This document shows, one piece after another, positions 1-64,000 of a stretch of 64,000 nt of DNA. Made by a program: the position numbers and the translations under genes. The stretch spans positions 116,836-180,835 of the forward strand of contig NW_027437435.1 in NCBI RefSeq assembly GCF_964204645.1, in the 5' to 3' direction. Position 1 is the first letter of the stretch. The number at the start of each line of letters is the position of its first letter. This stretch comes from Tubulanus polymorphus. Its lineage: Eukaryota > Animalia > Nemertea. The notes beneath the pieces are model-generated. The model was given only the letters and a program-made list of their open reading frames with translations. It was not told where the DNA came from and did not search any database.

Positions 1-21
1 TGATTTCTATATTTTTAAAAT

Positions 22-798
22 TTATAATTCCAACCAGAACTCTTTAATTATTGGGTCATTTTCAATCATTTTTTCAATTTCTTGTAAATGTTTAACAACA
101 TCAACAAATGACAAGCTTAATAATTGGAATTTTTTATATGTAATTAGTCTACCTACGCTTCTTAATCTTCTATCATGTCTGGCACTAATAGTTATGTATT
201 TTCTAACCCAAGAAGTCCAAGAAATCCCCGCAGTTTGTTTATTAAACATTAAAAATCCCCTATTTAAATAATCCCCGAAAATGATATGATCCCATAAATG
301 ATTTGCTTTTTTACATAACAAGGTTCTATAATTTTTTTTCAATAAAACAGTTATTTCATTAAATGATGTTATACCTTCTATTTCTTTAAAACTTACATCT
401 GTTTCAATTGATAATTTTGATTTTAAAAACTTATTTAACTCATTTCCGCTCATTTTCTTTTTAGTTTTTGTTCCTTTTCCTTTTAGTCTTAACAATATTT
501 CTACATTGGTTGTTGGTCTTTTCGGTAATGATGTTACACTTGATTGCTGGTTTTCTATTATTTTTTCTAAAATTAATGTCATTTCTTGATGGTAATATAA
601 ATGTTTTTTAACTTCTTCTAACGTTTCATCTTCCATATCGAAAGATTCTTTTACTTCAACACCCATTTCGATTGGTTCATATTCCATTTCGGTTGGTTCA
701 TCTTCCATTTCGGTTGGTTCATCTTCCATTTCGGTTGGTTCATCTTCCATTTCGGTTGTCCTCTGAGAATCAAGAGTACTTCTTGGTACAAACGACAT
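22..798 (-). CDS. Hypothetical protein with acidic PTEMEDE repeats and a C-terminal helical domain (weakly DUF3102-like)
   Basis: Open frame of ~258 aa from the ATG at 798 (the ORF track starts at a TTG at 807). Contains the pattern FGDYL...WTSWV...ISARHDRRLR. Confidence 0.7.
   Translation of the reverse strand: MSFVPRSTLDSQRTTEMEDEPTEMEDEPTEMEDEPTEMEYEPIEMGVEVKESFDMEDETLEEVKKHLYYHQEMTLILEKIIENQQSSVTSLPKRPTTNVEILLRLKGKGTKTKKKMSGNELNKFLKSKLSIETDVSFKEIEGITSFNEITVLLKKNYRTLLCKKANHLWDHIIFGDYLNRGFLMFNKQTAGISWTSWVRKYITISARHDRRLRSVGRLITYKKFQLLSLSFVDVVKHLQEIEKMIENDPIIKEFWLEL
663..758 (-). repeat. 21-bp coding minisatellite, ~4.5 copies (CCATTTCGGTTGGTTCATCTT)
   Basis: Directly visible; encodes (EPTEMED)n. 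Confidence 0.9.
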
Positions 799-1261
799 TT
801 TATTCAACTAAAAGATATCAGCGGTAGAACAGGAACCGCGATATTAAATGATATAAATATTTTCAAGTCTATCGTTTCTAATTATTATAACTTATTATAG
901 TTCAAGTTATTATCTATCTAACGTAAAATAGAATTAACTGTATGAAGTTGTAGTTGTCAAAAGCACTTAAAGGTTTCATATTTAATAACCCCAATAACTA
1001 CAAAAAACAGTACTTACATTTAGATTTATAATTGTAAACTATAAACTCCTAATTTCGTTTCGAAAGATAGAATATCCTGAGCACAATGTTACAGCGCCTG
1101 TTCATTTCCGGGGCGATTTCTAGAATGAACACGTCGTTGATTATGCCACGTCATCTAGTTCCGGCGCGCCTTTTCTAGAATATTCTACACGTTTCTGATT
1201 ATGACGTGTCATAATGTCTCGTCGTTATAGTAACAACTGTAACAGCTGTGAATTTATAGAT

Positions 1262-1534
1262 TTATTCTATAGCTCTGTACATTGAATGTATATAGGCTAA
1301 AATAGAATCATTTTCTAGTATAAACATCGTATCCTCAACGTATTGTTCATTATTTGGATCAGTGTTCCATAATTCAATAAATTTCTTTCCTTTTGTTAAC
1401 TGTTCTGAATATAACTGTAAATATTCTAGTTTCAATTTATTCTCTAAATGTGTTCTAGTTTTATTGTGTCTTGCTTTTTGGGATTTATCTATATCGATAT
1501 TACATGTTGGGCAGTAGAACTTATTTGCTTCCAT
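1262..1534 (-). CDS. Small C2H2-type zinc-finger protein
   Basis: YCPTC-x9-RH-x5-H (YCPTCNIDIDKSQKARHNKTRTH), similar to the pPolB N-terminal finger YCQYCKKYIDTSNKTRHEKTANH. Confidence 0.7.
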   Translation of the reverse strand: MEANKFYCPTCNIDIDKSQKARHNKTRTHLENKLKLEYLQLYSEQLTKGKKFIELWNTDPNNEQYVEDTMFILENDSILAYIHSMYRAIE

Positions 1535-1614
1535 TTTAATACTATATTTTTTATTAAAATTGATTTTAGAAGTTCAATGATTTAAATGTTATTCATATAT
1601 ATGAATATTTTAAG

Positions 1615-1882
1615 AGTAATAGGGATAATAGGCTTTCAAGCTAAAGGTTGAACGGGCGGGTGAGTAAAAAATGAAAAACATAAAAATAATTACAATTTCT
1701 ACTTGAATTAGGAGTGAAACTCATAAAAATGAAAAATTAATTCGAGCGTGTGAGAATTAATTTTTCATTTTTATGAGTTTCGCGAGTAATTCAAGTAGAA
1801 ATTGTAATTATTTTTATGTTTTTCATTTTTTACGAGCTCGACCGTTCGACCTTTGGCTTGAAAGCCTATTATCCCTATTACT
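1615..1882. repeat. 268-bp imperfect palindrome (hairpin) with AGT...ACT ends
   Basis: 1615-1743 pairs with 1754-1882 (AGTAATAGGGATAATAGGCTTTCAAG ... CTTGAAAGCCTATTATCCCTATTACT), with a ~10-nt loop and a few clustered mismatches. Confidence 0.95.
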
Positions 1883-4800
1883 AATATTCCCCCTATCGAA
1901 AAACGACAATGTCGATGCGTAAAAGCGCTCAAATCGTCAGGAAAAGCACTTTTCGACGCGAAAACGTCGCTCAGCGCGAGAAAAGACGTTTTCTTTTCGA
2001 ATATTCCCCCTATCGGAAAAACGACAATGTCGATGCGTAAAAGCGCTCAAATCGTCAGGAAAAGCACTTTTCGACGCGAAAACGTCGTTCAGCGCGAGAA
2101 AAGACGTTTTCGTATCGAATATTCTCACTATCGGTAAAACGACAATGTTGATGCGTAAAAGCGCTCAAATCGTCAGGAAAAGCACTTTTCGACGCGAAAA
2201 CGTCGCTCAGCGCGAGAAAAGACGTTTTCTTTTCGAATATTCCCCCTATCGGAAAAACGACAATGCCGATGCGTAAAAGCGCTCAAATCGTCAGGAAAAG
2301 CACTTTTCGACGCGAAAACGTCGCTCAGCGCGAGAAAAGACGTTTTCTTATCGAATATTCCCCCTATCGGAAAAACGACAATGTCGATGCGTAAAAGCGC
2401 TCAAATCGTCAGGAAAAGCACTTTTCGACGCGAAAACGTCGCTCAGCGCGAGAAAAGACGATTTCTTTTCGAATATTCCCCCTATCGGAAAAACGACAAT
2501 GCCGATGCGTAAAAGCGCTCAAATCGTCAGGAAAAGCACTTTTCGACGCGAAAACGTCGCTCAGCGCGAGAAAAGACGTTTTCTTTTCGAATATTCCCGC
2601 TATCGGAAAAACGACAATGCCGATGCGTAAAAGCGCTCAAATCGTCAGGAAAAGCACTTTTCGACGCGAAAACGTCGCTCAGCGCGAGAAAAGACGTTTT
2701 CTTTTCGAATATTCCCCCTATCGGAAAAACGACAATGCCGATGCGTAAAAGCGCTCAAATCGTCAGGAAAAGCACTTTTCGACGCGAAAACGTCGCTCAG
2801 CGCGAGAAAAGACGTTTTCTTTTCGAATATTCCCCCTATCGGAAAAACGACAATGTCGATGCGTAAAAGCGCTCAAATCGTCAGGAAAAGCACTTTTCGA
2901 CGCGAAAACGTCGTTCAGCGCGAGAAAAGACGTTTTCGTATCGAATATTTCCCCTATCGGAAAAACGACAATGCCGATGCGTAAAAGCGCTCAAATCGTC
3001 AGGAAAAGCACTTTTCGACGCGAAAACGTCGTTCGGCGCGAGAAAAGACGTTTTCGTATTGAATATTCTCCCTATCGGAAAAACGACAATGTCGATGCGT
3101 AAAACCGCTCAAATCGTCAGGAAAAGCACTTTTCGACGCGAAAACGTAGTTCCGCGCGAGAAAAGACGTTTTCTTATCGAATATTCCCCCTATCGGTAAA
3201 ACGACAATGTCGATGCGTAGAAGCGCTCAAATCGTCAGGAAAAGCACTTTTCGACCCGAAAACGTCGTTCAGCGCGAGAAAAGACGTTTTCTTTTCGAAT
3301 ATTCCCCCTATCGGAAAAACGACAATGCCGATGCGTAAAAGCGCTCAAATCGTCAGGAAAAGCACTTTTCGACGCGAAAACGTCGTTTAGCGCGAGAAAA
3401 GACGTTTTCGTGTCGAATATTCTCCCTATCGGTAAAACGACAATGTCGATGCGTAAAAGCGCACAAATCGTCAGGAAAAGCACATTTCGACGCGAAAACG
3501 TCGCTCAGCGCGAGAAAAGACGTTTTCGTATCGAATATTCCCCCTATCGGAAAAACGACAATGTCGATGCGTAAAAGCGCTCAAATCGTCAGGAAAAGCA
3601 CTTTTCGACGCGAAAACGTCGTTCGGCGCGAGAAAAGACGTTTTCGTATTGAATATTCTCCCTATCGGAAAAACGACAATGTCGATGCGTAAAACCGCTC
3701 AAATCGTCAGGAAAAGCACTTTTCGACGCGAAAACGTAGTTCCGCGCGAGAAAAGACGTTTTCTTATCGAATATTCCCCCTATCGGTAAAACGACAATGT
3801 CGATGCGTAGAAGCGCTCAAATCGTCAGGAAAAGCACTTTTCGACCCGAAAACGTCGTTCAGCGCGAGAAAAGACGTTTTCTTTTCGAATATTCCCCCTA
3901 TCGGAAAAACGACAATGCCGATGCGTAAAAGCGCTCAAATCGTCAGGAAAAGCACTTTTCGACGCGAAAACGTCGTTTAGCGCGAGAAAAGACGTTTTCG
4001 TGTCGAATATTCTCCCTATCGGTAAAACGACAATGTCGATGCGTAAAAGCGCACAAATCGTCAGGAAAAGCACATTTCGACGCGAAAACGTCGCTCAGCG
4101 CGAGAAAAGACGTTTTCGTATCGAATATTCCCCCTATCGGAAAAACGACAATGTCGATGCGTAAAAGCGCTCAAATCGTCAGGAAAAGCACTTTTCGACC
4201 CGAAAACGTCGTTCAGCGCGAGAAAAGTCGTTTTCGTATCGAATATTCTCACTATCGGTAAAACGACAATGTCGAAGCGTAAAAGCGCTCAAATCGTCAG
4301 GAAAAGCACTTTTCGACGCGAAAACGTCGTTCAGCGCGAGAAAAGACGTTTTCGTGTCGAATATTCTCCCTATCGGTAAAACGACAATGTCGATGCGTAA
4401 AAGCGCTCAAATCGTCAGGAAAAGCACTTTTCGACGCGAAAACGTAATTCAGCGCGAGAAAAGACGTTTTCTTATCAAATATTCCCCCTATCGGAAAAAC
4501 GACAATGTCGATGCGTAAAAGCGCTCAAATCGTCAGGAAAAGCACTTTTCGACGCGAAAACGTCGTTCAGCGCGAGAAAAGACGTTTTCGTATCGAATAT
4601 TCTCACTATCGGTAAAACGACAATGTCGATGCGTAAAAGCGCTCAAATCGTCAGGAAAAGCACTTTTCGACGCGAAAACGTCGCTCAGCGCGAGAAAAGT
4701 CGTTTTCTTTTCGAATATTCCCCCTATCGGAAAAACGACAATGCCGATGCGTAAAAGCGCTCAAATCGTCAGGAAAAGCACTTTTCGACGCGAAAACGTC

Positions 4801-7800
4801 GCTCAGCGCGAGAAAAGACGTTTTCTTTTCGAATATTCCCCCTATCGGAAAAACGACAATGCCGATGCGTAAAAGCGCTCAAATCGTCAGGAAAAGCACT
4901 TTTCGACGCGAAAACGTCGTTTAGCGCGAGAAAAGACGTTTTCGTGTCGAATATTCTCCCTATCGGTAAAACGACAATGTCGATGCGTAAAAGCGCTCAA
5001 ATCGTCAGGAAAAGCACTTTTCGACGCGAAAACGTCGCTCTGCGCGAGAAAAGACGTTTTCGTATCGAATATTCCCCCTATCGGAAAAACGACAATGCCG
5101 ATGCGTAAAAGCGCTCAAATCGTCAGGAAAAGCACTTTTCGACGCGAAAACGTCGCTCAGCGCGAGAAAAGACGTTTTCTTTTCGAATATTCCCCCTATC
5201 GGAAAAACGACAATGCCGATGCGTAAAAGCGCTCAAATCGTCAGGAAAAGCACTTTTCGACGCGAAAACGTCGCTCAGCGCGAGAAAAGACGTTTTCTTT
5301 TCGAATATTCCCCCTATCGGAAAAACGACAATGCCGATGCGTAAAAGCGCTCAAATCGTCAGGAAAAGCACTTTTCGACGCGAAAACGTCGCTCAGCGCG
5401 AGAAAAGACGTTTTCGTGTCGAATATTCTCCCTATCGGTAAAACGACAATGTCGATGCGTAAAAGCGCTCAAATCGTCAGGAAAAGCACTTTTCGACGCG
5501 AAAACGTCGTTCGGCGCGAGAAAAGACGTTTTCGTATTGAATATTCTCCCTATCGGAAAAACGACAATGTCGATGCGTAAAAGCGCTCAAATCGTCAGGA
5601 AAAGCACTTTTCGACGCGAAAACGTAGTTCAGCGCGAGAAAAGACGTTTTCTTATCGAATATTCCCCCTATCGGTAAAACGACAATGTCGATGCGTAGAA
5701 GCGCTCAAATCGTCAGGAAAAGCACTTTTCGACCCGAAAACGTCGTTCAGCGCGAGAAAAGACGTTTTCTTATCGTATATTCCCCCTATCGGAAAAACGA
5801 CAATGCCGATGCGTAAAAGCGCTCAAATCGTCAGGAAAAGCACTTTTCGACGCGAAAACGTCGTTCAGCGCGAGAAAAGACATTTTCTTTTCGAATATTC
5901 CCCCTATCGGAAAAACGACAAAGTCGATGCGTAAAAGCGCTCAAATCGTCAGGAAAAGCGCTTTTCGACGCGAAAACGTAGTTCAGCGCGAGAAAAGACG
6001 TTTTCTTATCAAATATTCCCCCTATCGGAAAAACGACAATGTCGATGCGTAAAAGCGCTCAAATCGTCAGGAAAAGCACTTTTCGACGCGAAAACGTCGT
6101 TCAGCGCGAGAAAAGACGTTTTCGTATCGAATATTCTCACTATCGGAAAAACGACAATGTCGATGCGTAAAAGCGCTCAAATCGTCAGGAAAAGCACTTT
6201 TCGACGCGAAAACGTCGCTCAGCGCGAGAAAAGACGTTTTCTTTTCGAATATTCCCGCTATCGGAAAAACGACAATGCCGATGCGTAAAAGCGCTCAAAT
6301 CGTCAGGAAAAGCACTTTTCGACGCAAAAACGTCGCTCAGCGCGAGAAAAGACGTTTTCTTTTCGAATATTCCCCCTATCGGAAAAACGACAATGCCGAT
6401 GCGTAAAAGCGCTCAAATCGTCAGGAAAAGCACTTTTCGACGCGAAAACGTCGCTCAGCGCGAGAAAAAACGTTTTCTTTTCGAATATTCCCCCTATCGG
6501 AAAAACGACAATGCCGATGCGTAAAAGCGCTCAAATCGTCAGGAAAAGCACTTTTCGACGCGAAAACGTCGCTCAGCGCGAGAAAAGACGTTTTCTTTTC
6601 GAATATTCCCCCTATCGGAAAAACGACAATGCCGATGCGTAAAAGCGCTCAAATCGTCAGGAAAAGCACTTTTCGACGCGAAAACGTCGTTCGGCGCGAG
6701 AAAAGACGTTTTTGTATCGAATATTCCCCCTATCGGAAAAACGACAATGCCGATGCGTAAAAGCGCTCAAATCGTCAGGAAAAGCACTTTTCGACGCGAA
6801 AACGTCGTTCGGCGCGAGAAAAGACGTTTTCGTATCGAATATTCTCACTATCGGTAAAACGACAATGTCGATGCGTAAAAAGCGCTCAAATCGTCAGGAA
6901 AAGCACTTTTCGACGCGAAAACGTAGTTCAGCGCGAGAAAAGACGTTTTCTTATCGAATATTCCCCCTATCGGAAAAACGACAATGTCGATGCGTAAAAG
7001 CGCTCAAATCGTCAGGAAAAGCACTTTTCGACGCGAAAACGTCGTTCGGCGCGTGAAAAGACGTTTTCGTATCGAATATTCTCCCTATCGGAAAAACGAC
7101 AATGTCGATGCGTAAAAGTGCTCAAATCGTCAGGAAAAGCCCTTTTCGACGCGAAAACGTCGTTCGGCGCGAGAAAAGACGTTTTCGTATCGAATATTCT
7201 CCCTATCGGAAAAACGACAATGTCGATGCGTAAAAGCGCTCAAATCGTCAGGAAAAGCACTTTTCGACGCGAAAACGTCGTTCGGCGCGAGAAAAGACGT
7301 TTTCGTATCGAATATTCCCCCTATCGGAAAAACGACAATGCCGATGCGTAAAAGCGCTCAAATCGTCAGGAAAAGCACTTTTCGACGCGAAAACGTCGTT
7401 CGGCGCGAGAAAAGACGTTTTCGTATCGAATATTCCCCCTATCGGAAAAACGAATATGCCGATGCGTAAAAGCGCTCAAATCGTCTGGAAAAGCACTTTT
7501 CGACGCGAAAACGTCGTTCAGCGCGAGAAAAGACGTTTTCGTATCGAATATTCCCCCTATCGGAAAAACGACAATGTCGATGCGTAAAAGCGCTCAAATC
7601 GTCAGGTAAAGCACTTTTCGACGCGAAAACGTCGCTCAGCGCGAGAAAAGACGTTTTCTTTTCGAATATTCCCCCTATCGGAAAAACGACAATGTCGATG
7701 CGTAAAAGCGCTCAAATCGTCAGGAAAAGCACTTTTCGACGCGAAAACGTCGTTCGGCGCGAGAAAAGACGTTTTCGTATCGAATATTCCCCCTATCGGA

Positions 7801-10800
7801 AAAACGACAATGCCGATGCGTAAAAGCGCTCAAATCGTCAGGAAAAGCACTTTTCGACGCGAAAACGTCGTTCAGCGCGAGAAAAGACGTTTTCTTTTCG
7901 AATATTCCCCCTATCGGAAAAACGACAATGCCGATGCGTAAAAGCGCTCAAATCGTCAGGAAAAGCACTTTTCGACGCGAAAACGTCGCTCAGCGCGAGA
8001 AAAGACGTTTTCGTGTCGAATATTCTCCCTATCGGTAAAACGACAATGTCGATGCGTAAAAGCGCTCATATCGTCAGGAAAAGCACTTTTCGACGCGAAA
8101 ACGTCGTTCGGCGCGAGAAAAGACGTTTTCGTATCGAATATTCCCCCTATCGGAAAAACGACAATGCCGATGCGTAAAAGCGCTCAAATCGTCAGGAAAA
8201 GCACTTTTCGACCCGAAAACGTCGTTCGGCGCGAGAAAAGACGTTTTCGTATCGAATATTCCCCCTATCGGAAAAACGACAATGCCGATGCGTAAAAGCG
8301 CTCAAATCGTCTGGAAAAGCACTTTTCGACGCGAAAACGTCGTTCGGCGCGAGAAAAGACGTTTTCGTATCGAATATTCCCCCTATCGGAAAAACGACAA
8401 TGTCGATGCGTAAAAGCGCTCAAATCGTCAGGAAAAGCACTTTTCGACGCGAAAACGTCGTTCAGCGCGAGAAAAGACGTTTTCGTATCGAATATTCTCA
8501 CTATCGGTAAAACGACAATGTCGATGCGTAAAAGCGCTCAAATCGTCAGGAAAAGCACTTTTCGACGCGAAAACGTCGTTTAGCGCGAGAAAAGACGTTT
8601 TCGTGTCGAATATTCTCCCTATCGGTAAAACGACAATGTCGATGCGTAAAAGCGCTCAAATCGTCAGGAAAAGCACTTTTCGACGCGAAAACGTCGTTCA
8701 GCGCGAGAAAAGACCTTTTCGTATCGAATATTCCCCCTATCGGAAAAACGACAATGTCGATGCGTAAAAGCGCTCAAATCGTCAGGAAAAGCACTTTTCG
8801 ACGCGAAAACGTCGTTCAGCGCGAGAAAAGACCTTTTCGTATCGAATATTCCCCCTATCGGAAAAACGACAATGTCGATGCGTAAAAGCGCTCAAATCGT
8901 CAAGAAAAGCACTTTTCGACGCGAAAACGTCGTTCGGCGCGAGAAAAGACGTTTTCGTATCGAATATTCCCCCTATCGGAAAAACGACAATGTCGATGCG
9001 TAAAAGCGCTCAAATCGTCAGGAAAAGCACTTTTCGACCCGAAAACGTCGTTCAGCGCGAGAAAAGTCGTTTTCGTATTGAATATTCTCACTATCGGTAA
9101 AACGACAATGTCGATGCGTAAAAGCGCTCAAATCGTCAGGAAAAGCACTTTTCGACGCGAAAACGTCGCTCAGCGCGAGAAAAGACGTTTTCTTTTCGAA
9201 TATTCCCCCTATCGGAAAAACGACAATGTCGATGCGTAAAAGCGCTCAAATCGTCAGGAAAAGCCCTTTTCGACGCGAAAACGTCGTTCGGCGCGAGAAA
9301 AGACGTTTTCGTATCGAATATTCCCCCTATCGGAAAAACGACAATGCCGATGCGTAAAAGCGCTCAAATCGTCTGGAAAAGCACTTTTCGACGCGAAAAC
9401 GTCGTTCAGCGCGAGAAAAGACGTTTTCTTTTCGAATATTCCCCCTATCGGAAAAACGACAATGCCGATGCGTAAAAGCGCTCAAATCGTCAGGAAAAGC
9501 ACTTTTCGACGCGAAAACGTCGTTCAGCGCGAGAAAAGACGTTTTCGTATCGAATATTCTCACTATCGGTAAAACGACAATGTCGATGCGTAAAAGCGCT
9601 CAAATCGTCAGGAAAAGCACTTTTCGACGCGAAAACGTCGTTTAGCGCGAGAAAAGACGTTTTCGTGTCGAATATTCTCCCTATCGGTAAAACGACAATG
9701 TCGATGCGTAAAAGCGCTCAAATCGTCAGGAAAAGCACTTTTCGACGCGAAAACGTCGTTCAGCGCGAGAAAAGTCCTTTTCGTATCGAATATTCCCCCT
9801 ATCGGAAAAACGACAATGTCGATGCGTAAAAGCGCTCAAATCGTCAGGAAAAGCACTTTTCGACCCGAAAACGTCGTTCAGCGCGAGAAAAGTCGTTTTC
9901 GTATCGAATATTCTCACTATCGGTAAAACGACAATGTCGATGCGTAAAAGCGCTCAAATCGTCAGGAAAAGCACTTTTCGACGCGAAAACGTCGCTCAGC
10001 GCGAGAAAAGACGTTTTCTTTTCGAATATTCCCCCTATCGGAAAAACGACAATGTCGATGCGTAAAAGCGCTCAAATCGTCAGGAAAAGCCCTTTTCGAC
10101 GCGAAAACGTCGTTCAGCGCGAGAAAAGTCGTTTTCGTATTGAATATTCTCACTATCGGTAAAACGACAATGTCGATGCGTAAAAGCGCTCAAATCGTCA
10201 GGAAAAGCACTTTTCGACGCGAAAACGTCGCTCAGCGCGAGAAAAGACGTTTTCTTTTCGAATATTCCCCCTATCGGAAAAACGACAATGTCGATGCGTA
10301 AAAGCGCTCAAATCGTCAGGAAAAGCCCTTTTCGACGCGAAAACGTCGTTCGGCGCGAGAAAAGACGTTTTCGTATCGAATATTCCCCCTATCGGAAAAA
10401 CGACAATGCCGATGCGTAAAAGCGCTCAAATCGTCAGGAAAAGCACTTTTCGACGCGAAAACGTCGTTCAGCGCGAGAAAAGACGTTTTCTTTTCGAATA
10501 TTCCCCCTATCGGAAAAACGACAATGCCGATGCGTAAAAGCGCTCAAATCGTCAGGAAAAGCACTTTTCGACGCGAAAACGTCGCTCAGCGCGAGAAAAG
10601 ACGTTTTCGTGTCGAATATTCTCCCTATCGGTAAAACGACAATGTCGATGCGTAAAAGCGCTCATATCGTCAGGAAAAGCACTTTTCGACGCGAAAACGT
10701 CGTTCAGCGCAAGAAAAGACATTTTCTTTTCGAATATTCCCCCTATCGGAAAAACGACAATGTCGATGCGTAAAAGCGCTCAAATCGTCAGGAAAAGCAC

Positions 10801-13800
10801 TTTTCGACGCGAAAACGTCGTTCAGCGCGAGAAAAGACGTTTTCTTATCGAATATTCCCCCTATCGGAAAAACGACAATGCCGATGCGTAAAAGCGCTCA
10901 AATCGTCAGGAAAAGCACTTTTCGACGCGAAAACGTCGTTCGGCGCGAGAAAAGACGTTTTCGTATCGAATATTCCCCCTATCGGAAAAACGAATATGCC
11001 GATGCGTAAAAGCGCTCAAATCGTCTGGAAAAGCACTTTTCGACGCGAAAACGTCGTTCAGCGCGAGAAAAGACGTTTTCGTATCGAATATTCCCCCTAT
11101 CGGAAAAACGACAATGTCGATGCGTAAAAGCGCTCAAATCGTCAGGTAAAGCACTTTTCGACGCGAAAACGTCGCTCAGCGCGAGAAAAGACGTTTTCTT
11201 TTCGAATATTCCCCCTATCGGAAAAACGACAATGTCGATGCGTAAAAGCGCTCAAATCGTCAGGAAAAGCACTTTTCGACGCGAAAACGTCGTTCGGCGC
11301 GAGAAAAGACGTTTTCGTATCGAATATTCCCCCTATCGGAAAAACGACAATGCCGATGCGTAAAAGCGCTCAAATCGTCAGGAAAAGCACTTTTCGACGC
11401 GAAAACGTCGTTCAGCGCGAGAAAAGACGTTTTCTTTTCGAATATTCCCCCTATCGGAAAAACGACAATGCCGATGCGTAAAAGCGCTCAAATCGTCAGG
11501 AAAAGCACTTTTCGACGCGAAAACGTCGCTCAGCGCGAGAAAAGACGTTTTCGTGTCGAATATTCTCCCTATCGGTAAAACGACAATGTCGATGCGTAAA
11601 AGCGCTCATATCGTCAGGAAAAGCACTTTTCGACGCGAAAACGTCGTTCGGCGCGAGAAAAGACGTTTTCGTATCGAATATTCCCCCTATCGGAAAAACG
11701 ACAATGCCGATGCGTAAAAGCGCTCAAATCGTCAGGAAAAGCACTTTTCGACCCGAAAACGTCGTTCGGCGCGAGAAAAGACGTTTTCGTATCGAATATT
11801 CCCCCTATCGGAAAAACGACAATGCCGATGCGTAAAAGCGCTCAAATCGTCTGGAAAAGCACTTTTCGACGCGAAAACGTCGTTCGGCGCGAGAAAAGAC
11901 GTTTTCGTATCGAATATTCCCCCTATCGGAAAAACGACAATGTCGATGCGTAAAAGCGCTCAAATCGTCAGGAAAAGCACTTTTCGACGCGAAAACGTCG
12001 TTCAGCGCGAGAAAAGACGTTTTCGTATCGAATATTCTCACTATCGGTAAAACGACAATGTCGATGCGTAAAAGCGCTCAAATCGTCAGGAAAAGCACTT
12101 TTCGACGCGAAAACGTCGTTTAGCGCGAGAAAAGACGTTTTCGTGTCGAATATTCTCCCTATCGGTAAAACGACAATGTCGATGCGTAAAAGCGCTCAAA
12201 TCGTCAGGAAAAGCACTTTTCGACGCGAAAACGTCGTTCAGCGCGAGAAAAGACCTTTTCGTATCGAATATTCCCCCTATCGGAAAAACGACAATGTCGA
12301 TGCGTAAAAGCGCTCAAATCGTCAGGAAAAGCACTTTTCGACGCGAAAACGTCGTTCAGCGCGAGAAAAGACCTTTTCGTATCGAATATTCCCCCTATCG
12401 GAAAAACGACAATGTCGATGCGTAAAAGCGCTCAAATCGTCAAGAAAAGCACTTTTCGACGCGAAAACGTCGTTCGGCGCGAGAAAAGACGTTTTCGTAT
12501 CGAATATTCCCCCTATCGGAAAAACGACAATGTCGATGCGTAAAAGCGCTCAAATCGTCAGGAAAAGCACTTTTCGACCCGAAAACGTCGTTCAGCGCGA
12601 GAAAAGTCGTTTTCGTATTGAATATTCTCACTATCGGTAAAACGACAATGTCGATGCGTAAAAGCGCTCAAATCGTCAGGAAAAGCACTTTTCGACGCGA
12701 AAACGTCGCTCAGCGCGAGAAAAGACGTTTTCTTTTCGAATATTCCCCCTATCGGAAAAACGACAATGTCGATGCGTAAAAGCGCTCAAATCGTCAGGAA
12801 AAGCCCTTTTCGACGCGAAAACGTCGTTCGGCGCGAGAAAAGACGTTTTCGTATCGAATATTCCCCCTATCGGAAAAACGACAATGCCGATGCGTAAAAG
12901 CGCTCAAATCGTCTGGAAAAGCACTTTTCGACGCGAAAACGTCGTTCAGCGCGAGAAAAGACGTTTTCTTTTCGAATATTCCCCCTATCGGAAAAACGAC
13001 AATGCCGATGCGTAAAAGCGCTCAAATCGTCAGGAAAAGCACTTTTCGACGCGAAAACGTCGTTCAGCGCGAGAAAAGACGTTTTCGTATCGAATATTCT
13101 CACTATCGGTAAAACGACAATGTCGATGCGTAAAAGCGCTCAAATCGTCAGGAAAAGCACTTTTCGACGCGAAAACGTCGTTTAGCGCGAGAAAAGACGT
13201 TTTCGTGTCGAATATTCTCCCTATCGGTAAAACGACAATGTCGATGCGTAAAAGCGCTCAAATCGTCAGGAAAAGCACTTTTCGACGCGAAAACGTCGTT
13301 CAGCGCGAGAAAAGTCCTTTTCGTATCGAATATTCCCCCTATCGGAAAAACGACAATGTCGATGCGTAAAAGCGCTCAAATCGTCAGGAAAAGCACTTTT
13401 CGACCCGAAAACGTCGTTCAGCGCGAGAAAAGTCGTTTTCGTATCGAATATTCTCACTATCGGTAAAACGACAATGTCGATGCGTAAAAGCGCTCAAATC
13501 GTCAGGAAAAGCACTTTTCGACGCGAAAACGTCGCTCAGCGCGAGAAAAGACGTTTTCTTTTCGAATATTCCCCCTATCGGAAAAACGACAATGTCGATG
13601 CGTAAAAGCGCTCAAATCGTCAGGAAAAGCCCTTTTCGACGCGAAAACGTCGTTCAGCGCGAGAAAAGTCGTTTTCGTATTGAATATTCTCACTATCGGT
13701 AAAACGACAATGTCGATGCGTAAAAGCGCTCAAATCGTCAGGAAAAGCACTTTTCGACGCGAAAACGTCGCTCAGCGCGAGAAAAGACGTTTTCTTTTCG

Positions 13801-16800
13801 AATATTCCCCCTATCGGAAAAACGACAATGTCGATGCGTAAAAGCGCTCAAATCGTCAGGAAAAGCCCTTTTCGACGCGAAAACGTCGTTCGGCGCGAGA
13901 AAAGACGTTTTCGTATCGAATATTCCCCCTATCGGAAAAACGACAATGCCGATGCGTAAAAGCGCTCAAATCGTCAGGAAAAGCACTTTTCGACGCGAAA
14001 ACGTCGTTCAGCGCGAGAAAAGACGTTTTCTTTTCGAATATTCCCCCTATCGGAAAAACGACAATGCCGATGCGTAAAAGCGCTCAAATCGTCAGGAAAA
14101 GCACTTTTCGACGCGAAAACGTCGCTCAGCGCGAGAAAAGACGTTTTCGTGTCGAATATTCTCCCTATCGGTAAAACGACAATGTCGATGCGTAAAAGCG
14201 CTCATATCGTCAGGAAAAGCACTTTTCGACGCGAAAACGTCGTTCAGCGCAAGAAAAGACATTTTCTTTTCGAATATTCCCCCTATCGGAAAAACGACAA
14301 TGTCGATGCGTAAAAGCGCTCAAATCGTCAGGAAAAGCACTTTTCGACGCGAAAACGTCGTTCAGCGCGAGAAAAGACGTTTTCTTATCGAATATTCCCC
14401 CTATCGGAAAACGACAATGCCGATGCGCAAAAGCGCTCAAATCGTCAGGAAAAGCACTTTTCGACGCGAAAACGTCGTTAAGCGCGAGAAAAGACGTTTT
14501 CGTATCGAATATTCCCCCTATCGGAAAAACGACAATGCCGATGCGTAAAAGCGCTCAAATCGTCTGGAAAAGCACTTTTCGACGCGAAAACGTCGTTCAG
14601 CGCGAGAAAAGACGTTTTCTTTTCGAATATTCCCCCTATCGGAAAAACGACAATGTCGATGCGTAAAAGCGCTCAAATCGTCAGGAAAAGCACTTTTCGA
14701 CGCGAAAACGTCGTTCAGCGCGAGAAAAGACGTTGTCGTGTCGAATATTCTCCCTATCGGTAAAACGACAATGTCGATGCGTAAAAGCGCTCAAATCGTC
14801 AGGAAAAGCGCTTTTCGACGCGAAAACGTAGTTCAGCGCGAGAAAAGACGTTTTCTTATCAAATATTCCCCCTATCGGAAAAACGACAATGTCGATGCGT
14901 AAAAGCGCTCAAATCGTCAGGAAAAGCACTTTTCGACGCGAAAACGTCGTTCAGCGCGAGAAAAGACGTTTTCGTATCGAATATTCTCACTATCGGTAAA
15001 ACGACAATGTCGATGCGTAAAAGCGCTCAAATCGTCAGGAAAAGCACTTTTCGACGCGAAAACGTCGCTCAGCGCGAGAAAACCCGTTTTCTTTTCGAAT
15101 ATTCCCGCTATCGGAAAAACGACAATGCCGATGCGTAAAAGCGCTCAAATCGTCAGGAAAAGCACTTTTCGACGCAAAAACGTCGCTCAGCGCGAGAAAA
15201 GACGTTTTCTTTTCGAATATTCCCCCTATCGGAAAAACGACAATGCCGATGCGTAAAAGCGCTCAAATCGTCAGGAAAAGCACTTTTCGACGCGAAAACG
15301 TCGCTCAGCGCGAGAAAAAACGTTTTCTTTTCGAATATTCCCCCTATCGGAAAAACGACAATGCCGATGCGTAAAAGCGCTCAAATCGTCAGGAAAAGCA
15401 CTTTTCGACGCGAAAACGTCGCTCGGCGCGAGAAAAGACGTTTTCTTTTCGAATATTCCCCCTATCGGAAAAACGACAATGCCGATGCGTAAAAGCGCTC
15501 AAATCGTCAGGAAAAGCACTTTTCGACGCGAAAACGTCGTTCGGCGCGAGAAAAGACGTTTTCGTATCGAATATTCCCCCTATCGGAAAAACGACAATGC
15601 CGATGCGTAAAAGCGCTCAAATCGTCAGGAAAAGCACTTTTCGACGCGAAAACGTCGTTCGGCGCGAGAAAAGACGTTTTCGTATCGAATATTCTCACTA
15701 TCGGTAAAACGACAATGCCGATGCGTAAAAAGCGCTCAAATCGTCAGGAAAAGCACTTTTCGACGCGAAAACGTAGTTCAGCGCGAGAAAAGACGTTTTC
15801 TTATCGAATATTCCCCCTATCGGAAAAACGACAATGTCGATGCGTAAAAGCGCTCAAATCGTCAGGAAAAGCACTTTTCGACGCGAAAACGTCGTTCGGC
15901 GCGTGAAAAGACGTTTTCGTATCGAATATTCTCCCTATCGGAAAAACGACAATGTCGATGCGTAAAAGCGCTCAAATCGTCAAGAAAAGCACTTTTCGAC
16001 GCGAAAACGTCGCTCAGCGCGAGAAAAGACGTTTTCGTGTCGAATATTCTCCCTATCGGTAAAACGACAATGTCGATGCGTAAAAGTGCTCAAATCGTCA
16101 GGAAAAGCACTTTTCGACGCGAAAACGTAGTTCAGCGCGAGAAAAGACGTTTCCTTATCAAATATTCCCCCTATCGGAAAAACGACAATGTCGATGCGTA
16201 AAAGCGCTCAAATCGTCAGGAAAAGCACTTTTCGACGCGAAAACGTCGTTCAGCGCGAGAAAAGACGTTTTCTTTTCGAATATTCCCCCTATCGGAAAAA
16301 CGACAATGCCGATGCGTAAAAGCGCTCAAATCGTCAGGAAAAGCACTTTTCGCCGCGAAAACGTCGTTCAGCGCGAGAAAAGACGTTTTCGTACCGAATA
16401 TTCTCACTATCTGTAAAACGACAATGTCGATGCGTAAAAGCGCTCAAATCGTCAGGAAAAGCACTTTTCGACGCGAAAACGTCGTTCGGCGCGAGAAAAG
16501 ACGTTTTCGTGTCGAATATTCTCCCTATCGGTAAAACGACAATGTCGATGCGTAAAAGCGCTCAAATCGTCAGGAAAAGCACTTTTCGACGCGAAAACGT
16601 AGTTCGGCGCGAGAAAAGACGTTTTCTTATCGAATATTCTCACTATCGGTAAAACGACAATGTCGATGCGTAAAAGCGCTCAAATCGTCAGGAAAAGCAC
16701 TTTTCGACGCGAAAACGTCGTTCAGCGCGAGAAAAGACGTTTTCGTGTCGAATATTCTCCCTATCGGTAAAACGACAATGTCGATGCGTAAAAGCGCTCA

Positions 16801-16905
16801 AATCGTCAGGAAAAGCACTTTTCGACGCGAAAACGTAGTTCAGCGCGAGAAAAGACGTTTTCTTATCGAATATTCCCCCTATCGGAAAAACGACAATGTC
16901 GATGC
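1883..16905 (+). repeat. 118-bp tandem satellite array, ~127 monomers, forward orientation
   Basis: Consensus AATATTCCCCCTATCGGAAAAACGACAATGTCGATGCGTAAAAGCGCTCAAATCGTCAGGAAAAGCACTTTTCGACGCGAAAACGTCGTTCAGCGCGAGAAAAGACGTTTTCGTATCG. Offsets between repeated spurious ORFs are multiples of 118. Confidence 0.98.
7306..14410 (+). repeat. Tandem duplication of a 3540-bp (30-monomer) higher-order unit
   Basis: Rare variants recur at +3540 (CGAATATGCC 7451/10991; CAGGTAAA ~7603/11143), as do ORF pairs 8265/11805, 8900/12440, 9327/12867 and 9962/13502. Confidence 0.92.
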
Positions 16906-18610
16906 GAAAAGTGCTTTTCTTGACGATTTGAGCGCTTTTACGCATCGACATTGTCGTTTTTCCGATAGGGGGAATATTCGATACGAAAACGTCTTTTCTC
17001 GCGCTGAGCGACGTTTTCGCGTCGAAAAGTGCTTTTCTTGACGATTTGAGCGCTTTTACGCATCGACATTGTCGTTTTTCCGATAGGGGGAATATTTGAT
17101 AAGAAAACGTCTTTTCTCGCGCTGAACTACGTTTTCGCGTCGAAAAGTGCTTTTCCTGACGATTTGAGCGCTTTTACGCATCGACATTGTCGTTTTACCG
17201 ATAGGGAGAATATTCGACACGAAAAGGTCTTTTCTCGCGCTAAACGACGTTTTCGCGTCGAAAAGTGCTTTTCCTGACGATTTGAACGCTTTTACGCATC
17301 GGCATTGTCGTTTTTACGATAGGGCGAATATTCGATACGAAAACGTCTTTTCTCGCGCTGAGCGACGTTTTCGCGTCGAAAAGTGCTTTTCCTGACGATT
17401 TGAGCGCTTTTACGCATCGACATTGTCGTTTTTCCGATAGGGGGAATATTCGATACGAAAACGTCTTTTCTCGCGCTGAACGACGTTTTCGCGTCGAAAA
17501 GTGCTTTTCCTGACGATTTGAGCGCTTTTACGCATCGACATTGTCGTTTTACCGATAGGGAGAATATTCGACACGAAAACGACTTTTCTCGCGCTGAGCG
17601 ACGTTTTCGCCTCGAAAAGTGCTTTTCCTGACGATTTGAGCGCTTTTACGCATCGGCATTGTCGTTTTTCCGATAGTGAGAATATTCGAAAAGAAAACGT
17701 CTTTTCTCGCGCTGAACGACGTTTTCGCGTCGAAAAGTGCTTTTCCAGACGATTTGAGCGCTTTTACGCATCGGCATTGTCGTTTTTCCGATAGGGGGAA
17801 TATTCGATACGAAAACGTCTTTTCTCGCGCCGAACGACGTTTTCGCGTCGAAAAGTGCTTTTCCTGACGATTTGAGCGCTTTTACTCATCGGCATTGTCG
17901 TTTTTCCGATAGGGGGAATATTCGATACGAAAACGTCTTTTCTCGCGCCGAACGACGTTTTCGCGTCGAAAAGTGCTTTTCCTGACGATTTGAGCGCTTT
18001 AACGCATCGACATTGTCGTTTTACCGATAGGGAGAATATTCGACACGAAAACGTCTTTTCTCGCGCTAAACGACGTTTTCGCGTCGAAAAGTGCTTTTCC
18101 TGACGATTTGAGCGCTTTTACGCATCGACATTGTCGTTTTTCCGATAGGGGGAATATTCGATACGAAAACGTCTTTTCTCGCGCTGAGCGACGTTTTCGC
18201 GTCGAAAAGTGCTTTTCCTGACGATTTGAGCGCTTTTACGCATCGACATTGTCGTTTTTCCGATAGGGGGAATATTCGATACGAAAACGTCTTTTCTCGC
18301 GCTAAACGACGTTTTCGCGTCGAAAAGTGCTTTTCCAGACGATTTGAGCGCTTTTACGCATCGGCATTGTCGTTTTTCCGATAGGGGGAATATTCGATAC
18401 GAAAACGTCTTTTCTCGCGCCGAACGAGGTTTTCGGGTCGAAAAGTGCTTTTCCTGACGATTTGAGCGCTTTTACGCATCGGCATTGTCGTTTTTCCGAT
18501 AGGGGGAATATTCGATACGAAAACGTCTTTTCTCGCGCCGAACGACGTTTTCGCGTCGAAAAGTGCTTTTCCTGACGATTTGAGCGCTTTTACGCATCGA
18601 CATTGTCGTT
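16906..18610 (-). repeat. 118-bp satellite, reverse orientation, ~14.5 monomers
   Basis: Reverse complement of the same monomer begins at ...GATGCG|AAAAGTGCTTTTC. Confidence 0.97.
18605..18610 (+). repeat. Left 6-bp target-site duplication GTCGTT
   Basis: GTCGTT|AGTAATT on the left and AATTACT|GTCGTT on the right. Removing the element and one copy restores an uninterrupted monomer. Confidence 0.95.
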
Positions 18611-18700
18611 AGTAATTAGAATATGTGGCTTTCATACCAGAGGACGAGAGGACGAGACACCACTCATCACCACAAGTAATTTTTTTTCCTAATAAATGGG
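18611..18700 (+). repeat. Left terminal inverted repeat (~90 bp), extending through the pPolB start codon
   Basis: Reverse complement of 34939-35058 apart from a ~30-bp duplication in the right copy. Confidence 0.95.
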
Positions 18701-21700
18701 GGAGAATGAACACCAACTAGAAAACAATAATGTCAATAAAAATCAATATTATTGTCAATATTGTAAAAAATACATCGATACATCTAATAAAACACGACAT
18801 GAAAAAACTGCAAATCATATAAAAAATGTAATAGATTTTGAAACTCCAGAAAATTCCAATGAAAGAAAAGAACGATTAGAAAATATGAATGTGAATGAAA
18901 TAAAATGTGAAGTTTGTGATGAATTTATAACAAAAAGGAATTATAATAGACATCTCGAAACAGAAAAATACCATCAAAATTTGAGAAATAATGTTTTAGG
19001 AATAGATTATTTTGATGATAAACCTCAACAAGTAAAAGAATCAACTTCAAAAACTAAATCCATTTCAAATAAACCTTACATGGAAAATGTTAGAAATTAT
19101 ATTGATTCACTAGAAATAAAAGATACAATTGAAATCTTAGAAACATTACATAGTAAAATTGGTCCTGCAGCTATTATATTTAGATTTTTTAAAGGTACAA
19201 CAATAGAAGATTATAGTAAATTTAATGAAATAATAGAAAAAATACTAGATTTGATAACAGATGTTGAATATCCAAAAATTAGTATCTCTGGGAAAGTAAG
19301 TTTTATAAAGTCAGAAGAAAAAATGAATTATAATATTCAAACACTCTCTGAAGAAATAATTTCAAAAACACAAATAAAAGAGAAGTTAGAAAAAATATTA
19401 AATGAATTTAAACGTCATATTGAAGAAAGATATTTTGAGGGTTCTGGCTTAACATTGAATGAAATTATATATTTAGATTTAAATGTTTATAATACAAAAA
19501 GGAATAAAACATCAAAAAGTAATAAAATGTTTAAAAATGATTCAAACACTTCAACAGAAAAGGATATGAAAGCATCAAGTTATATCAAATTACCGTTTAC
19601 AACAAAAGCAGTAATAAATATTCAAAATGAAGATAATAAATGTTTTCTATGGTCAATTATTAGTTGTTTACACCAAACAGAAGATATGACGCATAGTTTT
19701 AGAATAACAAATTACCAGAAATATGAAACATTATATAAAATTGATCAATATCCAGTAACTATCCAGTAACTAAAATGATTCCTAAAATAGAAAAAATTAA
19801 TAATTTAAAAATAAATGTATTCGAATTAATGCAATTACCAAAGACAAAAGGTGAAAATATTAAAGATTATACATTGGAAGCTTTATATTTAACAGAATAT
19901 TATGATGATGAAAATGCTATAGATTTGTTATATTATAAAAAAGATGAAAATGAACATTATATGTGGTAAAACAAATTGATTTATTCTTTAGAACGGAAAG
20001 TGATCATCATCGTAAAATTTATCTATGTAGAAAATGTTTATCTAAATTTATGACTGAGAATACATTATTAAAACATAAAGAATTATGTGATAATAAAGAT
20101 TTTTGTAAATTAATAATGCCAACAGAAAAAGATTATAAATTGAAATTTACTAATCATAAATTTAAGAATATTGTTCCATTTGTTCCATTTGTAATTTATG
20201 GGGATTTTGAATCGTTGAATAAAGAATTAACTGATCAAGATAGAAAAGAAATATATAACAAAAAGCAATTATTAAAATCAATGGATAAAGGAAATGAATT
20301 AAATGAAGACGCAACACAAGACCCACCAATTATAAATACAATTTAAAAAGTTCATCAAAGAGCTGCTGCTTATGGAATTTACATCAAATCAAATTATCCC
20401 GAATTATATGAAAGTCAATATATTTCTTTTAGAGGTGAAAATGTAGTTAATGATTTTTGTGATAAAATGATTGAATTAGAAAGTGATTTTACAAAATTAT
20501 TAAACAAAAATAAAAGAAAAGTTATGACAAAAGAAGATGAAATTGATTTTAATTATGCAACTCATTGTTGTTATTGTGAAAAACGTTTTTATTCATTTGA
20601 TAAAAGAGTTAGAGATCATGATCATTTGAATTCAAAATATCGTGGAGCTTCTCATGAAGATTGCAATTTACAAGCTAAAAAAGTAAATTTCGTACCAATA
20701 TTATTTCATAATTTATCAGGATATGATACCCATCTATTTATAAAACAATTATCGGGAAAATTGGGCGCAATTAATCAAGAAATAGAAGAATATAATGCTA
20801 TGAATGAAGCAAATGTAAGAAAATATGATTTTAAACTATTAGCTAAAACATCTGAAAATTATATTTCATTTCAATTTGGTTGCATTAGATTTTTAGATTC
20901 TTATAGATTTCTAGCAAGTTCATTAGATAATTTATCAAAAAGTTTAGTTGATAATGATTTTGTTATAACTCGATATTATTATCCAAATGAACAAGATTTT
21001 AAATTATTGAGATATAAAGGCGCAATTCCTTACTCATTTTATAAAACACACGATGATTTTAATGTAACAGAATTATTAAAAGATCAATTTTATGATCAAT
21101 TAAAAGAGGAGTATGTGAAAGACGAAGTGTTTAATAGAACATTAAATATTTGGAACCATTTTAAGATGAAAAATCATGGGGAATTAGTTGATTTATATTT
21201 AAAATCAGATGTTATGATATTGGCTGACATATTTGAAAAGTTTAGAGAAGTTAATCTAAACCATTTTAATGTTGACCCTTGTTATTGTTATTCAAGTCCT
21301 GGTTTAACCTGGCAATGTGGTTTAAAATATACAAATGTAGAATTAGATTTATTAAATGAACCAGATATGGTTTTATTATTTGAAAAATCAATTAGAGGTG
21401 GAATTAGTGGTGTTATGGGAGATAGGTATTTTAAAGCAAATGATGAATATAAATTATTATATATTGACGCCAATAATTTATATGGTTGGGCAATGATGCA
21501 ACCTCAACCATATACAAATTTTATATTAACAGAAGTTGAAAATGATGATAAAACTAATTGGGAAAGCGCAATTATGAGTTTAGAAGATGAAGCACCAATT
21601 GGTTATTTCTTTGTAGTTGATTTAGAATATCCTGATAACATAAAGTTTAAAACAAGAAACTTACCTTATTGCCCAGAACATTTAACTGTAGATGATAGTT

Positions 21701-23781
21701 ATTTAAGTGAATACCAGAAGAAAATAAAACCGAAAGATCATGTTTTTACAGAAAAATTAATACTTACTCAAAATAATAAATACAATTATATTGTTCATTA
21801 TAGAATGTTAAAATTTTATCTAAAACAAGGAATGAAATTAAAGAAAGTACATAGATATATTGAATTTAATCAATCGAAGTGGTTAGAAAAATATATAGAT
21901 TTCAATACTCAACAGAGAACAATATCAAAAACAGATTTTGAAAAAGATTTCTTCAAATTAATGAATAATAGTTTTTATGGTAAAACATGTGAAAATATTA
22001 GAAATAGAAATGATATTGAATTAGTAAATAATTCTGAACGATTGAGACACCTACAATCAAGTCCTAGACATTTAGGAAATAAAAGGTTTGAGGATTATTT
22101 GACCGCGGTAAAATTAAAAAGAACGTCAATGAAATTTAATAAACCTATTTTCATTGGTTCAACAGTTTTAGAAATATCAAAATTATTAATGTATAATTTT
22201 TATTATAATGTTTTACAACCATTGTTTGGGGAAAAACATATAGAAATTCTGTACTTCGATTCTGTAACGGCCGACACCCCAATATTATTAAAATGTAATA
22301 ATAAAATATTGGTAAGAAGAATTTCAGAAATAATTCCAAAACAAAATGAATGTTATATTTCATATGGAGAAAAAGAATTAATACAAATAAATGGATTAAT
22401 GGATGTTTGGACAAGAAATGGATGGAAAAAATTAAAGAATATTATTAGGCATAAAACAAATAAGAAAATCTATAGAGTTAGAACTAAATTAGGATTCGTA
22501 GATGTTACTGAAGACCATAGTTTAATTAAACGAAATGGTGATGAAATAAAACCAACTGATATAAAAATTGGAGATGAATTATTACATAAAAGATTTTTCC
22601 AAAGAATGAATCTTAAGTCATTTGATGAAATAATTGATAATATTTATAATATAGAACCTGAAACATTAGAAGAAAAAGAATATTTTATCAAAGGATTTTT
22701 CATGGGTGACGGTTCAGCAGGTGTGTATAAATATGTTTGGGGTAATAAATATTGTTGGTATTTATGCAATCAAGACTTAAAATTATTAGAAAGAATTAAG
22801 AAATTTTGCGAAGAAGTTTATTCACATAAAACATTTAGAATCATGGATGTTATGAAATCATCAGCAGTTTATAGAATACTTGTAAATAATCCTAAAGATT
22901 TTGCTATAGAATATAATGATGAATTCTATATTCATGCAATAGTGAAAAGTAATACTTCAACTAAAGAAAAAATAGTACCAGATTATATATTAAATTCAGA
23001 ATATAATCTTAGAAAATGGTTCTTCATTGGGTTCTACGCAGTCGATGGTACTAAAAAATTTACAAAGGATAAAAAGATAACCTTTACACAGAAAGGAAAA
23101 GTTGCGATATCAGGGTTAAATATATTATGTAATTCATTAGGTTTCAATATGAATATTGGATTGATTAAATCTAAACCAAATTGCTTTAATCTAAGCCACA
23201 CAGAAAAAGATTTAACTGAAGAAGTTAAAGATTTATTTGAAATATATAACCCAACTGACTATGTTTATGATTTATCAACAGATGATGGAACATTCAATTC
23301 TGGGTTCCCATTAATCCAAAAAAATACTGATGCGTACATACTAAAAATGAAGACAAATGACATAACGAAAGACTTAAAAACATTAAAACATCATTTTGAT
23401 TTTAGCAATTATGCTAAAGATCATGAACTATTTAGCAATGATAATAAAAAGATTCCTGGTAAATTTAAAGATGAATTAGGGGGTGATGAAATGATTGAAT
23501 TTGTTGGGATAAGAAGTAAAATGTATAGTTACAGAACAAAAGATCACGAAGCTAAAAAGTTAAAAGGAATAACAAAACATGTGGTTGATAAACATATAGA
23601 ATTTCAAGATTATATAAAGTGTTTATATAAATCAATTGTAATGAAACACAAGATGAATTGTTTAAGATCAGAAGATCATGAGATGTACATTAATGAAGTT
23701 GAAAAAACTAGTTTGAATCCATTTGATGATAAAAGGCATATTTCAGATGATGGTATAAAAACATTACCTTATGGTTATTAA
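18696..23781 (+). pseudogene. polB: Protein-primed family B DNA polymerase polyprotein (zinc fingers, putative terminal protein, OTU-like protease, exonuclease with EndoVII-like insert, polymerase with intein), disrupted
   Basis: Motifs IYGDFES (ExoI), FHNLSGYD (ExoII), YLKSDV (ExoIII), YIDANNLYG (A), KLMNNSFYGK (B), YFD|TD (C), GKFKDE, KMY and KLKGI. Split into four ORFs by an 11-bp duplication (19749-19770), a 1-bp deletion (~19967) and an in-frame TAA (20344-20346). Confidence 0.95.
22261..23325 (+). mobile_element. Intein (355 aa) with LAGLIDADG homing endonuclease, in pPolB motif C
   Basis: LYFD|SVTADTPI...IQKN|TDA; block B VTEDH; two LAGLIDADG-like motifs IKGFFMGDG and FIGFYAVDG; block F VYDLST. 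Confidence 0.95.
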
Positions 23782-25079
23782 AACATAAAATCAATATCAT
23801 CATACTCGAAATCACTATTGGCTTCTTCATTTTCATTTAATTGTTCAGGTTCTTCTTCCATTCCATTTTTCTCATTTAAATAAAGTTCTATCTTGTTCCA
23901 CATTTCATCTCGCTCTCTTTGTTTCTTTTTGTTTGTTAATTCATCAAATGGAATTATAATATCTAGGTTTAAATAATTTACAATCTTATTTAAAAAGAAT
24001 TCATAATTTATTGAATCTGTTATTCTATTTTCCAAATGATACATTAATATTTGTTTAAATATTTTTTTTATATTTTCCATATCTTCTTCTGTTAATTTAG
24101 GTTTTTCATAATAATCGTTAAATAATAAATATAAATACATTTTCTTTTGTTTTGTGTTAAATGTTGGTGGAATAATTGTTTTTATAATATCTTTTTTAGT
24201 TATTTCACCATTTTTATTTTCTATTATTTTCATTTTTTCAAGCCATTGCATATATTCTGGTGTATGATCTTCTATAGAAAATATTTTAAAAATTTCATCT
24301 AGATAATTTAATTTTGGTTCTATGAGAAAATCTCTAGTTTTTTCTTCACCCCATAAATTCTTTTGCCATCCACATTCAACACAAAATAACACAGTACCTT
24401 CTTGCCTTAAGGTCGCATAACTACATTGTGGGCATTTTTGTTTATAATTTCTTGGTAATAGATCTTCATTAAGCTCTTGGTATTTTCTTACGTTTTCTTT
24501 ATGTTTTATTGTTCTATTATGTAGATTTGAATTACTTGTTGTAATAATCAATTTACAATATTTACAATAATATGTTTTTCTTGTTAATTCATTATATTGT
24601 TTTTCTAACTTTTCAACTGTTTCTTTATTATCTGGTAACGTTTTCTCATATTTTATTTTTTCTAATAAATTATTTTTTCTTTCATTGAATTCAGTTTCAA
24701 ATTTATTAGAAATTTTATCTATATGTGCTTTACGAAATTGATGATTCTCCCAATCTTCTATATTTTCAGGGTTATATTTTACTTGACAAGGCTCACAGAA
24801 ATAATCTTTTATATTATCCTTATCATAGAATAAGAAAGGTCTTTTCCAAATAACTTCAGGTTCAACTTCAGCAGAATTACTATCAACATTAGCTGTTGCA
24901 CCATTAATTCTACACTTCTCTGAATGTTTTTTAACATAATTTCTTGAGAATAATTTATTACATTTTGGACAGTTTATTTTAGGGGGTTTATAATTTTCAT
25001 CATGTTTTTTCATATGTCGAGCCATATTACTTTTTCTTAGAAGTTCACCACAAATTTCGCATGCTATCTTCTCATCCAT
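23778..25079 (-). CDS. Multi-zinc-finger protein with a C-terminal VLTF3 (poxvirus A2)-like late transcription factor region
   Basis: About four C2H2/C2HC fingers, then a CPQC-x13-CVECG zinc ribbon and SINYEFFLNKI...IPFDELTNKKKQRERDEMWNKI, resembling the recalled VLTF3 C-terminal pattern (Y.Y.L.K....L......P.LK...K....D..W..I). Confidence 0.7.
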   Translation of the reverse strand: MDEKIACEICGELLRKSNMARHMKKHDENYKPPKINCPKCNKLFSRNYVKKHSEKCRINGATANVDSNSAEVEPEVIWKRPFLFYDKDNIKDYFCEPCQVKYNPENIEDWENHQFRKAHIDKISNKFETEFNERKNNLLEKIKYEKTLPDNKETVEKLEKQYNELTRKTYYCKYCKLIITTSNSNLHNRTIKHKENVRKYQELNEDLLPRNYKQKCPQCSYATLRQEGTVLFCVECGWQKNLWGEEKTRDFLIEPKLNYLDEIFKIFSIEDHTPEYMQWLEKMKIIENKNGEITKKDIIKTIIPPTFNTKQKKMYLYLLFNDYYEKPKLTEEDMENIKKIFKQILMYHLENRITDSINYEFFLNKIVNYLNLDIIIPFDELTNKKKQRERDEMWNKIELYLNEKNGMEEEPEQLNENEEANSDFEYDDIDFMF

Positions 25080-25147
25080 TTATTAAGGAATAATTTTATT
25101 AAAATTAATTTTTAGTGATGAGCGGTAATTTTTTTATGTTATAAATA

Positions 25148-25909
25148 ATGGTAGAATTAAAAGAATACAGAATATTTATTGATTCTAGAAAACTTACAAA
25201 TTATAAATCTCATAATTTACTAGTACAATTAGATAGAGAATTCAAGAATTGTGTAGATTTAAAATTAGTTAATATAAGTTTATGTAATTCTTTTTACAAT
25301 GTATCGGATAAGTCTATTGAACATAGAGTCTTTTTAGTTTTTAATAAAAATAAAAATGAATGGGTCTATATATATTTAAAACCAGGGTTATATAATTTAG
25401 ATACATTAGCACAAGAAATTAATAGAAAAGCCTGGCACAAATTAGGTAGTAGTTCTGGGTTTAGTATTAGATTTTTAAAAAGTGAGAGTTCTGATAGAAT
25501 AAAGATAAGGTTGTCTAATAGTGAAAAACATAAACTTATGGTAAAAAAACCTATAGCTAAACTGTTAGGAATTCTTCCAGATAGATCTTTTACAAATATT
25601 GATGCTACTACACCAAACTTAATACCTTACACACATTTTTATATTTATTGCAATTTAATCGATCCTACAAAAACATTCGAAGCAACTAAAGATATAACTT
25701 GTAATTCTGGTTTACTAAACATTTTACCATTGAAGAATGTTAAAGAATTTGGAACGCAAATAAATTATAATTTAACAGAATGTGATTTCAAACCATGCAT
25801 TCCTAGTTTTAATAATTTTAGATTAGAAATTAGAAATCATAATGGATACTTAATTGATTTAAATAATTTCCCTGTAATTTATGAATTAGTTATAAGATGT
25901 AAAGAGTAA
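25148..25909 (+). CDS. Minor capsid protein (penton, single jelly roll)
   Basis: Penton-like pattern: IFIDSR, SFYNV, PGLYN, FYIYCNLI, LNILP, FRLEIRNHNGYLIDLN; beta-rich. Confidence 0.8.
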   Translation: MVELKEYRIFIDSRKLTNYKSHNLLVQLDREFKNCVDLKLVNISLCNSFYNVSDKSIEHRVFLVFNKNKNEWVYIYLKPGLYNLDTLAQEINRKAWHKLGSSSGFSIRFLKSESSDRIKIRLSNSEKHKLMVKKPIAKLLGILPDRSFTNIDATTPNLIPYTHFYIYCNLIDPTKTFEATKDITCNSGLLNILPLKNVKEFGTQINYNLTECDFKPCIPSFNNFRLEIRNHNGYLIDLNNFPVIYELVIRCKE

Positions 25910-25926
25910 TTTTTTTCACTATATAA

Positions 25927-26268
25927 ATGAATATAACTGTTGGACCGAGTATATGTTTTGGGTTTGATTTTAAACATGGTAAAGAAATGAGAATTAAACT
26001 AAATGATGTAATTACTGATATAAAAAGTAAATCATTTAACAATGCATCAATGATTGATAAAGAAAAGTATAATATAGAAAAAGTAATTGATTTAATTAAA
26101 TCACCTTTAGAATATTATGAATTAAATGAAGATGGAATTATTGAAGATATTAAAAACATATTAACCAAAATATATGATAATCATAAAACTAGTAATGAAA
26201 TAAATGTTGAATTAATCATAAATAAGTTAACTAAATATTTTGATGATAGTAATTTTTTTGATAAATAA
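25927..26268 (+). CDS. Hypothetical protein
   Basis: 113-aa ORF with TAAATG start, in the collinear gene block. Confidence 0.75.
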   Translation: MNITVGPSICFGFDFKHGKEMRIKLNDVITDIKSKSFNNASMIDKEKYNIEKVIDLIKSPLEYYELNEDGIIEDIKNILTKIYDNHKTSNEINVELIINKLTKYFDDSNFFDK

Positions 26269-26490
26269 ATGAGTGATAATAAGTGGATAATAACTGGATT
26301 ATATAATGGCGCATTACTATCAGTTGGAACTGTTGGTTATTCAATGGTATTAAAAAAAGTATTCAAAATGGGAAGTGTTAATGTTGATAGATTTGATATA
26401 AATGATATTCTAAAATTAACATTAGCAGTTACTTTATCTAATTTAACTATTGATTACTTGGAAAAACAAAAATATATTCCTCCCATATAA
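26269..26490 (+). CDS. Small hydrophobic protein, putative virion membrane protein
   Basis: 73 aa, two moderately hydrophobic segments, TAAATG start abutting the upstream stop. Confidence 0.75.
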   Translation: MSDNKWIITGLYNGALLSVGTVGYSMVLKKVFKMGSVNVDRFDINDILKLTLAVTLSNLTIDYLEKQKYIPPI

Positions 26491-26514
26491 ATACATAATT
26501 TTTTTGTTAAATAA

Positions 26515-26937
26515 ATGGCTTCTGCAATTATAACTATTATAGGATCAGCAATTGTTAACGCTTTAGCATTTACTGGTGGTGGTTATTTATTTAAACATAT
26601 TGATAAAAATAGTTCATTAGGAGAACAAAGAAGACATAACTTAGCGTTAGAGAAATACAATAAAGCTGCAGAAGAATATAGAGAAAAGAGACAAAACTAT
26701 ATGGATTATATTAACAAAGAATTATATGATCAGAAGATTTCACACAGAGATTTTCAATCAGTTGATGATGCAATGAGTTTATATAACGCAGTAACAAATA
26801 AAGAAAAATTACATCTATACAAACCTAAATTATCAGATTATTATACCCCAAGTAAAGAACAACAGAAATATGAAATAATATGGATTTTAGGTGGAACTGT
26901 TATTGTTATATTTGTTGCTTATAAATTTACTAATTAG
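26515..26937 (+). CDS. Putative membrane protein (N- and C-terminal hydrophobic helices, central helical region)
   Basis: MASAIITIIGSAIVNALAFTGGGYLF...RHNLALEK...IIWILGGTVIVIFVAY; TAAATG start. Confidence 0.8.
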   Translation: MASAIITIIGSAIVNALAFTGGGYLFKHIDKNSSLGEQRRHNLALEKYNKAAEEYREKRQNYMDYINKELYDQKISHRDFQSVDDAMSLYNAVTNKEKLHLYKPKLSDYYTPSKEQQKYEIIWILGGTVIVIFVAYKFTN

Positions 26938-26956
26938 TAATTTTTATTCTAAATAA

Positions 26957-27391
26957 ATGGAAGATAAAGTTGATAGTATTGATATTATTCCTCATGATAT
27001 AAATAAAACTAAATTAAAAACATATTTAGAAAAACAAATATTAGAATTTGAAAGTGACTTAAAGATAAAAAAGAAAAAATATTTAAAATCTAAAATTATA
27101 GATTATTTGATTATAAGTGGTTCGGTTACAATTAGTTCTGTAATAACATTTCTAGCAATATTCAGTCCATTAACACCTTTAGCTATATCAATTGGTGTAT
27201 TAGGATTAAGTTCAAGTGTTTTAACTGGTATAAGTTCAAAATTAAATATAAAAAGTAATAAAGAAAAAATTAAAACTAATATAAAAGAAATTAATAAATT
27301 AAAGAATACACTAGATTATATAATAAGTTTAAATGGTCATATAACAGTTGAAGAACAAGATAAATTATTAAAAGAATTAGTTAATTATTAA
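26957..27391 (+). CDS. Two-TM-helix protein with flanking coiled coils
   Basis: Hydrophobic hairpin at aa ~51-95; TAAATG start. Confidence 0.8.
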   Translation: MEDKVDSIDIIPHDINKTKLKTYLEKQILEFESDLKIKKKKYLKSKIIDYLIISGSVTISSVITFLAIFSPLTPLAISIGVLGLSSSVLTGISSKLNIKSNKEKIKTNIKEINKLKNTLDYIISLNGHITVEEQDKLLKELVNY

Positions 27392-27407
27392 TTTTTTAAT
27401 TATATAA

Positions 27408-28709
27408 ATGGGGTTTCCAAAAGCTTTCCAATATAATAAATCAATTAAATATAATATTCCGGCAATAGATTTTAAGAAAAATATTACATATAAAAATATA
27501 GTTTTAAATTCATTAACTAATTTAGAAATTTATGTTAATGAATCACAGTTTTTTATTTCTAAAATGGAAAATATATTTAATACATATGAAGTTACTTTTA
27601 CTCGAGATGAATATCATATATATAAAGTAAAATCTAATATGAAATATTGGCAGAATCAATTAAATTTTGCTGTTTATTGTGCAACAACAGGATGTGGAAT
27701 TAGTTGGAATGATCATTTAAATAACTTAGATAAAAATTTGAAGTATTCTGATTTAAAATTAATTCACACAATATTTAGATTTCACACATATTTTCAAATC
27801 AGAATAATATTAAATGAATTAGAATGTCCTTTACCCGGGTCTAAATATTTTAAAGAATTGGATAATAATATTAATATATCCAAGTTTTATAAAATATGTA
27901 ATGAATTTAATATAAATATTAATTCCGATTTCAGAGCGCATGGTAAATTGCAAGGTGTTGGTGAACAGTAGGAAATAAAAAGAATTGATTATATGCATAG
28001 AATTGGAGCTTATCATAATTATAAAATTGATAATAATAATGGTTGGGTTAATTTCATTTTAGAAAATGGTGAAGGTTTTACAAAATCAGTTATACAAAGA
28101 ATAAATCAATCTATTAGAATTTATTTGATATGTATTTTAGGCGCTCAAGTTGAAACAAGATCCCCAATAATTGGAAATGATAACACTTCATTCGATGCGC
28201 AGAAACAGTTTAAAGTTTTATTTGAAGATTCAATTCATAATTATAAAAATAGATCGATTCCAGAAAACATTATAAGATATCAAAATTATTTAGATAAATC
28301 TCATGTAAGACTAAATTATTGTATAGGCCCTAATCTATTAATTATTTCTAATGATTTAGTATTAAAGATGGGAAACATAATTGGTTATAATAATCTAATT
28401 AAAACTGCAACAATAAATAATTCATTTGGGTTAAATGATATAAATAAAAAGATTATCACTGCTCCAAAATTAATGGAAGGTGAAAAAAATAAAAAACACA
28501 TTCAATCAACTGAAACTAAAACTAAGAATATTAAATTGGATAATGATTCCAAAATAAAAGATTACAATACATCAGAAAATATAAAAACTGATAAAATTCA
28601 ACATGATATAATTAAAACTGATAATGATAATAAATCACATGAAAATACTAAATTAGCTATAACTTGTATAGGAATTGTAATCGGAGGAATATTATATTTT
28701 AAATTTTAA
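27408..28709 (+). pseudogene. Polinton protein of unknown function with C-terminal TM anchor, interrupted by one in-frame TAG (27969-27971)
   Basis: ORFs 27408-27971 and 27993-28709 are in the same frame and only the first has a TAAATG start. Motifs QLNFAVYCATTGCG and ILGAQVETRS. Confidence 0.75.
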
Positions 28710-28726
28710 TTTTTTTTATTATATAA

Positions 28727-30166
28727 ATGGAAGTAGAAGGTGTAGAAGATATTGGAATGGATCCTTTTGATGAACCTGGTATAACTGATGAACAACCACC
28801 TGATTTTGATGAAACAAGTTTCAGTAACGAAAATGAAACAGCATATAATTCTAATTTAGCAAGACCTGATACCAATGAATATGTTAATAAAGCACGTTCA
28901 AGATTGGATATTGAAAATGAAAATCCAGATTTAATGAAAAAAGAACTAGAATATGACGAATTAACAGATAAATTCAAACCAATATTAGAAAAATCTGGAT
29001 TCAATATAACAAATAAAGGTGTGAATTATTTAGTAAAAGATTTGAAATATTTAAATGGTGATTATTATTGGCATTTGAAAGATGACTATTATTTTAAGAT
29101 TTCTTCTAATAAAAGTCTTGATAAAATAATAACAAAATCAACTTTTATTAAATTAGAACAATCTAAAATTAAAAAAATCAATAATGATGTTATAACTGAT
29201 GTTACAGAAGAAGAGATAAATCAAAATAGAAGAGAATTTAATCGAAGAAATAATGATTTTTTGAAGATAATTAATGAAAATTTAGAACCAGAAACAATTC
29301 CTAAAGAAGATAAAACTTCCAAAACTAGTAGACCTAATTCAAGAGAAGTTCAAACTGAAAAACTTTTACCGAAGGGATTACTTGATGCAACAGATCAAGA
29401 ATTAGAAGATTTAGATATATTTTCTGATAAAGCAATTAGAGAAATTATTAGTATAAGACTTGCATCTGATAAAATTGCACATAATAAAAGTATAAGAGAT
29501 TTTAAAATTAGAACTTTAGAAAAAGAATTAACTGATAAAAATAAAGAAATAGAACAATTAAAGTCTGATTTAGATCATCAAGTAATTGATGAAATAGAAT
29601 ATAGGCAAAAAGAATTACGTTTAGAAAAAGAAAAAGATGATTTAGAATATAACATAGAATTACAAAAAGAAGAAATTAAATTATTGTTAAAATCATATGA
29701 TTATAATATTAATAGATTAAAAGTTATTTTTAAAGATTTGTTGATTAAACCAAATTCTGAAATATCACTAAAAGACAGAATAAGATTATTATTTAAATTA
29801 GAAGGAATAACAATTCTTTCAATTCTAACAGCTGTAACTATGTTATTCACAACAATAGGTTTAGCAATATCAAATGCTTTGAAATCTACTCCTACTCCCA
29901 ATAAACCAGATAAACCTCCAGGTAATAATTCTATACAAGATAAAGTTAAGGATGGTTTAAAGAAATTAGCAAAATATTTATGGGAACTATCTAAAAAATC
30001 TGCTGCAGCATTGCCAGGAGTTATTGCTTCAATTGTTGGTTTTATATTGAAATCTGCAGGAAACATTATTAACTTTGCTGCTGAACATATTATTTTATTT
30101 TTAATTACGGTTGTAAGTGCTATTATTTTTGGTTTAGTAAATATGATATCAAAAAATATCAAGTAA
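28727..30166 (+). CDS. Acidic/coiled-coil protein with C-terminal hydrophobic helices (putative membrane-active or virion protein)
   Basis: 479 aa; DETSF motif, coiled coil at aa ~255-330, EGITILSILTAVTMLFTTIGLAI and ALPGVIASIVGFIL. Confidence 0.8.
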   Translation: MEVEGVEDIGMDPFDEPGITDEQPPDFDETSFSNENETAYNSNLARPDTNEYVNKARSRLDIENENPDLMKKELEYDELTDKFKPILEKSGFNITNKGVNYLVKDLKYLNGDYYWHLKDDYYFKISSNKSLDKIITKSTFIKLEQSKIKKINNDVITDVTEEEINQNRREFNRRNNDFLKIINENLEPETIPKEDKTSKTSRPNSREVQTEKLLPKGLLDATDQELEDLDIFSDKAIREIISIRLASDKIAHNKSIRDFKIRTLEKELTDKNKEIEQLKSDLDHQVIDEIEYRQKELRLEKEKDDLEYNIELQKEEIKLLLKSYDYNINRLKVIFKDLLIKPNSEISLKDRIRLLFKLEGITILSILTAVTMLFTTIGLAISNALKSTPTPNKPDKPPGNNSIQDKVKDGLKKLAKYLWELSKKSAAALPGVIASIVGFILKSAGNIINFAAEHIILFLITVVSAIIFGLVNMISKNIK

Positions 30167-30207
30167 ACCATGATAAAAAATAAATAATTAATTTTTTTGT
30201 TAAATAA

Positions 30208-31455
30208 ATGAGTGGGAGTTATATAAGCCCTTCCAAGATTTCTAGAATATCTAATGCTATTAAAGCAGAAAGATCACATCATATAATTACTCATAACCCT
30301 TCAAATATTAATCCCGATGAAACTTTATATGTTAGAATTCCTAGATTAACACAAAATACTTTTTATGTTCCAAATAGTATTTATTTATCAGCTGATATAA
30401 AAGTAATCGGTAATAACAATAATTATGTTGTTGATGATGTTGGAAGATATTTGATTAAAAAGTTAACAATAAAGATTGGTCCAGAAACAGTTTTCTCATT
30501 AGATGATTATAATTTATTTATGCATTATAAAGATTTATGGTTAACTAAAGAAAATAGAAATAATATGATATTTCAGGGTATTCAATCAGAAAACCAAAAT
30601 AAATTAAGATCAGAAGCTAATAGCGCAATATTAACAAATGATGTAGATAAATTGATAAAAAGTATATATGGAAGCAAATATAAAATTCCATTAGACTTTG
30701 AATTGATAAATAATAATGCACCTTTATATAAATACGCAATTCAAGAAGATATTATATTTGAGATAACATTTGCTCCTGTAAATGAAATTGTATTATCTAG
30801 CGTTAATAAAGATATGAGTTATAAATTATCGAATATATGTTTAGAATATGATACAGTAACTGATGAAAATATTTCAAGTATAATTCAAACTAAATATAAT
30901 CAAGGGTTTTCATTATTATATGATTATATTGATAAATTTAAAACTGTAACTATTAATGCAAATGATGAAATAATTAATGAGAATATTAACTTTCCTAGAA
31001 GATCTATTAAAGGTATATTAATATTTTTTACTATTGCAACATATTCTAATGGTGCAATAAATGTTGATAATTATTATAATCCTGAAATAACAAAAGTAGA
31101 AATAACTATCGAAGGAATAGCGAATAAAATATTTTGTCAAGGAATGAGAATGATTGATCAATGGCCAGAAATTAAAAAACATTTTATGAATGAAAAAGTA
31201 AAATCATTTGAAAATTGTAATATTAATCAAATTGATTATTATACCGGTAATAAATATGCATTATGGTTAGATTTTAGAACAACAGAGGATAATTCATTAC
31301 ATGGTTCTGGGAAAAAACTACAAAATACAAAAGATGGAATACAATTATTCATGACAAAGAATAAAGGAATCAAAAATTTTAAAATGCATATTTATATTAT
31401 ATCTGACGCGCAATTAAATATTGTAAATTCACAATTAGATAGTATTCAATATTAG
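30208..31455 (+). CDS. Major capsid protein (double jelly roll)
   Basis: 415 aa, beta-rich, next to integrase and ATPase; NPSNINPDETLYVRIP, NICLEYD, RSIKGILIFF and LWLDFR patterns as recalled for polintovirus MCPs. Confidence 0.8.
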   Translation: MSGSYISPSKISRISNAIKAERSHHIITHNPSNINPDETLYVRIPRLTQNTFYVPNSIYLSADIKVIGNNNNYVVDDVGRYLIKKLTIKIGPETVFSLDDYNLFMHYKDLWLTKENRNNMIFQGIQSENQNKLRSEANSAILTNDVDKLIKSIYGSKYKIPLDFELINNNAPLYKYAIQEDIIFEITFAPVNEIVLSSVNKDMSYKLSNICLEYDTVTDENISSIIQTKYNQGFSLLYDYIDKFKTVTINANDEIINENINFPRRSIKGILIFFTIATYSNGAINVDNYYNPEITKVEITIEGIANKIFCQGMRMIDQWPEIKKHFMNEKVKSFENCNINQIDYYTGNKYALWLDFRTTEDNSLHGSGKKLQNTKDGIQLFMTKNKGIKNFKMHIYIISDAQLNIVNSQLDSIQY

Positions 31456-31485
31456 AAATATAAAGTTAAAATTAAGGATATATAA

Positions 31486-32613
31486 ATGAGTGGTAAAAAA
31501 ACTCCTAATACTAAAGAACAATATTTAAGAAATTTATATTACAACCCTGAGAGTTCGGTTGCTTATTCTTCTACTAAAAATATATGGCGTAAAGTAAAAC
31601 AAGATAAATTAGATAAGATAATCCCACAAAATTTAGTTAAATATAAAGATAAAAATGAATTTATGTTAGAACAACCAACATATACAACACATAAAAAAAT
31701 TGTTAGAAAATATAAAACTCGTAAAACTATGGTAAGTTATGTAGATCAACAGTGGCAAGGAGATTTAATTGATATGAAAAATCTTAAAAAAGATTATAAT
31801 GATTATTGGTGGATATTGAATATAATTGATATTTTTAGTCGTTATGTATGGAGCTTCCCACTTTATAGAAAAGATGCTGCACAAACATCACATGTTTTAA
31901 GAAAATTTCTTTCAGGTGGTAAACTAAAACCAGAAAAAATACAATTTGATGATGGAAAAGAATTTGATAATTCATTAGTTCATGGACTTTTAGATTTTCA
32001 TAATATTAAATATTTTTCAACAAAATCAGATAAAAAAGCAGCAGTTGTTGAACGATTTAATAGAACATTAAGAACAAGAATGTGGAAATATTTTACAGCA
32101 AATAATACTTTGAAATGGATTGATATTTTACCAAAATTGATAGAAGGATATAATAATTCTTATCATTCTTCTATTGGAATGAAACCTATTAATGCTAGAA
32201 AACCTGAAAATGCTGAAATTGTTTGGAATAATTTATATGGAGCATTTCTTATAGATGATTTTGGTGAATCTAAATTTAAAGTTGGTCAAAATGTTAGAAT
32301 TTCTAAGTATAAAAAGATATTTGATAAAGGATACGATCGAAATTTTACTAGGGAAATATATAAAATAAAAAAGGTAATAACAACAAAACCATATGTCTAT
32401 AAATTAGAAGATTTAGATGGTGAAGAAGTTGATGGCTACTTTTACGAAGAAGAATTAAGTTTAACTACTGAAAATCTAGAACAAGAATATAAAATTGAAA
32501 AAGTACTAAAAACAAAAACTGTTAAAAGAAAAAAATATTCTTTAGTAAAATGGGTTGGATGGCCAGATAAATTTAATGAATGGATATTATCAAGTAAAAT
32601 TAAAAATATATAA
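31486..32613 (+). CDS. int: Retroviral-like (rve) DDE integrase with C-terminal chromodomain
   Basis: WQGDLID, IDIFSRY, QFDDGKEF, VVERFNRTL and YNNSYHSSIGMKP; chromodomain YKIEKVL...LVKWVGWPDKFNEWI. Reading frame intact. Confidence 0.95.
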   Translation: MSGKKTPNTKEQYLRNLYYNPESSVAYSSTKNIWRKVKQDKLDKIIPQNLVKYKDKNEFMLEQPTYTTHKKIVRKYKTRKTMVSYVDQQWQGDLIDMKNLKKDYNDYWWILNIIDIFSRYVWSFPLYRKDAAQTSHVLRKFLSGGKLKPEKIQFDDGKEFDNSLVHGLLDFHNIKYFSTKSDKKAAVVERFNRTLRTRMWKYFTANNTLKWIDILPKLIEGYNNSYHSSIGMKPINARKPENAEIVWNNLYGAFLIDDFGESKFKVGQNVRISKYKKIFDKGYDRNFTREIYKIKKVITTKPYVYKLEDLDGEEVDGYFYEEELSLTTENLEQEYKIEKVLKTKTVKRKKYSLVKWVGWPDKFNEWILSSKIKNI

Positions 32614-33222
32614 ATGAATAAGGAATTATTTATATTTGAGTCTCATAATATGTTAATTTCTGGCGTAACAAATTGTGGAAAAACTTATTTTATATTAAAT
32701 TTATTAGAAACTGTTTATGAAAACTATTTTGATAATATAGTATTATTTTGTCCAACATATGAATTTAATCAAACTTATGATAGAAATATTACTAGGAATA
32801 ATAAATTTATTATATTAGATCCTAAAACAGTAAAAGAAAATTTAGATAATTGTATTAAAATAGCAATTGATATTTATAAAGGATCTAATACATTATTTAT
32901 TATTGATGATTGCGCAAATTTACATGATTCTAAAATTAGAGAAAGTGAGTTATGTTATTTAGCTTTCTCTGGGAGACATTTTGGGATAACAACTTGGGTT
33001 TTAAATCAAAAATATAATTCAATTGTTAAAGACTTTAGAGAAAACATTAGATTTCTAGTTTTATTCTACAATAAAGATAGAAAATCAATGAAAAATGCAC
33101 TTGAGGAAAATGATATTATTCCACATGATTTACATAATGAATATATGGATAAGTTGAAAAATATTAAAAGATCAAAATTACTATTTAGATTACAACACCC
33201 ATTTAAATATGAATTTATTTAA
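32614..33222 (+). CDS. A32/FtsK-HerA-like genome packaging ATPase
   Basis: Walker A GVTNCGKT, Walker B LFIIDD, SGRHFG, LNQ, FREN. Confidence 0.92.
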   Translation: MNKELFIFESHNMLISGVTNCGKTYFILNLLETVYENYFDNIVLFCPTYEFNQTYDRNITRNNKFIILDPKTVKENLDNCIKIAIDIYKGSNTLFIIDDCANLHDSKIRESELCYLAFSGRHFGITTWVLNQKYNSIVKDFRENIRFLVLFYNKDRKSMKNALEENDIIPHDLHNEYMDKLKNIKRSKLLFRLQHPFKYEFI

Positions 33223-33223
33223 A

Positions 33224-33486
33224 TTCAACTAGCTTGTTAATCTAATTGAATTCTAGTTGAATTCTAGTTATTGGTAGTTGTAACAAAAATCAACTAGATT
33301 TAACAATATTTTAACTAGCTTGTCAATCTAGTCTAATTCTAGTTACATTCTAGTTGAATTCTAGTTGTTAGTAGTTGAAACAAAAATCAACTAGATTTAA
33401 CAAGAAATAAACAAAAACAACAATATTTCAACTAGCTTGTTAATCTAGTTGAATTCTAGTTACATTCTAGTTGAATTCTAGTTGCA
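33224..33486. repeat. Intergenic CTAG-rich compound repeat (three units of ~85-115 bp built from 11-bp ATTCTAGTTGA subunits)
   Basis: AACTAGCTTGT starts three units (~33227, ~33313, ~33430); CAAAAATCAACTAGATTTAACAA occurs twice. Confidence 0.85.
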
Positions 33487-33517
33487 ACATCACACAATTA
33501 ATTTATTTGTTTTATAA

Positions 33518-34123
33518 ATGGGAGGTGAAAAGAAAATAAAATCTAAAAATGGTGATGTTCCAATTGAAAAAACTTTAGATGATTTAGGAATAACAGAAAC
33601 AAAATTAACTCCAGATGATGGTGCTTTAAATATTGTTACAACAAATAATAATTATGAATATTATCTTTATTGTAAACATCAATTAGAAATATTAATAGCA
33701 TCTGGAAAATGTAAAAATTTTATCGGTAAAAATTTAACTTATAATGAATTAGATACAATGAAATCAGATGAAATTATTAGATTATTTAAGATTTATGAAG
33801 CCGCGAGAACAGCTAGAATTAATGACGCGATATCAGAAAATGTAGTAAAAGGTTATAGTAAATTATGTAATTATATACTACCAATTGAAGATGAAAATAG
33901 ATTATATTCCGATTTAAAAAATGATTATTTAGTTATGACTGAATTAAATAAATGGATTGGATATTTATCATTTCAATTAGGAGGATTTATGACATTATTA
34001 TCAACTGGTGTTATAACATTTTCAAATATTGAAAGTAAAAATATTTCTATAATAAATGAGCGAAGTGAAAGAAGTGAAGGAATTAACTGTGAAGAAAAAA
34101 CCGAGAACTCAGAAACAAATTGA
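33518..34123 (+). CDS. Hypothetical protein with hydrophobic C-terminal segment
   Basis: 201-aa ORF, TAAATG start. Confidence 0.8.
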   Translation: MGGEKKIKSKNGDVPIEKTLDDLGITETKLTPDDGALNIVTTNNNYEYYLYCKHQLEILIASGKCKNFIGKNLTYNELDTMKSDEIIRLFKIYEAARTARINDAISENVVKGYSKLCNYILPIEDENRLYSDLKNDYLVMTELNKWIGYLSFQLGGFMTLLSTGVITFSNIESKNISIINERSERSEGINCEEKTENSETN

Positions 34124-34424
34124 ATGGTCTCGACAATTAGGAATTAAATCACAAGAATATAAAAAAGCTGTAAAAGAAAAAATAAGTAATAAAAATGTTA
34201 ATAAAAATGGTGAAAATATTGTTATTTCTACTCCTTCTAATAGTAGAATATTTGATAAATATTTATATTTTACAGTTGGATTTGTAATTGTATTCATTTT
34301 GATTGGGTGTAATTGGTATAAGAAATCAAATAAAATTCATGATATTAGTAATTCTGAACCAACTGCTATCAAAAATGAAAGTACTTCTGAAATTCCAAAA
34401 TTGATAATAAAAAAAATGGATTAA
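34056..34424 (+). CDS. Basic single-TM protein
   Basis: 122 aa; KKKPRTQKQIEW; TM segment YLYFTVGFVIVFILIGC; TAAATG start overlapping the upstream gene. Confidence 0.75.
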   Translation: MSEVKEVKELTVKKKPRTQKQIEWSRQLGIKSQEYKKAVKEKISNKNVNKNGENIVISTPSNSRIFDKYLYFTVGFVIVFILIGCNWYKKSNKIHDISNSEPTAIKNESTSEIPKLIIKKMD

Positions 34425-34616
34425 TATTTTAGAAAAAAAGCAAAAAAAAATAATTTTTTTTAATTAATTGAATATTAATTGAATATCTCACTACTTTTGT
34501 CTATCACTGTGTGGTGCTGTTTATGGCACCATCTATGTGGAGCAATTAAATTGTCCAGATAAGTCATTTCGGATTCTAGATATTCATTATTTTTATTAAT
34601 TTATTTTTTTTAAAAT

Positions 34617-34943
34617 TTAATCAACAATTTCTAAATCATGATGACCGTCTTCATTTTTCCCATGATATATTATTTTAAATCCTACTAAATCTTTCAATTC
34701 CTCCGTACTCAATGAAACCCATTTATCGGGTAAAAACACTTTAAATTCTCGTGATGTACTAACATTACAGTAGCTTAAATTAGCTGATACTTTCTCTCCA
34801 TATTTAGTTTTTATCTTTTCTAATTTCAATATTTTATGTTCAATTTCTTTTGTAACATCAACTAACTTTTTTATTTCAAATTGTTTTTTTGCTGGTTTTA
34901 TTCTGTTATTTATTGTTGCTAAGAATGCTTTTCTATCTCCCAT
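34617..34943 (-). CDS. Small beta-rich protein, possible OB-fold ssDNA-binding protein
   Basis: TKYG...KVFLP pattern; starts inside the right TIR with the same upstream sequence as polB. The function is inference. Confidence 0.65.
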   Translation of the reverse strand: MGDRKAFLATINNRIKPAKKQFEIKKLVDVTKEIEHKILKLEKIKTKYGEKVSANLSYCNVSTSREFKVFLPDKWVSLSTEELKDLVGFKIIYHGKNEDGHHDLEIVD

Positions 34944-35058
34944 TTATTAGGAAAAAAAATTACTTGTGGTGATGAGTAGGAAAAAAAAATTACTTGTGGT
35001 GATGAGTGGTGTCTCGTCCTCTCGTCCTCTGGTATGAAAGCCACATATTCTAATTACT
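34939..35058 (-). repeat. Right terminal inverted repeat with internal ~30-bp tandem duplication
   Basis: TAGGAAAAAAAA(A)TTACTTGTGGTGATGAG occurs twice (34948-34976 and 34977-35006). Confidence 0.95.
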
Positions 35059-35064
35059 GTCGTT
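35059..35064 (+). repeat. Right 6-bp target-site duplication GTCGTT
   Basis: Matches 18605-18610. Confidence 0.95.
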
Positions 35065-38000
35065 TTACCGATAGGGAGAATATTCGACACGAAAACGTCT
35101 TTTCTCGCGCTGAGCGACGTTTTCGCGTCGAAAAGTGCTTTTCCTGACGATTTGAGCGCTTTTACGCATCGGCATTGTCGTTTTTCCGATAGGGGGAATA
35201 TTCGAAAAGAAAACGTCTTTTCTCGCGCTGAGCGACGTTTTCGCGTCGAAAAGTGCTTTTCCTGACGATTTGAGCGCTTTTACGCATCGACATTGTCGTT
35301 TTACCGATAGGGAGAATATTCGACACGAAAACGTCTTTTCTCGCGCTGAGCGACGTTTTCGCGTCGAAAAGTGCTTTTCCTGACGATTTGAGCGCTTTTA
35401 CGCATCGGCATTGTCGTTTTTCCGATAGGGGGAATATTCGAAAAGATAACGTCTTTTCTCGCGCTGAGCGACGTTTTCGCGTCGAAAAGTGCTTTTCCTG
35501 ACGATTTGAGCGCTTTTACGCATCGACATTGTCGTTTTTCCGATAGGGGGAATATTTGATAAGAAAACGTCTTTTCTCGCGCTAAACTACGTTTTCGCGT
35601 CGAAAAGTGCTTTTCCTGACGATTTGAGCGCTTTTACGCATCGACATTGTCGTTTTTCCGATAGGGGGAATATTCGAAAAGAAAACGTCTTTTCTCGCGC
35701 TGAGCGACGTTTTCGCGTCGAAAAGTGCTTTTCTTGACGATTTGAGCGCTTTTACGCATCGACATTGTCGTTTTTCCGATAGGGGGAATATTCGATACGA
35801 AAACGTCTTTTCTCGCGCCGAACAACGTTTTCGCGTCGAAAAGTGCTTTTCCAGACGATTTGAGCGCTTTTACGCATCGGCATTGTCGTTTTTCCGATAG
35901 GGGGAATATTCGATACGAAAACGTCTTTTCTCGCGCCGAACGACGTTTTCGCGTCGAAAAGTGCTTTTCCTGACGATTTGAGCGCTTTTACGCATCGGCA
36001 TTGTCGTTTTTCCGATAGGGGGAATATTCGATACGAAAACGTCTTTTCTCGCGCCGAACGACGTTTTCGCGTCGAAAAGTGCTTTTCCTGACGATTTGAG
36101 CGCTTTTACGCATCGGCATTGTCGTTTTTCCGATAGGGGGAATAATTCGATACGAAAACGTCTTTTCTCGCGCCGAACGACGTTTTTGCGTCGAAAAGTG
36201 CTTTTCCTGACGATTTGAGCGCTTTTACGCATCGACATTGTCGTTTTACCGATAGGGAGAATATTCGACACGAAAACGTCTTTTCTCGCGCTGAGCGACG
36301 TTTTCGCGTCGAAAAGTGCTTTTCTTGACGATTTGAGCGCTTTTACGCATCGGCATTGTTGTTTTTCCGATAGGGGGAATATTCGATACGAAAAGGTCTT
36401 TTCTCGCGCTGAACTACGTTTTCGCGTCGAAAAGTGCTTTTCCTGACGATTTGAGCGCTTTTACGCATCGACATTGTCGTTTTTCCGATAGGGGGAATAT
36501 TCGAAAAGAAAACGTCTTTTCTCGCGCCGAGCGACGTTTTCGGGTCGAAAAGTGCTTTTCCTGACGATTTGAGCGCTTTTACGCATCGACATTGTCGTTT
36601 TTCCGATAGGGGGAATATTCGATCCGAAAACGTCTTTTCTCGCGCTGAGCGACGTTTTCGCGTCGAAAAGTGCTTTTCTTGACGATTTGAGCGCTTTTAC
36701 GCATCGACATTGTCGTTTTTCCGATAGGGGGAATATTCGATAAGAAAACGTCTTTTCTCGCGCTGAACTACGTTTTCGCGTCGAAAAGTGCTTTTCCTGA
36801 CGATTTGAGCGCTTTTACGCATCGACATTGTCGTTTTTCCGATAGGGAGAATATTCAATACGAAAACGTCTTTTCTCGCGCCGAACGACGTTTTCGCGTC
36901 GAAAAGTGATTTTCCTGACGATTTGAGCGCTTTTACGCATCGACATTGTCGTTTTACCGATAGGGAGAATATTCGACACGAAAACGTCTTTTCTCGCTCT
37001 GAACGACGTTTTCGCGTCGAAAAGTGCTTTTCCAGACGATGTGAGCGCTTTTACGCATCGGCATTGTCGTTTTTCCGATAGGGGGAATATTCGATAAGAA
37101 AACGTCTTTTCTCGCGCTGAACTACGTTTTCGCGTCGAAAAGTGCTTTTCCTGACGATTTGAGCGCTTTTACGCATCGACATTGTCGTTTTTCCGATAGG
37201 GGGAATATTCGATACGAAAACGTCTTTTCTCGCGCTGAGCGACGTTTTCGCGTCGAAAAGTGCTTTTCTTGACGATTTGAGCGCTTTTACGCATCGACAT
37301 TGTCGTTTTTCCGATAGGGGGAATATTCGATAAGAAAACGTCTTTTCTCGCGCTGAACTACGTTTTCGCGTCGAAAAGTGCTTTTCCTGACGATTTGAGC
37401 GCTTTTACGCATCGACATTGTCGTTTTACCGATAGGGAGAATATTCGACACGAAAACGTCTTTTCTCGCGCTGAACGACGTTTTCGCGTCGAAAAGTGCT
37501 TTTCTTGACGATTTGAGCGCTTTTACGCATCGGCATTGTCGTTTTTCCGATCGGGGGAATATTCGATAAGAAAACGTCTTTTCTCGCACCGAACGACGTT
37601 TTCGCGTCGAAAAGTGCTTTTCCTGACGATTTGAGCGCTTTTACGCATCGACATTGTCGTTTTACCGATAGGGAGAATATTCGACACGAAAACGACTTTT
37701 CTCGCGCTGAACGACGTTTTCGGGTCGAAAAGTGCTTTTCCTGACGATTTGAGCGCTTTTACGCATCGACATTGTCGTTTTACCGATAGGGAGAATATTC
37801 GACACGAAAACGTCTTTTCTCGCGCTGAACGACGTTTTCGCGTCGAAAAGTGCTTTTCCTGACGATTTGAGCGCTTTTTCGCATCGACATTGTCGTTTTA
37901 CCGATAGTGAGAATATTCAATACGAAAACGACTTTTCTCGCGCTGAACGACGTTTTCGGGTCGAAAAGTGCTTTTCCTGACGATTTGAGCGCTTTTACGC

Positions 38001-41000
38001 ATCGACATTGTCGTTTTTCCGATAGGGGGAATATTCGATACGAAAACGTCTTTTCTCGCGCTGAGCGACGTTTTCGCGTCGAAAAGTGCTTTTCTTGACG
38101 ATTTGAGCGCTTTTACGCATCGACATTGTCGTTTTTCCGATAGGGGGAATATTCGAAAAGAAAACGTCTTTTCTCGCGCTCAGCGACGTTTTCGCGTCGA
38201 AAAGTGCTTTTCCTGACGATTTGAGCGCTTTTACGCATCGATATTGTCGTTTTTCCGATAGGGGGAATATTCGATAAGAAAACGTCTTTTCTCGCGCTGA
38301 ACTACGTTTTCGCGTCGAAAAGTGCTTTTCCTGACGATTTGAGCGCTTTTACGCATCGACATTGTCGTTTTTCCGATAGGGAGAATATTCAATACGAAAA
38401 CGTCTTTTCTTGCGCCGAACGACGTTTTCGCGTCGAAAAGTGCTTTTCCTGACGATTTGAGCGCTTTTACGCATCGACATTGTCGTTTTACCGAAAGGGA
38501 GAATATTCGACACGAAAACGTCTTTTCTCGCTCTGAACGACGTTTTCGCGTCGAAAAGTGCTTTTCCTGACGATTTGAGCGCTTTTACGCATCGACATTG
38601 TCGTTTTACCGATAGTGAGAATATTCGATACGAAAACGTCTTTTCTCGCGCTGAACGACGTTTTCGCGTCGAAAAGTGCTTTTCCTGACGATTTGAGCGC
38701 TTTTACGCATCGACATTGTCGTTTTACCGATAGGGAGAATATTCGACACGAAAACGTCTTTTCTCGCGCTGAACGACGTTTTCGCGTCGAAAAGTGCTTT
38801 TCCTGACGATTTGAGCGCTTTTACGCATCGACATTGTCGTTTTACCGATAGTGAGAATATTCAATACGAAAACGACTTTTCTCGCGCTGAACGACGTTTT
38901 CGGGTCGAAAAGTGCTTTTCCTGACGATTTGAGCGCTTTTACGCATCGACATTGTCGTTTTTCCGATAGGGGGAATATTCGATACGAAAACGTCTTTTCT
39001 CGCGCTGAACGACGTTTTCGCGTCGAAAAGTGCTTTTCCTGACGATTTGACCGCTTTTACGCACCGACATTGTCGTTTTACCGATAGTGAGAATATTCAA
39101 TACGAAAAACGACTTTTCTCGCGCTGAACGACGTTTTCGGGTCGAAAAGTGCTTTTCCTGACGATTTGAGCGCTATTACGCATCGACATTGTCGTTTTAC
39201 CGATAGTGAGAATATTCAATACGAAAACGACTTTTCTCGCGCTGAACGACGTTTTCGGGTCGAAAAGTGCTTTTCCTGACGATTTGAGCGCTTTTACGCA
39301 TCGGCATTGTCGTTTTTCCGATAGGGGGAATATTCGAAAAGAAAAACGTCTTTTCTCGCGCTGAGCGACGTTTTCGCGTCGAAAAGTGCTTTTCTTGACG
39401 ATTTGAGCGCTTTTACGCATCGACATTGTCGTTTTACCGATAGGGAGAATATTCGCCACGAAAACGTCTTTTCTCGCGCTAAACGACGTTTTCGCGTCGA
39501 AAAGTGCTTTTCCTGACGATTTGAGCGCTTTTACGCATCGACATTGTCGTTTTACCGATAGGGAGAATATTCGATACGAAAACGTCTTTTCTCGCGCTGA
39601 ACGACGTTTTCGCGTCGAAAAGTGCTTTTCCTGACGATTTGAGCGCTTTTACGCATCGACATTGTCGTTTTTCCGATAGGGGGAATATTCGAAAAGAAAA
39701 CGTCTTTTCTCGCGCTGAGCGACGTTTTCGCGTCGAAAAGTGCTTTTCCTGACGATTTGAGCGCTTTTACGCATCGGCATTGTCGTTTTTCCGATAGGGG
39801 GAATATTCGAAAAGAAAACGTCTTTTCTCGCGCTGAGCGACGTTTTCGCGTCGAAAAGTGCTTTTCCTGACGATTTGAGCGCTTTTACGCATCGGCATTG
39901 TCGTTTTTCCGATAGGGGGAATATTCGAAAAGAAAACGTCTTTTCTCGCGCTGAGCGACGTTTTCGCGTCGAAAAGTGCTTTTCCTGACGATTTGAGCGC
40001 TTTTACGCATCGGCATTGTCGTTTTTCCGATAGGGGGAATATTCGAAAAGAAAACGTCTTTTCTCGCGCAGAGCGACGTTTTCGCGTCGAAAAGTGCTTT
40101 TCCTGACGATTTGAGCGCTTTTACGCATCGGCATTGTCGTTTTTCCGATAGGGGGAATATTCGAAAAGAAAACGTCTTTTCTCGCGCAGAGCGACGTTTT
40201 CGCGTCGAAAAGTGCTTTTCCTGACGATTTGAGCGCTTTTACGCATCGGCATTGTCGTTTTTCCGATAGGGGGAATATTCGATACGAAAACGTCTTTTCT
40301 CGCGCCGAACGACGTTTTCGCGTCGAAAAGTGCTTTTCCTGACGATTTGAGCGCTTTTACGCATCGACATTGTCGTTTTTCCGATAGGGGGAATATTCGA
40401 TACGAAAACGTCTTTTCTCGCGCCGAACGACGTTTTCGCGTCGAAAAGTGCTTTTCCTGACGATTTGAGCGCTTTTACGCATCGGCATTGTCGTTTTTCC
40501 GATAGGGGGAATATTCGATACGAAAACGTCTTTTCTCGCGCTGAACGACGTTTTCGCGTCGAAAAGTGCTTTTCCTGACGATTTGAGCGCTTTTACGCAT
40601 CGGCATTGTCGTTTTTCCGATAGGGGGAATATTCGATACGAAAACGTCTTTTCTCGCGCTGAACGACGTTTTCGCGTCGAAAAGTGCTTTTCCTGACGAT
40701 TTGAGCGATTTTACGCATCGACATTGTCGTTTTTCCGATAGGGGGAATCTTCGAAAAGAAAACGTCTTTTCTCGCGCTGAGCGACGTTTTCGCGTCGAAA
40801 AGTGCTTTTCCTGACGATTTGAGCGCTTTTACGCATCGGCATTGTCGTTTTTCCGATAGGGGGAATATTCGAAAAGAAAACGTCTTTTCTCGCGCTGAGC
40901 GACGTTTTCGCGTCGAAAAGTACTTTTCCTGACGATTTGAGCGCTTTTACGCATCGGCATTGTCGTTTTTCCGATAGGGGGAATATTCGAAAAGAAAACG

Positions 41001-44000
41001 TCTTTTCTCGCGCAGAGCGACGTTTTCGCGTCGAAAGAAGCTTTTCCTGACGATTTGAGCGCTTTTACGCATCGGCATTGTCGTTTTTCCGATAGGGGGA
41101 ATATTCGAAAAGAAAACGTCTTTTCTCGCGCAGAGCGACGTTTTCGCGTCGAAAAGTGCTTTTCCTGACGATTTGAGCGCTTTTACGCATCGACATTGTC
41201 GTTTTACCGATAGTGAGAATATTCGATACGAAAACGTCTTTTCTCGCGCTGAACGACGTTTTCGCGTCGAAAAGTGCTTTTCCTGACGATTTGAGCGCTT
41301 TTACGCATCGACATTGTCGTTTTTCCGATAGGGGGAATATTCGATAAGAAAACGTCTTTTCTCGCGCTGAACTACGTTTTCGCGTCGAAAAGTGCTTTTC
41401 CTGACGATTTGAGCGCTTTTACGCATCGACATTGTCGTTTTTCCGATAGGGAGAATATTCGACACGAAAACGTCTTTTCTCGCGCCGAACGACGTTTTCG
41501 CGTCGAAAAGTGCTTTTCCTGACGATTTGAGCGCTTTTACGCATCGACATTGTCGTTTTACCGATAGGGAGAATATTCGACACGAAAACGTCTTTTCTCG
41601 CGCTGAACGACGTTTTCGCGTCGAAAAGTGCTTTTCCTGACGATTTGAGCGCTTTTACGCATCGGCATTGTCGTTTTTCCGATAGGGGGAATATTCGATA
41701 CGAAAACGTCTTTTCTCGCGCCGAACGACGTTTTCGCGTCGAAAAGTGCTTTTCCTGACGATTTGAGCGCTTTTACGCATCGACATTGTCGTTTTACCGA
41801 TAGGGAGAATATTCGACACGAAAACGTCTTTTCTCGCGCTGAGCGACGTTTTCGCGTCAAAAAGTGCTTTTCCTGACGATTTGAGCGCTTTTACGCATCG
41901 GCATTGTCGTTTTTCCGATAGGGGGAATATCCGAAAAGAAAACGTCTTTTCTCGCGCTGAGCGACGTTTTCGCGTCGAAAAGTGCTTTTCCTGACGATTT
42001 GAGCGCTTTTACGCATCGACATTGTCGTTTTACCGATAGTGAGAATATTCGATACGAAAACGTCTTTTCTCGCGCTGAACGACGTTTTCGCGTCGAAAAG
42101 TGCTTTTCCTGACGATTTGAGCGCTTTTACGCATCGACATTGTCGTTTTTCCGATAGGGGGAATATTCGATAAGAAAACGTCTTTTCTCGCGCTGAACTA
42201 CGTTTTCGCGTCGAAAAGTGCTTTTCCTGACGATTTGAGCGCGTTTACGCATCGACATTGTCGTTTTACCGATAGGGAGAATATTCGACACGAAAACGTC
42301 TTTTCTCGCGCTAAACGACGTTTTCGCGTCGAAAAGTGCTTTTCCTGACGATTTGAGCGCTTTTACGCATCGACATTGTCGTTTTACCGATAGGGAGAAT
42401 ATTCGACACGAAAACGTCTTTTCTCGCGCTGAGCGACGTTTTCGCGTCGAAAAGTGCTTTTCCTGACGATTTGAGCGCTTTTACGCATCGGCATTGTCGT
42501 TTTTCCGATAGGGGGAATATTCGAAAAGAAAACGTCTTTTCTCGCGCAGAGCGACGTTTTCGCGTCGAAAAGTGCTTTTCCTGACGATTTGAGCGCTTTT
42601 ACGCATCGGCATTGTCGTTTTTCCGATAGGGGGAATATTCGAAAAGAAAACGTCTTTTCTCGCGCTGAGCGACGTTTTCGCGTCGAAAAGTGCTTTTCCT
42701 GACGATTTGAGCGCTTTTACGCATCGGCATTGTCGTTTTTCCGATAGGAAGAATATTCAATACGAAAACGTCTTTTCTGGCGCCGAACGACGTTTTCGCG
42801 TCGAAAAGTGCTTTTCCTGACGATTTGAGCGCTTTTACGCATCGACATTGTCGTTTTACCGATAGGGAGAATATTCGACACGAAAACGTCTTTTCTCGCT
42901 TTGAACGACGTTTTCGCGTCGAAAAGTGCTTTTCCTGACGATTTGAGCGCTTTTACGCATCGGCATTGTCGTTTTTCCGATAGGGGGAATATTCGATACG
43001 AAAACGTCTTTTCTCGCGCCGAACGACGTTTTCGCGTCGAAAAGTGCTTTTCCTGACGATTTGAGCGCTTTTACGCATCGACATTGTCGTTTTTCCGATA
43101 GGGGGAATATTCGATACGAAAACGTCTTTTCTCGCGCCGAACGACGTTTTCGCGTCGAAAAGTGCTTTTCCTGACGATTTGAGCGCTTTTACGCATCGGC
43201 ATTGTCGTTTTACCGATAGGGAGAATATTCGACACGAAAACGTCTTTTCTCGCTCTGAACGACGTTTTCGCGTCGAAAAGTGCTTTTCCTGACGATTTGA
43301 GCGCTTTTACGCATCGGCATTGTCGTTTTTCCGATAGGGGGAATATTCGATACGAAAACGTCTTTTCTCGCGCTGAACGACGTTTTCGCGTCGAAAAGTG
43401 CTTTTCCTGACGATTTGAGCGCTTTTACGCATCGACATTGTCGTTTTTCCGATAGGGGGAATATTCGAAAAGAAAACGTCTTTTCTCGCGCTGAGCGACG
43501 TTTTCGCGTCGAAAATTGCTTTTCCTGACGATTTGAGCCCTTTTACGCATCGGCATTGTCGTTTTTCCGATAGGGGGAATATTCGAAAAGAAAACGTTTT
43601 TTCTCGCGCTGAGCGACGTTTTCGCGTCGAAAAGTGCTTTTCCTGACGATTTGAGCGCTTTTACGCATCGGCATTGTCGTTTTTCCGATAGGGGGAATAT
43701 TCGAAAAGAAAACGTCTTTTCTCGCGCAGAGCGACGTTTTCGCGTCGAAAAGTGCTTTTCCTGACGATTTGAGCGCTTTTACGCATCGGCATTGTCGTTT
43801 TTCCGATAGGGGGAATATTCGAAAAGAAAACGTCTTTTCTCGCGCAGAGCGACGTTTTCGCGTCGAAAAGTGCTTTTCCTGACGATTTGAGCGCTTTTAC
43901 GCATCGACATTGTCGTTTTACCGATAGGGAGAATATTCGACACGAAAACGTCTTTTCTCGCTCTCAACGACGTTTTCGCGTCGAAAAGTGCTTTTCCTGA

Positions 44001-47000
44001 CGATTTGAGCGCTTTTACGCATCGGCATTGTCGTTTTTCCGATAGGGGGAATATTCGAAAAGAAAACGTCTTTTCTCGCGCAGAGCGACGTTTTCGCGTC
44101 GAAAAGTGCTTTTCCTGACGATTTGAGCGCTTTTACGCATCGGCATTGTCGTTTTTCCGATAGGGGGAATATTCGAAAAGAAAACGTCTTTTCTCGCGCT
44201 GAGCGACGTTTTCGCGTCGAAAAGTGCTTTTCCTGACGATTTGAGCGCTTTTACGCATCGGCATTGTCGTTTTTCCGATAGGGAGAATATTCAATACGAA
44301 AACGTCTTTTCTGGCGCCGAACGACGTTTTCGCGTCGAAAAGTGCTTTTCCTGACGATTTGAGCGCTTTTACGCATCGACATTGTCGTTTTACCGATAGG
44401 GAGAATATTCGACACGAAAACGTCTTTTCTCGCTCTGAACGACGTTTTCGCGTCGAAAAGTGCTTTTCCTGACGATTTGAGCGCTTTTACGCATCGGCAT
44501 TGTCGTTTTTCCGATAGGGGGAATATTCGATACGAAAACGTCTTTTCTCGCGCTGAACGACGTTTTCGCGTCGAAAAGTGCTTTTCCTGACGATTTGAGC
44601 GCTTTTACGCATCGGCATTGTCGTTTTTCCGATAGGGGGAATATTCGATACGAAAACGTCTTTTCTCGCGCTGAACGACGTTTTCGCGTCGAAAAGTGCT
44701 TTTCCTGACGATTTGAGCGATTTTACGCATCGACATTGTCGTTTTTCCGATAGGGGGAATCTTCGAAAAGAAAACGTCTTTTCTCGCGCTGAGCGACGTT
44801 TTCGCGTCGAAAAGTGCTTTTCCTGACGATTTGAGCGCTTTTACGCATCGGCATTGTCGTTTTTCCGATAGGGGGAATATTCGAAAAGAAAACGTCTTTT
44901 CTCGCGCTGAGCGACGTTTTCGCGTCGAAAAGTACTTTTCCTGACGATTTGAGCGCTTTTACGCATCGGCATTGTCGTTTTTCCGATAGGGGGAATATTC
45001 GAAAAGAAAACGTCTTTTCTCGCGCAGAGCGACGTTTTCGCGTCGAAAAGTGCTTTTCCTGACGATTTGAGCGCTTTTACGCATCGACATTGTCGTTTTA
45101 CCGATAGTGAGAATATTCGATACGAAAACGTCTTTTCTCGCGCTGAACGACGTTTTCGCGTCGAAAAGTGCTTTTCCTGACGATTTGAGCGCTTTTACGC
45201 ATCGACATTGTCGTTTTTCCGATAGGGGGAATATTCGATAAGAAAACGTCTTTTCTCGCGCTGAACTACGTTTTCGCGTCGAAAAGTGCTTTTCCTGACG
45301 ATTTGAGCGCTTTTACGCATCGACATTGTCGTTTTTCCGATAGGGAGAATATTCGACACGAAAACGTCTTTTCTCGCGCCGAACGACGTTTTCGCGTCGA
45401 AAAGTGCTTTTCCTGACGATTTGAGCGCTTTTACGCATCGACATTGTCGTTTTACCGATAGGGAGAATATTCGACACGAAAACGTCTTTTCTCGCGCTGA
45501 ACGACGTTTTCGCGTCGAAAAGTGCTTTTCCTGACGATTTGAGCGCTTTTACGCATCGGCATTGTCGTTTTTCCGATAGGGGGAATATTCGATACGAAAA
45601 CGTCTTTTCTCGCGCCGAACGACGTTTTCGCGTCGAAAAGTGCTTTTCCTGACGATTTGAGCGCTTTTACGCATCGACATTGTCGTTTTACCGATAGGGA
45701 GAATATTCGACACGAAAACGTCTTTTCTCGCGCTGAGCGACGTTTTCGCGTCAAAAAGTGCTTTTCCTGACGATTTGAGCGCTTTTACGCATCGGCATTG
45801 TCGTTTTTCCGATAGGGGGAATATCCGAAAAGAAAACGTCTTTTCTCGCGCTGAGCGACGTTTTCGCGTCGAAAAGTGCTTTTCCTGACGATTTGAGCGC
45901 TTTTACGCATCGACATTGTCGTTTTACCGATAGTGAGAATATTCGATACGAAAACGTCTTTTCTCGCGCTGAACGACGTTTTCGCGTCGAAAAGTGCTTT
46001 TCCTGACGATTTGAGCGCTTTTACGCATCGACATTGTCGTTTTTCCGATAGGGGGAATATTCGATAAGAAAACGTCTTTTCTCGCGCTGAACTACGTTTT
46101 CGCGTCGAAAAGTGCTTTTCCTGACGATTTGAGCGCTTTTACGCATCGACATTGTCGTTTTACCGATAGGGAGAATATTCGACACGAAAACGTCTTTTCT
46201 CGCGCTAAACGACGTTTTCGCGTCGAAAAGTGCTTTTCCTGACGATTTGAGCGCTTTTACGCATCGACATTGTCGTTTTACCGATAGGGAGAATATTCGA
46301 CACGAAAACGTCTTTTCTCGCGCTGAGCGACGTTTTCGCGTCGAAAAGTGCTTTTCCTGACGATTTGAGCGCTTTTACGCATCGGCATTGTCGTTTTTCC
46401 GATAGGGGGAATATTCGAAAAGAAAACGTCTTTTCTCGCGCAGAGCGACGTTTTCGCGTCGAAAAGTGCTTTTCCTGACGATTTGAGCGCTTTTACGCAT
46501 CGGCATTGTCGTTTTTCCGATAGGGGGAATATTCGAAAAGAAAACGTCTTTTCTCGCGCTGAGCGACGTTTTCGCGTCGAAAAGTGCTTTTCCTGACGAT
46601 TTGAGCGCTTTTACGCATCGGCATTGTCGTTTTTCCGATAGGGAGAATATTCAATACGAAAACGTCTTTTCTGGCGCCGAACGACGTTTTCGCGTCGAAA
46701 AGTGCTTTTCCTGACGATTTGAGCGCTTTTACGCATCGACATTGTCGTTTTACCGATAGGGAGAATATTCGACACGAAAACGTCTTTTCTCGCTTTGAAC
46801 GACGTTTTCGCGTCGAAAAGTGCTTTTCCTGACGATTTGAGCGCTTTTACGCATCGGCATTGTCGTTTTTCCGATAGGGGGAATATTCGATACGAAAACG
46901 TCTTTTCTCGCGCCGAACGACGTTTTCGCGTCGAAAAGTGGTTTTCCTGACGATTTGAGCGCTTTTACGCATCGACATTGTCGTTTTTCCGATAGGGGGA

Positions 47001-50000
47001 ATATTCGATACGAAAACGTCTTTTCTCGCGCCGAACGACGTTTTCGCGTCGAAAAGTGCTTTTCCTGACGATTTGAGCGCTTTTACGCATTGGCATTGTC
47101 GTTTTACCGATAGGGAGAATATTCGACACGAAAACGTCTTTTCTCGCTCTGAACGACGTTTTCGCGTCGAAAAGTGCTTTTCCTGACGATTTGAGCGCTT
47201 TTACGCATCGGCATTGTCGTTTTTCCGATAGGGGGAATATTCGATACGAAAACGTCTTTTCTCGCGCTGAACGACGTTTTCGCGTCGAAAAGTGCTTTTC
47301 CTGACGATTTGAGCGCTTTTACGCATCGGCATTGTCGTTTTTCCGATAGGGGGAATATTCGAAAAGAAAACGTCTTTTCTCGCGCTGAACGACGTTTTCG
47401 CGTCGAAAAGTGCTTTTCCTGACGATTTGAGCGCTTTTACGCATCGGCATTGTCGTTTTTCCGATAGGGGGAATATTCGAAAAGAAAACGTCTTTTCTCG
47501 CGCAGAGCGACGTTTTCGCGTCGAAAAGTGCTTTTCCTGACGATTTGAGCGCTTTTACGCATCGGCATTGTCGTTTTTCCGATAGGGGGAATATTCGAAA
47601 AGAAAACGTCTTTTCTCGCGCAGAGCGACGTTTTCGCGTCGAAAAGTGCTTTTCCTGACGATTTGAGCGCTTTTACGCATCGACATTGTCGTTTTACCGA
47701 AAGGGAGAATATTCGACACGAAAACGTCTTTTCTCGCTCTCAACGACGTTTTCGCGTCGAAAAGTGCTTTTCCTGACGATTTGAGCGCTTTTACGCATCG
47801 GCATTGTCGTTTTTCCGATAGGGGGAATATTCGAAAAGAAAACGTCTTTTCTCGCGCAGAGCGACGTTTTCGCGTCGAAAAGTGCTTTTCCTGACGATTT
47901 GAGCGCTTTTACGCATCGGCATTGTCGTTTTTCCGATAGGGGGAATATTCGAAAAGAAAACGTCTTTTCTCGCGCTGAGCGACGTTTTCGCGTCGAAAAG
48001 TGCTTTTCCTGACGATTTGAGCGCTTTTACGCATCGGCATTGTCGTTTTTCCGATAGGGAGAATATTCAATACGAAAACGTCTTTTCTGGCGCCGAACGA
48101 CGTTTTCGCGTCGAAAAGTGCTTTTCCTGACGATTTGAGCGCTTTTACGCATCGGCATTGTCGTTTTTCCGATAGGGGGAATATTCGATACGAAAACGTC
48201 TTTTCTCGCGCTGAACGACGTTTTCGCGTCGAAAAGTGCTTTTCCTGACGATTTGAGCGCTTTTACGCATCGACATTGTCGTTTTTCCGATAGGGGGAAT
48301 ATTCGAAAAGAAAACGTCTTTTCTCGCGCTGAGCGACGTTTTCGCGTCGAAAAGTGCTTTTCCTGACGATTTGAGCGCTTTTACGCATCGGCATTGTCGT
48401 TTTTCCGATAGGGGGAATATTCGAAAAGAAAACGTCTTTTCTCGCGCTGAGCGACGTTTTCGCGTCGAAAAGTGCTTTTCCTGACGATTTGAGCGCTTTT
48501 ACGCATCGGCATTGTCGTTTTTCCGATAGGGGGAATATTCGAAAAGAAAACGTCTTTTCTCGCGCTGAGCGACGTTTTCGCGTCGAATAGTGCTTTTCCT
48601 GACGATTTGAGCGCTTTTACGCATCGGCATTGTCGTTTTTCCGATAGGGAGAATATTCGAAAAGAAAACGTCTTTTCTCGCGCAGAGCGACGTTTTCGCG
48701 TCGAAAAGTGCTTTTCCTGACGATTTGAGCGCTTTTACGCATCGGCATTGTCGTTTTTCCGATAGGGGGAATATTCGAAAAGAAAACGTCTTTTCTCGCG
48801 CAGAGCGACGTTTTCGCGTCGAAAAGTGCTTTTCCTGACGATTTGAGCGCTTTTACGCATCGGCATTGTCGTTTTTCCGATAGGGGGAATATTCGATACG
48901 AAAACGTCTTTTCTCGCGCCAAACGACGTTTTCGCGTCGAAAAGTGCTTTTCCTGACGATTTGAGCGCTTTTACGCATCGACATTGTCGTTTTTCCGATA
49001 GGGGGAATATTCGATACGAAAACGTCTTTTCTCGCGCCGAACGACGTTTTCGCGTCGAAAAGTGCTTTTCCTGACGATTTGAGCGCTTTTACGCATCGGC
49101 ATTGTCGTTTTTCCGATAGGGGGAATATTCGATACGAAAACGTCTTTTCTCGCGCTGAACGACGTTTTCGCGTCGAAAAGTGCTTTTCCTGACGATTTGA
49201 GCGCTTTTACGCATCGGCATTGTCGTTTTTCCGATAGGGGGAATATTCGATACGAAAACGTCTTTTCTCGCGCTGAACGACGTTTTCGCGTCGAAAAGTG
49301 CTTTTCCTGACGATTTGAGCGATTTTACGCATCGACATTGTCGTTTTTCCGATAGGGGGAATCTTCGAAAAGAAAACGTCTTTTCTCGCGCTGAGCGACG
49401 TTTTCGCGTCGAAAAGTGCTTTTCCTGACGATTTGAGCGCTTTTACGCATCGGCATTGTCGTTTTTCCGATAGGGGGAATATTCGAAAAGAAAACGTCTT
49501 TTCTCGCGCTGAGCGACGTTTTCGCGTCGAAAAGTACTTTTCCTGACGATTTGAGCGCTTTTACGCATCGGCATTGTCGTTTTTCCGATAGGGGGAATAT
49601 TCGAAAAGAAAACGTCTTTTCTCGCGCAGAGCGACGTTTTCGCGTCGAAAGAAGCTTTTCCTGACGATTTGAGCGCTTTTACGCATCGGCATTGTCGTTT
49701 TTCCGATAGGGGGAATATTCGAAAAGAAAACGTCTTTTCTCGCGCAGAGCGACGTTTTCGCGTCGAAAAGTGCTTTTCCTGACGATTTGAGCGCTTTTAC
49801 GCATCGACATTGTCGTTTTACCGATAGTGAGAATATTCGATACGAAAACGTCTTTTCTCGCGCTGAACGACGTTTTCGCGTCGAAAAGTGCTTTTCCTGA
49901 CGATTTGAGCGCTTTTACGCATCGACATTGTCGTTTTTCCGATAGGGGGAATATTCGATAAGAAAACGTCTTTTCTCGCGCTGAACTACGTTTTCGCGTC

Positions 50001-53000
50001 GAAAAGTGCTTTTCCTGACGATTTGAGCGCTTTTACGCATCGACATTGTCGTTTTTCCGATAGGGAGAATATTCGACACGAAAACGTCTTTTCTCGCGCC
50101 GAACGACGTTTTCGCGTCGAAAAGTGCTTTTCCTGACGATTTGAGCGCTTTTACGCATCGACATTGTCGTTTTACCGATAGGGAGAATATTCGACACGAA
50201 AACGTCTTTTCTCGCGCTGAACGACGTTTTCGCGTCGAAAAGTGCTTTTCCTGACGATTTGAGCGCTTTTACGCATCGGCATTGTCGTTTTTCCGATAGG
50301 GGGAATATTCGATACGAAAACGTCTTTTCTCGCGCCGAACGACGTTTTCGCGTCGAAAAGTGCTTTTCCTGACGATTTGAGCGCTTTTACGCATCGACAT
50401 TGTCGTTTTACCGATAGGGAGAATATTCGACACGAAAACGTCTTTTCTCGCGCTGAGCGACGTTTTCGCGTCAAAAAGTGCTTTTCCTGACGATTTGAGC
50501 GCTTTTACGCATCGGCATTGTCGTTTTTCCGATAGGGGGAATATCCGAAAAGAAAACGTCTTTTCTCGCGCTGAGCGACGTTTTCGCGTCGAAAAGTGCT
50601 TTTCCTGACGATTTGAGCGCTTTTACGCATCGACATTGTCGTTTTACCGATAGTGAGAATATTCGATACGAAAACGTCTTTTCTCGCGCTGAACGACGTT
50701 TTCGCGTCGAAAAGTGCTTTTCCTGACGATTTGAGCGCTTTTACGCATCGACATTGTCGTTTTTCCGATAGGGGGAATATTCGATAAGAAAACGTCTTTT
50801 CTCGCGCTGAACTACGTTTTCGCGTCGAAAAGTGCTTTTCCTGACGATTTGAGCGCGTTTACGCATCGACATTGTCGTTTTACCGATAGGGAGAATATTC
50901 GACACGAAAACGTCTTTTCTCGCGCTAAACGACGTTTTCGCGTCGAAAAGTGCTTTTCCTGACGATTTGAGCGCTTTTACGCATCGACATTGTCGTTTTA
51001 CCGATAGGGAGAATATTCGACACGAAAACGTCTTTTCTCGCGCTGAGCGACGTTTTCGCGTCGAAAAGTGCTTTTCCTGACGATTTGAGCGCTTTTACGC
51101 ATCGGCATTGTCGTTTTTCCGATAGGGGGAATATTCGAAAAGAAAACGTCTTTTCTCGCGCAGAGCGACGTTTTCGCGTCGAAAAGTGCTTTTCCTGACG
51201 ATTTGAGCGCTTTTACGCATCGGCATTGTCGTTTTTCCGATAGGGGGAATATTCGAAAAGAAAACGTCTTTTCTCGCGCTGAGCGACGTTTTCGCGTCGA
51301 AAAGTGCTTTTCCTGACGATTTGAGCGCTTTTACGCATCGGCATTGTCGTTTTTCCGATAGGAAGAATATTCAATACGAAAACGTCTTTTCTGGCGCCGA
51401 ACGACGTTTTCGCGTCGAAAAGTGCTTTTCCTGACGATTTGAGCGCTTTTACGCATCGACATTGTCGTTTTACCGATAGGGAGAATATTCGACACGAAAC
51501 GTCTTTTCTCGCTTTGAACGACGTTTTCGCGTCGAAAAGTGCTTTTCCTGACGATTTGAGCGCTTTTACGCATCGGCATTGTCGTTTTTCCGATAGGGGG
51601 AATATTCGATACGAAAACGTCTTTTCTCGCGCCGAACGACGTTTTCGCGTCGAAAAGTGCTTTTCCTGACGATTTGAGCGCTTTTACGCATCGACATTGT
51701 CGTTTTTCCGATAGGGGGAATATTCGATACGAAAACGTCTTTTCTCGCGCCGAACGACGTTTTCGCGTCGAAAAGTGCTTTTCCTGACGATTTGAGCGCT
51801 TTTACGCATCGGCATTGTCGTTTTACCGATAGGGAGAATATTCGACACGAAAACGTCTTTTCTCGCTCTGAACGACGTTTTCGCGTCGAAAAGTGCTTTT
51901 CCTGACGATTTGAGCGCTTTTACGCATCGGCATTGTCGTTTTTCCGATAGGGGGAATATTCGATACGAAAACGTCTTTTCTCGCGCTGAACGACGTTTTC
52001 GCGTCGAAAAGTGCTTTTCCTGACGATTTGAGCGCTTTTACGCATCGACATTGTCGTTTTTCCGATAGGGGGAATATTCGAAAAGAAAACGTCTTTTCTC
52101 GCGCTGAGCGACGTTTTCGCGTCGAAAATTGCTTTTCCTGACGATTTGAGCGCTTTTACGCATCGGCATTGTCGTTTTTCCGATAGGGGGAATATTCGAA
52201 AAGAAAACGTTTTTTCTCGCGCTGAGCGACGTTTTCGCGTCGAAAAGTGCTTTTCCTGACGATTTGAGCGCTTTTACGCATCGGCATTGTCGTTTTTCCG
52301 ATAGGGGGAATATTCGAAAAGAAAACGTCTTTTCTCGCGCAGAGCGACGTTTTCGCGTCGAAAAGTGCTTTTCCTGACGATTTGAGCGCTTTTACGCATC
52401 GGCATTGTCGTTTTTCCGATAGGGGGAATATTCGAAAAGAAAACGTCTTTTCTCGCGCAGAGCGACGTTTTCGCGTCGAAAAGTGCTTTTCCTGACGATT
52501 TGAGCGCTTTTACGCATCGACATTGTCGTTTTACCGATAGGGAGAATATTCGACACGAAAACGTCTTTTCTCGCTCTCAACGACGTTTTCGCGTCGAAAA
52601 GTGCTTTTCCTGACGATTTGAGCGCTTTTACGCATCGGCATTGTCGTTTTTCCGATAGGGGGAATATTCGAAAAGAAAACGTCTTTTCTCGCGCAGAGCG
52701 ACGTTTTCGCGTCGAAAAGTGCTTTTCCTGACGATTTGAGCGCTTTTACGCATCGGCATTGTCGTTTTACCGATAGGGAGAATATTCGACACGAAAACGA
52801 CTTTTCTCGCGCTGAACGACGTTTTCGGGTCGAAAAGTGCTTTTCCTGACGATTTGAGCGCTTTTACGCATCGACATTGTCGTTTTACCGATAGGGAGAA
52901 TATTCGACACGAAAACGTCTTTTCTCGCGCCGAACGACGTTTTCGCGTCGAAAAGTGCTTTTCCTGACGATTTGAGGGCTTTTACGCATCGACATTGTCG

Positions 53001-56000
53001 TTTTACCGATAGTGAGAATATTCGATAAGAAAACGTCTTTTCTCGCGCTGAACTACGTTTTCGCGTCGAAAAGTGCTTTTCCTGACGATTTGAGCGCTTT
53101 TACGCATCGACATTGTCGTTTTACCGATAGGGAGAATATTCGACACGAAAACGTCTTTTCTCGCGCTGAACGACGTTTTCGCGTCGAAAAGTGCTTTTCC
53201 TGACGATTTGAGCGCTTTTACGCATCGACATTGTCGTTTTACCGATAGTGAGAATATTCGGTACGAAAACGTCTTTTCTCGCGCTGAACGACGTTTTCGC
53301 GTCGAAAAGTGCTTTTCCTGACGATTTGAGCGCTTTTTCGCATCGACATTGTCGTTTTAATGTTCGATACGAAAACGACTTTTCTCGCGCCGAACGACGT
53401 TTTCGGGTCGAAAAGTGCTTTCCCTGACGATTTGAGCGCTTTTACGCATCGACATTGTCGTTTTACCGATAGGGAGAATATTCGACACGAAAACGTCTTT
53501 TCTCGCGCTGAACGACGTTTTCGCGTCGAAAAGTGCTTTTCCTGACGATTTGAGCGCTTTTACGCATCGACATTGTCGTTTTACCGATAGTGAGAATATT
53601 CGACACGAAAACGTCTTTTCTCGCGCTGAGCGACGTTTTCGCGTCGAAAAGTGCTTTTCCTGACGATTTGAGCGCTTTTACGCATCGATATTGTCGTTTT
53701 TTCCGATAGGGGGAATATTCGATAAGAAAACGTCTTTTCTCGCGCTGAACTACGTTTTCGCGTCGAAAAGTGCTTTTCCTGACGATTTGAGCGCTTTTAC
53801 GCATCGACATTGTCGTTTTTCCGATAGGGAGAATATTCAATACGAAAACGTCTTTTCTCGCGCCGAACGACGTTTTCGCGTCGAAAAGTGCTCTTCCTGA
53901 CGATTTGAGCGCTTTTACGCATCGACATTGTCGTTTTACCGATAGGGAGAATATTCGACACGAAAACGTCTTTTCTCGCTCTGAACGACGTTTTCGCGTC
54001 GAAAAGTGCTTTTCCAGACGATGTGAGCGCTTTTACGCATCGGCATTGTCGTTTTTCCGATAGGGGGAATATTCGATACGAAAACGTCTTTCTCGCGCTG
54101 AGCGACGTTTTCGCGTCGAAAAGTGCTTTTCCTGATGATTTGAGCGCTTTTACGCATCGGCATTGTTGTTTTTCCGATAGGGGGAATATTCGATAAGAAA
54201 ACGTCTTTTCTCGCGCTGAACTACGTTTTCGCGTCGAAAAGTGCTTTTCCTGACGATTTGAGCGCTTTTACGCATCGACATTGTCGTTTTTCCGATAGGG
54301 GGAATATTCGAAAAGAAAACGTCTTTTCTCGCGCTGAGCGACGTTTTCGCGTCGAAAAGTGCTTTTCCTGACGATTTGAGCGCTTTTACGCATCGACATT
54401 GTCGTTTTACCGATAGCGAGAATATTCGATACGAAAACGTCTTTTCTCGCGCTGAACGACGTTTTCGCGTCGAAAAGTGCTTTTCCTGACGATTTGAGCG
54501 CTTTTACGCATCGACATTGTCGTTTTACCGATAGGGAGAATATTCGACACGAAAACGTCTTTTCTCGCGCTGAACGACGTTTTCGCGTCGAAAAGTGCTT
54601 TTCCTGACGATTTGAGCGCTTTTACGCATCGACATTGTCGTTTTACCGATAGTGAGAATATTCAATACGAAAACGACTTTTCTCGCGCTGAACGACGTTT
54701 TCGGGTCGAAAAGTGCTTTTCTTGACGATTTGAGTGCTTTTACGCATCGACATTGTCGTTTTTCCGAAAGGGGGAATAGTCGATACGAAAACGTCTTTTC
54801 TCGCGCTGAGCGACGTTTTCGCGTCGAAAAGTGCTTTTCTTGACGATTTGAGCGCTTTTACGCATCGACATTGTCGTTTTTCCGATAGGGGGAATATTCG
54901 AAAAGAAAACGTCTTTTCTCGCGCTCAGCGACGTTTTCGCGTCGAAAAGTGCTTTTCCTGACGATTTGAGCGCTTTTACGCATCGATATTGTCGTTTTTC
55001 CGATAGGGGGAATATTCGATAAGAAAACGTCTTTTCTCGCGCTGAACTACGTTTTCGCGTCGAAAAGTGCTTTTCCTGACGATTTGAGCGCTTTTACGCA
55101 TCGACATTGTCGTTTTTCCGATAGGGAGAATATTCAATACGAAAACGTCTTTTCTCGCGCCGAACGACGTTTTCGCGTCGAAAAGTGCTTTTCCTGACGA
55201 TTTGAGCGCTTTTACGCATCGACATTGTCGTTTTACCGACAGGGAGAATATTCGACACGAAAACGTCTTTTCTCGCTCTGAACGACGTTTTCGCGTCGAA
55301 AAGTGCTTTTCTTGACGATTTGAGCGCTTTTACGCATCGACATTGTCGTTTTTCCGATAGGGGGAATATTCGATAAGAAAACGTCTTTTCTCGCGCTGAA
55401 CTACGTTTTCGCGTCGAAAAGTGCTTTTCCTGACGATTTGAGCGCTTTTACGCATCGACATTGTCGTTTTACCGATAGGGAGAATATTCGATACGAAAAC
55501 GTCTTTTCTCGCGCTGAGCGACGTTTTGGCGTCGAAAAGTGCTTTTCTTGACGATTTGAGCGCTTTTACGCATCGACATTGCCGTTTTTCCGATAGGGGG
55601 AATATTCGAAAAGAAAACGTCTTTTCTCGCGCTCAGCGACGTTTTCGCGTCGAAAAGTGCTTTTCCTGACGATTTGAGCGCTTTTACGCATCGATATTGT
55701 CGTTTTTCCGATAGGGGGAATATTCGATAAGAAAACGTCTTTTCTCGCGCTGAACTACGTTTTCGTGTCGAAAAGTGCTTTTCCTGACGATTTGAGCGCT
55801 TTTACGCATCGACATTGTCGTTTTTCCGATAGGGAGAATATTCAATACGAAAACGTCTTTTCTCGCGCCGAACGACGTTTTCGCGTCGAAAAGTGCTTTT
55901 CCTGACGATTTGAGCGCTTTTACGCATCGGCATTGTCGTTTTTCCGATCGGGGGAATATTCGATAAGAAAACGTCTTTTCTCGCGCCGAACGACGTTTTC

Positions 56001-59000
56001 GCGTCGAAAAGTGCTTTTCCTGACGATTTGAGCGCTTTTACGCATCGATATTGTCGTTTTTCCGATAGGGGGAATATTCCATAAGAAAACGTCTTTTCTC
56101 GCGCTGAACTACGTTTTCGCGACGAAAAGTGCTTTTCCTGACAATTTGAGCGCTTTTACGCATCGACATTGTCGTTTTTCCGATAGGGAGAATATTCAAT
56201 ACGAAAACGTCTTTTCTCGCGCCGAACGACGTTTTCGCGTCGAAAAGTGCTTTTCCTGACGATTTGAGCGCTTTTACGCATCGACATTGTCGTTTTACCG
56301 ATAGTGAGAATATTCAATACGAAAACGACTTTTCTCGCGCTGAACGACGTTTTCGGGTCGAAAAGTGCTTTTCCTGACGATTTGAGCGCTTTTACGCATC
56401 GACATTGTCGTTTTACCGATAGGGAGAATATTCGACACGAAAACGTCTTTTCTCGCGCTGAGCGACGTTTTCGGGTCGAAAAGTGCTTTTCCTGACGATT
56501 TGAGCGCTTTTACGCATCGACATTGTCGTTTCACCGATAGTGAGAATATTCGATACGAAAACGTCTTTTCTCGCGCTGAACGACGTTTTCGCGTCGAAAA
56601 GTGCTTTTCTTGACGATTTGAGCGCTTTTACGCATCGACATTGTCGTTTTTCCGATAGGGGGAATATTCGATAAGAAAACGTCTTTTCTCGCGATGAACT
56701 ACGTTTTCGCGTCGAAAAGTGCTTTTCCTGACGATTTGAGCGCTTTTACGCATCGACATTGTCGTTTTACCGATAGGGAGAATTTTCGACACGAAAACGT
56801 CTTTTCTCGCGCTGAACGACGTTTTCGCGTCGAAAAGTGCTTTTCCTGACGATTTGAGCGCTTTTACGCATCGACATTGTCGTTTTACCGATAGTGAGAA
56901 TATTCGATAAGAAAACGTCTTTTCTCGCGCTGAACTACGTTTTCGCGTCGAAAAGTGCTTTTCCTGACGATTTGAGCGCTTTTACGCATCGGCATTGTCG
57001 TTTTTCCGATCGGGGGAATATTCGATAAGAAAACGTCTTTTCTCGCGCCGAACGACGTTTTCGCGTCGAAAAGTGCTTTTCCTGACGATTTGAGCGCTTT
57101 TACGCATCGACATTGTCGTTTTTCCGATAGGGGGAATAGTCGATACGAAAACGTCTTTTCTCGCGCTGAGCGACGTTTTCGCGTCGAAAAGTGCTTTTCT
57201 TGACGATTTGAGCGCTTTTACGCATCGACATTGTCGTTTTTCCGATAGGGGGAATATTCGAAAAGAAAACGTCTTTTCTCGCGCTCAGCGACGTTTTCGC
57301 GTCGAAAAGTGCTTTTCCTGACGATTTGAGCGCTTTTACGCATCGATATTGTCGTTTTTCCGATAGGGGGAATATTCGATAAGAAAACGTCTTTTCTCGC
57401 GCTGAACTACGTTTTCGCGACGAAAAGTGCTTTTCCTGACGATTTGAGCGCTTTTACGCATCGACATTGTCGTTTTTCCGATAGGGAGAATATTCAATAC
57501 GAAAACGTCTTTTCTCGCGCCGAACGACGTTTTCGCGTCGAAAAGTGCTTTTCCTGACGATTTGAGCGCTTTTACGCATCGACATTGTCGTTTTACCGAT
57601 AGGGAGAATATTCGACACGAAAACGTCTTTTCTCGCGCTGAACGACGTTTTCGCGTCGAAAAGTGCTTTTCCTGACGATTTGAGCGCTTTTACGCATCGA
57701 CATTGTCGTTTTACCGATAGTGAGAATATTCGATAAGAAAACGTCTTTTCTCGCGCTGAACTACGTTTTCGCGTCGAAAAGTGCTTTTCCTGACGATTTG
57801 AGCGCTTTTACGCATCGGCATTGTCGTTTTTCCGATCGGGGGAATATTCGATAAGAAAACGTCTTTTCTCGCGCCGAACGACGTTTTCGCGTCGAAAAGT
57901 GCTTTTCCTGACGATTTGAGCGCTTTTACGCATCGATATTGTCGTTTTACCGATAGGGAGAATATTCGACACGAAAACGACTTTTCTCGCGCTGAACGAC
58001 GTTTTCGGGTCGAAAAGTGCTTTTCCTGACGATTTGAGCGCTTTTACGCATCGACATTGTCGTTTTACCGATAGGGAGAATATTCGACACGAAAATGTCT
58101 TTTCTCGCGCTGAACGACGTTTTCGCGTCGAAAAGTGCTTTTCCTGACGATTTGAGCGCTTTTACGCATCGACATTGTCGTTTTACCGATAGTGAGAATA
58201 TTCAATACGAAAACGACTTTTCTCGCGCTGAACGACGTTTTCGGGTCGAAAAGTGCTTTTCCTGACGATTTGAGCGCTTTTACGCATCGGCATTGTCGTT
58301 TTTCCGATAGGGAGAATATTCAATACGAAAACGTCTTTTCTCGCGCTGAGCGACGTTTTGGCGTCGAAAAGTGCTTTTCCTGACGATTTGAGCGCTTTTA
58401 CGCATCGACATTGTCGTTTCACCGATAGTGAGAATATTCGATACGAAAACGTCTTTTCTCGCGCCGAACGACGTTTTCGCGTCGAAAAGTGCTTTTCTTG
58501 ACGATTTGAGCGCTTTTACGCATCGACATTGTCGTTTTACCGATAGGGAGAATATTCGACACGAAAACGTCTTTTCTCGCGCTGAACGACGTTTTCGCGT
58601 CGAAAAGTGCTTTTCCTGACGATTTGAGCGCTTTTACGCATCGACATTGTCGTTTTACCGATAGGGAGAATATTCGACACGAAAACGTCTTTTCTCGCGC
58701 TGAACGACGTTTTCGCGTCGAAAAGTGCTTTTCTTGACGATTTGAGCGCTTTTACGCATCGACATTGTCGTTTTTCCGATAGGGGGAATATTCGATAAGA
58801 AAACGTCTTTTCTCGCGCTGAACTACGTTTTCGCGTCGAAAAGTGCTTTTCCTGACGATTTGAGCGCTTTTACGCATCGACATTGTCGTTTTACCGATAG
58901 TGAGAATATTCGATAAGAAAACGTCTTTTCTCGCGCTGAACTACGTTTTCGCGTCGAAAAGTGCTTTTCCTGACGATTTGAGCGCTTTTACGCATCGGCA

Positions 59001-62000
59001 TTGTCGTTTTTCCGATCGGGGGAATATTCGATAAGAAAACGTCTTTTCTCGCGCCGAACGACGTTTTCGCGTCGAAAAGTGCTTTTCCTGACGATTTGAG
59101 CGCTTTTACGCATCGATATTGTCGTTTTACCGATAGGGAGAATATTCGACACGAAAACGACTTTTCTCGCGCTGAACGACGTTTTCGGGTCGAAAAGTGC
59201 TTTTCCTGACGATTTGAGCGCTTTTACGCATCGACATTGTCGTTTTACCGATAGGGAGAATATTCGACACGAAAACGTCTTTTCTCGCGCTGAACGACGT
59301 TTTCGCGTCGAAAAGTGCTTTTCCTGACGATTTGAGCGCTTTTACGCATCGACATTGTCGTTTTACCGATAGTGAGAATATTCAATACGAAAACGACTTT
59401 TCTCGCGCTGAACGACGTTTTCGGGTCGAAAAGTGCTTTTCCTGACGATTTGAGCGCTTTTACGCATCGACATTGTCGTTTTTCCGATAGGGGGAATAGT
59501 CGATACGAAAACGTCTTTTCTCGCGCTGAGCGACGTTTTCGCGTCGAAAAGTGCTTTTCTTGACGATTTGAGCGCTTTTACGCATCGACATTGTCGTTTT
59601 TCCGATAGGGGGAATATTCGAAAAGAAAACGTCTTTTCTCGCGCTCAGCGACGTTTTCGCGTCGAAAAGTGCTTTTCCTGACGATTTGAGCGCTTTTACG
59701 CATCGACATTGTCGTTTTACCGATAGGGAGAATATTCGACACGAAAACGTCTTTTCTCGCGCTGAACGACGTTTTCGCGTCGAAAAGTGCTTTTCCTGAC
59801 GATTTGAGCGCTTTTACGCATCGACATTGTCGTTTTACCGATAGTGAGAATATTCGATAAGAAAACGTATTTTCTCGCGCTGAACTACGTTTTCGCGTCG
59901 AAAAGTGTTTTTACTGACGATTTGAGCGCTTTTACGCATCGGCATTGTCGTTTTCCCGATCGGGGGAATATTCGATAAGAAAACGTCTTTTCTCGCGCCG
60001 AACGACGTTTTCGCGTCGAAAAGTGCATTTCCTGACGATTTGAGCGCTTTTACGCATCGATATTGTCGTTTTACCGATAGGGAGAATATTCGACACGAAA
60101 ACGACTTTTCTCGCGCTGAACGACGTTTTCGGGTCGAAAAGTGCTTTTCCTGACGATTTGAGCGCTTTTACGCATCGACATTGTCGTTTTACCGATAGGG
60201 AGAATATTCGACACGAAAACGTCTTTTCTCGCGCTGAACGACGTTTTCGCGTCGAAAAGTGCTTTTCCTGACGATTTGAGCGCTTTTACGCATCGACATT
60301 GTCGTTTTACCGATAGTGAGAATATTCAATACGAAAACGACTTTTCTCGCGCTGAACGACGTTTTCGGGTCGAAAAGTGCTTTTCCTGACGATTTGAGCG
60401 CTTTTACGCATCGACATTGTCGTTTTTCCGATAGGGGGAATAGTCGATACGAAAACGTCTTTTCTCGCGCTGAGCGACGTTTTCGCGTCGAAAAGTGCTT
60501 TTCTTGACGATTTGAGCGCTTTTACGCATCGACATTGTCGTTTTTCCGATAGGGGGAATATTCGAAAAGAAAACGTCTTTTCTCGCGCTCAGCAACGTTT
60601 TCGCGTCGAAAAGTGCTTTTCCTGACGATTTGAGCGCTTTTACGCATCGATATTGTCGTTTTTCCGATAGGGGGAATATTCGATAAGAAAACGTCTTTTC
60701 TCGCGCTGAACTACGTTTTCGTGTCGAAAAGTGCTTTTCCTGACGATTTGAGCGCTTTTACGCATCGACATTGTCGTTTTTCCGATAGGGAGAATATTCA
60801 ATACGAAAACGTCTTTTCTCGCGCCGAACGACGTTTTCGCGTCGAAAAGTGCTTTTCCTGACGATTTGAGCGCTTTTACGCATCGGCATTGTCGTTTTTC
60901 CGATCGGGGGAATATTCGATAAGAAAACGTCTTTTCTCGCGCCGAACGACGTTTTCGCGTCGAAAAGTGCTTTTCCTGACGATTTGAGCGCTTTTACGCA
61001 TCGATATTGTCGTTTTTCCGATAGGGGGAATATTCCATAAGAAAACGTCTTTTCTCGCGCTGAACTACGTTTTCGCGACGAAAAGTGCTTTTCCTGACGA
61101 TTTGAGCGCTTTTACGCATCGACATTGTCGTTTTTCCGATAGGGAGAATATTCAATACGAAAACGTCTTTTCTCGCGCCGAACGACGTTTTCGCGTCGAA
61201 AAGTGCTTTTCCTGACGATTTGAGCGCTTTTACGCATCGACATTGTCGTTTTACCGATAGGGAGAATATTCGACACGAAAACGTCTTTTCTCGCTCTGAA
61301 CGACGTTTTCGCGTCGAAAAGTGCTTTTCCAGACGATGTGAGCGCTTTTACGCATCGGCATTGTCGTTTTTCCGATAGGGGGAATATTCGATACGAAAAC
61401 GTCTTTCTCGCGCTGAGCGACGTTTTCGCGTCGAAAAGTGCTTTTCCTGATGATTTGAGCGCTTTTACGCATCGGCATTGTTGTTTTTCCGATAGGGGGA
61501 ATATTCGATAAGAAAACGTCTTTTCTCGCGCTGAACTACGTTTTCGCGTCGAAAAGTGCTTTTCCTGACGATTTGAGCGCTTTTACGCATCGACATTGTC
61601 GTTTTTCCGATAGGGGGAATATTCGAAAAGAAAACGTCTTTTCTCGCGCTGAGCGACGTTTTCGCATCGAAAAGTGCTTTTCCTGACGATTTGAGCGCTT
61701 TTACGCATCGACATTGTCGTTTTACCGATAGGGAGAATATTCGATACGAAAACGTCTTTTCTCGCGCTGAACGACGTTTTCGCGTCGAAAAGTGCTTTTC
61801 CTGACGATTTGAGCGCTTTTACGCATCGACATTGTCGTTTTACCGATAGGGAGAATATTCGACACGAAAACGTCTTTTCTCGCGCTGAACGACGTTTTCG
61901 CGTCGAAAAGTGCTTTTCTTGACGATTTGAGCGCTTTTACGCATCGACATTGTCGTTTTTCCGATAGGGGGAATATTCGATAAGAAAACGTCTTTTCTCG

Positions 62001-64000
62001 CGCTGAACTACGTTTTCGCGTCGAAAAGTGCTTTTCCTGACGATTTGAGCGCTTTTACGCATCGACATTGTCGTTTTACCGATAGGGAGAATATTCGACA
62101 CGAAAACGTCTTTTCTCGCGCTGAACGACGTTTTCGCGTCGAAAAGTGCTTTTCCTGACGATTTGAGCGCTTTTACGCATCGACATTGTCGTTTTACCGA
62201 TAGTGAGAATATTCGATAAGAAAACGTCTTTTCTCGCGCTGAACTACGTTTTCGCGTCGAAAAGTGCTTTTCCTGACGATTTGAGCGCTTTTACGCATCG
62301 GCATTGTCGTTTTTCCGATCGGGGGAATATTCGATAAGAAAACGTCTTTTCTCGCGCCGAACGACGTTTTCGCGTCGAAAAGTGCTTTTCCTGACGATTT
62401 GAGCGCTTTTACGCATCGATATTGTCGTTTTACCGATAGGGAGAATATTCGACACGAAAACGACTTTTCTCGCGCTGAACGACGTTTTCGGGTCGAAAAG
62501 TGCTTTTCCTGACGATTTGAGCGCTTTTACGCATCGACATTGTCGTTTTACCGATAGGGAGAATATTCGACACGAAAACGTCTTTTCTCGCGCTGAACGA
62601 CGTTTTCGCGTCGAAAAGTGCTTTTCCTGACGATTTGAGCACTTTTACGCATCGACATTGTCGTTTTACCGATAGTGAGAATATTCAATACGAAAACGAC
62701 TTTTCTCGCGCTGAACGACGTTTTCGGGTCGAAAAGTGCTTTTCCTGACGATTTGAGCGCTTTTACGCATCGACATTGTCGTTTTTCCGATAGGGGGAAT
62801 AGTCGATACGAAAACGTCTTTTCTCGCGCTGAGCGACGTCTTCGCGTCGAAAAGTGCTTTTCTTGACGATTTGAGCGCTTTTACGCATCGACATTGTCGT
62901 TTTTCCGATAGGGGGAATATTCGAAAAGAAAACGTCTTTTCTCGCGCTCAGCGACGTTTTCGCGTCGAAAAGTGCTTTTCCTGACGATTTGAGCGCTTTT
63001 ACGCATCGATATTGTCGTTTTTCCGATAGGGGGAATATTCGATAAGAAAACGTCTTTTCTCGCGCTGAACTACGTTTTCGCGTCGAAAAGTGCTTTTCCT
63101 GACGATTTGAGCGCTTTTACGCATCGACATTGTCGTTTTACCGATAGGGAGAATATTCGACACGAAAACGTCTTTTCTCGCGCTGAACGACGTTTTCGCG
63201 TCGAAAAGTGCTTTTCCTGACGATTTGAGCGCTTTTACGTATCGACATTGTCGTTTTTCCGATAGGGGGAATATTCGATAAGAAAACGTCTTTTCTCGCG
63301 CTGAACTACGTTTTCGCGTCGAAAAGTGCTTTTCCTGACGATTTGAGCGCTTTTACGCATCGACATTGTCGTTTTTCCGATAGGGGGAATATTCGATACG
63401 AAAACGTCTTTCCTCGCGCTGAGCGACGTTTTCGCGTCGAAAAGTGCTTTTCTTGACGATTTGAGCGCTTTTACGAATCGACATTGTCGTTTTACCGATA
63501 GTGAGAATATTCGATAAGAAAACGTCTTTTCTCGCGCTGAACTACGTTTTCGCGTCGAAAAGTGCTTTTCCTGACGATTTGAGCGCTTTTACGCATCGAC
63601 ATTGTCGTTTTACCGATAGGGAGAATATTCGACACGAAAACGTCTTTTCTCGCGCTGAACGACGTTTTCGCGTCGAAAAGTGCTTTTCCTGACGATTTGA
63701 GCGCTTTTACGCATCGACATTGTCGTTTTACCGATAGTGAGAATATTCGGTACGAAAACGTCTTTTCTCGCGCCGAACGACGTTTTTGCGTCGACAAGTG
63801 CTTTTCCTGACGATTTGAGCGCTTTTACGCATCGACATTGTCGTTTTACCGATAGTGAGAATATTCAATACGAAAACGACTTTTCTCGCGCTGAACGACG
63901 TTTTCGGGTCGAAAAGTGCTTTTCCTGACGATTTGAGCGCTTTTACGCATCGACATTGTCGTTTTACCGATAGGGAGAATATTCGACACGAAATCGTCTT
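35059..64000 (-). repeat. 118-bp satellite array, reverse orientation, ~245 monomers, running off the window
   Basis: Same monomer, continuing in phase with the array left of the Polinton. Confidence 0.98.

What the first reader, a model, noticed from the sequence alone, without database searches (positions are those of the whole stretch)
18611..35058. Satellite-embedded polintovirus with three giant-virus/poxvirus-type traits: candidate integrated hyperparasite (virophage-like) system
Seen: a complete element with perfect TSD inside a satellite, a LAGLIDADG intein in PolB motif C, a VLTF3-like gene, TAAATG at nearly every start, and no RNA polymerase gene. Established: TAAATG is the poxvirus late promoter/initiator, VLTF3 (A2) is an NCLDV core transcription factor, motif-C PolB inteins occur in NCLDVs such as mimivirus, and virophages share promoter motifs with their helper virus. 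Inference: the element is transcribed by a co-infecting NCLDV's machinery, supplies or competes with a late factor, acquired its intein during co-infection, and persists in satellite heterochromatin.
Basis: partly seen in the sequence, partly recalled or inferred. Interest (0 to 1): 0.9.

Follow-up and report, generated by a model that had tools for sequence, protein, structure and literature searches.

The report
Polinton lineage with poxvirus late promoters
A virus-like jumping element (a Polinton) sitting in satellite DNA starts nearly all its genes at poxvirus-style late-promoter sequences and carries a late transcription factor that groups with those of poxviruses, traits shared with its relatives, so this lineage likely multiplies by borrowing a poxvirus's transcription machinery, although this copy's polymerase gene is broken.

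Summary
The element is real: 16,448 bp, terminal inverted repeats, a 6-bp target duplication, inside a 118-bp satellite. It is a Polinton/Maverick with double-jelly-roll capsid, integrase and packaging ATPase; no protease was found. It is not intact: the polymerase is in pieces and one conserved gene has a stop. TAAATG starts 14 of 15 genes (background 5-7%), behind a T-run placed as in vaccinia late promoters. The motif marks a lineage: 42 of 48 starts in close relatives, 1 of 215 in other Polintons, 0 of 38 in AT-rich ones. The VLTF3 domain passes the Pfam cut-off and groups with poxvirus A2 (100/99), not with the other giant-virus sets sampled. These two traits point to a poxvirus-type helper (about 60%). 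The main rival is self-directed transcription with host polymerase II. The intein is real but old: its closest relatives sit in other Polinton polymerases, with no poxvirus link. No transcript, helper or copy-number data were obtained. VLTF3 in Polintons and poxvirus-associated Polinton-like viruses are published; my searches found no report of the promoter match.

The parts
18611..35058 (.). Whole Polinton/Maverick element, 16,448 bp, 23.7% GC
18605..18610 (+). Left copy of 6-bp target site duplication GTCGTT
   Evidence: satellite phase
35059..35064 (+). Right copy of the target site duplication
18611..18700 (+). Left terminal inverted repeat (AGTA end); includes the T-run/TAAATG start of the pPolB gene
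34939..35058 (-). Right terminal inverted repeat, with a 30-nt unit present twice; includes the TAAATG start of the 108-aa ORF
18696..23781 (+). [quoted passage not shown]
   Evidence: PF03175 E 2e-19; frames
22261..23325 (+). 355-aa intein with LAGLIDADG endonuclease in polymerase motif C (YFD|S...N|TD), reading frame open
23778..25079 (-). 433-aa protein: N-terminal zinc fingers plus C-terminal VLTF3 (poxvirus A2-like) domain; starts at TAAATG
25148..25909 (+). 253-aa protein, probable minor capsid (penton) protein; inferred, fold not tested; start reads TAAATAATG
   Evidence: weak DUF5901; unnamed viral clusters at 0.98; homologues in related loci
25927..27391 (+). Four small ORFs (113, 73, 140, 144 aa), each starting at TAAATG; the 144-aa one is SLATT-like (below cut-off)
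27408..28709 (+). Conserved ~430-aa gene of unknown function, interrupted by an in-frame stop at 27969
   Evidence: 68% to a single 442-aa ORF in L003
28727..30166 (+). 479-aa coiled-coil protein with hydrophobic C-terminal part, conserved in the family; function unknown
30208..31455 (+). [quoted passage not shown]
   Evidence: model pLDDT 90.7; PBCV-1 and iridovirus capsids, E about 3e-17
31486..32613 (+). rve integrase with chromo-like C-terminus; D, D, E motifs present
32614..33222 (+). A32-type packaging ATPase, Walker A and B present
   Evidence: PF04665 E 1e-12
33241..33484 (.). Non-coding block of 11-bp tandem repeats, function unknown
33518..34424 (+). Two conserved ORFs (201 and 122 aa), both starting at TAAATG
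34620..34943 (-). 108-aa ORF starting at TAAATG inside the right terminal repeat; 73% to an ORF of L003
1883..18610 (.). 118-bp satellite, left flank (orientation flips near 16905)
35059..64000 (.). 118-bp satellite, right flank

Best explanation
This is an integrated, polymerase-defective copy of a Polinton lineage whose genes start at poxvirus-late-type promoter sequences and which carries a poxvirus-type late factor (VLTF3), so the lineage is likely transcribed by the RNA polymerase of a co-infecting poxvirus-type virus and would live as a virophage-like parasite of it. Shown: the anatomy, the motif and its lineage-wide conservation, the VLTF3 identity and grouping, the breaks. Inferred: (1) the rve integrase inserts the element into host DNA, where it would stay silent; (2) infection by a poxvirus-type helper supplies RNA polymerase and late factors that start within TAAAT and make leaderless, poly(A)-headed mRNAs; (3) because the pPolB and VLTF3 genes carry the same signal as the capsid genes, no gene looks able to start the cycle alone; (4) the element's VLTF3 would boost its own promoters or compete with the helper's A2; (5) pPolB copies the linear genome and the capsid/ATPase module packages it. 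This copy could take part only with polymerase from another copy. The intein is an older passenger that spreads among Polinton polymerases.
For: TAAATG at 14 of 15 gene starts against 29 of 628 other ATGs, binomial p 3e-18; only 2 of the 14 use the stop of the upstream gene. T at -14 in 15 of 15, T-run at -16..-11 (mean 4.86 T against 2.17 at the 29 non-start TAAATG sites, p 1.6e-5), purine at +4 in 15 of 15. Vaccinia late promoters have TAAAT(G) over the start codon and a conserved T ten bases upstream among other Ts (PMC11980589; PMC5294985), which is position -13 here. Relatives: 42 of 48 homologous starts in 15 clade loci, 8 of 8 in L053, 1 of 215 in the other 64 loci, 0 of 38 in those of 38% GC or less; the state maps to a 15-row clade of the capsid tree, 100/99, and holds in a 44% GC member. 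VLTF3: PF04947 27.0 bits, cut-off 25; 29 of 30 atlas hits are VLTF3 clusters; the only known-family hit among 1.84 billion proteins is a 226-aa protein 63% identical to an entomopoxvirus-type VLTF3; all 14 poxvirus A2 proteins outscore all 14 RKNF-type VLTF3; tree joins it with poxviruses at 100/99 and AU tests reject the three other groupings, p 0.001 or less; 99/97 with a mixture model and the AT-biased and longest rows removed. Precedent: endogenous virophages carrying the helper's late promoter are the ones reactivated (PMC10945749); Polinton-like viruses occur in entomopoxvirus occlusion bodies (PMC11296320).
Against: No transcript, start site, virion or helper was seen; no host genome is held. 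The VLTF3 lies beside, not inside, sampled Poxviridae (pox clade 97/87, 88/72), on long branches that the tree tool flags; egoviruses, mriyaviruses and coral-Polinton VLTF3 were not sampled; outgroups were gathered and labelled by motif patterns. The whole-protein Pfam scan missed VLTF3 and the fold model was too poor to test. The T-run sits about one base further upstream than in the poxvirus control and is stronger; that control is a few orthologous genes. How a cytoplasmic helper polymerase would reach an integrated nuclear copy is not explained. Sister Polintons show other start-proximal boxes, so such boxes can arise within Polintons. VLTF3 is seen directly in only the window and L003 (5' part); its link to other clade members rests on matching contig lengths. 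The intein gives no poxvirus signal. Poly(A)-signal content did not separate motif-bearing from other elements.
Confidence: 0.6

Rival explanations
1. Helper-independent: an ancestor captured VLTF3 and its promoter logic from a poxvirus-like virus, and the element now uses its own VLTF3 with host TBP and RNA polymerase II in the nucleus as a private switch.
For: Other Polinton clades carry their own start-proximal boxes (TATAGA-like in L016/L017, TATAAAA in L059, L021/L023). Earlier scan notes describe Polintons with their own TBP and matching boxes (untested here). A paper titled as showing that TBP targets vaccinia intermediate and late promoters is in the reference list of PMC5294985 (title only). 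An integrated copy sits in the nucleus.
Against: The VLTF3 and pPolB genes start at the same signal, so no early class is visible. A polymerase II TATA box would lie 25-30 bases before the start site (recalled), whereas here the conserved block abuts the ATG, and T at -3 is a poor start context for a normal leader (recalled). Vaccinia A2 is one of three late factors working with the viral polymerase.
Confidence: 0.25
2. The motif is an element-specific initiator or translation signal that only resembles the poxvirus one, and the VLTF3 grouping is a long-branch artefact; any helper would be another giant virus.
For: Short AT-rich motif; long branches flagged; VLTF3 is already known in some Polintons and PLVs without a poxvirus link (PMC11131425; bioRxiv 10.64898/2026.06.19.733378); the intein's non-Polinton relatives are RNA-primed viral-type PolBs with no named poxvirus.
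Against: Two independent traits point to the same family; the INY motif of the factor is the poxvirus form, not RKNF; grouping survives a mixture model and removal of biased rows; the review of NCLDV promoters gives TAAAT(G/A) at the start only for poxvirus late genes, with a ranavirus polymerase promoter as a partial exception.
Confidence: 0.12
3. TAAATG is a by-product of 76% AT content and tight gene packing (stop-start junctions).
For: The element is 23.7% GC; two starts are true stop-start junctions.
Against: Background 4.6% of other ATGs, 6.8% of other first-ATGs-after-stop; 0 of 38 starts in AT-rich Polintons outside the clade; present at 36-44% GC inside it.
Confidence: 0.02

Closest known systems
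Mavericks/Polintons (Polintoviricetes, 'adintoviruses'), probably group 2 (PMC4028283; PMC8502044; bioRxiv 10.64898/2026.06.19.733378)
   Same: Size, terminal repeats, target duplication, pPolB, rve integrase, A32 ATPase, double jelly-roll capsid; protease not detected, as is more usual outside group 1; VLTF3 has been noted in some members (PMC11131425).
   Different: Poxvirus-late-type promoter at nearly all genes, and a VLTF3 that groups with poxvirus A2; neither was found in the papers searched. Motif-C intein with full Hint and LAGLIDADG domains (endonuclease inserts in Polinton pPolBs are mentioned in PMC11161782).
Entomopoxvirus-associated Polinton-like viruses (Barth et al. 2024, PMC11296320)
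   Same: Proposed hyperparasites of poxviruses; two have capsids next to the group 2 Polinton clade.
   Different: They use tyrosine recombinases or have no known integrase; the paper's main text holds no 'promoter', 'TAAAT', 'VLTF' or 'intein'. Their link is physical (occlusion bodies); here it is promoter and factor, with no physical link.
Mavirus and endogenous mavirus-like elements (EMALE type 4) with CroV (PMC10945749)
   Same: rve-integrating pPolB element whose genes carry the helper's late promoter; the working model here.
   Different: Virophage capsid lineage, protist host, mimivirus-type helper, reactivation shown by experiment; none of these holds or is shown here.
Poxvirus late promoter and late factor A2/VLTF-3 (PMC11980589; PMC5294985)
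   Same: T-rich core, short spacer, TAAAT(G) over the start codon; homologous factor with the INY motif and a zinc ribbon.
   Different: The element's factor has about 200 extra N-terminal residues with zinc fingers and lies outside sampled Poxviridae; no A1 or G8 partner and no polymerase is encoded.
PolB motif-C (YGD|TDS) inteins of large DNA viruses
   Same: Same insertion motif, Ser first residue, Asn last, LAGLIDADG domain; 35-42% identity.
   Different: Host protein is a protein-primed polymerase; closest relatives (42-63%) are in other Polinton polymerases and form one clade.

Membership tests
Polinton/Maverick (Polintoviricetes) | Terminal inverted repeats and short target site duplication | tested here: met
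   77-nt perfect arms, 6-bp GTCGTT duplication
Polinton/Maverick (Polintoviricetes) | Protein-primed family B polymerase | tested here: met
   PF03175 E 2e-19; gene present but broken
Polinton/Maverick (Polintoviricetes) | rve integrase and A32-type ATPase | tested here: met
   PF00665 35.8 bits, PF04665 48.2 bits, both over cut-off; motifs
Polinton/Maverick (Polintoviricetes) | [quoted passage not shown] | tested here: met
Polinton/Maverick (Polintoviricetes) | [quoted passage not shown] | tested here: inconclusive
   253-aa ORF matches only unnamed viral clusters; not folded
Group 1 Maverick-Polintons / adintoviruses as first collected | Adenovirus-like cysteine protease gene | tested here: not met
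   No protease family among 19 ORFs; found in 74% of Polintons and typical of group 1
Group 2 Maverick-Polintons | Capsid protein falls in the group 2 clade | tested here: inconclusive
   Tree holds no named reference; assignment inferred from gene content and a 38% relative named from the bivalve Mactra antiquata
Virophages (mavirus type) | Virophage-type capsid protein and protease | tested here: not met
   Mavirus capsid ranks 46th by fold, below PBCV-1 and iridovirus; no protease
Virophages (mavirus type) | Genes carry the helper's late promoter motif | tested here: met
   Sequence match to the poxvirus late motif; helper itself not identified
Virophages (mavirus type) | Replication depends on a co-infecting large virus | not testable with these tools
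   Needs infection experiments
Poxvirus late promoter | TAAAT(G) over the start codon with T-rich core about 10 bases upstream | tested here: met
   against PMC11980589; offset about one base
Poxvirus late promoter | Start within the A triplet, non-templated 5' poly(A) head, viral polymerase | not testable with these tools
   No RNA reads of the element were examined
VLTF3 / poxvirus A2 (PF04947) | Profile match at the curated cut-off | tested here: met
   27.0 bits against 25 for the C-terminal 230 aa; missed with the whole protein; atlas 29 of 30
VLTF3 / poxvirus A2 (PF04947) | Same fold | tested here: inconclusive
   Single-sequence model pLDDT 45; best BFVD hit cowpox VLTF3 at E 0.02, no hit under 0.001
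Class 1 intein at PolB motif C | Ser/Cys first, Asn last, nucleophile at +1, Hint domain, insertion at (Y)xD|TD | tested here: met
   PF14890 E 7.5e-5 is under its cut-off; 277 homologues at E 0.001 or less
Class 1 intein at PolB motif C | Splices and homes | not testable with these tools
   Only indirect: filled and empty alleles within one related cluster

The most novel reading that the evidence does not exclude
A widespread lineage of integrating Polintons are endogenous virophages of poxviruses: they lie silent in host chromosomes, wake on poxvirus-type infection through the helper's late machinery, and use a captured A2-like factor to divert it, so each host that carries them marks a poxvirus-type virus, perhaps from a branch not yet sampled.
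Probability: 0.45. Interest if true: 0.92.

Novelty: new variant of a known kind. Interest (0 to 1): 0.8.

Why it matters
How animal-type Polintons are transcribed and whether they need a helper is open, and no virions have been seen. A lineage with a defined 20-bp poxvirus-type promoter makes helper dependence testable with a simple reporter assay. If true it extends the integrated-virophage lifestyle from protists and mimivirus-type helpers to poxviruses, may be a heritable antiviral system, and gives a genomic marker for unsampled poxvirus-like viruses. The VLTF3 branch beside Poxviridae also bears on the origin of poxvirus late transcription.

Tried and rejected
Whole genome not held, so no copy count and no search of the host for poxvirus genes. 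Word-based homologue search with the VLTF3 region: 1152 candidates, none significant. Capsid and pPolB scans of viral contigs: no relatives. Capsid profile against PDB sequences: none. Single-sequence VLTF3 model unusable. Poly(A)-signal and splice-donor depletion against codon shuffles: AATAAA 71 observed against 65.4 expected in the window and 80 against 80.9 in AT-rich elements without the motif, so not discriminating; TTTTTNT is depleted in the window (z -3.0) and close relatives (-4.3) but also in others (-2.1). Three-group VLTF3 tree cannot show sisterhood and was redone with more groups. Search for more poxvirus-like genes among element and clade ORFs against proteins of the 41 fetched poxvirus-search loci: only VLTF3 (these loci cover a small part of a poxvirus genome). 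Genome-collection scan gave three 34-38% hits in bacterial/archaeal bins, probably stray contigs, not used. Larger entomopoxvirus control not available. Rejected: chance or stop-start origin of TAAATG; intein as a recent or poxvirus-linked gain; membership of virophages; 'intact element'. A possible split into A-rich (ATPase, VLTF3, 122-aa ORF) and T-rich (capsid) promoters rests on few genes and overlaps coding DNA; kept as a lead only.

Full report
1. Observation. The window holds a 118-bp satellite from 1883 to the end, broken once by a 16,448-bp insert of 23.7% GC. The insert has 77-nt perfectly complementary ends starting AGTA, about 90 nt if a 30-nt unit present twice in the right arm is allowed for. 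GTCGTT flanks both ends, and the satellite's phase jump of 16,572 = 118 + 16,448 + 6 confirms a 6-bp duplication. Both terminal repeats contain the promoter-like block and the start codon of the first gene on their side.

2. Gene content. Of 26 ORFs of 50 aa or more in 17000-37000 I studied 19, leaving out 2 in the satellite and 5 short nested or overlapping ones. Pfam gives pPolB, rve integrase and A32 ATPase over their cut-offs, and no protease or RNA polymerase domain. The 415-aa ORF folds at pLDDT 90.7 and matches PBCV-1 and iridovirus double jelly-roll capsids at E about 3e-17. The 253-aa ORF is a probable penton, not shown. The element is therefore a Polinton/Maverick; group 2 is inferred, not tested against references. 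It is not intact: the pPolB gene lies in three frames against an intact relative and has an in-frame stop at 20344, and the conserved gene at 27408-28709 has a stop at 27969. Capsid, integrase, ATPase, VLTF3 and intein frames are open. Identical ends and a perfect target duplication suggest a young insertion (inference).

3. The promoter-like motif. TAAATG starts 14 of the 19 ORFs. Four exceptions are inner pieces of the broken genes, leaving 14 of 15 gene starts; the last reads TAAATAATG. Other ATGs in the element follow TAA in 29 of 628 cases (4.6%; p 3e-18); among other first ATGs after a stop the rate is 29 of 426. Only 2 of the 14 use the stop codon of the gene before. The signal is longer than six bases: T at -14 in 15 of 15, a T-run at -16 to -11, A at -18/-17 and -4, purine at +4 in 15 of 15. 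The T-run is absent at the 29 TAAATG sites that are not starts (4.86 against 2.17 T, p 1.6e-5). Vaccinia late promoters have TAAAT, usually followed by G, over the start codon, with a conserved T ten bases upstream among further Ts (PMC11980589, passages; PMC5294985, passages). In 80 distinct TAAATG starts from fetched chordopoxvirus loci T peaks at -13 to -11; in clade relatives at -12; in the window at -14. That control is a handful of orthologous genes of mixed class.

4. The motif marks a lineage. The capsid search found 925 relatives; an alignment of 59 fetched the best 80 of 255 metagenome loci. Counting only ORFs homologous to window genes with complete 5' ends (pPolB pieces, the 238-aa piece and starts offset by over 25 aa dropped), TAAATG stands at 42 of 48 starts in 15 loci with 50% or more capsid identity, 8 of 8 in L053, and 1 of 215 in the other 64 loci, including 0 of 38 in loci of 38% GC or less. 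Some loci are near-copies (L001/L002). In the capsid tree (65 rows; loci with under 300 aa of capsid left out) the state holds in 14 of 15 rows of one clade (100/99), plus long-branched L053 in the next clade, and in none of a 44-row sister group. It holds at 20 to 44% GC. L003 is a near-syntenic relative with 13 of 13 and the 5' end of the same VLTF3-type gene. AT richness and gene packing are thus excluded.

5. VLTF3. The whole 433-aa protein shows only zinc fingers, but its last 230 aa score 27.0 bits on PF04947, cut-off 25, and 29 of 30 atlas hits are VLTF3 clusters. Among 1.84 billion representatives only 4 proteins match: three unnamed, two of which share contig lengths with capsid relatives (an inference), and a 226-aa VLTF3 that is 63% identical to a gene in a 232,392-bp viral contig, which I read as an entomopoxvirus from gene content and recalled length. 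I gathered VLTF3 from viral contigs with four motif patterns (motifs recalled; 38 of 40 hits gave a matching ORF; sets thinned by identity; 4 checked by Pfam). All 14 poxvirus proteins outscore all 14 RKNF-type ones; asfarvirus- and iridovirus-type sets score under 5 bits. In a 39-row tree the four element-type proteins join the poxviruses at 100/99, and grouping them with any of the other three sets is rejected (p 0.0009, 0.00007, 0.001). With a mixture model, another aligner setting and nine rows removed (both entomopoxvirus-type rows, the longest row, six for speed) support is 99/97. The factor lies beside, not within, sampled Poxviridae, though nesting with entomopoxviruses is not rejected (p 0.42). 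Branches are long, and egoviruses, mriyaviruses and coral-Polinton VLTF3 are missing. The fold test was inconclusive.

6. Intein. It spans aa 599-953 of the 1104-aa piece, Ser to Asn, at YFD|TD. Of 277 homologues the best 120 were listed. The top hits (42-63%) are mostly in other protein-primed polymerases; then come RNA-primed PolBs with YGD|TDS sites (about 30-42%) and topoisomerase II inteins. In a 114-row tree (7 of 120 dropped for unclear ends) the window's intein and 7 others from protein-primed polymerases form one clade (SH-aLRT 100) among PolB motif-C inteins; one of the 7 is in a different pPolB class. Almost all hosts are unnamed, none is named poxvirus, one looks phage-like and one is an algal polymerase delta. 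In one 136-member cluster, 7 of 15 listed members carry the intein, 6 span the site without it and 2 do not reach it, and the related locus L008 has an empty site. So the intein entered Polintons long ago from a large DNA virus and likely still homes among copies. It supports contact with large viruses in general, not this helper.

7. How it most likely works. Shown: anatomy, motif, lineage pattern, factor identity. Inferred: the lineage integrates by its rve integrase and is transcribed by a poxvirus-type RNA polymerase during co-infection, as mavirus-type elements are by CroV (PMC10945749, passages). The polymerase and VLTF3 genes carry the same signal as the capsid genes, so nothing looks able to start alone. 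The own VLTF3 would favour the element's promoters or compete with the helper's A2. This copy would need polymerase from elsewhere. Confidence 0.6. The main rival (0.25) is a captured factor used with host TBP and polymerase II; sister elements have their own boxes, and unchecked scan notes describe TBP-bearing Polintons. How a cytoplasmic polymerase reaches a nuclear copy is unexplained. A test of poly(A)-signal avoidance did not discriminate. The host is unknown; an animal is inferred from the family and a 38% relative named from a bivalve. Copy number, insertion preference and expression stay open.

8. What is known. VLTF3 in some Polintons is published (PMC11131425, passages and section 8; PMC8502044, passages and sections 7, 10; bioRxiv 10.64898/2026.06.19.733378, passages). 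Poxvirus-associated Polinton-like viruses are published (PMC11296320, abstract, parts 2-3 of 7, term search), without promoter analysis in the main text. Endonuclease inserts in Polinton pPolBs are mentioned (PMC11161782, passages). Also seen as passages: PMC4028283, PMC5499653 (no VLTF3), PMC12220804, bioRxiv 10.1101/2024.03.23.586382, PMC4542343 (reference list only). Searches for Polinton with TAAATG, with entomopoxvirus and promoter, with TAAAT or late promoter and with intein listed no paper reporting a poxvirus late promoter in Polintons or a poxvirus grouping of their VLTF3; I saw listings only for most hits, and the library lacks most subscription papers. No supplements were read; those of PMC11296320 and PMC11131425 may bear on novelty. 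One earlier scan note (e1-8580207) reports a similar system in another genome; it is unchecked and not independent support.

9. Verdict. Observation partly confirmed, interpretation partly supported. A new variant of a known kind: a Polinton lineage with two independent poxvirus-type traits, a clear bench test, and no direct evidence of a helper yet. Interest 0.8.

Noticed in passing
Proteins P0138 and P0257-P0270; P0141, P0274, P0277: Filled and empty intein alleles within one 90%-identity cluster of Polinton polymerases on long contigs; residues flanking empty and filled sites differ, as co-conversion during homing would give.
   Followed up: partly
L016, L017, L047, L060 (sister clade); L059, L021, L023, L029, L051: Other start-proximal boxes instead of TAAATG: TATAGA/TATACA-like a few bases before ATG, or TATAAAA directly before ATG. 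May mark other helpers or own factors.
   Followed up: no
L003:10340-10981: Deoxynucleoside kinase gene (PF01712, E 2e-31) with a TAAATG start in the closest syntenic relative; fits replication where nucleotides are scarce.
   Followed up: no
L053:8186-12253: Element with TAAATG at 8 of 8 homologous starts but a different pPolB class, no intein and a long-branched capsid; its pPolB ORF as called does not start at TAAATG.
   Followed up: partly
window 23778-25079, 31486-33222, 34056-34424: VLTF3, integrase, ATPase and the 122-aa ORF have A-rich, T-poor upstream blocks, unlike the capsid-module genes; could be an intermediate-like class, but partly overlaps coding DNA.
   Followed up: partly
window 33241-33484: Block of 11-bp tandem repeats in longer 97-117-bp units between the ATPase and the 201-aa ORF.
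   Followed up: no
window 16905: The 118-bp satellite changes orientation here, 1.7 kb left of the insertion; it is CpG-rich (observed/expected 2.5) while the element is CpG-poor (0.52).
   Followed up: no
window 25-798 and 1265-1534, minus strand: Two ORFs left of the satellite (258 aa with 7-aa repeats, open at the window edge; 90 aa with a zinc finger), no Pfam family at cut-off and no match to the element; perhaps another mobile element.
   Followed up: partly
Proteins P0046, P0285-P0292: Capsid relatives (54%) are filed under Bartonella on short contigs, probably host DNA in those assemblies.
   Followed up: no

Follow-up and report, generated by a model that had tools for sequence, protein, structure and literature searches.

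What is the function of TAAATG, the short sequence at which nearly all genes of one integrated virus begin, and what reads it? The element concerned lies within the 64-kb stretch of DNA analysed here (the window) and is a Maverick/Polinton-type virus, with a protein-primed PolB, an rve-chromodomain integrase, an A32 ATPase and a double jelly-roll capsid protein (Table 1). It is surrounded on both sides by a 118-bp satellite array, the unit of which has a single GTCGTT at the place of insertion. The terminal inverted repeats (TIRs) contain 77-nt arms that are 100% complementary (18611-18687 and 34982-35058) and a second pair of arms that is 98% complementary (18662-18703 and 34936-34977). Diverged copies of the element are also present in the DNA of the same organism; with these copies, the chromodomain integrase and the 6-bp duplication in satellite DNA, the element has a nuclear phase, an observation that runs counter to the reading preferred below. 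There is no clear host gene in the window. Poxvirus or other giant-virus genes were seen neither there nor in 83 related loci, the sole “pox” family match in the window and the related loci being poxvirus A32, which is generic to these viruses.

The PolB frame is broken into ORF pieces at 18696-19769, 19775-19969, 20050-20346 and 20467-23781, and the region also gives Intein_splicing and LAGLIDADG_3 matches, both below cut-offs. The model of the capsid protein matches the capsid proteins of PBCV-1, SGIV, EhV-201 and mavirus in Foldseek (best E 4e-16, TM 0.61), and the Maverick family of this capsid has members on megabase eukaryote contigs, one of them named from a bivalve. The integrase chromodomain (PF00385, E 2e-4) is below cut-off; the same architecture is found in the relatives L001, L003 and L005. 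The putative penton protein has a weak DUF5901 match (E 0.004) and an orthologue in L003 at 42% identity. The element also encodes two U1-type zinc-finger proteins, which could be readers of the sequence at the gene starts.

Table 1. Features of the element and of its gene starts; “cassette” denotes the predicted promoter.
Feature	Position	Strand	Remarks
Maverick/Polinton-type integrated element	18611..35058		16.4 kb, ~24% GC; from composition profile, TIRs, gene content, satellite flanks
Left target-site duplication	18605..18610		GTCGTT, 6-bp; read from sequence
Right target-site duplication	35059..35064		GTCGTT, 6-bp; read from sequence
Left TIR	18611..18703	+	includes cassette and ATG of first gene
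Right TIR	34936..35058	-	30-nt duplication of T-run part (34948-35007)
PolB gene (first gene)	18696..23781	+	PF03175 E 2e-19; also zf-U1 match
Putative penton (minor capsid) protein	25148..25909	+	label from position and size only
Major capsid protein, double jelly-roll fold	30208..31455	+	925 homologues; AF2 model pLDDT 86.6
rve integrase with C-terminal chromodomain	31486..32613	+	PF00665 E 1e-8
A32-type packaging ATPase	32614..33222	+	PF04665 E 1.3e-12
PolB gene cassette	18677..18698	+	TAATTTTTTTT-CCTAA-TAAATG
433-aa zinc-finger gene start	25077..25101	-	AATAAATG; A/T-rich upstream, without long T-run
Putative penton gene cassette	25126..25150	+	TAATTTTTTT-ATGTTA-TAAATAATG
113-aa gene cassette	25907..25929	+	TAA of box is stop codon of penton gene
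73-aa gene cassette	26250..26271	+	within upstream ORF, whose stop is TAA of TAAATG
140-aa membrane-protein gene cassette	26496..26517	+	
144-aa gene cassette	26938..26959	+	TAATTTTTATT
Split-gene cassette	27389..27410	+	gene split into 27408-27971 and 27993-28709 (442 aa in L003)
479-aa coiled-coil/membrane protein gene cassette	28707..28729	+	
Major capsid protein gene cassette	30189..30210	+	
Integrase gene start	31464..31488	+	TATAAATG; A-rich upstream (GTTAAAATTAAGG)
ATPase gene start	32592..32616	+	TATAAATG; A-rich upstream within integrase coding end; TAA is integrase stop
201-aa gene start	33496..33520	+	TATAAATG; T-tract interrupted (TAATTTATTTGTTT)
122-aa gene start	34034..34058	+	AATAAATG; within upstream ORF; A-rich upstream
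108-aa terminal gene cassette	34941..34962	-	in right TIR

The original prediction had placed TAAATG over the ATG of fourteen genes, and it was found at each of them (18696, 25079 on the reverse strand, 25927, 26269, 26515, 26957, 27408, 28727, 30208, 31486, 32614, 33518, 34056 and 34943 on the reverse strand); the different start reported for the penton gene at 25148, TATAAATAATG, was also confirmed. TAAATG stands at all intact gene starts but one (14 of 15), while among the 643 ATGs on both strands of the element 43 have it (Fisher p 5.5e-17). At all 14 it extends to WATAAATG, and at eight to AATAAA-TG. Mechanical calling of ORFs of at least 60 aa from their first ATG gave 23 inside the element, 14 of them with TAAATG at the start. 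Nine have other starts: the penton gene, four ORFs overlapping genes in antisense (22151, 27831, 29701 and 34109, all on the reverse strand) and the fragments starting at 19775, 20050, 20467 and 27993. Such fragments, created by lesions, had been put forward as an internal control lacking the motif, and all four do lack it; the position 19963, also named at the time, is not an ATG start but a GTG inside the 19775-19969 ORF, while the fragment start at 20050 had been missed. Inside ORFs TAAATG is not avoided (22 observed, 18 expected).

An upstream T-tract had also been described for most of these genes. A T-box is present at ten starts, where the layout is TAATTTTTTT, a spacer of 5, 6 or 7 nt, and WATAAATG over the start codon (in the penton gene TAAATAATG instead), 20-25 nt in all. 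The remaining five starts have no uninterrupted T-run: upstream of 25079 (reverse strand), 31486, 32614 and 34056 the sequence is A-rich, and at 33518 the T-tract is broken. The combination TAATTTTT-N5-9-TAAAT occurs ten times in the window, every time at a gene start, with a mean of 0.46 in dinucleotide shuffles, none of 100 of which reached ten. Runs of at least five T at a distance of 4-9 nt ahead of TAAATG are seen at 9/14 of the start motifs and at 1/29 of the others (p 3e-5). T is found at -14 in all 15 starts and at -13, the tenth nucleotide upstream of TAAAT, in 13, and the base after the ATG (+4) is always a purine (G in nine, A in six).

The arrangement is shared by the closest relatives. 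Thirteen metagenome loci (L001-L013; capsid identity 51-76%, GC 20-44%) form one clade with the window in a careful capsid tree (support 99/97), and 48 of their 54 ORFs with a length of 100 aa or more begin with TAAATG, compared with 135 of 2135 ATGs (p 7e-55). Among the ORFs of the 67 relatives that are more distant (L014-L080), only 19 of 421 do so. Orthologues keep the motif although gene order and the rest of the upstream sequence change, and of 51 starts in the relatives 46 have T at -12 and 37 have it at -13. Since the capsid N-termini align from residue 2-3, the ATG of TAAATG is the real start.

The cassette is best read as a promoter/initiator of the poxvirus post-replicative type, one per gene. 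Late promoters of poxviruses are described as TAAAT(G/A) separated by 5-7 bp from a T-containing or T-rich core (PMC5294985), with a conserved T at the tenth nucleotide upstream of TAAAT and Ts around it (PMC11980589); intermediate promoters have TAAA with A-rich sequence upstream (PMC11980589), and the gene table of salmon gill poxvirus flags TAAATG on many genes (PMC4542343). The element resembles the late promoters in having TAAATG over the start codon followed by G or A, a T-rich core 5-7 nt upstream and its best-conserved T about 10 nt before TAAAT, and the A-rich minority of its genes resembles the intermediate ones; as in poxviruses, the whole promoter would fit within ~25 nt. It differs in that the core consists of one short, unbroken run of T behind a fixed TAA (TAATTTTTTT) rather than a loose 20-bp region, and in that the predicted promoter sits in a 16-kb Maverick/Polinton without a poxvirus transcription gene. 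The earlier interpretation is thus partly supported: the poxvirus-like signal is real, lies at gene starts and not at gene ends, is conserved across GC content and has the layout published for the late promoters of vaccinia, the place of the most conserved T included.

With such a late-gene signal at 14/15 starts, the element is likely to be switched on by a poxvirus-type helper. We give an even chance to the proposal that the cassette is the predicted promoter and transcription start of each gene, read by the poxvirus-type RNA polymerase of a helper virus. Neither a helper virus nor a self-encoded reader was found, so the identity of the reader is something that we can only infer; Pfam families for RNA polymerase, TBP, TFIIB and VLTF had no match in 71 proteins (19 window ORF translations and 52 proteins of relatives). 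None of the listed sequencing runs that contain the element is an RNA run.

A nuclear mode of expression is also possible, if rather doubtful: host TBP, or a factor of the element such as one of its zinc-finger proteins, would bind WATAAAT and recruit host RNA polymerase II, and the resemblance to poxvirus late promoters would then reflect shared ancestry or a convergence of TATA-like initiators. With a TATA box directly at the ATG, however, metazoan Pol II would start ~25-30 nt inside the ORF, and this clashes with the conserved capsid N-termini. Furthermore, the T-run lies ~10 nt and not ~30 nt from TAAAT, and in L010 and L013 two divergent cassettes are packed into the ~22-30 nt that separate the two ATGs. 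Chromosomal integration through a chromodomain integrase and the diverged copies in the same DNA are nevertheless consistent with nuclear expression, as are the sister lineages, in which boxes of the form TTTTC...TATA(T/G)A lie a few nucleotides before the ATG at 8/28 ORF starts, against 14/894 other ATGs; promoters of this style may thus run in the family, with host TBP and Pol II or an element factor as their reader. Reference 56 of the review PMC5294985 deals, by its title, with vaccinia intermediate and late promoter elements as targets of TBP. As to the reader, TBP and TFIIB families had no match in the 71 proteins. The two zinc-finger proteins are candidates for an element factor; the 433-aa one has no detectable homologue, so that the conserved motif has no equally conserved partner in it.

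It is improbable that the cassette serves mainly the 3' end of the preceding gene, as a TTTTTNT terminator (the poxvirus early signal to which the T-tracts had been likened) or an AATAAA polyadenylation signal, with TAAATG secondary. With its TAA, the TAATTTTTT box supplies the stop codon of the preceding gene in several intergenic gaps (at least three genes: 25909, 27391, 28709), at 26937 the upstream stop directly precedes the box, and the AATAAA-TG starts noted above contain a polyadenylation hexamer. TTTTTNT is under-represented on the ORF sense strand (8 observed, 23.5 expected), and an A9/T8 palindrome lies between convergent genes at 34437-34462. Depletion of A-runs is nearly equal (84 observed, 136 expected), however, so that the scarcity of TTTTTNT may be unspecific, a general homopolymer avoidance. 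The cassette also stands ahead of genes that have no gene upstream, namely the terminal genes in both TIRs and the divergent pair at 25079 and 25148, both of which it serves, while the ends at which genes converge (23778-23781 and 34424-34617) lack it; and what is invariant in it is the TAAATG over the start codon rather than the T-run.

A translation signal, whether a host-specific start context or UAAAUG stop-start reinitiation on polycistronic RNAs, is less probable again. The motif does overlap the start codon, with a purine always at +4, yet its TAA is an in-frame upstream stop in only two of the 14 genes (26266-26268 and 32611-32613). Eukaryotic start contexts favour a purine at -3, where T is found in 14/15 starts, and to our knowledge a T-run at a fixed distance of 10 nt upstream is part of no known start context. 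Relatives with GC contents between 20% and 44% moreover retain the motif, and it is absent in others. Chance or AT-rich composition, although TAAATG over the whole window is not above its shuffled expectation (51 observed, 46 expected), was rejected as next to impossible, being contradicted by every position-specific test: the starts, the shuffles, and the relatives, which include loci at 36-44% GC.

If the cassette is indeed read by a poxvirus-type helper, the element would be a new kind of virus-of-a-virus. Transcription would begin within TAAAT and give leaderless or poly(A)-headed mRNAs in poxvirus fashion, and the T-run, often holding the stop codon of the preceding gene, may also help to terminate the upstream transcript. 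Integrated copies would stay silent until an infecting virus brings that late machinery, as with mavirus and CroV. Mavirus and EMALE04 are likewise small integrating viruses with an rve integrase, a protein-primed PolB and one short motif beside the ATG of all their genes; that motif is the late promoter of the helper CroV, and such a match predicts which endogenous element is reactivated by which giant virus (PMC10945749). Polinton-like viruses (AHEV_PLV1/2, CBEV_PLV1 and Ca_PLV1) in entomopoxvirus occlusion bodies have been proposed as poxvirus hyperparasites, and one is integrated in an insect genome; compared by their description, they are also small but differ in their ~12 kb size, highly divergent capsid proteins and lack of a detectable rve integrase (Barth et al. 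2024, PMC11296320). The words “promoter”, “TAAAT” and “motif” do not occur in the main text of that report (PMC11296320). No published description of TAAATG cassettes in such elements was found in a literature search. Unlike mavirus, the present element has a motif of poxvirus type, not TCTA, and a capsid of the Maverick family.

The cytoplasmic linear plasmids pGKL1/2 of yeast use ATNTGA as their promoter box and have a capping enzyme of their own, neither of which was found in the element. They also encode their own RNA polymerase (PMC6211774), unlike the element, where none was found. The likeness lies in the protein-primed PolB, the TIRs and a single short promoter upstream of each gene, and a poxvirus-like polymerase gives the mRNAs of these plasmids non-templated 5' poly(A) leaders (PMC6831550, PMC6211774).

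The composition profile shows an island of 24% GC that represents a complete mobile element within satellite DNA (see the table). The terminal inverted repeats are perfect over 77 nt, the left one extending to 93 nt and taking in the start of the first gene, and both flanks of the element carry a 6-bp target-site duplication, GTCGTT, a sequence present in a single copy per satellite unit. Most features that define Polinton/Maverick elements are present: PolB, an rve integrase, terminal inverted repeats with a 6-bp duplication, a double jelly-roll capsid protein and an A32-type ATPase. An AlphaFold (AF2) model of the capsid protein (pLDDT 86.6) was matched by Foldseek to the double jelly-roll capsids of PBCV-1, SGIV, EhV-201 and mavirus (best match E 4e-16, TM 0.61), and the putative penton protein has a weak match to DUF5901 (E 0.004). 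Among the window's 19 ORF translations no protease family was matched in Pfam that would represent an adenovirus-type maturation protease. The PolB reading frame is interrupted in the window copy; it also contains an intein-like insert, whose matches fall below the Pfam cut-offs (Intein_splicing E 7.5e-5, LAGLIDADG_3 E 0.0017). The joining of rve and chromodomain in the integrase is seen also in three related metagenome loci (L001, L003 and L005), and the combination of a chromodomain integrase with insertion in satellite DNA fits chromodomain-guided targeting to heterochromatin.

Features of the element, its relatives and its surroundings (positions are those of the window unless a locus is named)
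Feature	Position	Strand	Details
ORF of 258 aa	22-798	-	30% GC left flank; EMEDEPT repeats
ORF of 90 aa	1262-1534	-	30% GC left flank; U1-type zinc finger like the element's, E 0.008
Hairpin	1615-1882		129-nt arms, 91% complementary, 10-nt loop; adjoins first satellite unit
118-bp satellite	1883-18610 and 35058-64000		~45% GC
Target-site duplication copies	18605-18610 / 35059-35064		GTCGTT
Mobile element	18611-35058		24% GC
Protein-primed PolB, main piece	20467-23781		PF03175 E 2.1e-19; N-terminal U1-type zinc finger
Intein-like insert in PolB	22318-22909		LAGLIDADG-type homing endonuclease region; inside ORF 20467-23781
Antisense ORF, probably no real gene	29701-30171	-	156 aa; opposite 479-aa gene
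rve integrase with chromodomain	31486-32613		PF00665 E 1e-8, score 35.8 bits (cut-off 32.6)
Non-coding stretch	33223-33517		295 nt, before the gene at 33518; three blocks of 11-nt TCTAGTTGAAT repeats
Convergent-gene gap	34425-34616		A9-TAA-T8 palindrome at 34441-34462 and a GC-richer stretch
A32-type packaging ATPase			PF04665 E 1.3e-12
Major capsid protein			415 aa; 925 homologues
Deoxynucleoside kinase gene	L003:10340-10981	-	near one end; PF01712 E 1.7e-31
Deoxynucleoside kinase gene	L007:2895-3377	-	near one end; PF01712 E 8e-31

DNA runs of the same organism covered 30 of 30 bins of the element, and the contig pieces in these runs at ~90% identity show that diverged copies of the element exist; DNA of a second organism holds pieces at 90-99% identity. 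None of the listed runs containing the element is of RNA; a possible RNA run, X8, whose RNA status is a guess, yielded a single 29-nt piece. Some of the capsid homologues lie on megabase-size eukaryote contigs, one of them named from a bivalve, while one cluster of close homologues carries labels of partial hypothetical proteins from Bartonella isolates; we infer that the latter are foreign contigs. Scans for tRNA and Rfam families across the element gave no match.

It is clear that TAAATG marks the gene starts of the element: it overlaps the start codon at 14 of 15 intact genes, whereas among all 643 ATGs of the element it occurs at 43 (Fisher p 5.5e-17). Every start to which the original prediction had assigned TAAATG carries it at the ATG, and the penton gene departs from it, as was also claimed, reading TATAAATAATG. 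When no choice of ATG was made, the element had 23 first-ATG ORFs of 60 aa or more, 14 of which began in this way; the other nine were four lesion pieces (19775, 20050, 20467 and 27993), four ORFs lying antisense to larger genes and the penton gene. The idea that starts created by lesions provide a control lacking TAAATG holds for 19775, 20467 and 27993; 19963 has to be withdrawn from it, not being an ATG start. Each start TAAATG extends to WATAAATG, the bases from -4 to -1 relative to the ATG being A, T, A and A, and the base right after the ATG is G in 9 of the 15 starts and A in 6.

The T-tract that had been described upstream of the motif is present at most starts, but five have no clean T-run; the sequence upstream of 25079 (minus strand), 31486, 32614 and 34056 is A-rich instead, and at 33518 the tract is broken. 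A T-run lies ahead of 9/14 start TAAATGs and of 1/29 other TAAATGs (p 3e-5), with T at -14 in all 15 starts and at -13 in 13 of them. Within the 64 kb there are ten copies of the composite TAATTTTT-N5-9-TAAAT, every one at a gene start and with a spacer of 5, 6 or 7 nt; shuffled sequence gave a mean of 0.46, and none of 100 shuffles reached ten. A chance origin of the start motif is therefore excluded. TAAATG is not avoided within ORFs (22 observed, 18 expected); presumably it is insufficient by itself, or stray initiation is tolerated. The whole cassette, that is the T-run box, a short spacer and the TAAATG overlapping the start codon, is useful for gene calling, since it tells real starts in the element from lesion-made or antisense ORFs. 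The 156-aa antisense ORF does not have it.

A related capsid gene was identified at 80 loci by an alignment-based scan of metagenome contigs. In the thirteen close relatives (L001-L013; capsid identity 51-76%, GC 20-44%) TAAATG stands at 48/54 starts of ORFs of at least 100 aa, against a background of 135/2135 ATGs (p 7e-55), and in L014-L080 (capsid identity 30-58%, several partial) at 19/421. In the viral_contigs set no capsid relative was found by the single-protein scan or by the alignment scan, and the genome_contigs scan gave three distant ones, in misbinned MAGs that offered no clue to a host. The capsid tree, from a careful maximum-likelihood analysis of the 60 full-length rows that left out 21 partial ones, unites the window copy and L001-L013 in a single clade (support 99/97). 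Two changes are needed to place the motif on this tree, the second at the pair L077/L078. These two loci belong to a separate lineage (capsid identity 32-34%, GC 39%) in which genes start at ATAATAAATG, as seen in 4/5 ORFs of L077 and 1/1 of L078; either they gained the motif independently or the lineages in between lost it.

Orthologues retain the T-run, the spacer and TAAATG, while the other upstream sequence, GC content and gene order vary; at loci of 36-44% GC the box is reduced to TTTTC and TAAATG is retained. The best-conserved upstream base of the relatives is a T, at -12 in 46/51 starts and at -13 in 37/51. Capsid alignments begin at residue 2-3, and the TAAATG codon is therefore the true start. 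Furthermore, the gene that is in two pieces in the window is a single one of 442 aa in L003, which confirms 27993 as a lesion-made start. A division into two fixed promoter classes by gene function, one with a T-run and one A-rich, was rejected because the L003 orthologue of the penton gene is A-rich whereas the window copy has a T-run. The deoxynucleoside kinase gene of L003 is also preceded by the cassette; this gene is absent from the window copy, and its homologues, examined for a clue to host or helper, bear no organism names. No terminal inverted repeats were found in the partial relatives L001, L003 and L005, so those contigs are incomplete. The sister lineages (L037, L055, L014, L052 and L079) are without TAAATG, and many of their ATGs are preceded, at 3-6 nt, by a TTTTC(T/C)-N7-10-TATA(T/G)A(G) box, the TATA-like boxes being present at 8/28 ORF starts compared with 14/894 other ATGs. 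A bipartite promoter close to the gene start may exist in a separate version in each lineage.

The cassette is conserved, linked to gene starts and bipartite, and it is built like a poxvirus post-replicative promoter. Vaccinia late promoters, as described in passages of PMC5294985, consist of a T-containing core and, after a spacer of 5-7 bp, a TAAAT with G or A as the next base, and late transcription begins at a TAAAT motif that overlaps the start codon. Extracts of a 2025 review (PMC11980589) add a conserved T at the 10th nucleotide upstream of TAAAT, with less conserved Ts around it, and describe intermediate promoters as TAAA with A-rich upstream sequence. In the gene table of salmon gill poxvirus, the deepest chordopoxvirus according to the paper's title, TAAATG is flagged at the starts of many genes (PMC4542343). 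The late consensus TAAAT(G/A) at the start codon is matched in the window and in L001-L013 in the same proportions as TAAATG itself (14/15 genes and 48/54 ORFs); the conserved T of the late promoter (-13) is the centre of the T-run in the element and its relatives, and the spacers of 5-7 nt agree. What differs is the genomic setting, a Maverick rather than a poxvirus genome, and no description of such a motif in Polinton/Maverick-type elements turned up in a full-text literature search. We consider it highly probable that each gene has its promoter and its start site in its own cassette. Were the cassette to work as poxvirus late promoters do, transcription would begin inside TAAAT and the mRNAs would bear a non-templated poly(A) head at the 5' end.

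There is about an even chance that the cassette is read by the poxvirus-type polymerase of a helper virus, integrated copies staying silent until such an infection; once the helper infects the cell its polymerase would read the cassettes and switch these copies on. Pfam searches (E <=0.01) gave no match to an RNA polymerase, TBP, TFIIB or VLTF in 71 proteins, namely the window's 19 ORF translations and 52 proteins of the relatives; for 15 unexplained proteins the threshold was relaxed to E 5, again with no match to TBP, TFIIB or a poxvirus polymerase subunit. For a 433-aa zinc-finger protein, taken as a candidate reader, there was no homologue of similar length; its best Atlas score (0.76) is below the useful range, a PDB sequence search gave only C2H2 fingers and its single-sequence AF2 model (pLDDT 39.5) is unusable. 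The main alternative is that the cassette is read in the nucleus, by host TBP/Pol II or by a factor of the element, such as its two zinc-finger proteins. With a TATA box directly at the ATG, however, the Pol II start would fall within the ORF, and the T-run is ~10 nt from TAAAT rather than ~30 nt; the chromosomal lifestyle of the element and the TATA-like boxes of the sister lineages favour nuclear reading nonetheless. The fit of two divergent cassettes into less than 30 nt also speaks against it: in divergent pairs of L010 and L013 the ATGs are ~22-30 nt apart and the T-run of one gene is the A-run of the other. On balance nuclear reading appears rather unlikely.

Both terminal inverted repeats hold the cassette before the outermost genes, which have no gene upstream; each gene of the divergent pair 25079/25148 has one, and convergent pairs have none past their last genes. 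A purely 3'-end signal fits the data poorly, as does a purely translational role. In the tandem row of genes the TAA of TAATTTTTT is often the stop codon of the preceding gene, so that the intergenic gap is hardly larger than the cassette. The T-tracts had also been likened to the poxvirus early terminator TTTTTNT, which is indeed rarer on the ORF sense strand than in codon shuffles (8 observed, 23.5 in shuffles), but A-runs are likewise depleted in ORFs (84 observed, 136 expected); the scarcity of TTTTTNT is therefore not specific, and it was dropped as evidence for a terminator.

Passages of PMC10945749 take a virophage gene promoter equal to the helper's late promoter as evidence that the helper's late machinery is used. 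There, promoter matching is a signature linking virophages to giant-virus helpers, and in Cafeteria it foretold which element wakes, since CroV reactivated only endogenous elements bearing the CroV late motif. Polinton-like viruses found in entomopoxvirus occlusion bodies are proposed, in parts of PMC11296320, to be the first hyperparasites of poxviruses; promoters and TAAAT gave no hits in a term search limited to its main text. In the mavirus paradigm all genes bear one motif equal to the late promoter of a known helper, and the element replicates or wakes only when a giant virus infects; the genes of the present element share a motif of poxvirus type, which would suggest a putative helper of that kind. 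A Maverick clade with poxvirus-type late promoters would carry the logic of promoter matching over to poxviruses. Our more speculative suggestion is that this clade of rve/PolB Mavericks might consist of endogenous 'poxvirus virophages', silent in chromosomes and woken only by the late machinery of a poxvirus-like virus as yet undescribed in these hosts, the chromodomain integrase having targeted the window copy to satellite heterochromatin. If so, integrated copies would be an inducible antiviral defence, as mavirus is for Cafeteria, and the presence of the clade in 20-44% GC metagenomes would imply that large DNA viruses using TAAATG are more diverse than is now visible.

Should a helper polymerase be the reader, Mavericks that depend on a helper could be flagged from sequence only, undiscovered TAAATG-using viruses would be predicted in the hosts of the clade, and the 25-nt element would be directly testable by the standard poxvirus transient-expression assay. 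Alternatively, if host or element factors read the cassette, poxvirus late-promoter architecture would exist outside poxviruses, which bears on the proposal that large DNA viruses descend from polinton-like ancestors.

The long non-coding stretch before the 33518 gene also has repeated AACTAGCTTGT / CAACTAGATTTAACAA words and could function in regulation, as an origin or in packaging. The convergent-gene gap at 34425-34616 gave no tRNA or Rfam match. In the left flank, the larger ORF has no Pfam match, and the two ORFs start at AATAAAATG and TTAAAAATG, respectively, rather than at TAAATG; they may be part of another mobile element. The 118-bp satellite amounts to ~387 units in the window, with 95% matches, and in one DNA run, X6, the bin at its edge (18500-19033) was ~100-900 times deeper than the other bins of the element. 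The orientation of the satellite flips at ~16905-16915, and thus the element lies in a stretch inverted relative to the array on its left.

Follow-up and report, generated by a model that had tools for sequence, protein, structure and literature searches.

A stretch of DNA from Tubulanus polymorphus, in which the catalytic motif of a DNA polymerase gene is parted by an insert, raised the question whether this insert is a complete intein, from where such an element could have reached a protein-primed polymerase (pPolB), and whether it still moves between copies of its host gene. The stretch (64,000 nucleotides, all of which were analysed and are called the window here) harbours a Polinton of 16,448 bp at 18611-35058, embedded in a 118-bp satellite. 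TRF detected the left satellite array at 1883-18610 (period 118, 95% matches), with an orientation switch near 16905-16915 according to the inverted-repeat table, and the satellite is also present on the right of the Polinton at about 35058-64000, with a G+C content of 46% versus 24% in the intervening Polinton block. The left terminal inverted repeat (TIR; 18611-18687, + strand, 77 nt) begins with AG and is 100% complementary to the right TIR (34982-35058, - strand), which terminates in CT. Direct reading led to two copies of a 6-bp target-site duplication (TSD), GTCGTT, at 18605-18610 and 35059-35064; across the Polinton the satellite unit resumes with this hexamer doubled, which is single in the unit itself. 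A 6-bp TSD is reportedly the rule for Polintons, as Kapitonov and Jurka are said to have described in 2006. In addition to the pPolB, an rve integrase with chromodomain, a Polinton marker (31486-32613, + strand; Pfam rve 1e-8, Chromo 2.3e-4), and an A32-type packaging ATPase (32614-33222, + strand; Pfam Pox_A32 1.3e-12) were detected. Therefore, from the pPolB, the integrase, the ATPase, the TIRs and the doubled hexamer, the element was assigned to the Polintons/Mavericks, with which it also shares an OTU-like motif at the N-terminus of its pPolB. It differs from them in its TIRs of just 77 nt and in the intein in its polymerase. For double jelly-roll capsid, penton and adenain-like protease genes, no Pfam match was obtained at E <= 0.01 in 14 ORFs, apart from a weak match to DUF5901. 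The perfect TIRs and the undamaged TSD point to a fairly recent insertion, and the nesting of a virus in a satellite, as proposed in a preliminary description of this DNA, was borne out by the TIRs, the TSD and the 118-bp satellite on both sides.

The insert is part of an ORF of 1104 aa at 20467-23781, which reads ...EILYFD|SVTADTPILL...NSGFPLIQKN|TDAYILK with 355 aa between the bars, and it lies in frame between D and T of the pPolB motif YFD|TDA. The coordinates given for it previously (22261-23325, + strand) are exact within this ORF, and each of the sequence hallmarks first noticed in the sequence alone was found again. The N-terminal residue is Ser1, followed by block B with T83-E-D-H86 (22507-22518), a first LAGLIDADG motif FIKGFFMGDGS with D150 (22684-22716), a second LAGLIDADG motif WFFIGFYAVDGT with D262, which contains GFYAVDGT (23017-23052), and blocks F and G, DYVYDLSTDDGTFNSGFPLIQKN, which end with Lys354-Asn355 (23257-23325) and are followed by Thr+1 of the C-extein (all on the + strand). 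In an alignment of 39 relatives H86 and G145 were invariant, and T83, D85, G151 and D262 nearly so. Pfam analysis of the intein led to LAGLIDADG_3 with 25.3 bits, over the cut-off of 22.5, and to Intein_splicing with 32.6 bits (E 8.4e-8), just under the curated cut-off of 35.8; in the same 39 relatives Intein_splicing was matched in 26 (E <= 0.001) and LAGLIDADG_3 in 25. A PDB sequence search with the intein yielded PI-PkoII (E 1.7e-6). In class-1 inteins the penultimate residue is usually His, and the Lys354 found instead had been pointed out as an oddity. The KN end is indeed present, but it was also observed in 31 of 31 giant-virus-type loci that could be translated to the end of the intein, so that a penultimate Lys is the norm of this family; pPolB-hosted relatives show H, K or S at this position. 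The whole tail FN(T/S)G(F/Y)xLI(V/I)KN is common to the window and 18 of these 31 loci, as exemplified by FNSGFPLIVKN in the giant-virus-named locus L086.

An AlphaFold2 model of the intein calculated with the 39-row alignment (pLDDT 92.0, pTM 0.92) was compared to the PDB with Foldseek, which led to 92 matches at E <= 0.001, among them the TliVMA intein (7qsu; 1.9e-16, TM 0.63), PI-PkoII (2cw7; 9.3e-16), PI-PfuI (1dq3), PI-SceI (1vde) and chains of I-DmoI (E about 3e-7, TM to target 0.69-0.76). The model thus shares the two-domain fold of the solved endonuclease-bearing inteins TliVMA, PI-PkoII, PI-PfuI and PI-SceI (E 1.9e-16 to 1.1e-10, TM-query 0.38-0.63), although the sequence identity to them is merely 11-18% and their host proteins are others. 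The Hint fold, whose absence would have refuted the call according to the preliminary description, is found in the model, with matches to solved inteins down to E 1.9e-16, and together with sequence motifs and Pfam matches this agrees with its call of an intein with a homing endonuclease. As judged from the predicted structure, the insert is a complete intein, in which a Hint splicing domain carries an embedded LAGLIDADG endonuclease domain. A different reading would be a nuclease domain that does not splice and remains part of the finished polymerase, comparable to the HNH and VSR domains inserted in pPolB2 of nematode, oomycete and mollusc Polintons (PMC10748475, partial text); such inserts have themselves been suggested to derive from intein invasions (PMC11071308, partial text). 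We regard this as very improbable, as the insert lies between the catalytic Asp residues of the YxDTD motif, as Ser1, TxxH, Asn355 and Thr+1 are all conserved, as a full Hint fold surrounds the endonuclease in the model, and as its nearest relatives are PolB inteins at this very site.

Excision of the intein would be required for a working polymerase, since the insert separates two catalytic Asp residues. By analogy to class-1 inteins, splicing of the family would proceed via an acyl shift at Ser1, transfer to Thr+1 and cyclisation of Asn355, and would restore YFDTD(A/S). In the window copy, the pPolB N-extein was assigned to 18696-22260 (+ strand) by tblastn and Pfam (DNA_pol_B_2, PF03175, E 2.1e-19, plus zf-U1); it comprises zinc fingers, an OTU-like Cys motif, an exonuclease and the palm as far as YFD. 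The C-extein from Thr+1 (TDAYILK...) to the stop codon was assigned to 23326-23781 (+ strand; 82% identical to the relative P0330 over 151 aa). A Polinton pPolB split at YxD|TD had been named as the host, and DNA_pol_B_2, the rve and A32 genes, the TIRs and the TSD all agree with this. When the intact P0330 (1336 aa) was used as tblastn query, the pieces of the N-extein were found in three frames with 60-83% identity, and the alignment located three lesions on the + strand: a tandemly doubled 11-bp unit that shifts the frame (19749-19770), a one-base frameshift (19964-19968) and an in-frame TAA at the position of a Lys in relatives (20344-20346). The earlier count of three lesions in the 5' portion of the gene was thereby confirmed, and an alternative genetic code or introns were rejected as explanations of the three breaks, as the alignment shows exactly this 11-bp doubling, one-base shift and TAA. 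The length at the site of the first lesion is different in nearly all of 131 sibling reads, and at the site of the second in 181 of 229. As most sibling copies lack these two lesions, the window copy is a decayed member of a family that looks better preserved. Since its host pPolB is broken three times upstream, the precursor is probably not made from the window copy, and its intein is probably a silent passenger.

To place the insert among known inteins, a phmmer search against 1.84 billion representatives was evaluated, which led to 2072 clusters at E <= 1e-3, 263 of them at E <= 1e-30 (best 2.1e-79); the best 150 of the 2072 were examined. When the best 30 relatives were tested, PF00136, the domain of RNA-primed PolB, was detected in 30/30 and PF03175 in 0/30, and apart from P0004 the readable hosts among the other 149 representatives from this large library were essentially all classical PolB. 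The flanks read YGD|TDS in 107 of 136 intein segments cut out. A scan of viral contigs with the intein resulted in 80 loci that were kept, with GVMAG in the contig name of 36, which we take to denote a giant-virus bin; the same scan with the extein gave 3 distant loci, and relatives of the intein in a metagenome scan were at most 43% identical. This pattern agrees with the early statement that inteins at this site occur in RNA-primed PolBs, and it corresponds to the pol-c inteins, which have been described for the Mimivirus PolB at YGD|TDS and for archaeal Pol (PMC549080, partial text). The window insert shares with these the D/T insertion point of Y-x-D|T-D-S, Ser1, TxxH, the LAGLIDADG endonuclease, the terminal Asn with a Lys-Asn end and Thr+1, and it is 34-44% identical to the giant-virus-type members over the full length. 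Unlike with them, its Polinton host gene codes for a protein-primed pPolB (PF03175) and not for an RNA-primed PolB (PF00136), its flanks are YFD|TDA instead of YGD|TDS, and the pPolB copies form a clade of their own. In short, the intein itself is of the standard pol-c type, and what is unusual is its host gene.

The same intein was also found at the same site in other Polinton pPolBs with 40-74% identity. These include clusters that comprise 136, 121 and 55 sequences, as well as occupied pPolBs of full length with 1537, 1603 and 1693 aa. The pPolB intein is therefore not unique and already in public data, where it has gone unremarked. An intein is, however, said to be mentioned for one Polinton polymerase in the 2006 Polinton paper. 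A chimera of a giant-virus fragment and a Polinton, created during assembly, is hardly conceivable, as four runs cover both junctions with raw reads and with contigs and as the same junctions recur in independent public proteins.

Trees of the inteins were calculated from segments of at least 300 aa, with five near-identical members of one cluster left out and, for the largest IQ-TREE analysis, also three near-duplicates. The pPolB-hosted inteins formed one clade in FastTree (126 rows; 9 rows in the clade, support 99), in IQ-TREE with 52 rows (support 99) and in IQ-TREE with 61 rows (11 rows in the clade, support 100). In the 61-row tree this clade adjoins a clade of 8 classical-PolB rows with a support of 87, which is below 95 for this sister grouping, within a set of 45 rows (support 97); all trees are rooted at the midpoint only. 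Inteins of other sites or hosts, namely of the pol-b site SAN|S and of topoisomerase II, group on the PolB side. A single putative jump between the polymerase classes is well supported by these trees, with one pPolB clade among the inteins of classical PolB, in line with what had been deduced from the window alone. We infer a direction from PolB to pPolB, given the midpoint root and the fact that diversity is much higher among the PolB inteins. The opposite course, by which the intein was born in a Polinton pPolB and then entered the PolB of giant viruses, draws on the fact that unrooted trees, without an outgroup, show pPolB merely on one side of a branch. It appears unlikely to us, as the pPolB clade is small (11 rows versus 50 others in the 61-row tree), as the readable hosts of the 149 representatives are almost exclusively classical PolB, as the pol-b and topoisomerase II inteins belong to the PolB side and as archaea also have the pol-c allele (PMC549080, partial text). 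With the direction from PolB to pPolB, the intein likely originates from giant-virus polymerase genes and would record a past meeting of two kinds of viruses.

Whether the intein is still mobile should be reflected in the distribution of occupied and empty sites. Among the best 120 relatives of the N-extein, 112 were empty, 4 were occupied and 4 did not cover the site, so that a contiguous YxD-xDx motif is present in 112 of 116 readable relatives and the intein in 4 of 116, in accordance with its presumed rarity in pPolBs. YFDTDS, the empty form, is found in the closest extein relatives, which are 82% and 70% identical to the window polymerase and nest with it. In an extein tree of 104 rows the five occupied rows demand at least four gains or losses. 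The caveat that the intein might be inherited vertically in a Polinton clade is justified in so far as it is common to a clade of Polinton pPolBs in public data, but its distribution is patchy and it is not fixed. In one 90% cluster, genes with and without the intein share 95-99% identity along about 1040 aa upstream of the site, but identity falls to 88-93% in the 150 aa beyond it; such an asymmetry is expected if the intein arrived together with a tract of its donor.

Additional evidence was obtained from raw DNA reads whose run carries the same species label, though not necessarily from the same individual. The reads reflect a multicopy Polinton family, in which depth over the intein's initial 450 bases is about 0.6 of that just upstream (about 225 versus 382). 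Forty reads join position 22247 directly to 23324-23336 and thereby spell an uninterrupted YFD|TDS, and another 92 and 54 loose read ends are of the same empty form. As reads of the empty and of the occupied form were both detected, both alleles coexist in the species, although the empty reads may represent a separate subfamily. The survey of siblings for empty versus occupied alleles, which had been suggested at the outset, thus revealed both, among the relatives as well as in the reads. The empty site derived from the reads differs from the one guessed beforehand at several silent positions and codes for TDS, not TDA. Only 43 of 3097 mapped reads are at least 99% like the window, from which we conclude that the exact window copy is rare or private.

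From the motifs, the predicted fold, the insertion point and the occupied and empty siblings, we consider it quite probable that the 355-residue insert in YFD|TDA is an intein with a LAGLIDADG endonuclease that is predicted to splice and to be copied into intein-free siblings. For the latter step the endonuclease would cut sibling genes with an empty YFD|TDS-coding site, and repair of the break would copy the intein in by gene conversion. The main competing explanation would be an inactive relic, which entered the Polinton pPolBs once and has since been inherited vertically and lost continuously, without homing and perhaps with poor splicing. The threefold broken host gene of the window would fit a relic, as would two residues of its intein: Val261, directly beside D262, is private to the window copy (Ala261 in 123/123 sibling reads), and Gln353 replaces a Val or Ile of the relatives. 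The description as intact therefore holds for the reading frame of the intein only; its protein sequence contains private replacements, including one beside catalytic D262. The intein and extein trees are moreover alike in outline, with the window and P0206 paired in both, and intein and extein identities to the window are near to each other (63% versus 54-58% for P0206, 49% versus 45-46% for P0215). Such a comparison had also been proposed at the start. Against a relic, the extein tree demands the four or more changes of state mentioned above. Further points against it are that the endonuclease has kept its two catalytic Asp residues throughout the clade and that the drop of identity at the site resembles a conversion tract. 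In addition, silent changes are in excess between the window and its siblings, with 17 of 29 intein differences silent versus 19% expected for random single changes (p 2.5e-6), in a count that represents a subset of the differences (40 of 149 differing places listed). On this basis a relic appears improbable for the family, though it is an explanation with some points in its favour.

For the origin of the pPolB inteins, a single old transfer from the PolB gene of a giant virus to the pPolB gene of a Polinton would be sufficient, which could have been possible through the coding of Y-x-D-T-D common to both genes and most plausibly would have taken place in a cell containing both a giant virus and a Polinton. 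Comparison of the target DNA of giant viruses (15+15 bases) with the flanks in the window showed only 12-17 of 30 positions alike, and the jump between the classes probably needed just the common Y-x-D-T-D coding core. A homing element can, in this case, cross between polymerase classes that are alike in little more than a six-residue catalytic motif, and the single pPolB clade among the PolB inteins of giant viruses would represent a physical link between two groups of viruses. One may go further and speculate that Polintons of this clade multiply or multiplied in the factories of giant viruses, that the intein is the footprint of DNA exchange there and that its endonuclease may also cut polymerase genes without intein in giant viruses infecting the same cell and so act as a weapon against them, a scenario that we consider doubtful.

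Literature searches led to no open paper in which a Polinton pPolB with a Hint-type intein is described. Nuclease domains inserted in Polinton pPolBs have been taken to suggest intein invasions (PMC11071308, partial text); the source of this statement reports HNH and VSR domains in pPolB2, and the word intein is absent from it (PMC10748475). Both these inserts (PMC10748475) and the GIY-YIG/HNH domains in helicases of PLVs (PMC5499653) resemble the window insert in being selfish nucleases in a replication protein, for the former also one of Polintons. They are devoid of a Hint splicing domain and located at other positions, whereas the window insert is a complete intein. Inteins are scarce in eukaryotic nuclear genomes, and DNA polymerases of giant viruses are a main viral host (PMC5784728, partial text). 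In the same source pPolB is absent from the commonest nuclear host proteins (Table 1), and a pPolB host was found neither by searches of its main text for PolB and DNA polymerase nor in its supplementary files, as far as these parts extend. The interest of the present case lies in the link to giant viruses combined with adjacent occupied and empty targets: a complete intein on a multicopy virus-like transposon meets many occupied and many empty sites in one genome, which offers a natural setting for homing, loss and co-conversion of an intein inside a eukaryotic nucleus.

A further observation concerns the start codons of the Polinton. That the context TAAATG connects it with those giant viruses that host the nearest relatives of the intein was not supported, as the loci L001-L003 show 0-1 such starts and the median of 51 loci is 10%. 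In the Polinton itself this context, which is like that of poxvirus late genes, was found at 14 of 16 genes and, within the doubtful scenario of giant-virus factories given above, would fit transcription by a viral rather than a cellular polymerase.

The intein at 22261-23325, which splits the YFD|TDA motif of the Polinton's protein-primed polymerase (pPolB), belongs to a family that has moved between several host genes. Within one set of protein relatives (P0348, P0422, P0193, P0436-P0440, P0036 and P0431), topoisomerase II-type proteins were found as further hosts of related inteins, and one protein carries a related intein at a WMD|TDM junction. Another member of this set that hosts a related intein is a Chloropicon primus protein (31% identical), which bears the NCBI name DNA polymerase delta catalytic subunit. 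Among the pPolB relatives P0195-P0314, 35 of the 112 intein-free proteins carry Cys in place of the Thr that separates the catalytic Asp pair (YMD-CDS), which is an unusual form of motif C.

When the region 22050-23560 was compared with the bulk of the sibling reads, i.e. raw DNA reads from a run with the same species label that cover other copies of the Polinton family, the window mostly showed G or C where the reads have A or T, with 27 C>T and 23 G>A differences (window to sibling reads). The G+C content of the surrounding satellite is 46%, compared to 24% for the Polinton.

The pPolB gene contains an in-frame 9-base repeat (PFVPFV) at about 20165-20180, directly before the exonuclease DxE motif, and nine letters are missing at this place in 157 of the 218 sibling reads. 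U1-type zinc fingers were detected at the pPolB N-terminus (18696-19100) and in a divergently placed ORF of 433 aa on the minus strand (23778-25079), and the precomputed domain Endonuclease_7 (PF02945) is present in the pPolBs of many relatives. One relative, P0203, is a Polinton-type pPolB with 58% identity to that of the window and carries the UniRef label 'Sulfurimonas sp.'; this DNA is probably of eukaryotic or viral origin and was assigned to a bacterial genome during binning.

TAAATG was found at the start of 14 of the 16 ORFs of the Polinton (18611-35058), at 18696, 25927, 26269, 26515, 26957, 27408, 28727, 30208, 31486, 32614, 33518 and 34056 on the plus strand and at 25079 and 34943 on the minus strand, against a background in the element of only 6.7% of ATGs preceded by TAA. 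A (G/T)TAATTTTTTT run precedes most of these starts by about 10-20 bases, an arrangement that resembles a poxvirus late promoter; in three genes (integrase, ATPase and the minus-strand zinc-finger ORF), TAAAATTA lies upstream in its place. The window contains 14 copies of the extended motif TAAATGG (5.3 expected), eight of these at ORF starts. Comparison of gene starts showed that this habit is not shared by the giant-virus loci with the closest PolB-hosted inteins.

At the right end of the Polinton (34936-35007), the inner part is present in two tandem copies of about 29 nt. A matching joint that goes back 26 was detected at the left end (18661-18687) in 87 reads, indicating that other Polinton copies are doubled there too. 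In the flanking 118-bp satellite array, the orientation switches at 16905-16915, about 1.7 kb left of the element, and this switch results in kilobase-long inverted repeats within the satellite.

Follow-up and report, generated by a model that had tools for sequence, protein, structure and literature searches.

A zinc-finger/VLTF3 fusion gene and candidate poxvirus late-type promoters in a Polinton of the nemertean Tubulanus polymorphus

What would an integrating element of 16 kb do with a late transcription factor of giant-virus type? The question is raised by a minus-strand gene in a stretch of 64,000 nucleotides of the Tubulanus polymorphus genome (hereafter the window; contig NW_027437435.1). 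An earlier note, made from the letters of the window alone, had described this gene as Polinton-encoded and as joining an array of zinc fingers to a VLTF3-like factor that might redirect or poison the transcription machinery of a helper. Its placement within a Polinton is borne out, as the ORF lies inside a 16.4-kb element bounded by terminal inverted repeats (TIRs; 18611-18703 and 34936-35058; arms of 77 nt at 100% and 42 nt at 98%) and equipped with a protein-primed DNA polymerase (pPolB; Pfam DNA_pol_B_2, E 2.1e-19), an rve integrase with a Chromo domain (rve, E 1e-8) and an A32-type ATPase (Pox_A32, E 1.3e-12). The element is inserted in a 118-bp satellite of about 45% GC whose arrays occur on both flanks; positions 1-1900 at the left edge of the window have no nucleotide similarity to it. 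It is multi-copy in the host genome, and many copies were also found in a second sample of the species. The coordinates of all features are collected in Table 1.

Table 1. Features of the element and of the predicted VLTF3 fusion gene (positions in the window)
Feature	Positions	Strand	Basis
Polinton/Maverick element, 16,448 bp, 23.7% GC	18611..35058	.	TIRs, GC profile, Pfam domains
T-run/TAAATG motif, pPolB start, inside left TIR	18677..18698	+	
pPolB gene, convergent with the target gene	18696..23781	+	DNA_pol_B_2, tblastn
Target gene, four zinc fingers and predicted VLTF3 core (P0001), 433 aa	23778..25079	-	
Acidic, aromatic-studded C-terminal tail, residues 405-433	23781..23867	-	composition, low pLDDT
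Predicted helical VLTF3 core, residues 253-404, seven helices	23868..24323	-	Pfam, hhalign, Foldseek, fold search
C4 zinc ribbon, A2L-type alignment with entomopoxvirus VLTF-3	24357..24440	-	invariant alignment columns
ZF4, residues 169-200, U1-type	24480..24575	-	Pfam zf-U1
ZF3, residues 93-120, JAZ/matrin-like	24720..24803	-	ligand pattern, match of homolog P0004
ZF1 and ZF2, residues 4-57, classical C2H2/C2HC pair, CTCF-like	24909..25070	-	sequence, Foldseek matches
Divergent intergenic region, minus-strand target motif and plus-strand T-run motif of the 253-aa gene	25080..25147	.	
T-run/TAAATG motif, 113-aa gene start	25907..25929	+	
T-run/TAAATG motif, 73-aa gene start	26250..26271	+	
T-run/TAAATG motif, 140-aa gene start	26496..26517	+	
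T-run/TAAATG motif, 144-aa gene start	26938..26959	+	
T-run/TAAATG motif, 187-aa gene start	27389..27410	+	
T-run/TAAATG motif, 479-aa gene start	28707..28729	+	
T-run/TAAATG motif, 415-aa gene start	30189..30210	+	
Second minus-strand gene	34617..34943	-	
T-run/TAAATG motif, 108-aa gene start, inside right TIR	34941..34962	-	

The target gene is an intact ORF with an ATG start. As had been noted, it shares the minus strand with only one other gene of the element and is divergent from what was called the structural block, the next gene starting at 25148 beyond an intergenic region of 68 bp. That block was named by position only, and Pfam found nothing in the 415-aa, 479-aa and 253-aa ORFs save a sub-threshold match to DUF5901 (E 0.0039). 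On its other side the target gene converges with pPolB, and the two overlap by 4 bp at their stops.

The N-terminal half of the protein contains four zinc fingers, all readable from the sequence itself. In a phmmer search of PDB sequences the first pair, ZF1 (C7/C10/H22/H26) and ZF2 (C37/C40/H52/C56), matched the C2H2 fingers of CTCF (1x6h; E 7.9e-5), and Foldseek superposed it on CTCF 8ssq_D over 61 columns (prob 1.0, rmsd 2.7 A). ZF3 (C95/C98/H113/H119) has the pattern CX2CX14HX5H, and the equivalent finger of the homolog P0004 matches zf-C2H2_jaz (E 6.6e-6). ZF4 (C172/C175/H187/H193), which is preceded by long helices at residues 117-167 of the structure model, matches zf-U1 with 28.9 bits (E 1e-6; cutoff 22). 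Assignment of the fingers to the C2H2 and U1 types is based on their CX2C...HX3-5H patterns together with these profile and structure matches. In the C-terminal half a C4 zinc ribbon (C216/C219/C233/C236), which appears as three short strands in the structure models and whose onset agrees with the position of about 24434 given earlier, is followed by the helices of the core. The last 29 residues comprise 12 D/E and four aromatic residues with no K/R; they are predicted to be disordered (pLDDT < 50 in the structure models), and their number varies in frame among contigs of runs X1 and X2. The array of about four fingers, the ribbon with a helical tail and the acidic terminus, all described in the earlier note, are thus present.

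The reading of the C-terminal domain as a member of the VLTF3 family is supported by sequence, profile and predicted-fold tests. When isolated, the domain matches Pfam Pox_VLTF3 (PF04947) with 27.0 bits (E 4.2e-6), rising to 29.1 bits (E 9.6e-7) for the last 119 aa alone, the cutoff being 25 and the match spanning only profile positions 84-164 of 168, so that the first half is unmatched. The full-length protein gave no Pox_VLTF3 match at E<=1, nor did the Pfam A2L_zn_ribbon model match the domain at E<=10. In alignments the four ribbon cysteines are invariant and common to five entomopoxvirus-type VLTF-3 proteins, and hhalign paired the Polinton family with entomopoxvirus VLTF-3 over 135 columns (96.75%, E 3.1e-10). 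BLASTP found the VLTF-3 of Choristoneura rosaceana EPV (E 3e-9). A phmmer search of 1.84 billion protein representatives returned 23 matches at E<=1e-3, four of which reach past the N-terminal fingers; one match, P0017, is a bona fide VLTF3 (Pox_VLTF3, E 1.3e-24, plus A2L_zn_ribbon) and 62% identical to a named entomopoxvirus VLTF-3. Pox_VLTF3 clusters likewise made up 28 of 30 matches in a feature search of the ESM Atlas (top score 0.95). As the sequences compared are AT-rich (24% GC in the element, 17-19% in entomopoxviruses), the similarity of the proteins and the motif resemblance described below could both be inflated.

Predicted structures point in the same direction. Of the 11 Foldseek matches in BFVD at E<=1e-3, 7 bear the name VLTF3 or late transcription factor, with the full-length model as with the domain model; the latter (pLDDT 77.6) is best matched by cowpox VLTF-3 (E 2.6e-6, TM 0.56/0.57) and also matches MSV065 of MsEPV (E 2.1e-5), the BFVD targets being themselves predicted models rather than solved structures. 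The VLTF3 matches span pox-, entomopox-, mimi-, pandora-, marseille- and phycodna-like viruses and asfarviruses. The fusion claimed in the earlier note therefore holds at the level of profiles as well as of structural similarity to VLTF3 models from many giant-virus families. Foldseek against the PDB gave no match at E<=1e-3, and a profile search of the PDB nothing below E 0.1. To our knowledge VLTF3 is among the few genes common to all giant-virus families; we know of no solved VLTF3 structure and of no working mechanism for VLTF-3, even in vaccinia.

A TFIIB- or cyclin-like fold of the core is only suggested by the models. The best result of a wide fold search with VIA was 7o4i_M, a chain of a TFIIB-containing PIC (Z 6.9, 93 aligned residues, 3.8 A), and the best 14 rows were TFIIB-type, ORC6 or cyclin entries, identities that follow the entry titles; they lie at Z 5.8-6.9, none reaching Z 8, a range in which helical matches can be generic. 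If the resemblance is real, the protein would share with TFIIB, TFB and Brf the order of N-terminal zinc ribbon, linker and cyclin-like helical domain, but its core would contain one cyclin-like repeat instead of two, and the PDB profile search gave no sequence-level signal for this likeness.

Is the gene still in use? The pPolB gene next to it is spread over three frames in this copy and contains an intein, as seen by tblastn with the 1336-aa ortholog of the related element L001. This copy may for that reason be non-autonomous, and the target could be part of a decaying relic without current function. We regard this as highly improbable given the intact target ORF, the many copies in the second sample and the conservation of metal ligands: 20 of 20 are kept, with one C-to-H change, in five of five fused homologs that are 33-46% identical.

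The four-finger fusion appears to be new as judged from database searches. Among the 1.84 billion representatives only two other protein clusters have it, and the best score of a whole-protein search of the ESM Atlas was 0.76, which speaks against a large cluster with the fused architecture. A word-indexed homolog search with the full protein yielded none of 4990 candidates at E<=1e-3, and one with the C-terminal profile recovered only the five entomopoxvirus-type VLTF-3 proteins already in the profile. IMG/VR scans with the Polinton VLTF3 family alignment A2 and with P0010 found no relative, while alignment A3 found two entomopoxvirus genomes only; a scan of GTDB contigs, PHROGs and tblastn against phage records gave no match. 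Both the fusion and its pairing with pPolB are conserved in relatives, and in L001 the convergent pPolB/VLTF3 pair is kept as a unit at a different place in the element.

The gene kind as such is known, since VLTF3 homologs have been reported in Polinton-like viruses (PLVs), polintoviruses and MELD viruses, as stated in PMC9356565 (citing Yutin 2015), PMC11131425 (citing Krupovic and Koonin 2016), PMC8502044 (figure legend) and bioRxiv 10.64898/2026.06.19.733378. The present gene resembles those of PLVs, polintoviruses and MELD viruses in being a VLTF3 on a small Polinton-type element; the descriptions of those genes, in the portions available, contain neither an N-terminal finger array nor poxvirus late-type promoters. 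Compared with poxvirus VLTF-3 (vaccinia A2L, NCVOG0262/PF04947), the Polinton protein has the C4 ribbon and then the same helical core, and its gene begins with TAAATG like that of entomopoxvirus VLTF-3. It differs in having about 205 extra N-terminal residues with the four fingers and in its acidic tail, in an identity of no more than 20-26% with entomopoxvirus VLTF-3 across the domain, and in sitting on an integrating element without an RNA polymerase of its own.

The sequences in front of the genes offer a clue to what such a protein may act on. At 14 of the 18 ORFs of the element the start codon is the ATG of a TAAATG. Counting ATG-start genes only, the proportion is 14/17, as against 2/28 for other ORFs of at least 30 aa (Fisher p 4e-7). 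In relatives the motif stands at the start of 13/14 ORFs in L003, 2/2 in L001 and 1/1 in L002. The composite TAATTTT-N6-14-TAAATG occurs nine times, always at a start codon, while 300 second-order Markov simulations gave an expectation of 0.15 +/- 0.38 with a maximum of 2. A matrix built from 28 upstream regions has a fixed register, with TAATTTTTTT at -19..-10, a 6-nt spacer and TAAATG at -3..+3, and this motif precedes most genes of the element and of its metagenomic relatives. According to PMC5294985 and PMC11980589, poxvirus late promoters have TAAAT(G/A) across the start codon, separated by 5-7 bp from a T-containing, A/T-rich core, and it is from this published architecture that we infer the T-run/TAAATG motif to be a promoter of poxvirus late type. 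The start codons of entomopoxvirus VLTF-3 genes directly follow ATAAATAA in 2/2 loci. By titles and the openings of abstracts in the open-access literature, we found no description of TAAATG promoters in Polintons, and the fixed-register layout appears to be new for this group.

The target gene itself has a different core, the A-rich TTTAATAAAA at -24..-15 on the minus strand, together with TAAATG at its start codon. By eye, the same A-rich core can be seen in identical register ahead of VLTF3 in L001 and L002, and so in three diverged relatives altogether; the distinction between T-run and A-rich cores rests on the 28-region matrix plus such reading by eye. A box, CTCATCAC, common to the promoters in the TIRs and the region upstream of VLTF3 was considered and dropped, as it is not conserved in L001 and L003.

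Based on these observations we propose that the four-finger VLTF3 activates the T-run/TAAATG promoters of its own element and probably tethers to them an RNA polymerase, possibly that of a poxvirus-lineage helper, a prediction that we hold to have about even chances of being right. The CTCF-like finger pair would supply sequence-specific DNA binding, and the ribbon, the cyclin-like core and the acidic tail would contact the polymerase. The A-rich core TTTAATAAAA would place the VLTF3 gene in an earlier expression class, by analogy with vaccinia A2L, which switches on late genes and is itself of the intermediate class (PMC11980589 and PMC5294985). A simple pox-like division into early and late genes fits poorly, since pPolB, a replication gene, also has a T-run, late-like motif.

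The same promoters bear on the suggestion that the protein is a decoy which competes with the VLTF3 of a helper and so blocks or diverts its late transcription, whether in protection of the host or as a parasite. It is homologous to a helper-type factor, and interference of virophages and PLVs with giant viruses is documented. We nevertheless consider a decoy improbable: the sequence gives no sign of a defect, ribbon ligands and the conserved core block being intact, and the matching promoters on the element's own genes favour a simpler, positive role. For that reason the 'poison' of the earlier note is less favoured than a factor that drives its own promoters, possibly with a helper's polymerase.

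The fingers could instead recognise the element's DNA together with the protein-primed polymerase, as an accessory in replication or at the genome ends. Paralogous fingers indeed occur at the N-terminus of pPolB (zf-U1, E 6.6e-6); those of the target protein align with them at 46% identity (35 aa) and 47% identity (19 aa), the value for ZF4 being 46%, and the convergent pair with pPolB is the unit kept in L001. That the C-terminal half comes from a family known only from transcription and that Pfam found no replication-type domain make this very improbable; late transcription in vitro depends on A2L, to go by reference titles in PMC11980589.

With activation of the element's own promoters as the preferred reading, it has to be asked whose polymerase would be recruited. 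Pfam detected neither an RNA polymerase nor a capping domain among the 17 ORFs scanned, and TAAATG promoters of this kind lack a templated 5' leader; on these grounds a poxvirus-lineage helper virus would be the most likely source, although this is the weakest step of the proposal. In poxviruses, late transcripts begin inside TAAAT and bear a 5' poly(A) leader that is not templated. Gene flow from poxvirus relatives, the egoviruses, into protist Polintons has a precedent (bioRxiv 10.1101/2024.03.23.586382). Host RNA polymerase II is the competing source. In that case the protein would be an autonomous activator working in the nucleus with no helper, and TAAATG an initiator for near-leaderless host mRNAs. 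In some anaerobic protists transcription begins at most a few bases from the ATG, and TAAATG could be a host-type initiator in a protist whose 5' UTRs are very short. The element occurs as multiple integrated copies, its possession of an rve integrase with a chromodomain suggests that it lives in the nucleus and targets chromatin, the core weakly resembles TFIIB/cyclin folds (Z 6.9), and the acidic-aromatic tail is presumably similar to Pol II activation domains. Nonetheless, an autonomous Pol II activator seems to us rather unlikely, because the core-spacer-TAAATG layout agrees with the poxvirus late promoter in three separate features, the element has 24% GC as opposed to 45% in the surrounding satellite, and elsewhere VLTF3 is a hallmark gene of viruses equipped with a polymerase of their own (PMC4542343).

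Dependence on a helper would recall the promoter mimicry of virophages and PLVs, in which a short motif of large-DNA-virus late type likewise stands before nearly every gene. Mavirus, for example, shares the TCTA motif. This is the late promoter motif of CroV ('TCTA'; PMC5294985). In the Polinton, by contrast, the motif is of poxvirus late type (T-run, spacer, TAAATG) and not of mimivirus-lineage type, VLTF3 is encoded by the element itself, and the helper is a candidate only. It is tempting to speculate, though we think it doubtful, that the multi-copy Polintons of this family parasitise, in the manner of virophages, a virus of the Pokkesviricetes (an egovirus-like virus infecting a protist, for instance), capturing the helper's polymerase through a complete set of pox-late-type promoters and a DNA-targeted VLTF3 of their own. 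If so, the poxvirus branch of giant viruses would gain its first candidate hyperparasite, and a helper virus would await discovery in the host. Whichever polymerase is used, a VLTF3 with a built-in finger array and a small, uniform set of candidate promoters lie together on one 16-kb element, which makes it a compact system for testing directly what DNA a VLTF3 binds and which polymerase it recruits.

The VLTF3-like protein is the product of an intact minus-strand open reading frame of 433 amino acids (23778–25079) that lies within an AT-rich element of 16,448 bp (18611–35058; GC content 23.7%). Because this element encodes predicted proteins with three Pfam hallmarks, namely a protein-primed family-B DNA polymerase (pPolB), an rve integrase and an A32-type packaging ATPase, it is classified as a Polinton/Maverick. 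It is surrounded by a 118-bp satellite (about 45% GC), which also occupies most of the remaining window. In line with the earlier note, the gene is one of two minus-strand genes of the element and is divergent from the block 25148–31455, which owes the name "structural" to its position only; it is convergent with pPolB, the stop codons overlapping by 4 bp. The features listed in that note (about four zinc fingers, a C4 ribbon, a helical tail and an acidic tail) were all found in the protein.

Features of the element (window positions) and of the VLTF3-like protein (residues)
Feature	Position	Evidence
Terminal inverted repeats	18611–18703 and 34936–35058	Complementarity: 77-nt arm 100%, 42-nt arm 98%
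pPolB	18696–23781	Pfam E 2.1e-19
rve integrase + chromodomain	31486–32613	Pfam E 1e-8 and 2.3e-4
A32-type packaging ATPase	32614–33222	Pfam E 1.3e-12
ZF1 + ZF2	C7/C10/H22/H26 and C37/C40/H52/C56	CTCF fingers: sequence match E 7.9e-5; structure prob 1.0, rmsd 2.7 Å, 61 columns
ZF3	C95/C98/H113/H119	Ligand pattern; equivalent finger of homolog matches zf-C2H2_jaz
ZF4	C172/C175/H187/H193	Above Pfam zf-U1 cutoff (28.9 bits vs 22)
C4 ribbon	C216/C219/C233/C236	Starts at the coordinate of the earlier note
Helical domain	253–404	Seven helices, from predicted models
Acidic tail	405–433	12 D/E, 0 K/R, 4 aromatic of 29; disorder predicted

The full-length protein had no Pox_VLTF3 match in Pfam at E≤1, and a word-indexed homolog search retrieved nothing. 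With phmmer, 23 matches at E≤1e-3 were found among 1.84 billion representatives, 19 of them confined to the N-terminal fingers. The four that reach further are P0003 (697 aa; 45% identity, E 8e-87), P0004 (446 aa; 33% identity, E 1e-31), P0010 (281 aa; C-terminal domain only) and P0017 (226 aa; E 1e-4), which aligns to target residues 275–401. P0017 is a true VLTF3: it matches Pox_VLTF3 (E 1.3e-24) as well as A2L_zn_ribbon and shares 62% identity with a protein named VLTF-3, that of Choristoneura rosaceana entomopoxvirus. Profile–profile comparison of four Polinton-type C-terminal domains with five entomopoxvirus-type VLTF-3 proteins gave 96.75% probability (E 3.1e-10, 135 columns), and pairwise BLASTP against the C. 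rosaceana entomopoxvirus protein gave E 3e-9 (36% over 75 residues). When taken in isolation, residues 205–433 scored 27.0 bits and the last 119 residues 29.1 bits against Pox_VLTF3 (Pfam cutoff 25), the match spanning the second half of the profile only. AlphaFold2 models were built on 9-sequence alignments (full length, pLDDT 72.5; domain, pLDDT 77.6 and pTM 0.63), and with both of them VLTF3 proteins ranked first in BFVD. Cowpox VLTF3 (E 2.6e-6, TM 0.56/0.57) was accompanied by those of two entomopoxviruses, Megaviridae, a pandoravirus, a marseillevirus and Tetraselmis virus, with ASFV B385R lower down; in each search, seven of 11 matches at E≤1e-3 were named VLTF3 or late transcription factor, the others being nameless or under other labels. 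In the ESM Atlas, VLTF3 appeared in 28 of 30 feature matches (top score 0.95). Based on the phmmer link through P0017, the profile and pairwise comparisons, the isolated-domain Pfam match and the BFVD structures, we regard the C-terminal half as a genuine, if divergent, VLTF3, as the earlier note had proposed. A TFIIB/cyclin-like fold of its core is only suggested by the models: the top 14 rows of an all-against-PDB structural search were all TFIIB-containing pre-initiation complexes, ORC6 or cyclins (Z 5.8–6.9, none at 8), and neither Foldseek against PDB nor a PDB profile search gave a significant match.

VLTF3 proteins are known from PLVs and polintoviruses (PMC9356565, PMC11131425, PMC8502044, bioRxiv 10.64898/2026.06.19.733378). 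The open literature searched contained no report of a finger–VLTF3 fusion. Such fusions are rare, those found comprising the target protein and two other clusters (P0003/P0030/P0031; P0004), and the ESM Atlas contained no large cluster similar to the whole protein (best score 0.76). All 20 metal ligands are kept in five of five fused homologs, with one C-to-H change. P0004 (relative L002, 243–1583) carries the same short peptide (AAGGSGA...) twice, at sites empty in other homologs; these may be small inserted repeats. Upstream of the VLTF3 gene, two metagenome contigs, L001 and L003, are identical in sequence and so probably represent overlapping parts of a single element. Both contigs have the convergent VLTF3/pPolB pair of the window, but at the opposite element end, adjoining a deoxynucleoside kinase gene. 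This gene (L003 9260–9901, minus strand; Pfam dNK E 1.7e-31) is divergent from the VLTF3 gene; the window element is without one.

A promoter-like motif of the element bears on the mechanism of the VLTF3-like factor. TAAATG stands at the start of 14 of 18 ORFs, or 14/17 ATG-start genes as compared with 2/28 other ORFs of at least 30 aa (Fisher p 4e-7), and likewise in relatives (L003, 13/14 ORFs; L001, 2/2; L002, 1/1). The composite TAATTTT-N6-14-TAAATG occurs nine times, always at start codons (expected 0.15 ± 0.38, maximum 2 in 300 simulations). Upstream regions were compared for 31 gene starts, a set that leaves out two internal window pPolB pieces, the L003 TTG-start ORF and the VLTF3 start of L001 where it recurs in L003. 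The 28 of them that belong to genes other than VLTF3 share TAATTTTTTT at −19 to −10, a 6-nt spacer and TAAATG at −3 to +3. This is the layout described for poxvirus late promoters in the sources consulted, with a T-containing core, then a 5–7 bp spacer and, at the start codon, TAAAT plus G (PMC5294985, PMC11980589). In the three VLTF3 genes (window, L001, L002) the T-run is absent and a common TTTAATAAAA, read by eye, lies at −24 to −15 in identical register. Vaccinia intermediate promoters are described as A-rich upstream of TAAA, and A2L (VLTF-3) is itself an intermediate gene (PMC11980589); two entomopoxvirus VLTF-3 genes (L004, L005) start at ...ATAAATAA followed by ATG. The integrase and ATPase genes have a common upstream core, GTAAAATTAA, then TATATAAATG; kept at the L003 ATPase gene (L003 7390), it may represent a third promoter class.

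We infer, as the most likely mechanism, that a putative A-rich promoter of its own drives production of the VLTF3-like factor, which would then switch on the candidate T-run/TAAATG promoters of the element, the CTCF-like fingers providing DNA targeting and the ribbon, cyclin-like core and acidic tail engaging a polymerase. RNA polymerase and capping enzyme genes were absent from the element in the Pfam scan. Because of this absence, of TAAATG promoters without a templated leader and of an AT content far above that of the surroundings, we favour a model in which a poxvirus-lineage helper virus would supply the polymerase. Egoviruses, poxvirus relatives of gut protists, are reported to have donated a gene to protist Polintons (bioRxiv 10.1101/2024.03.23.586382). 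The main rival is use of host Pol II in a host with near-leaderless mRNAs. The "late-like" motif at pPolB is a weak point of the proposed mechanism, and AT-composition effects are possibly another. A Polinton-wide set of pox-late-type promoters combined with an own VLTF3 was likewise not reported in the open literature searched.

In raw DNA data from a second sample labelled as this species (run X6, of which about 12% was read), 46,558 reads matched the element, 3,013 of them at ≥99% identity, 21,777 at 95–99% and 21,768 at 90–95%. The element family is therefore multi-copy and diverged. Depth over the pPolB/VLTF3 part was about one third of that over the 26–31 kb block, and 314 reads break from the window exactly at 25147, the base preceding the 25148 start codon, so in many copies a different sequence adjoins this point. 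The read breaks and the roughly threefold depth of the right block suggest modular variants within the family, in agreement with the L003/L001 gene order.

Compared with its uninterrupted 1336-aa L001 ortholog, the window pPolB lies in three reading frames, with changes near 19760–19766 and near 19966; of these two breaks, at least one is absent from most copies, as the second-sample reads show. An insertion of about 1,020 bp (approximately 22303–23322), missing from the L001 ortholog, is probably a homing-endonuclease intein; its Pfam matches, weak and below threshold, are Intein_splicing at E 7.5e-5 and LAGLIDADG_3 at E 0.0017. The pPolB N-terminus (18696–18990; P0002 residues 1–98) bears two fingers, one of zf-U1 type (26.2 bits, cutoff 22) and one C2H2-like, which share 46–47% identity with ZF4 and ZF1 of the VLTF3-like protein; the same finger is present in L001 pPolB (E 0.0011).

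The satellite (95% matches) spans 1883–18610 and 35058–64000 and switches orientation at about 16905–16915; the element lies within the array, and the satellite has the same orientation on its two flanks. Positions 1–1880 are non-satellite and AT-rich (30% GC), without nucleotide similarity to the element, and contain two minus-strand ORFs and a 21-bp tandem repeat (663–758); the ORF at 1265–1534 has a weak zf-U1 match (E 0.0081). Within the element, an 11-bp tandem repeat (TCTAGTTGAAT) forms three short arrays at 33241–33484, in the 295 bp that separate the ATPase gene from the following ORF.
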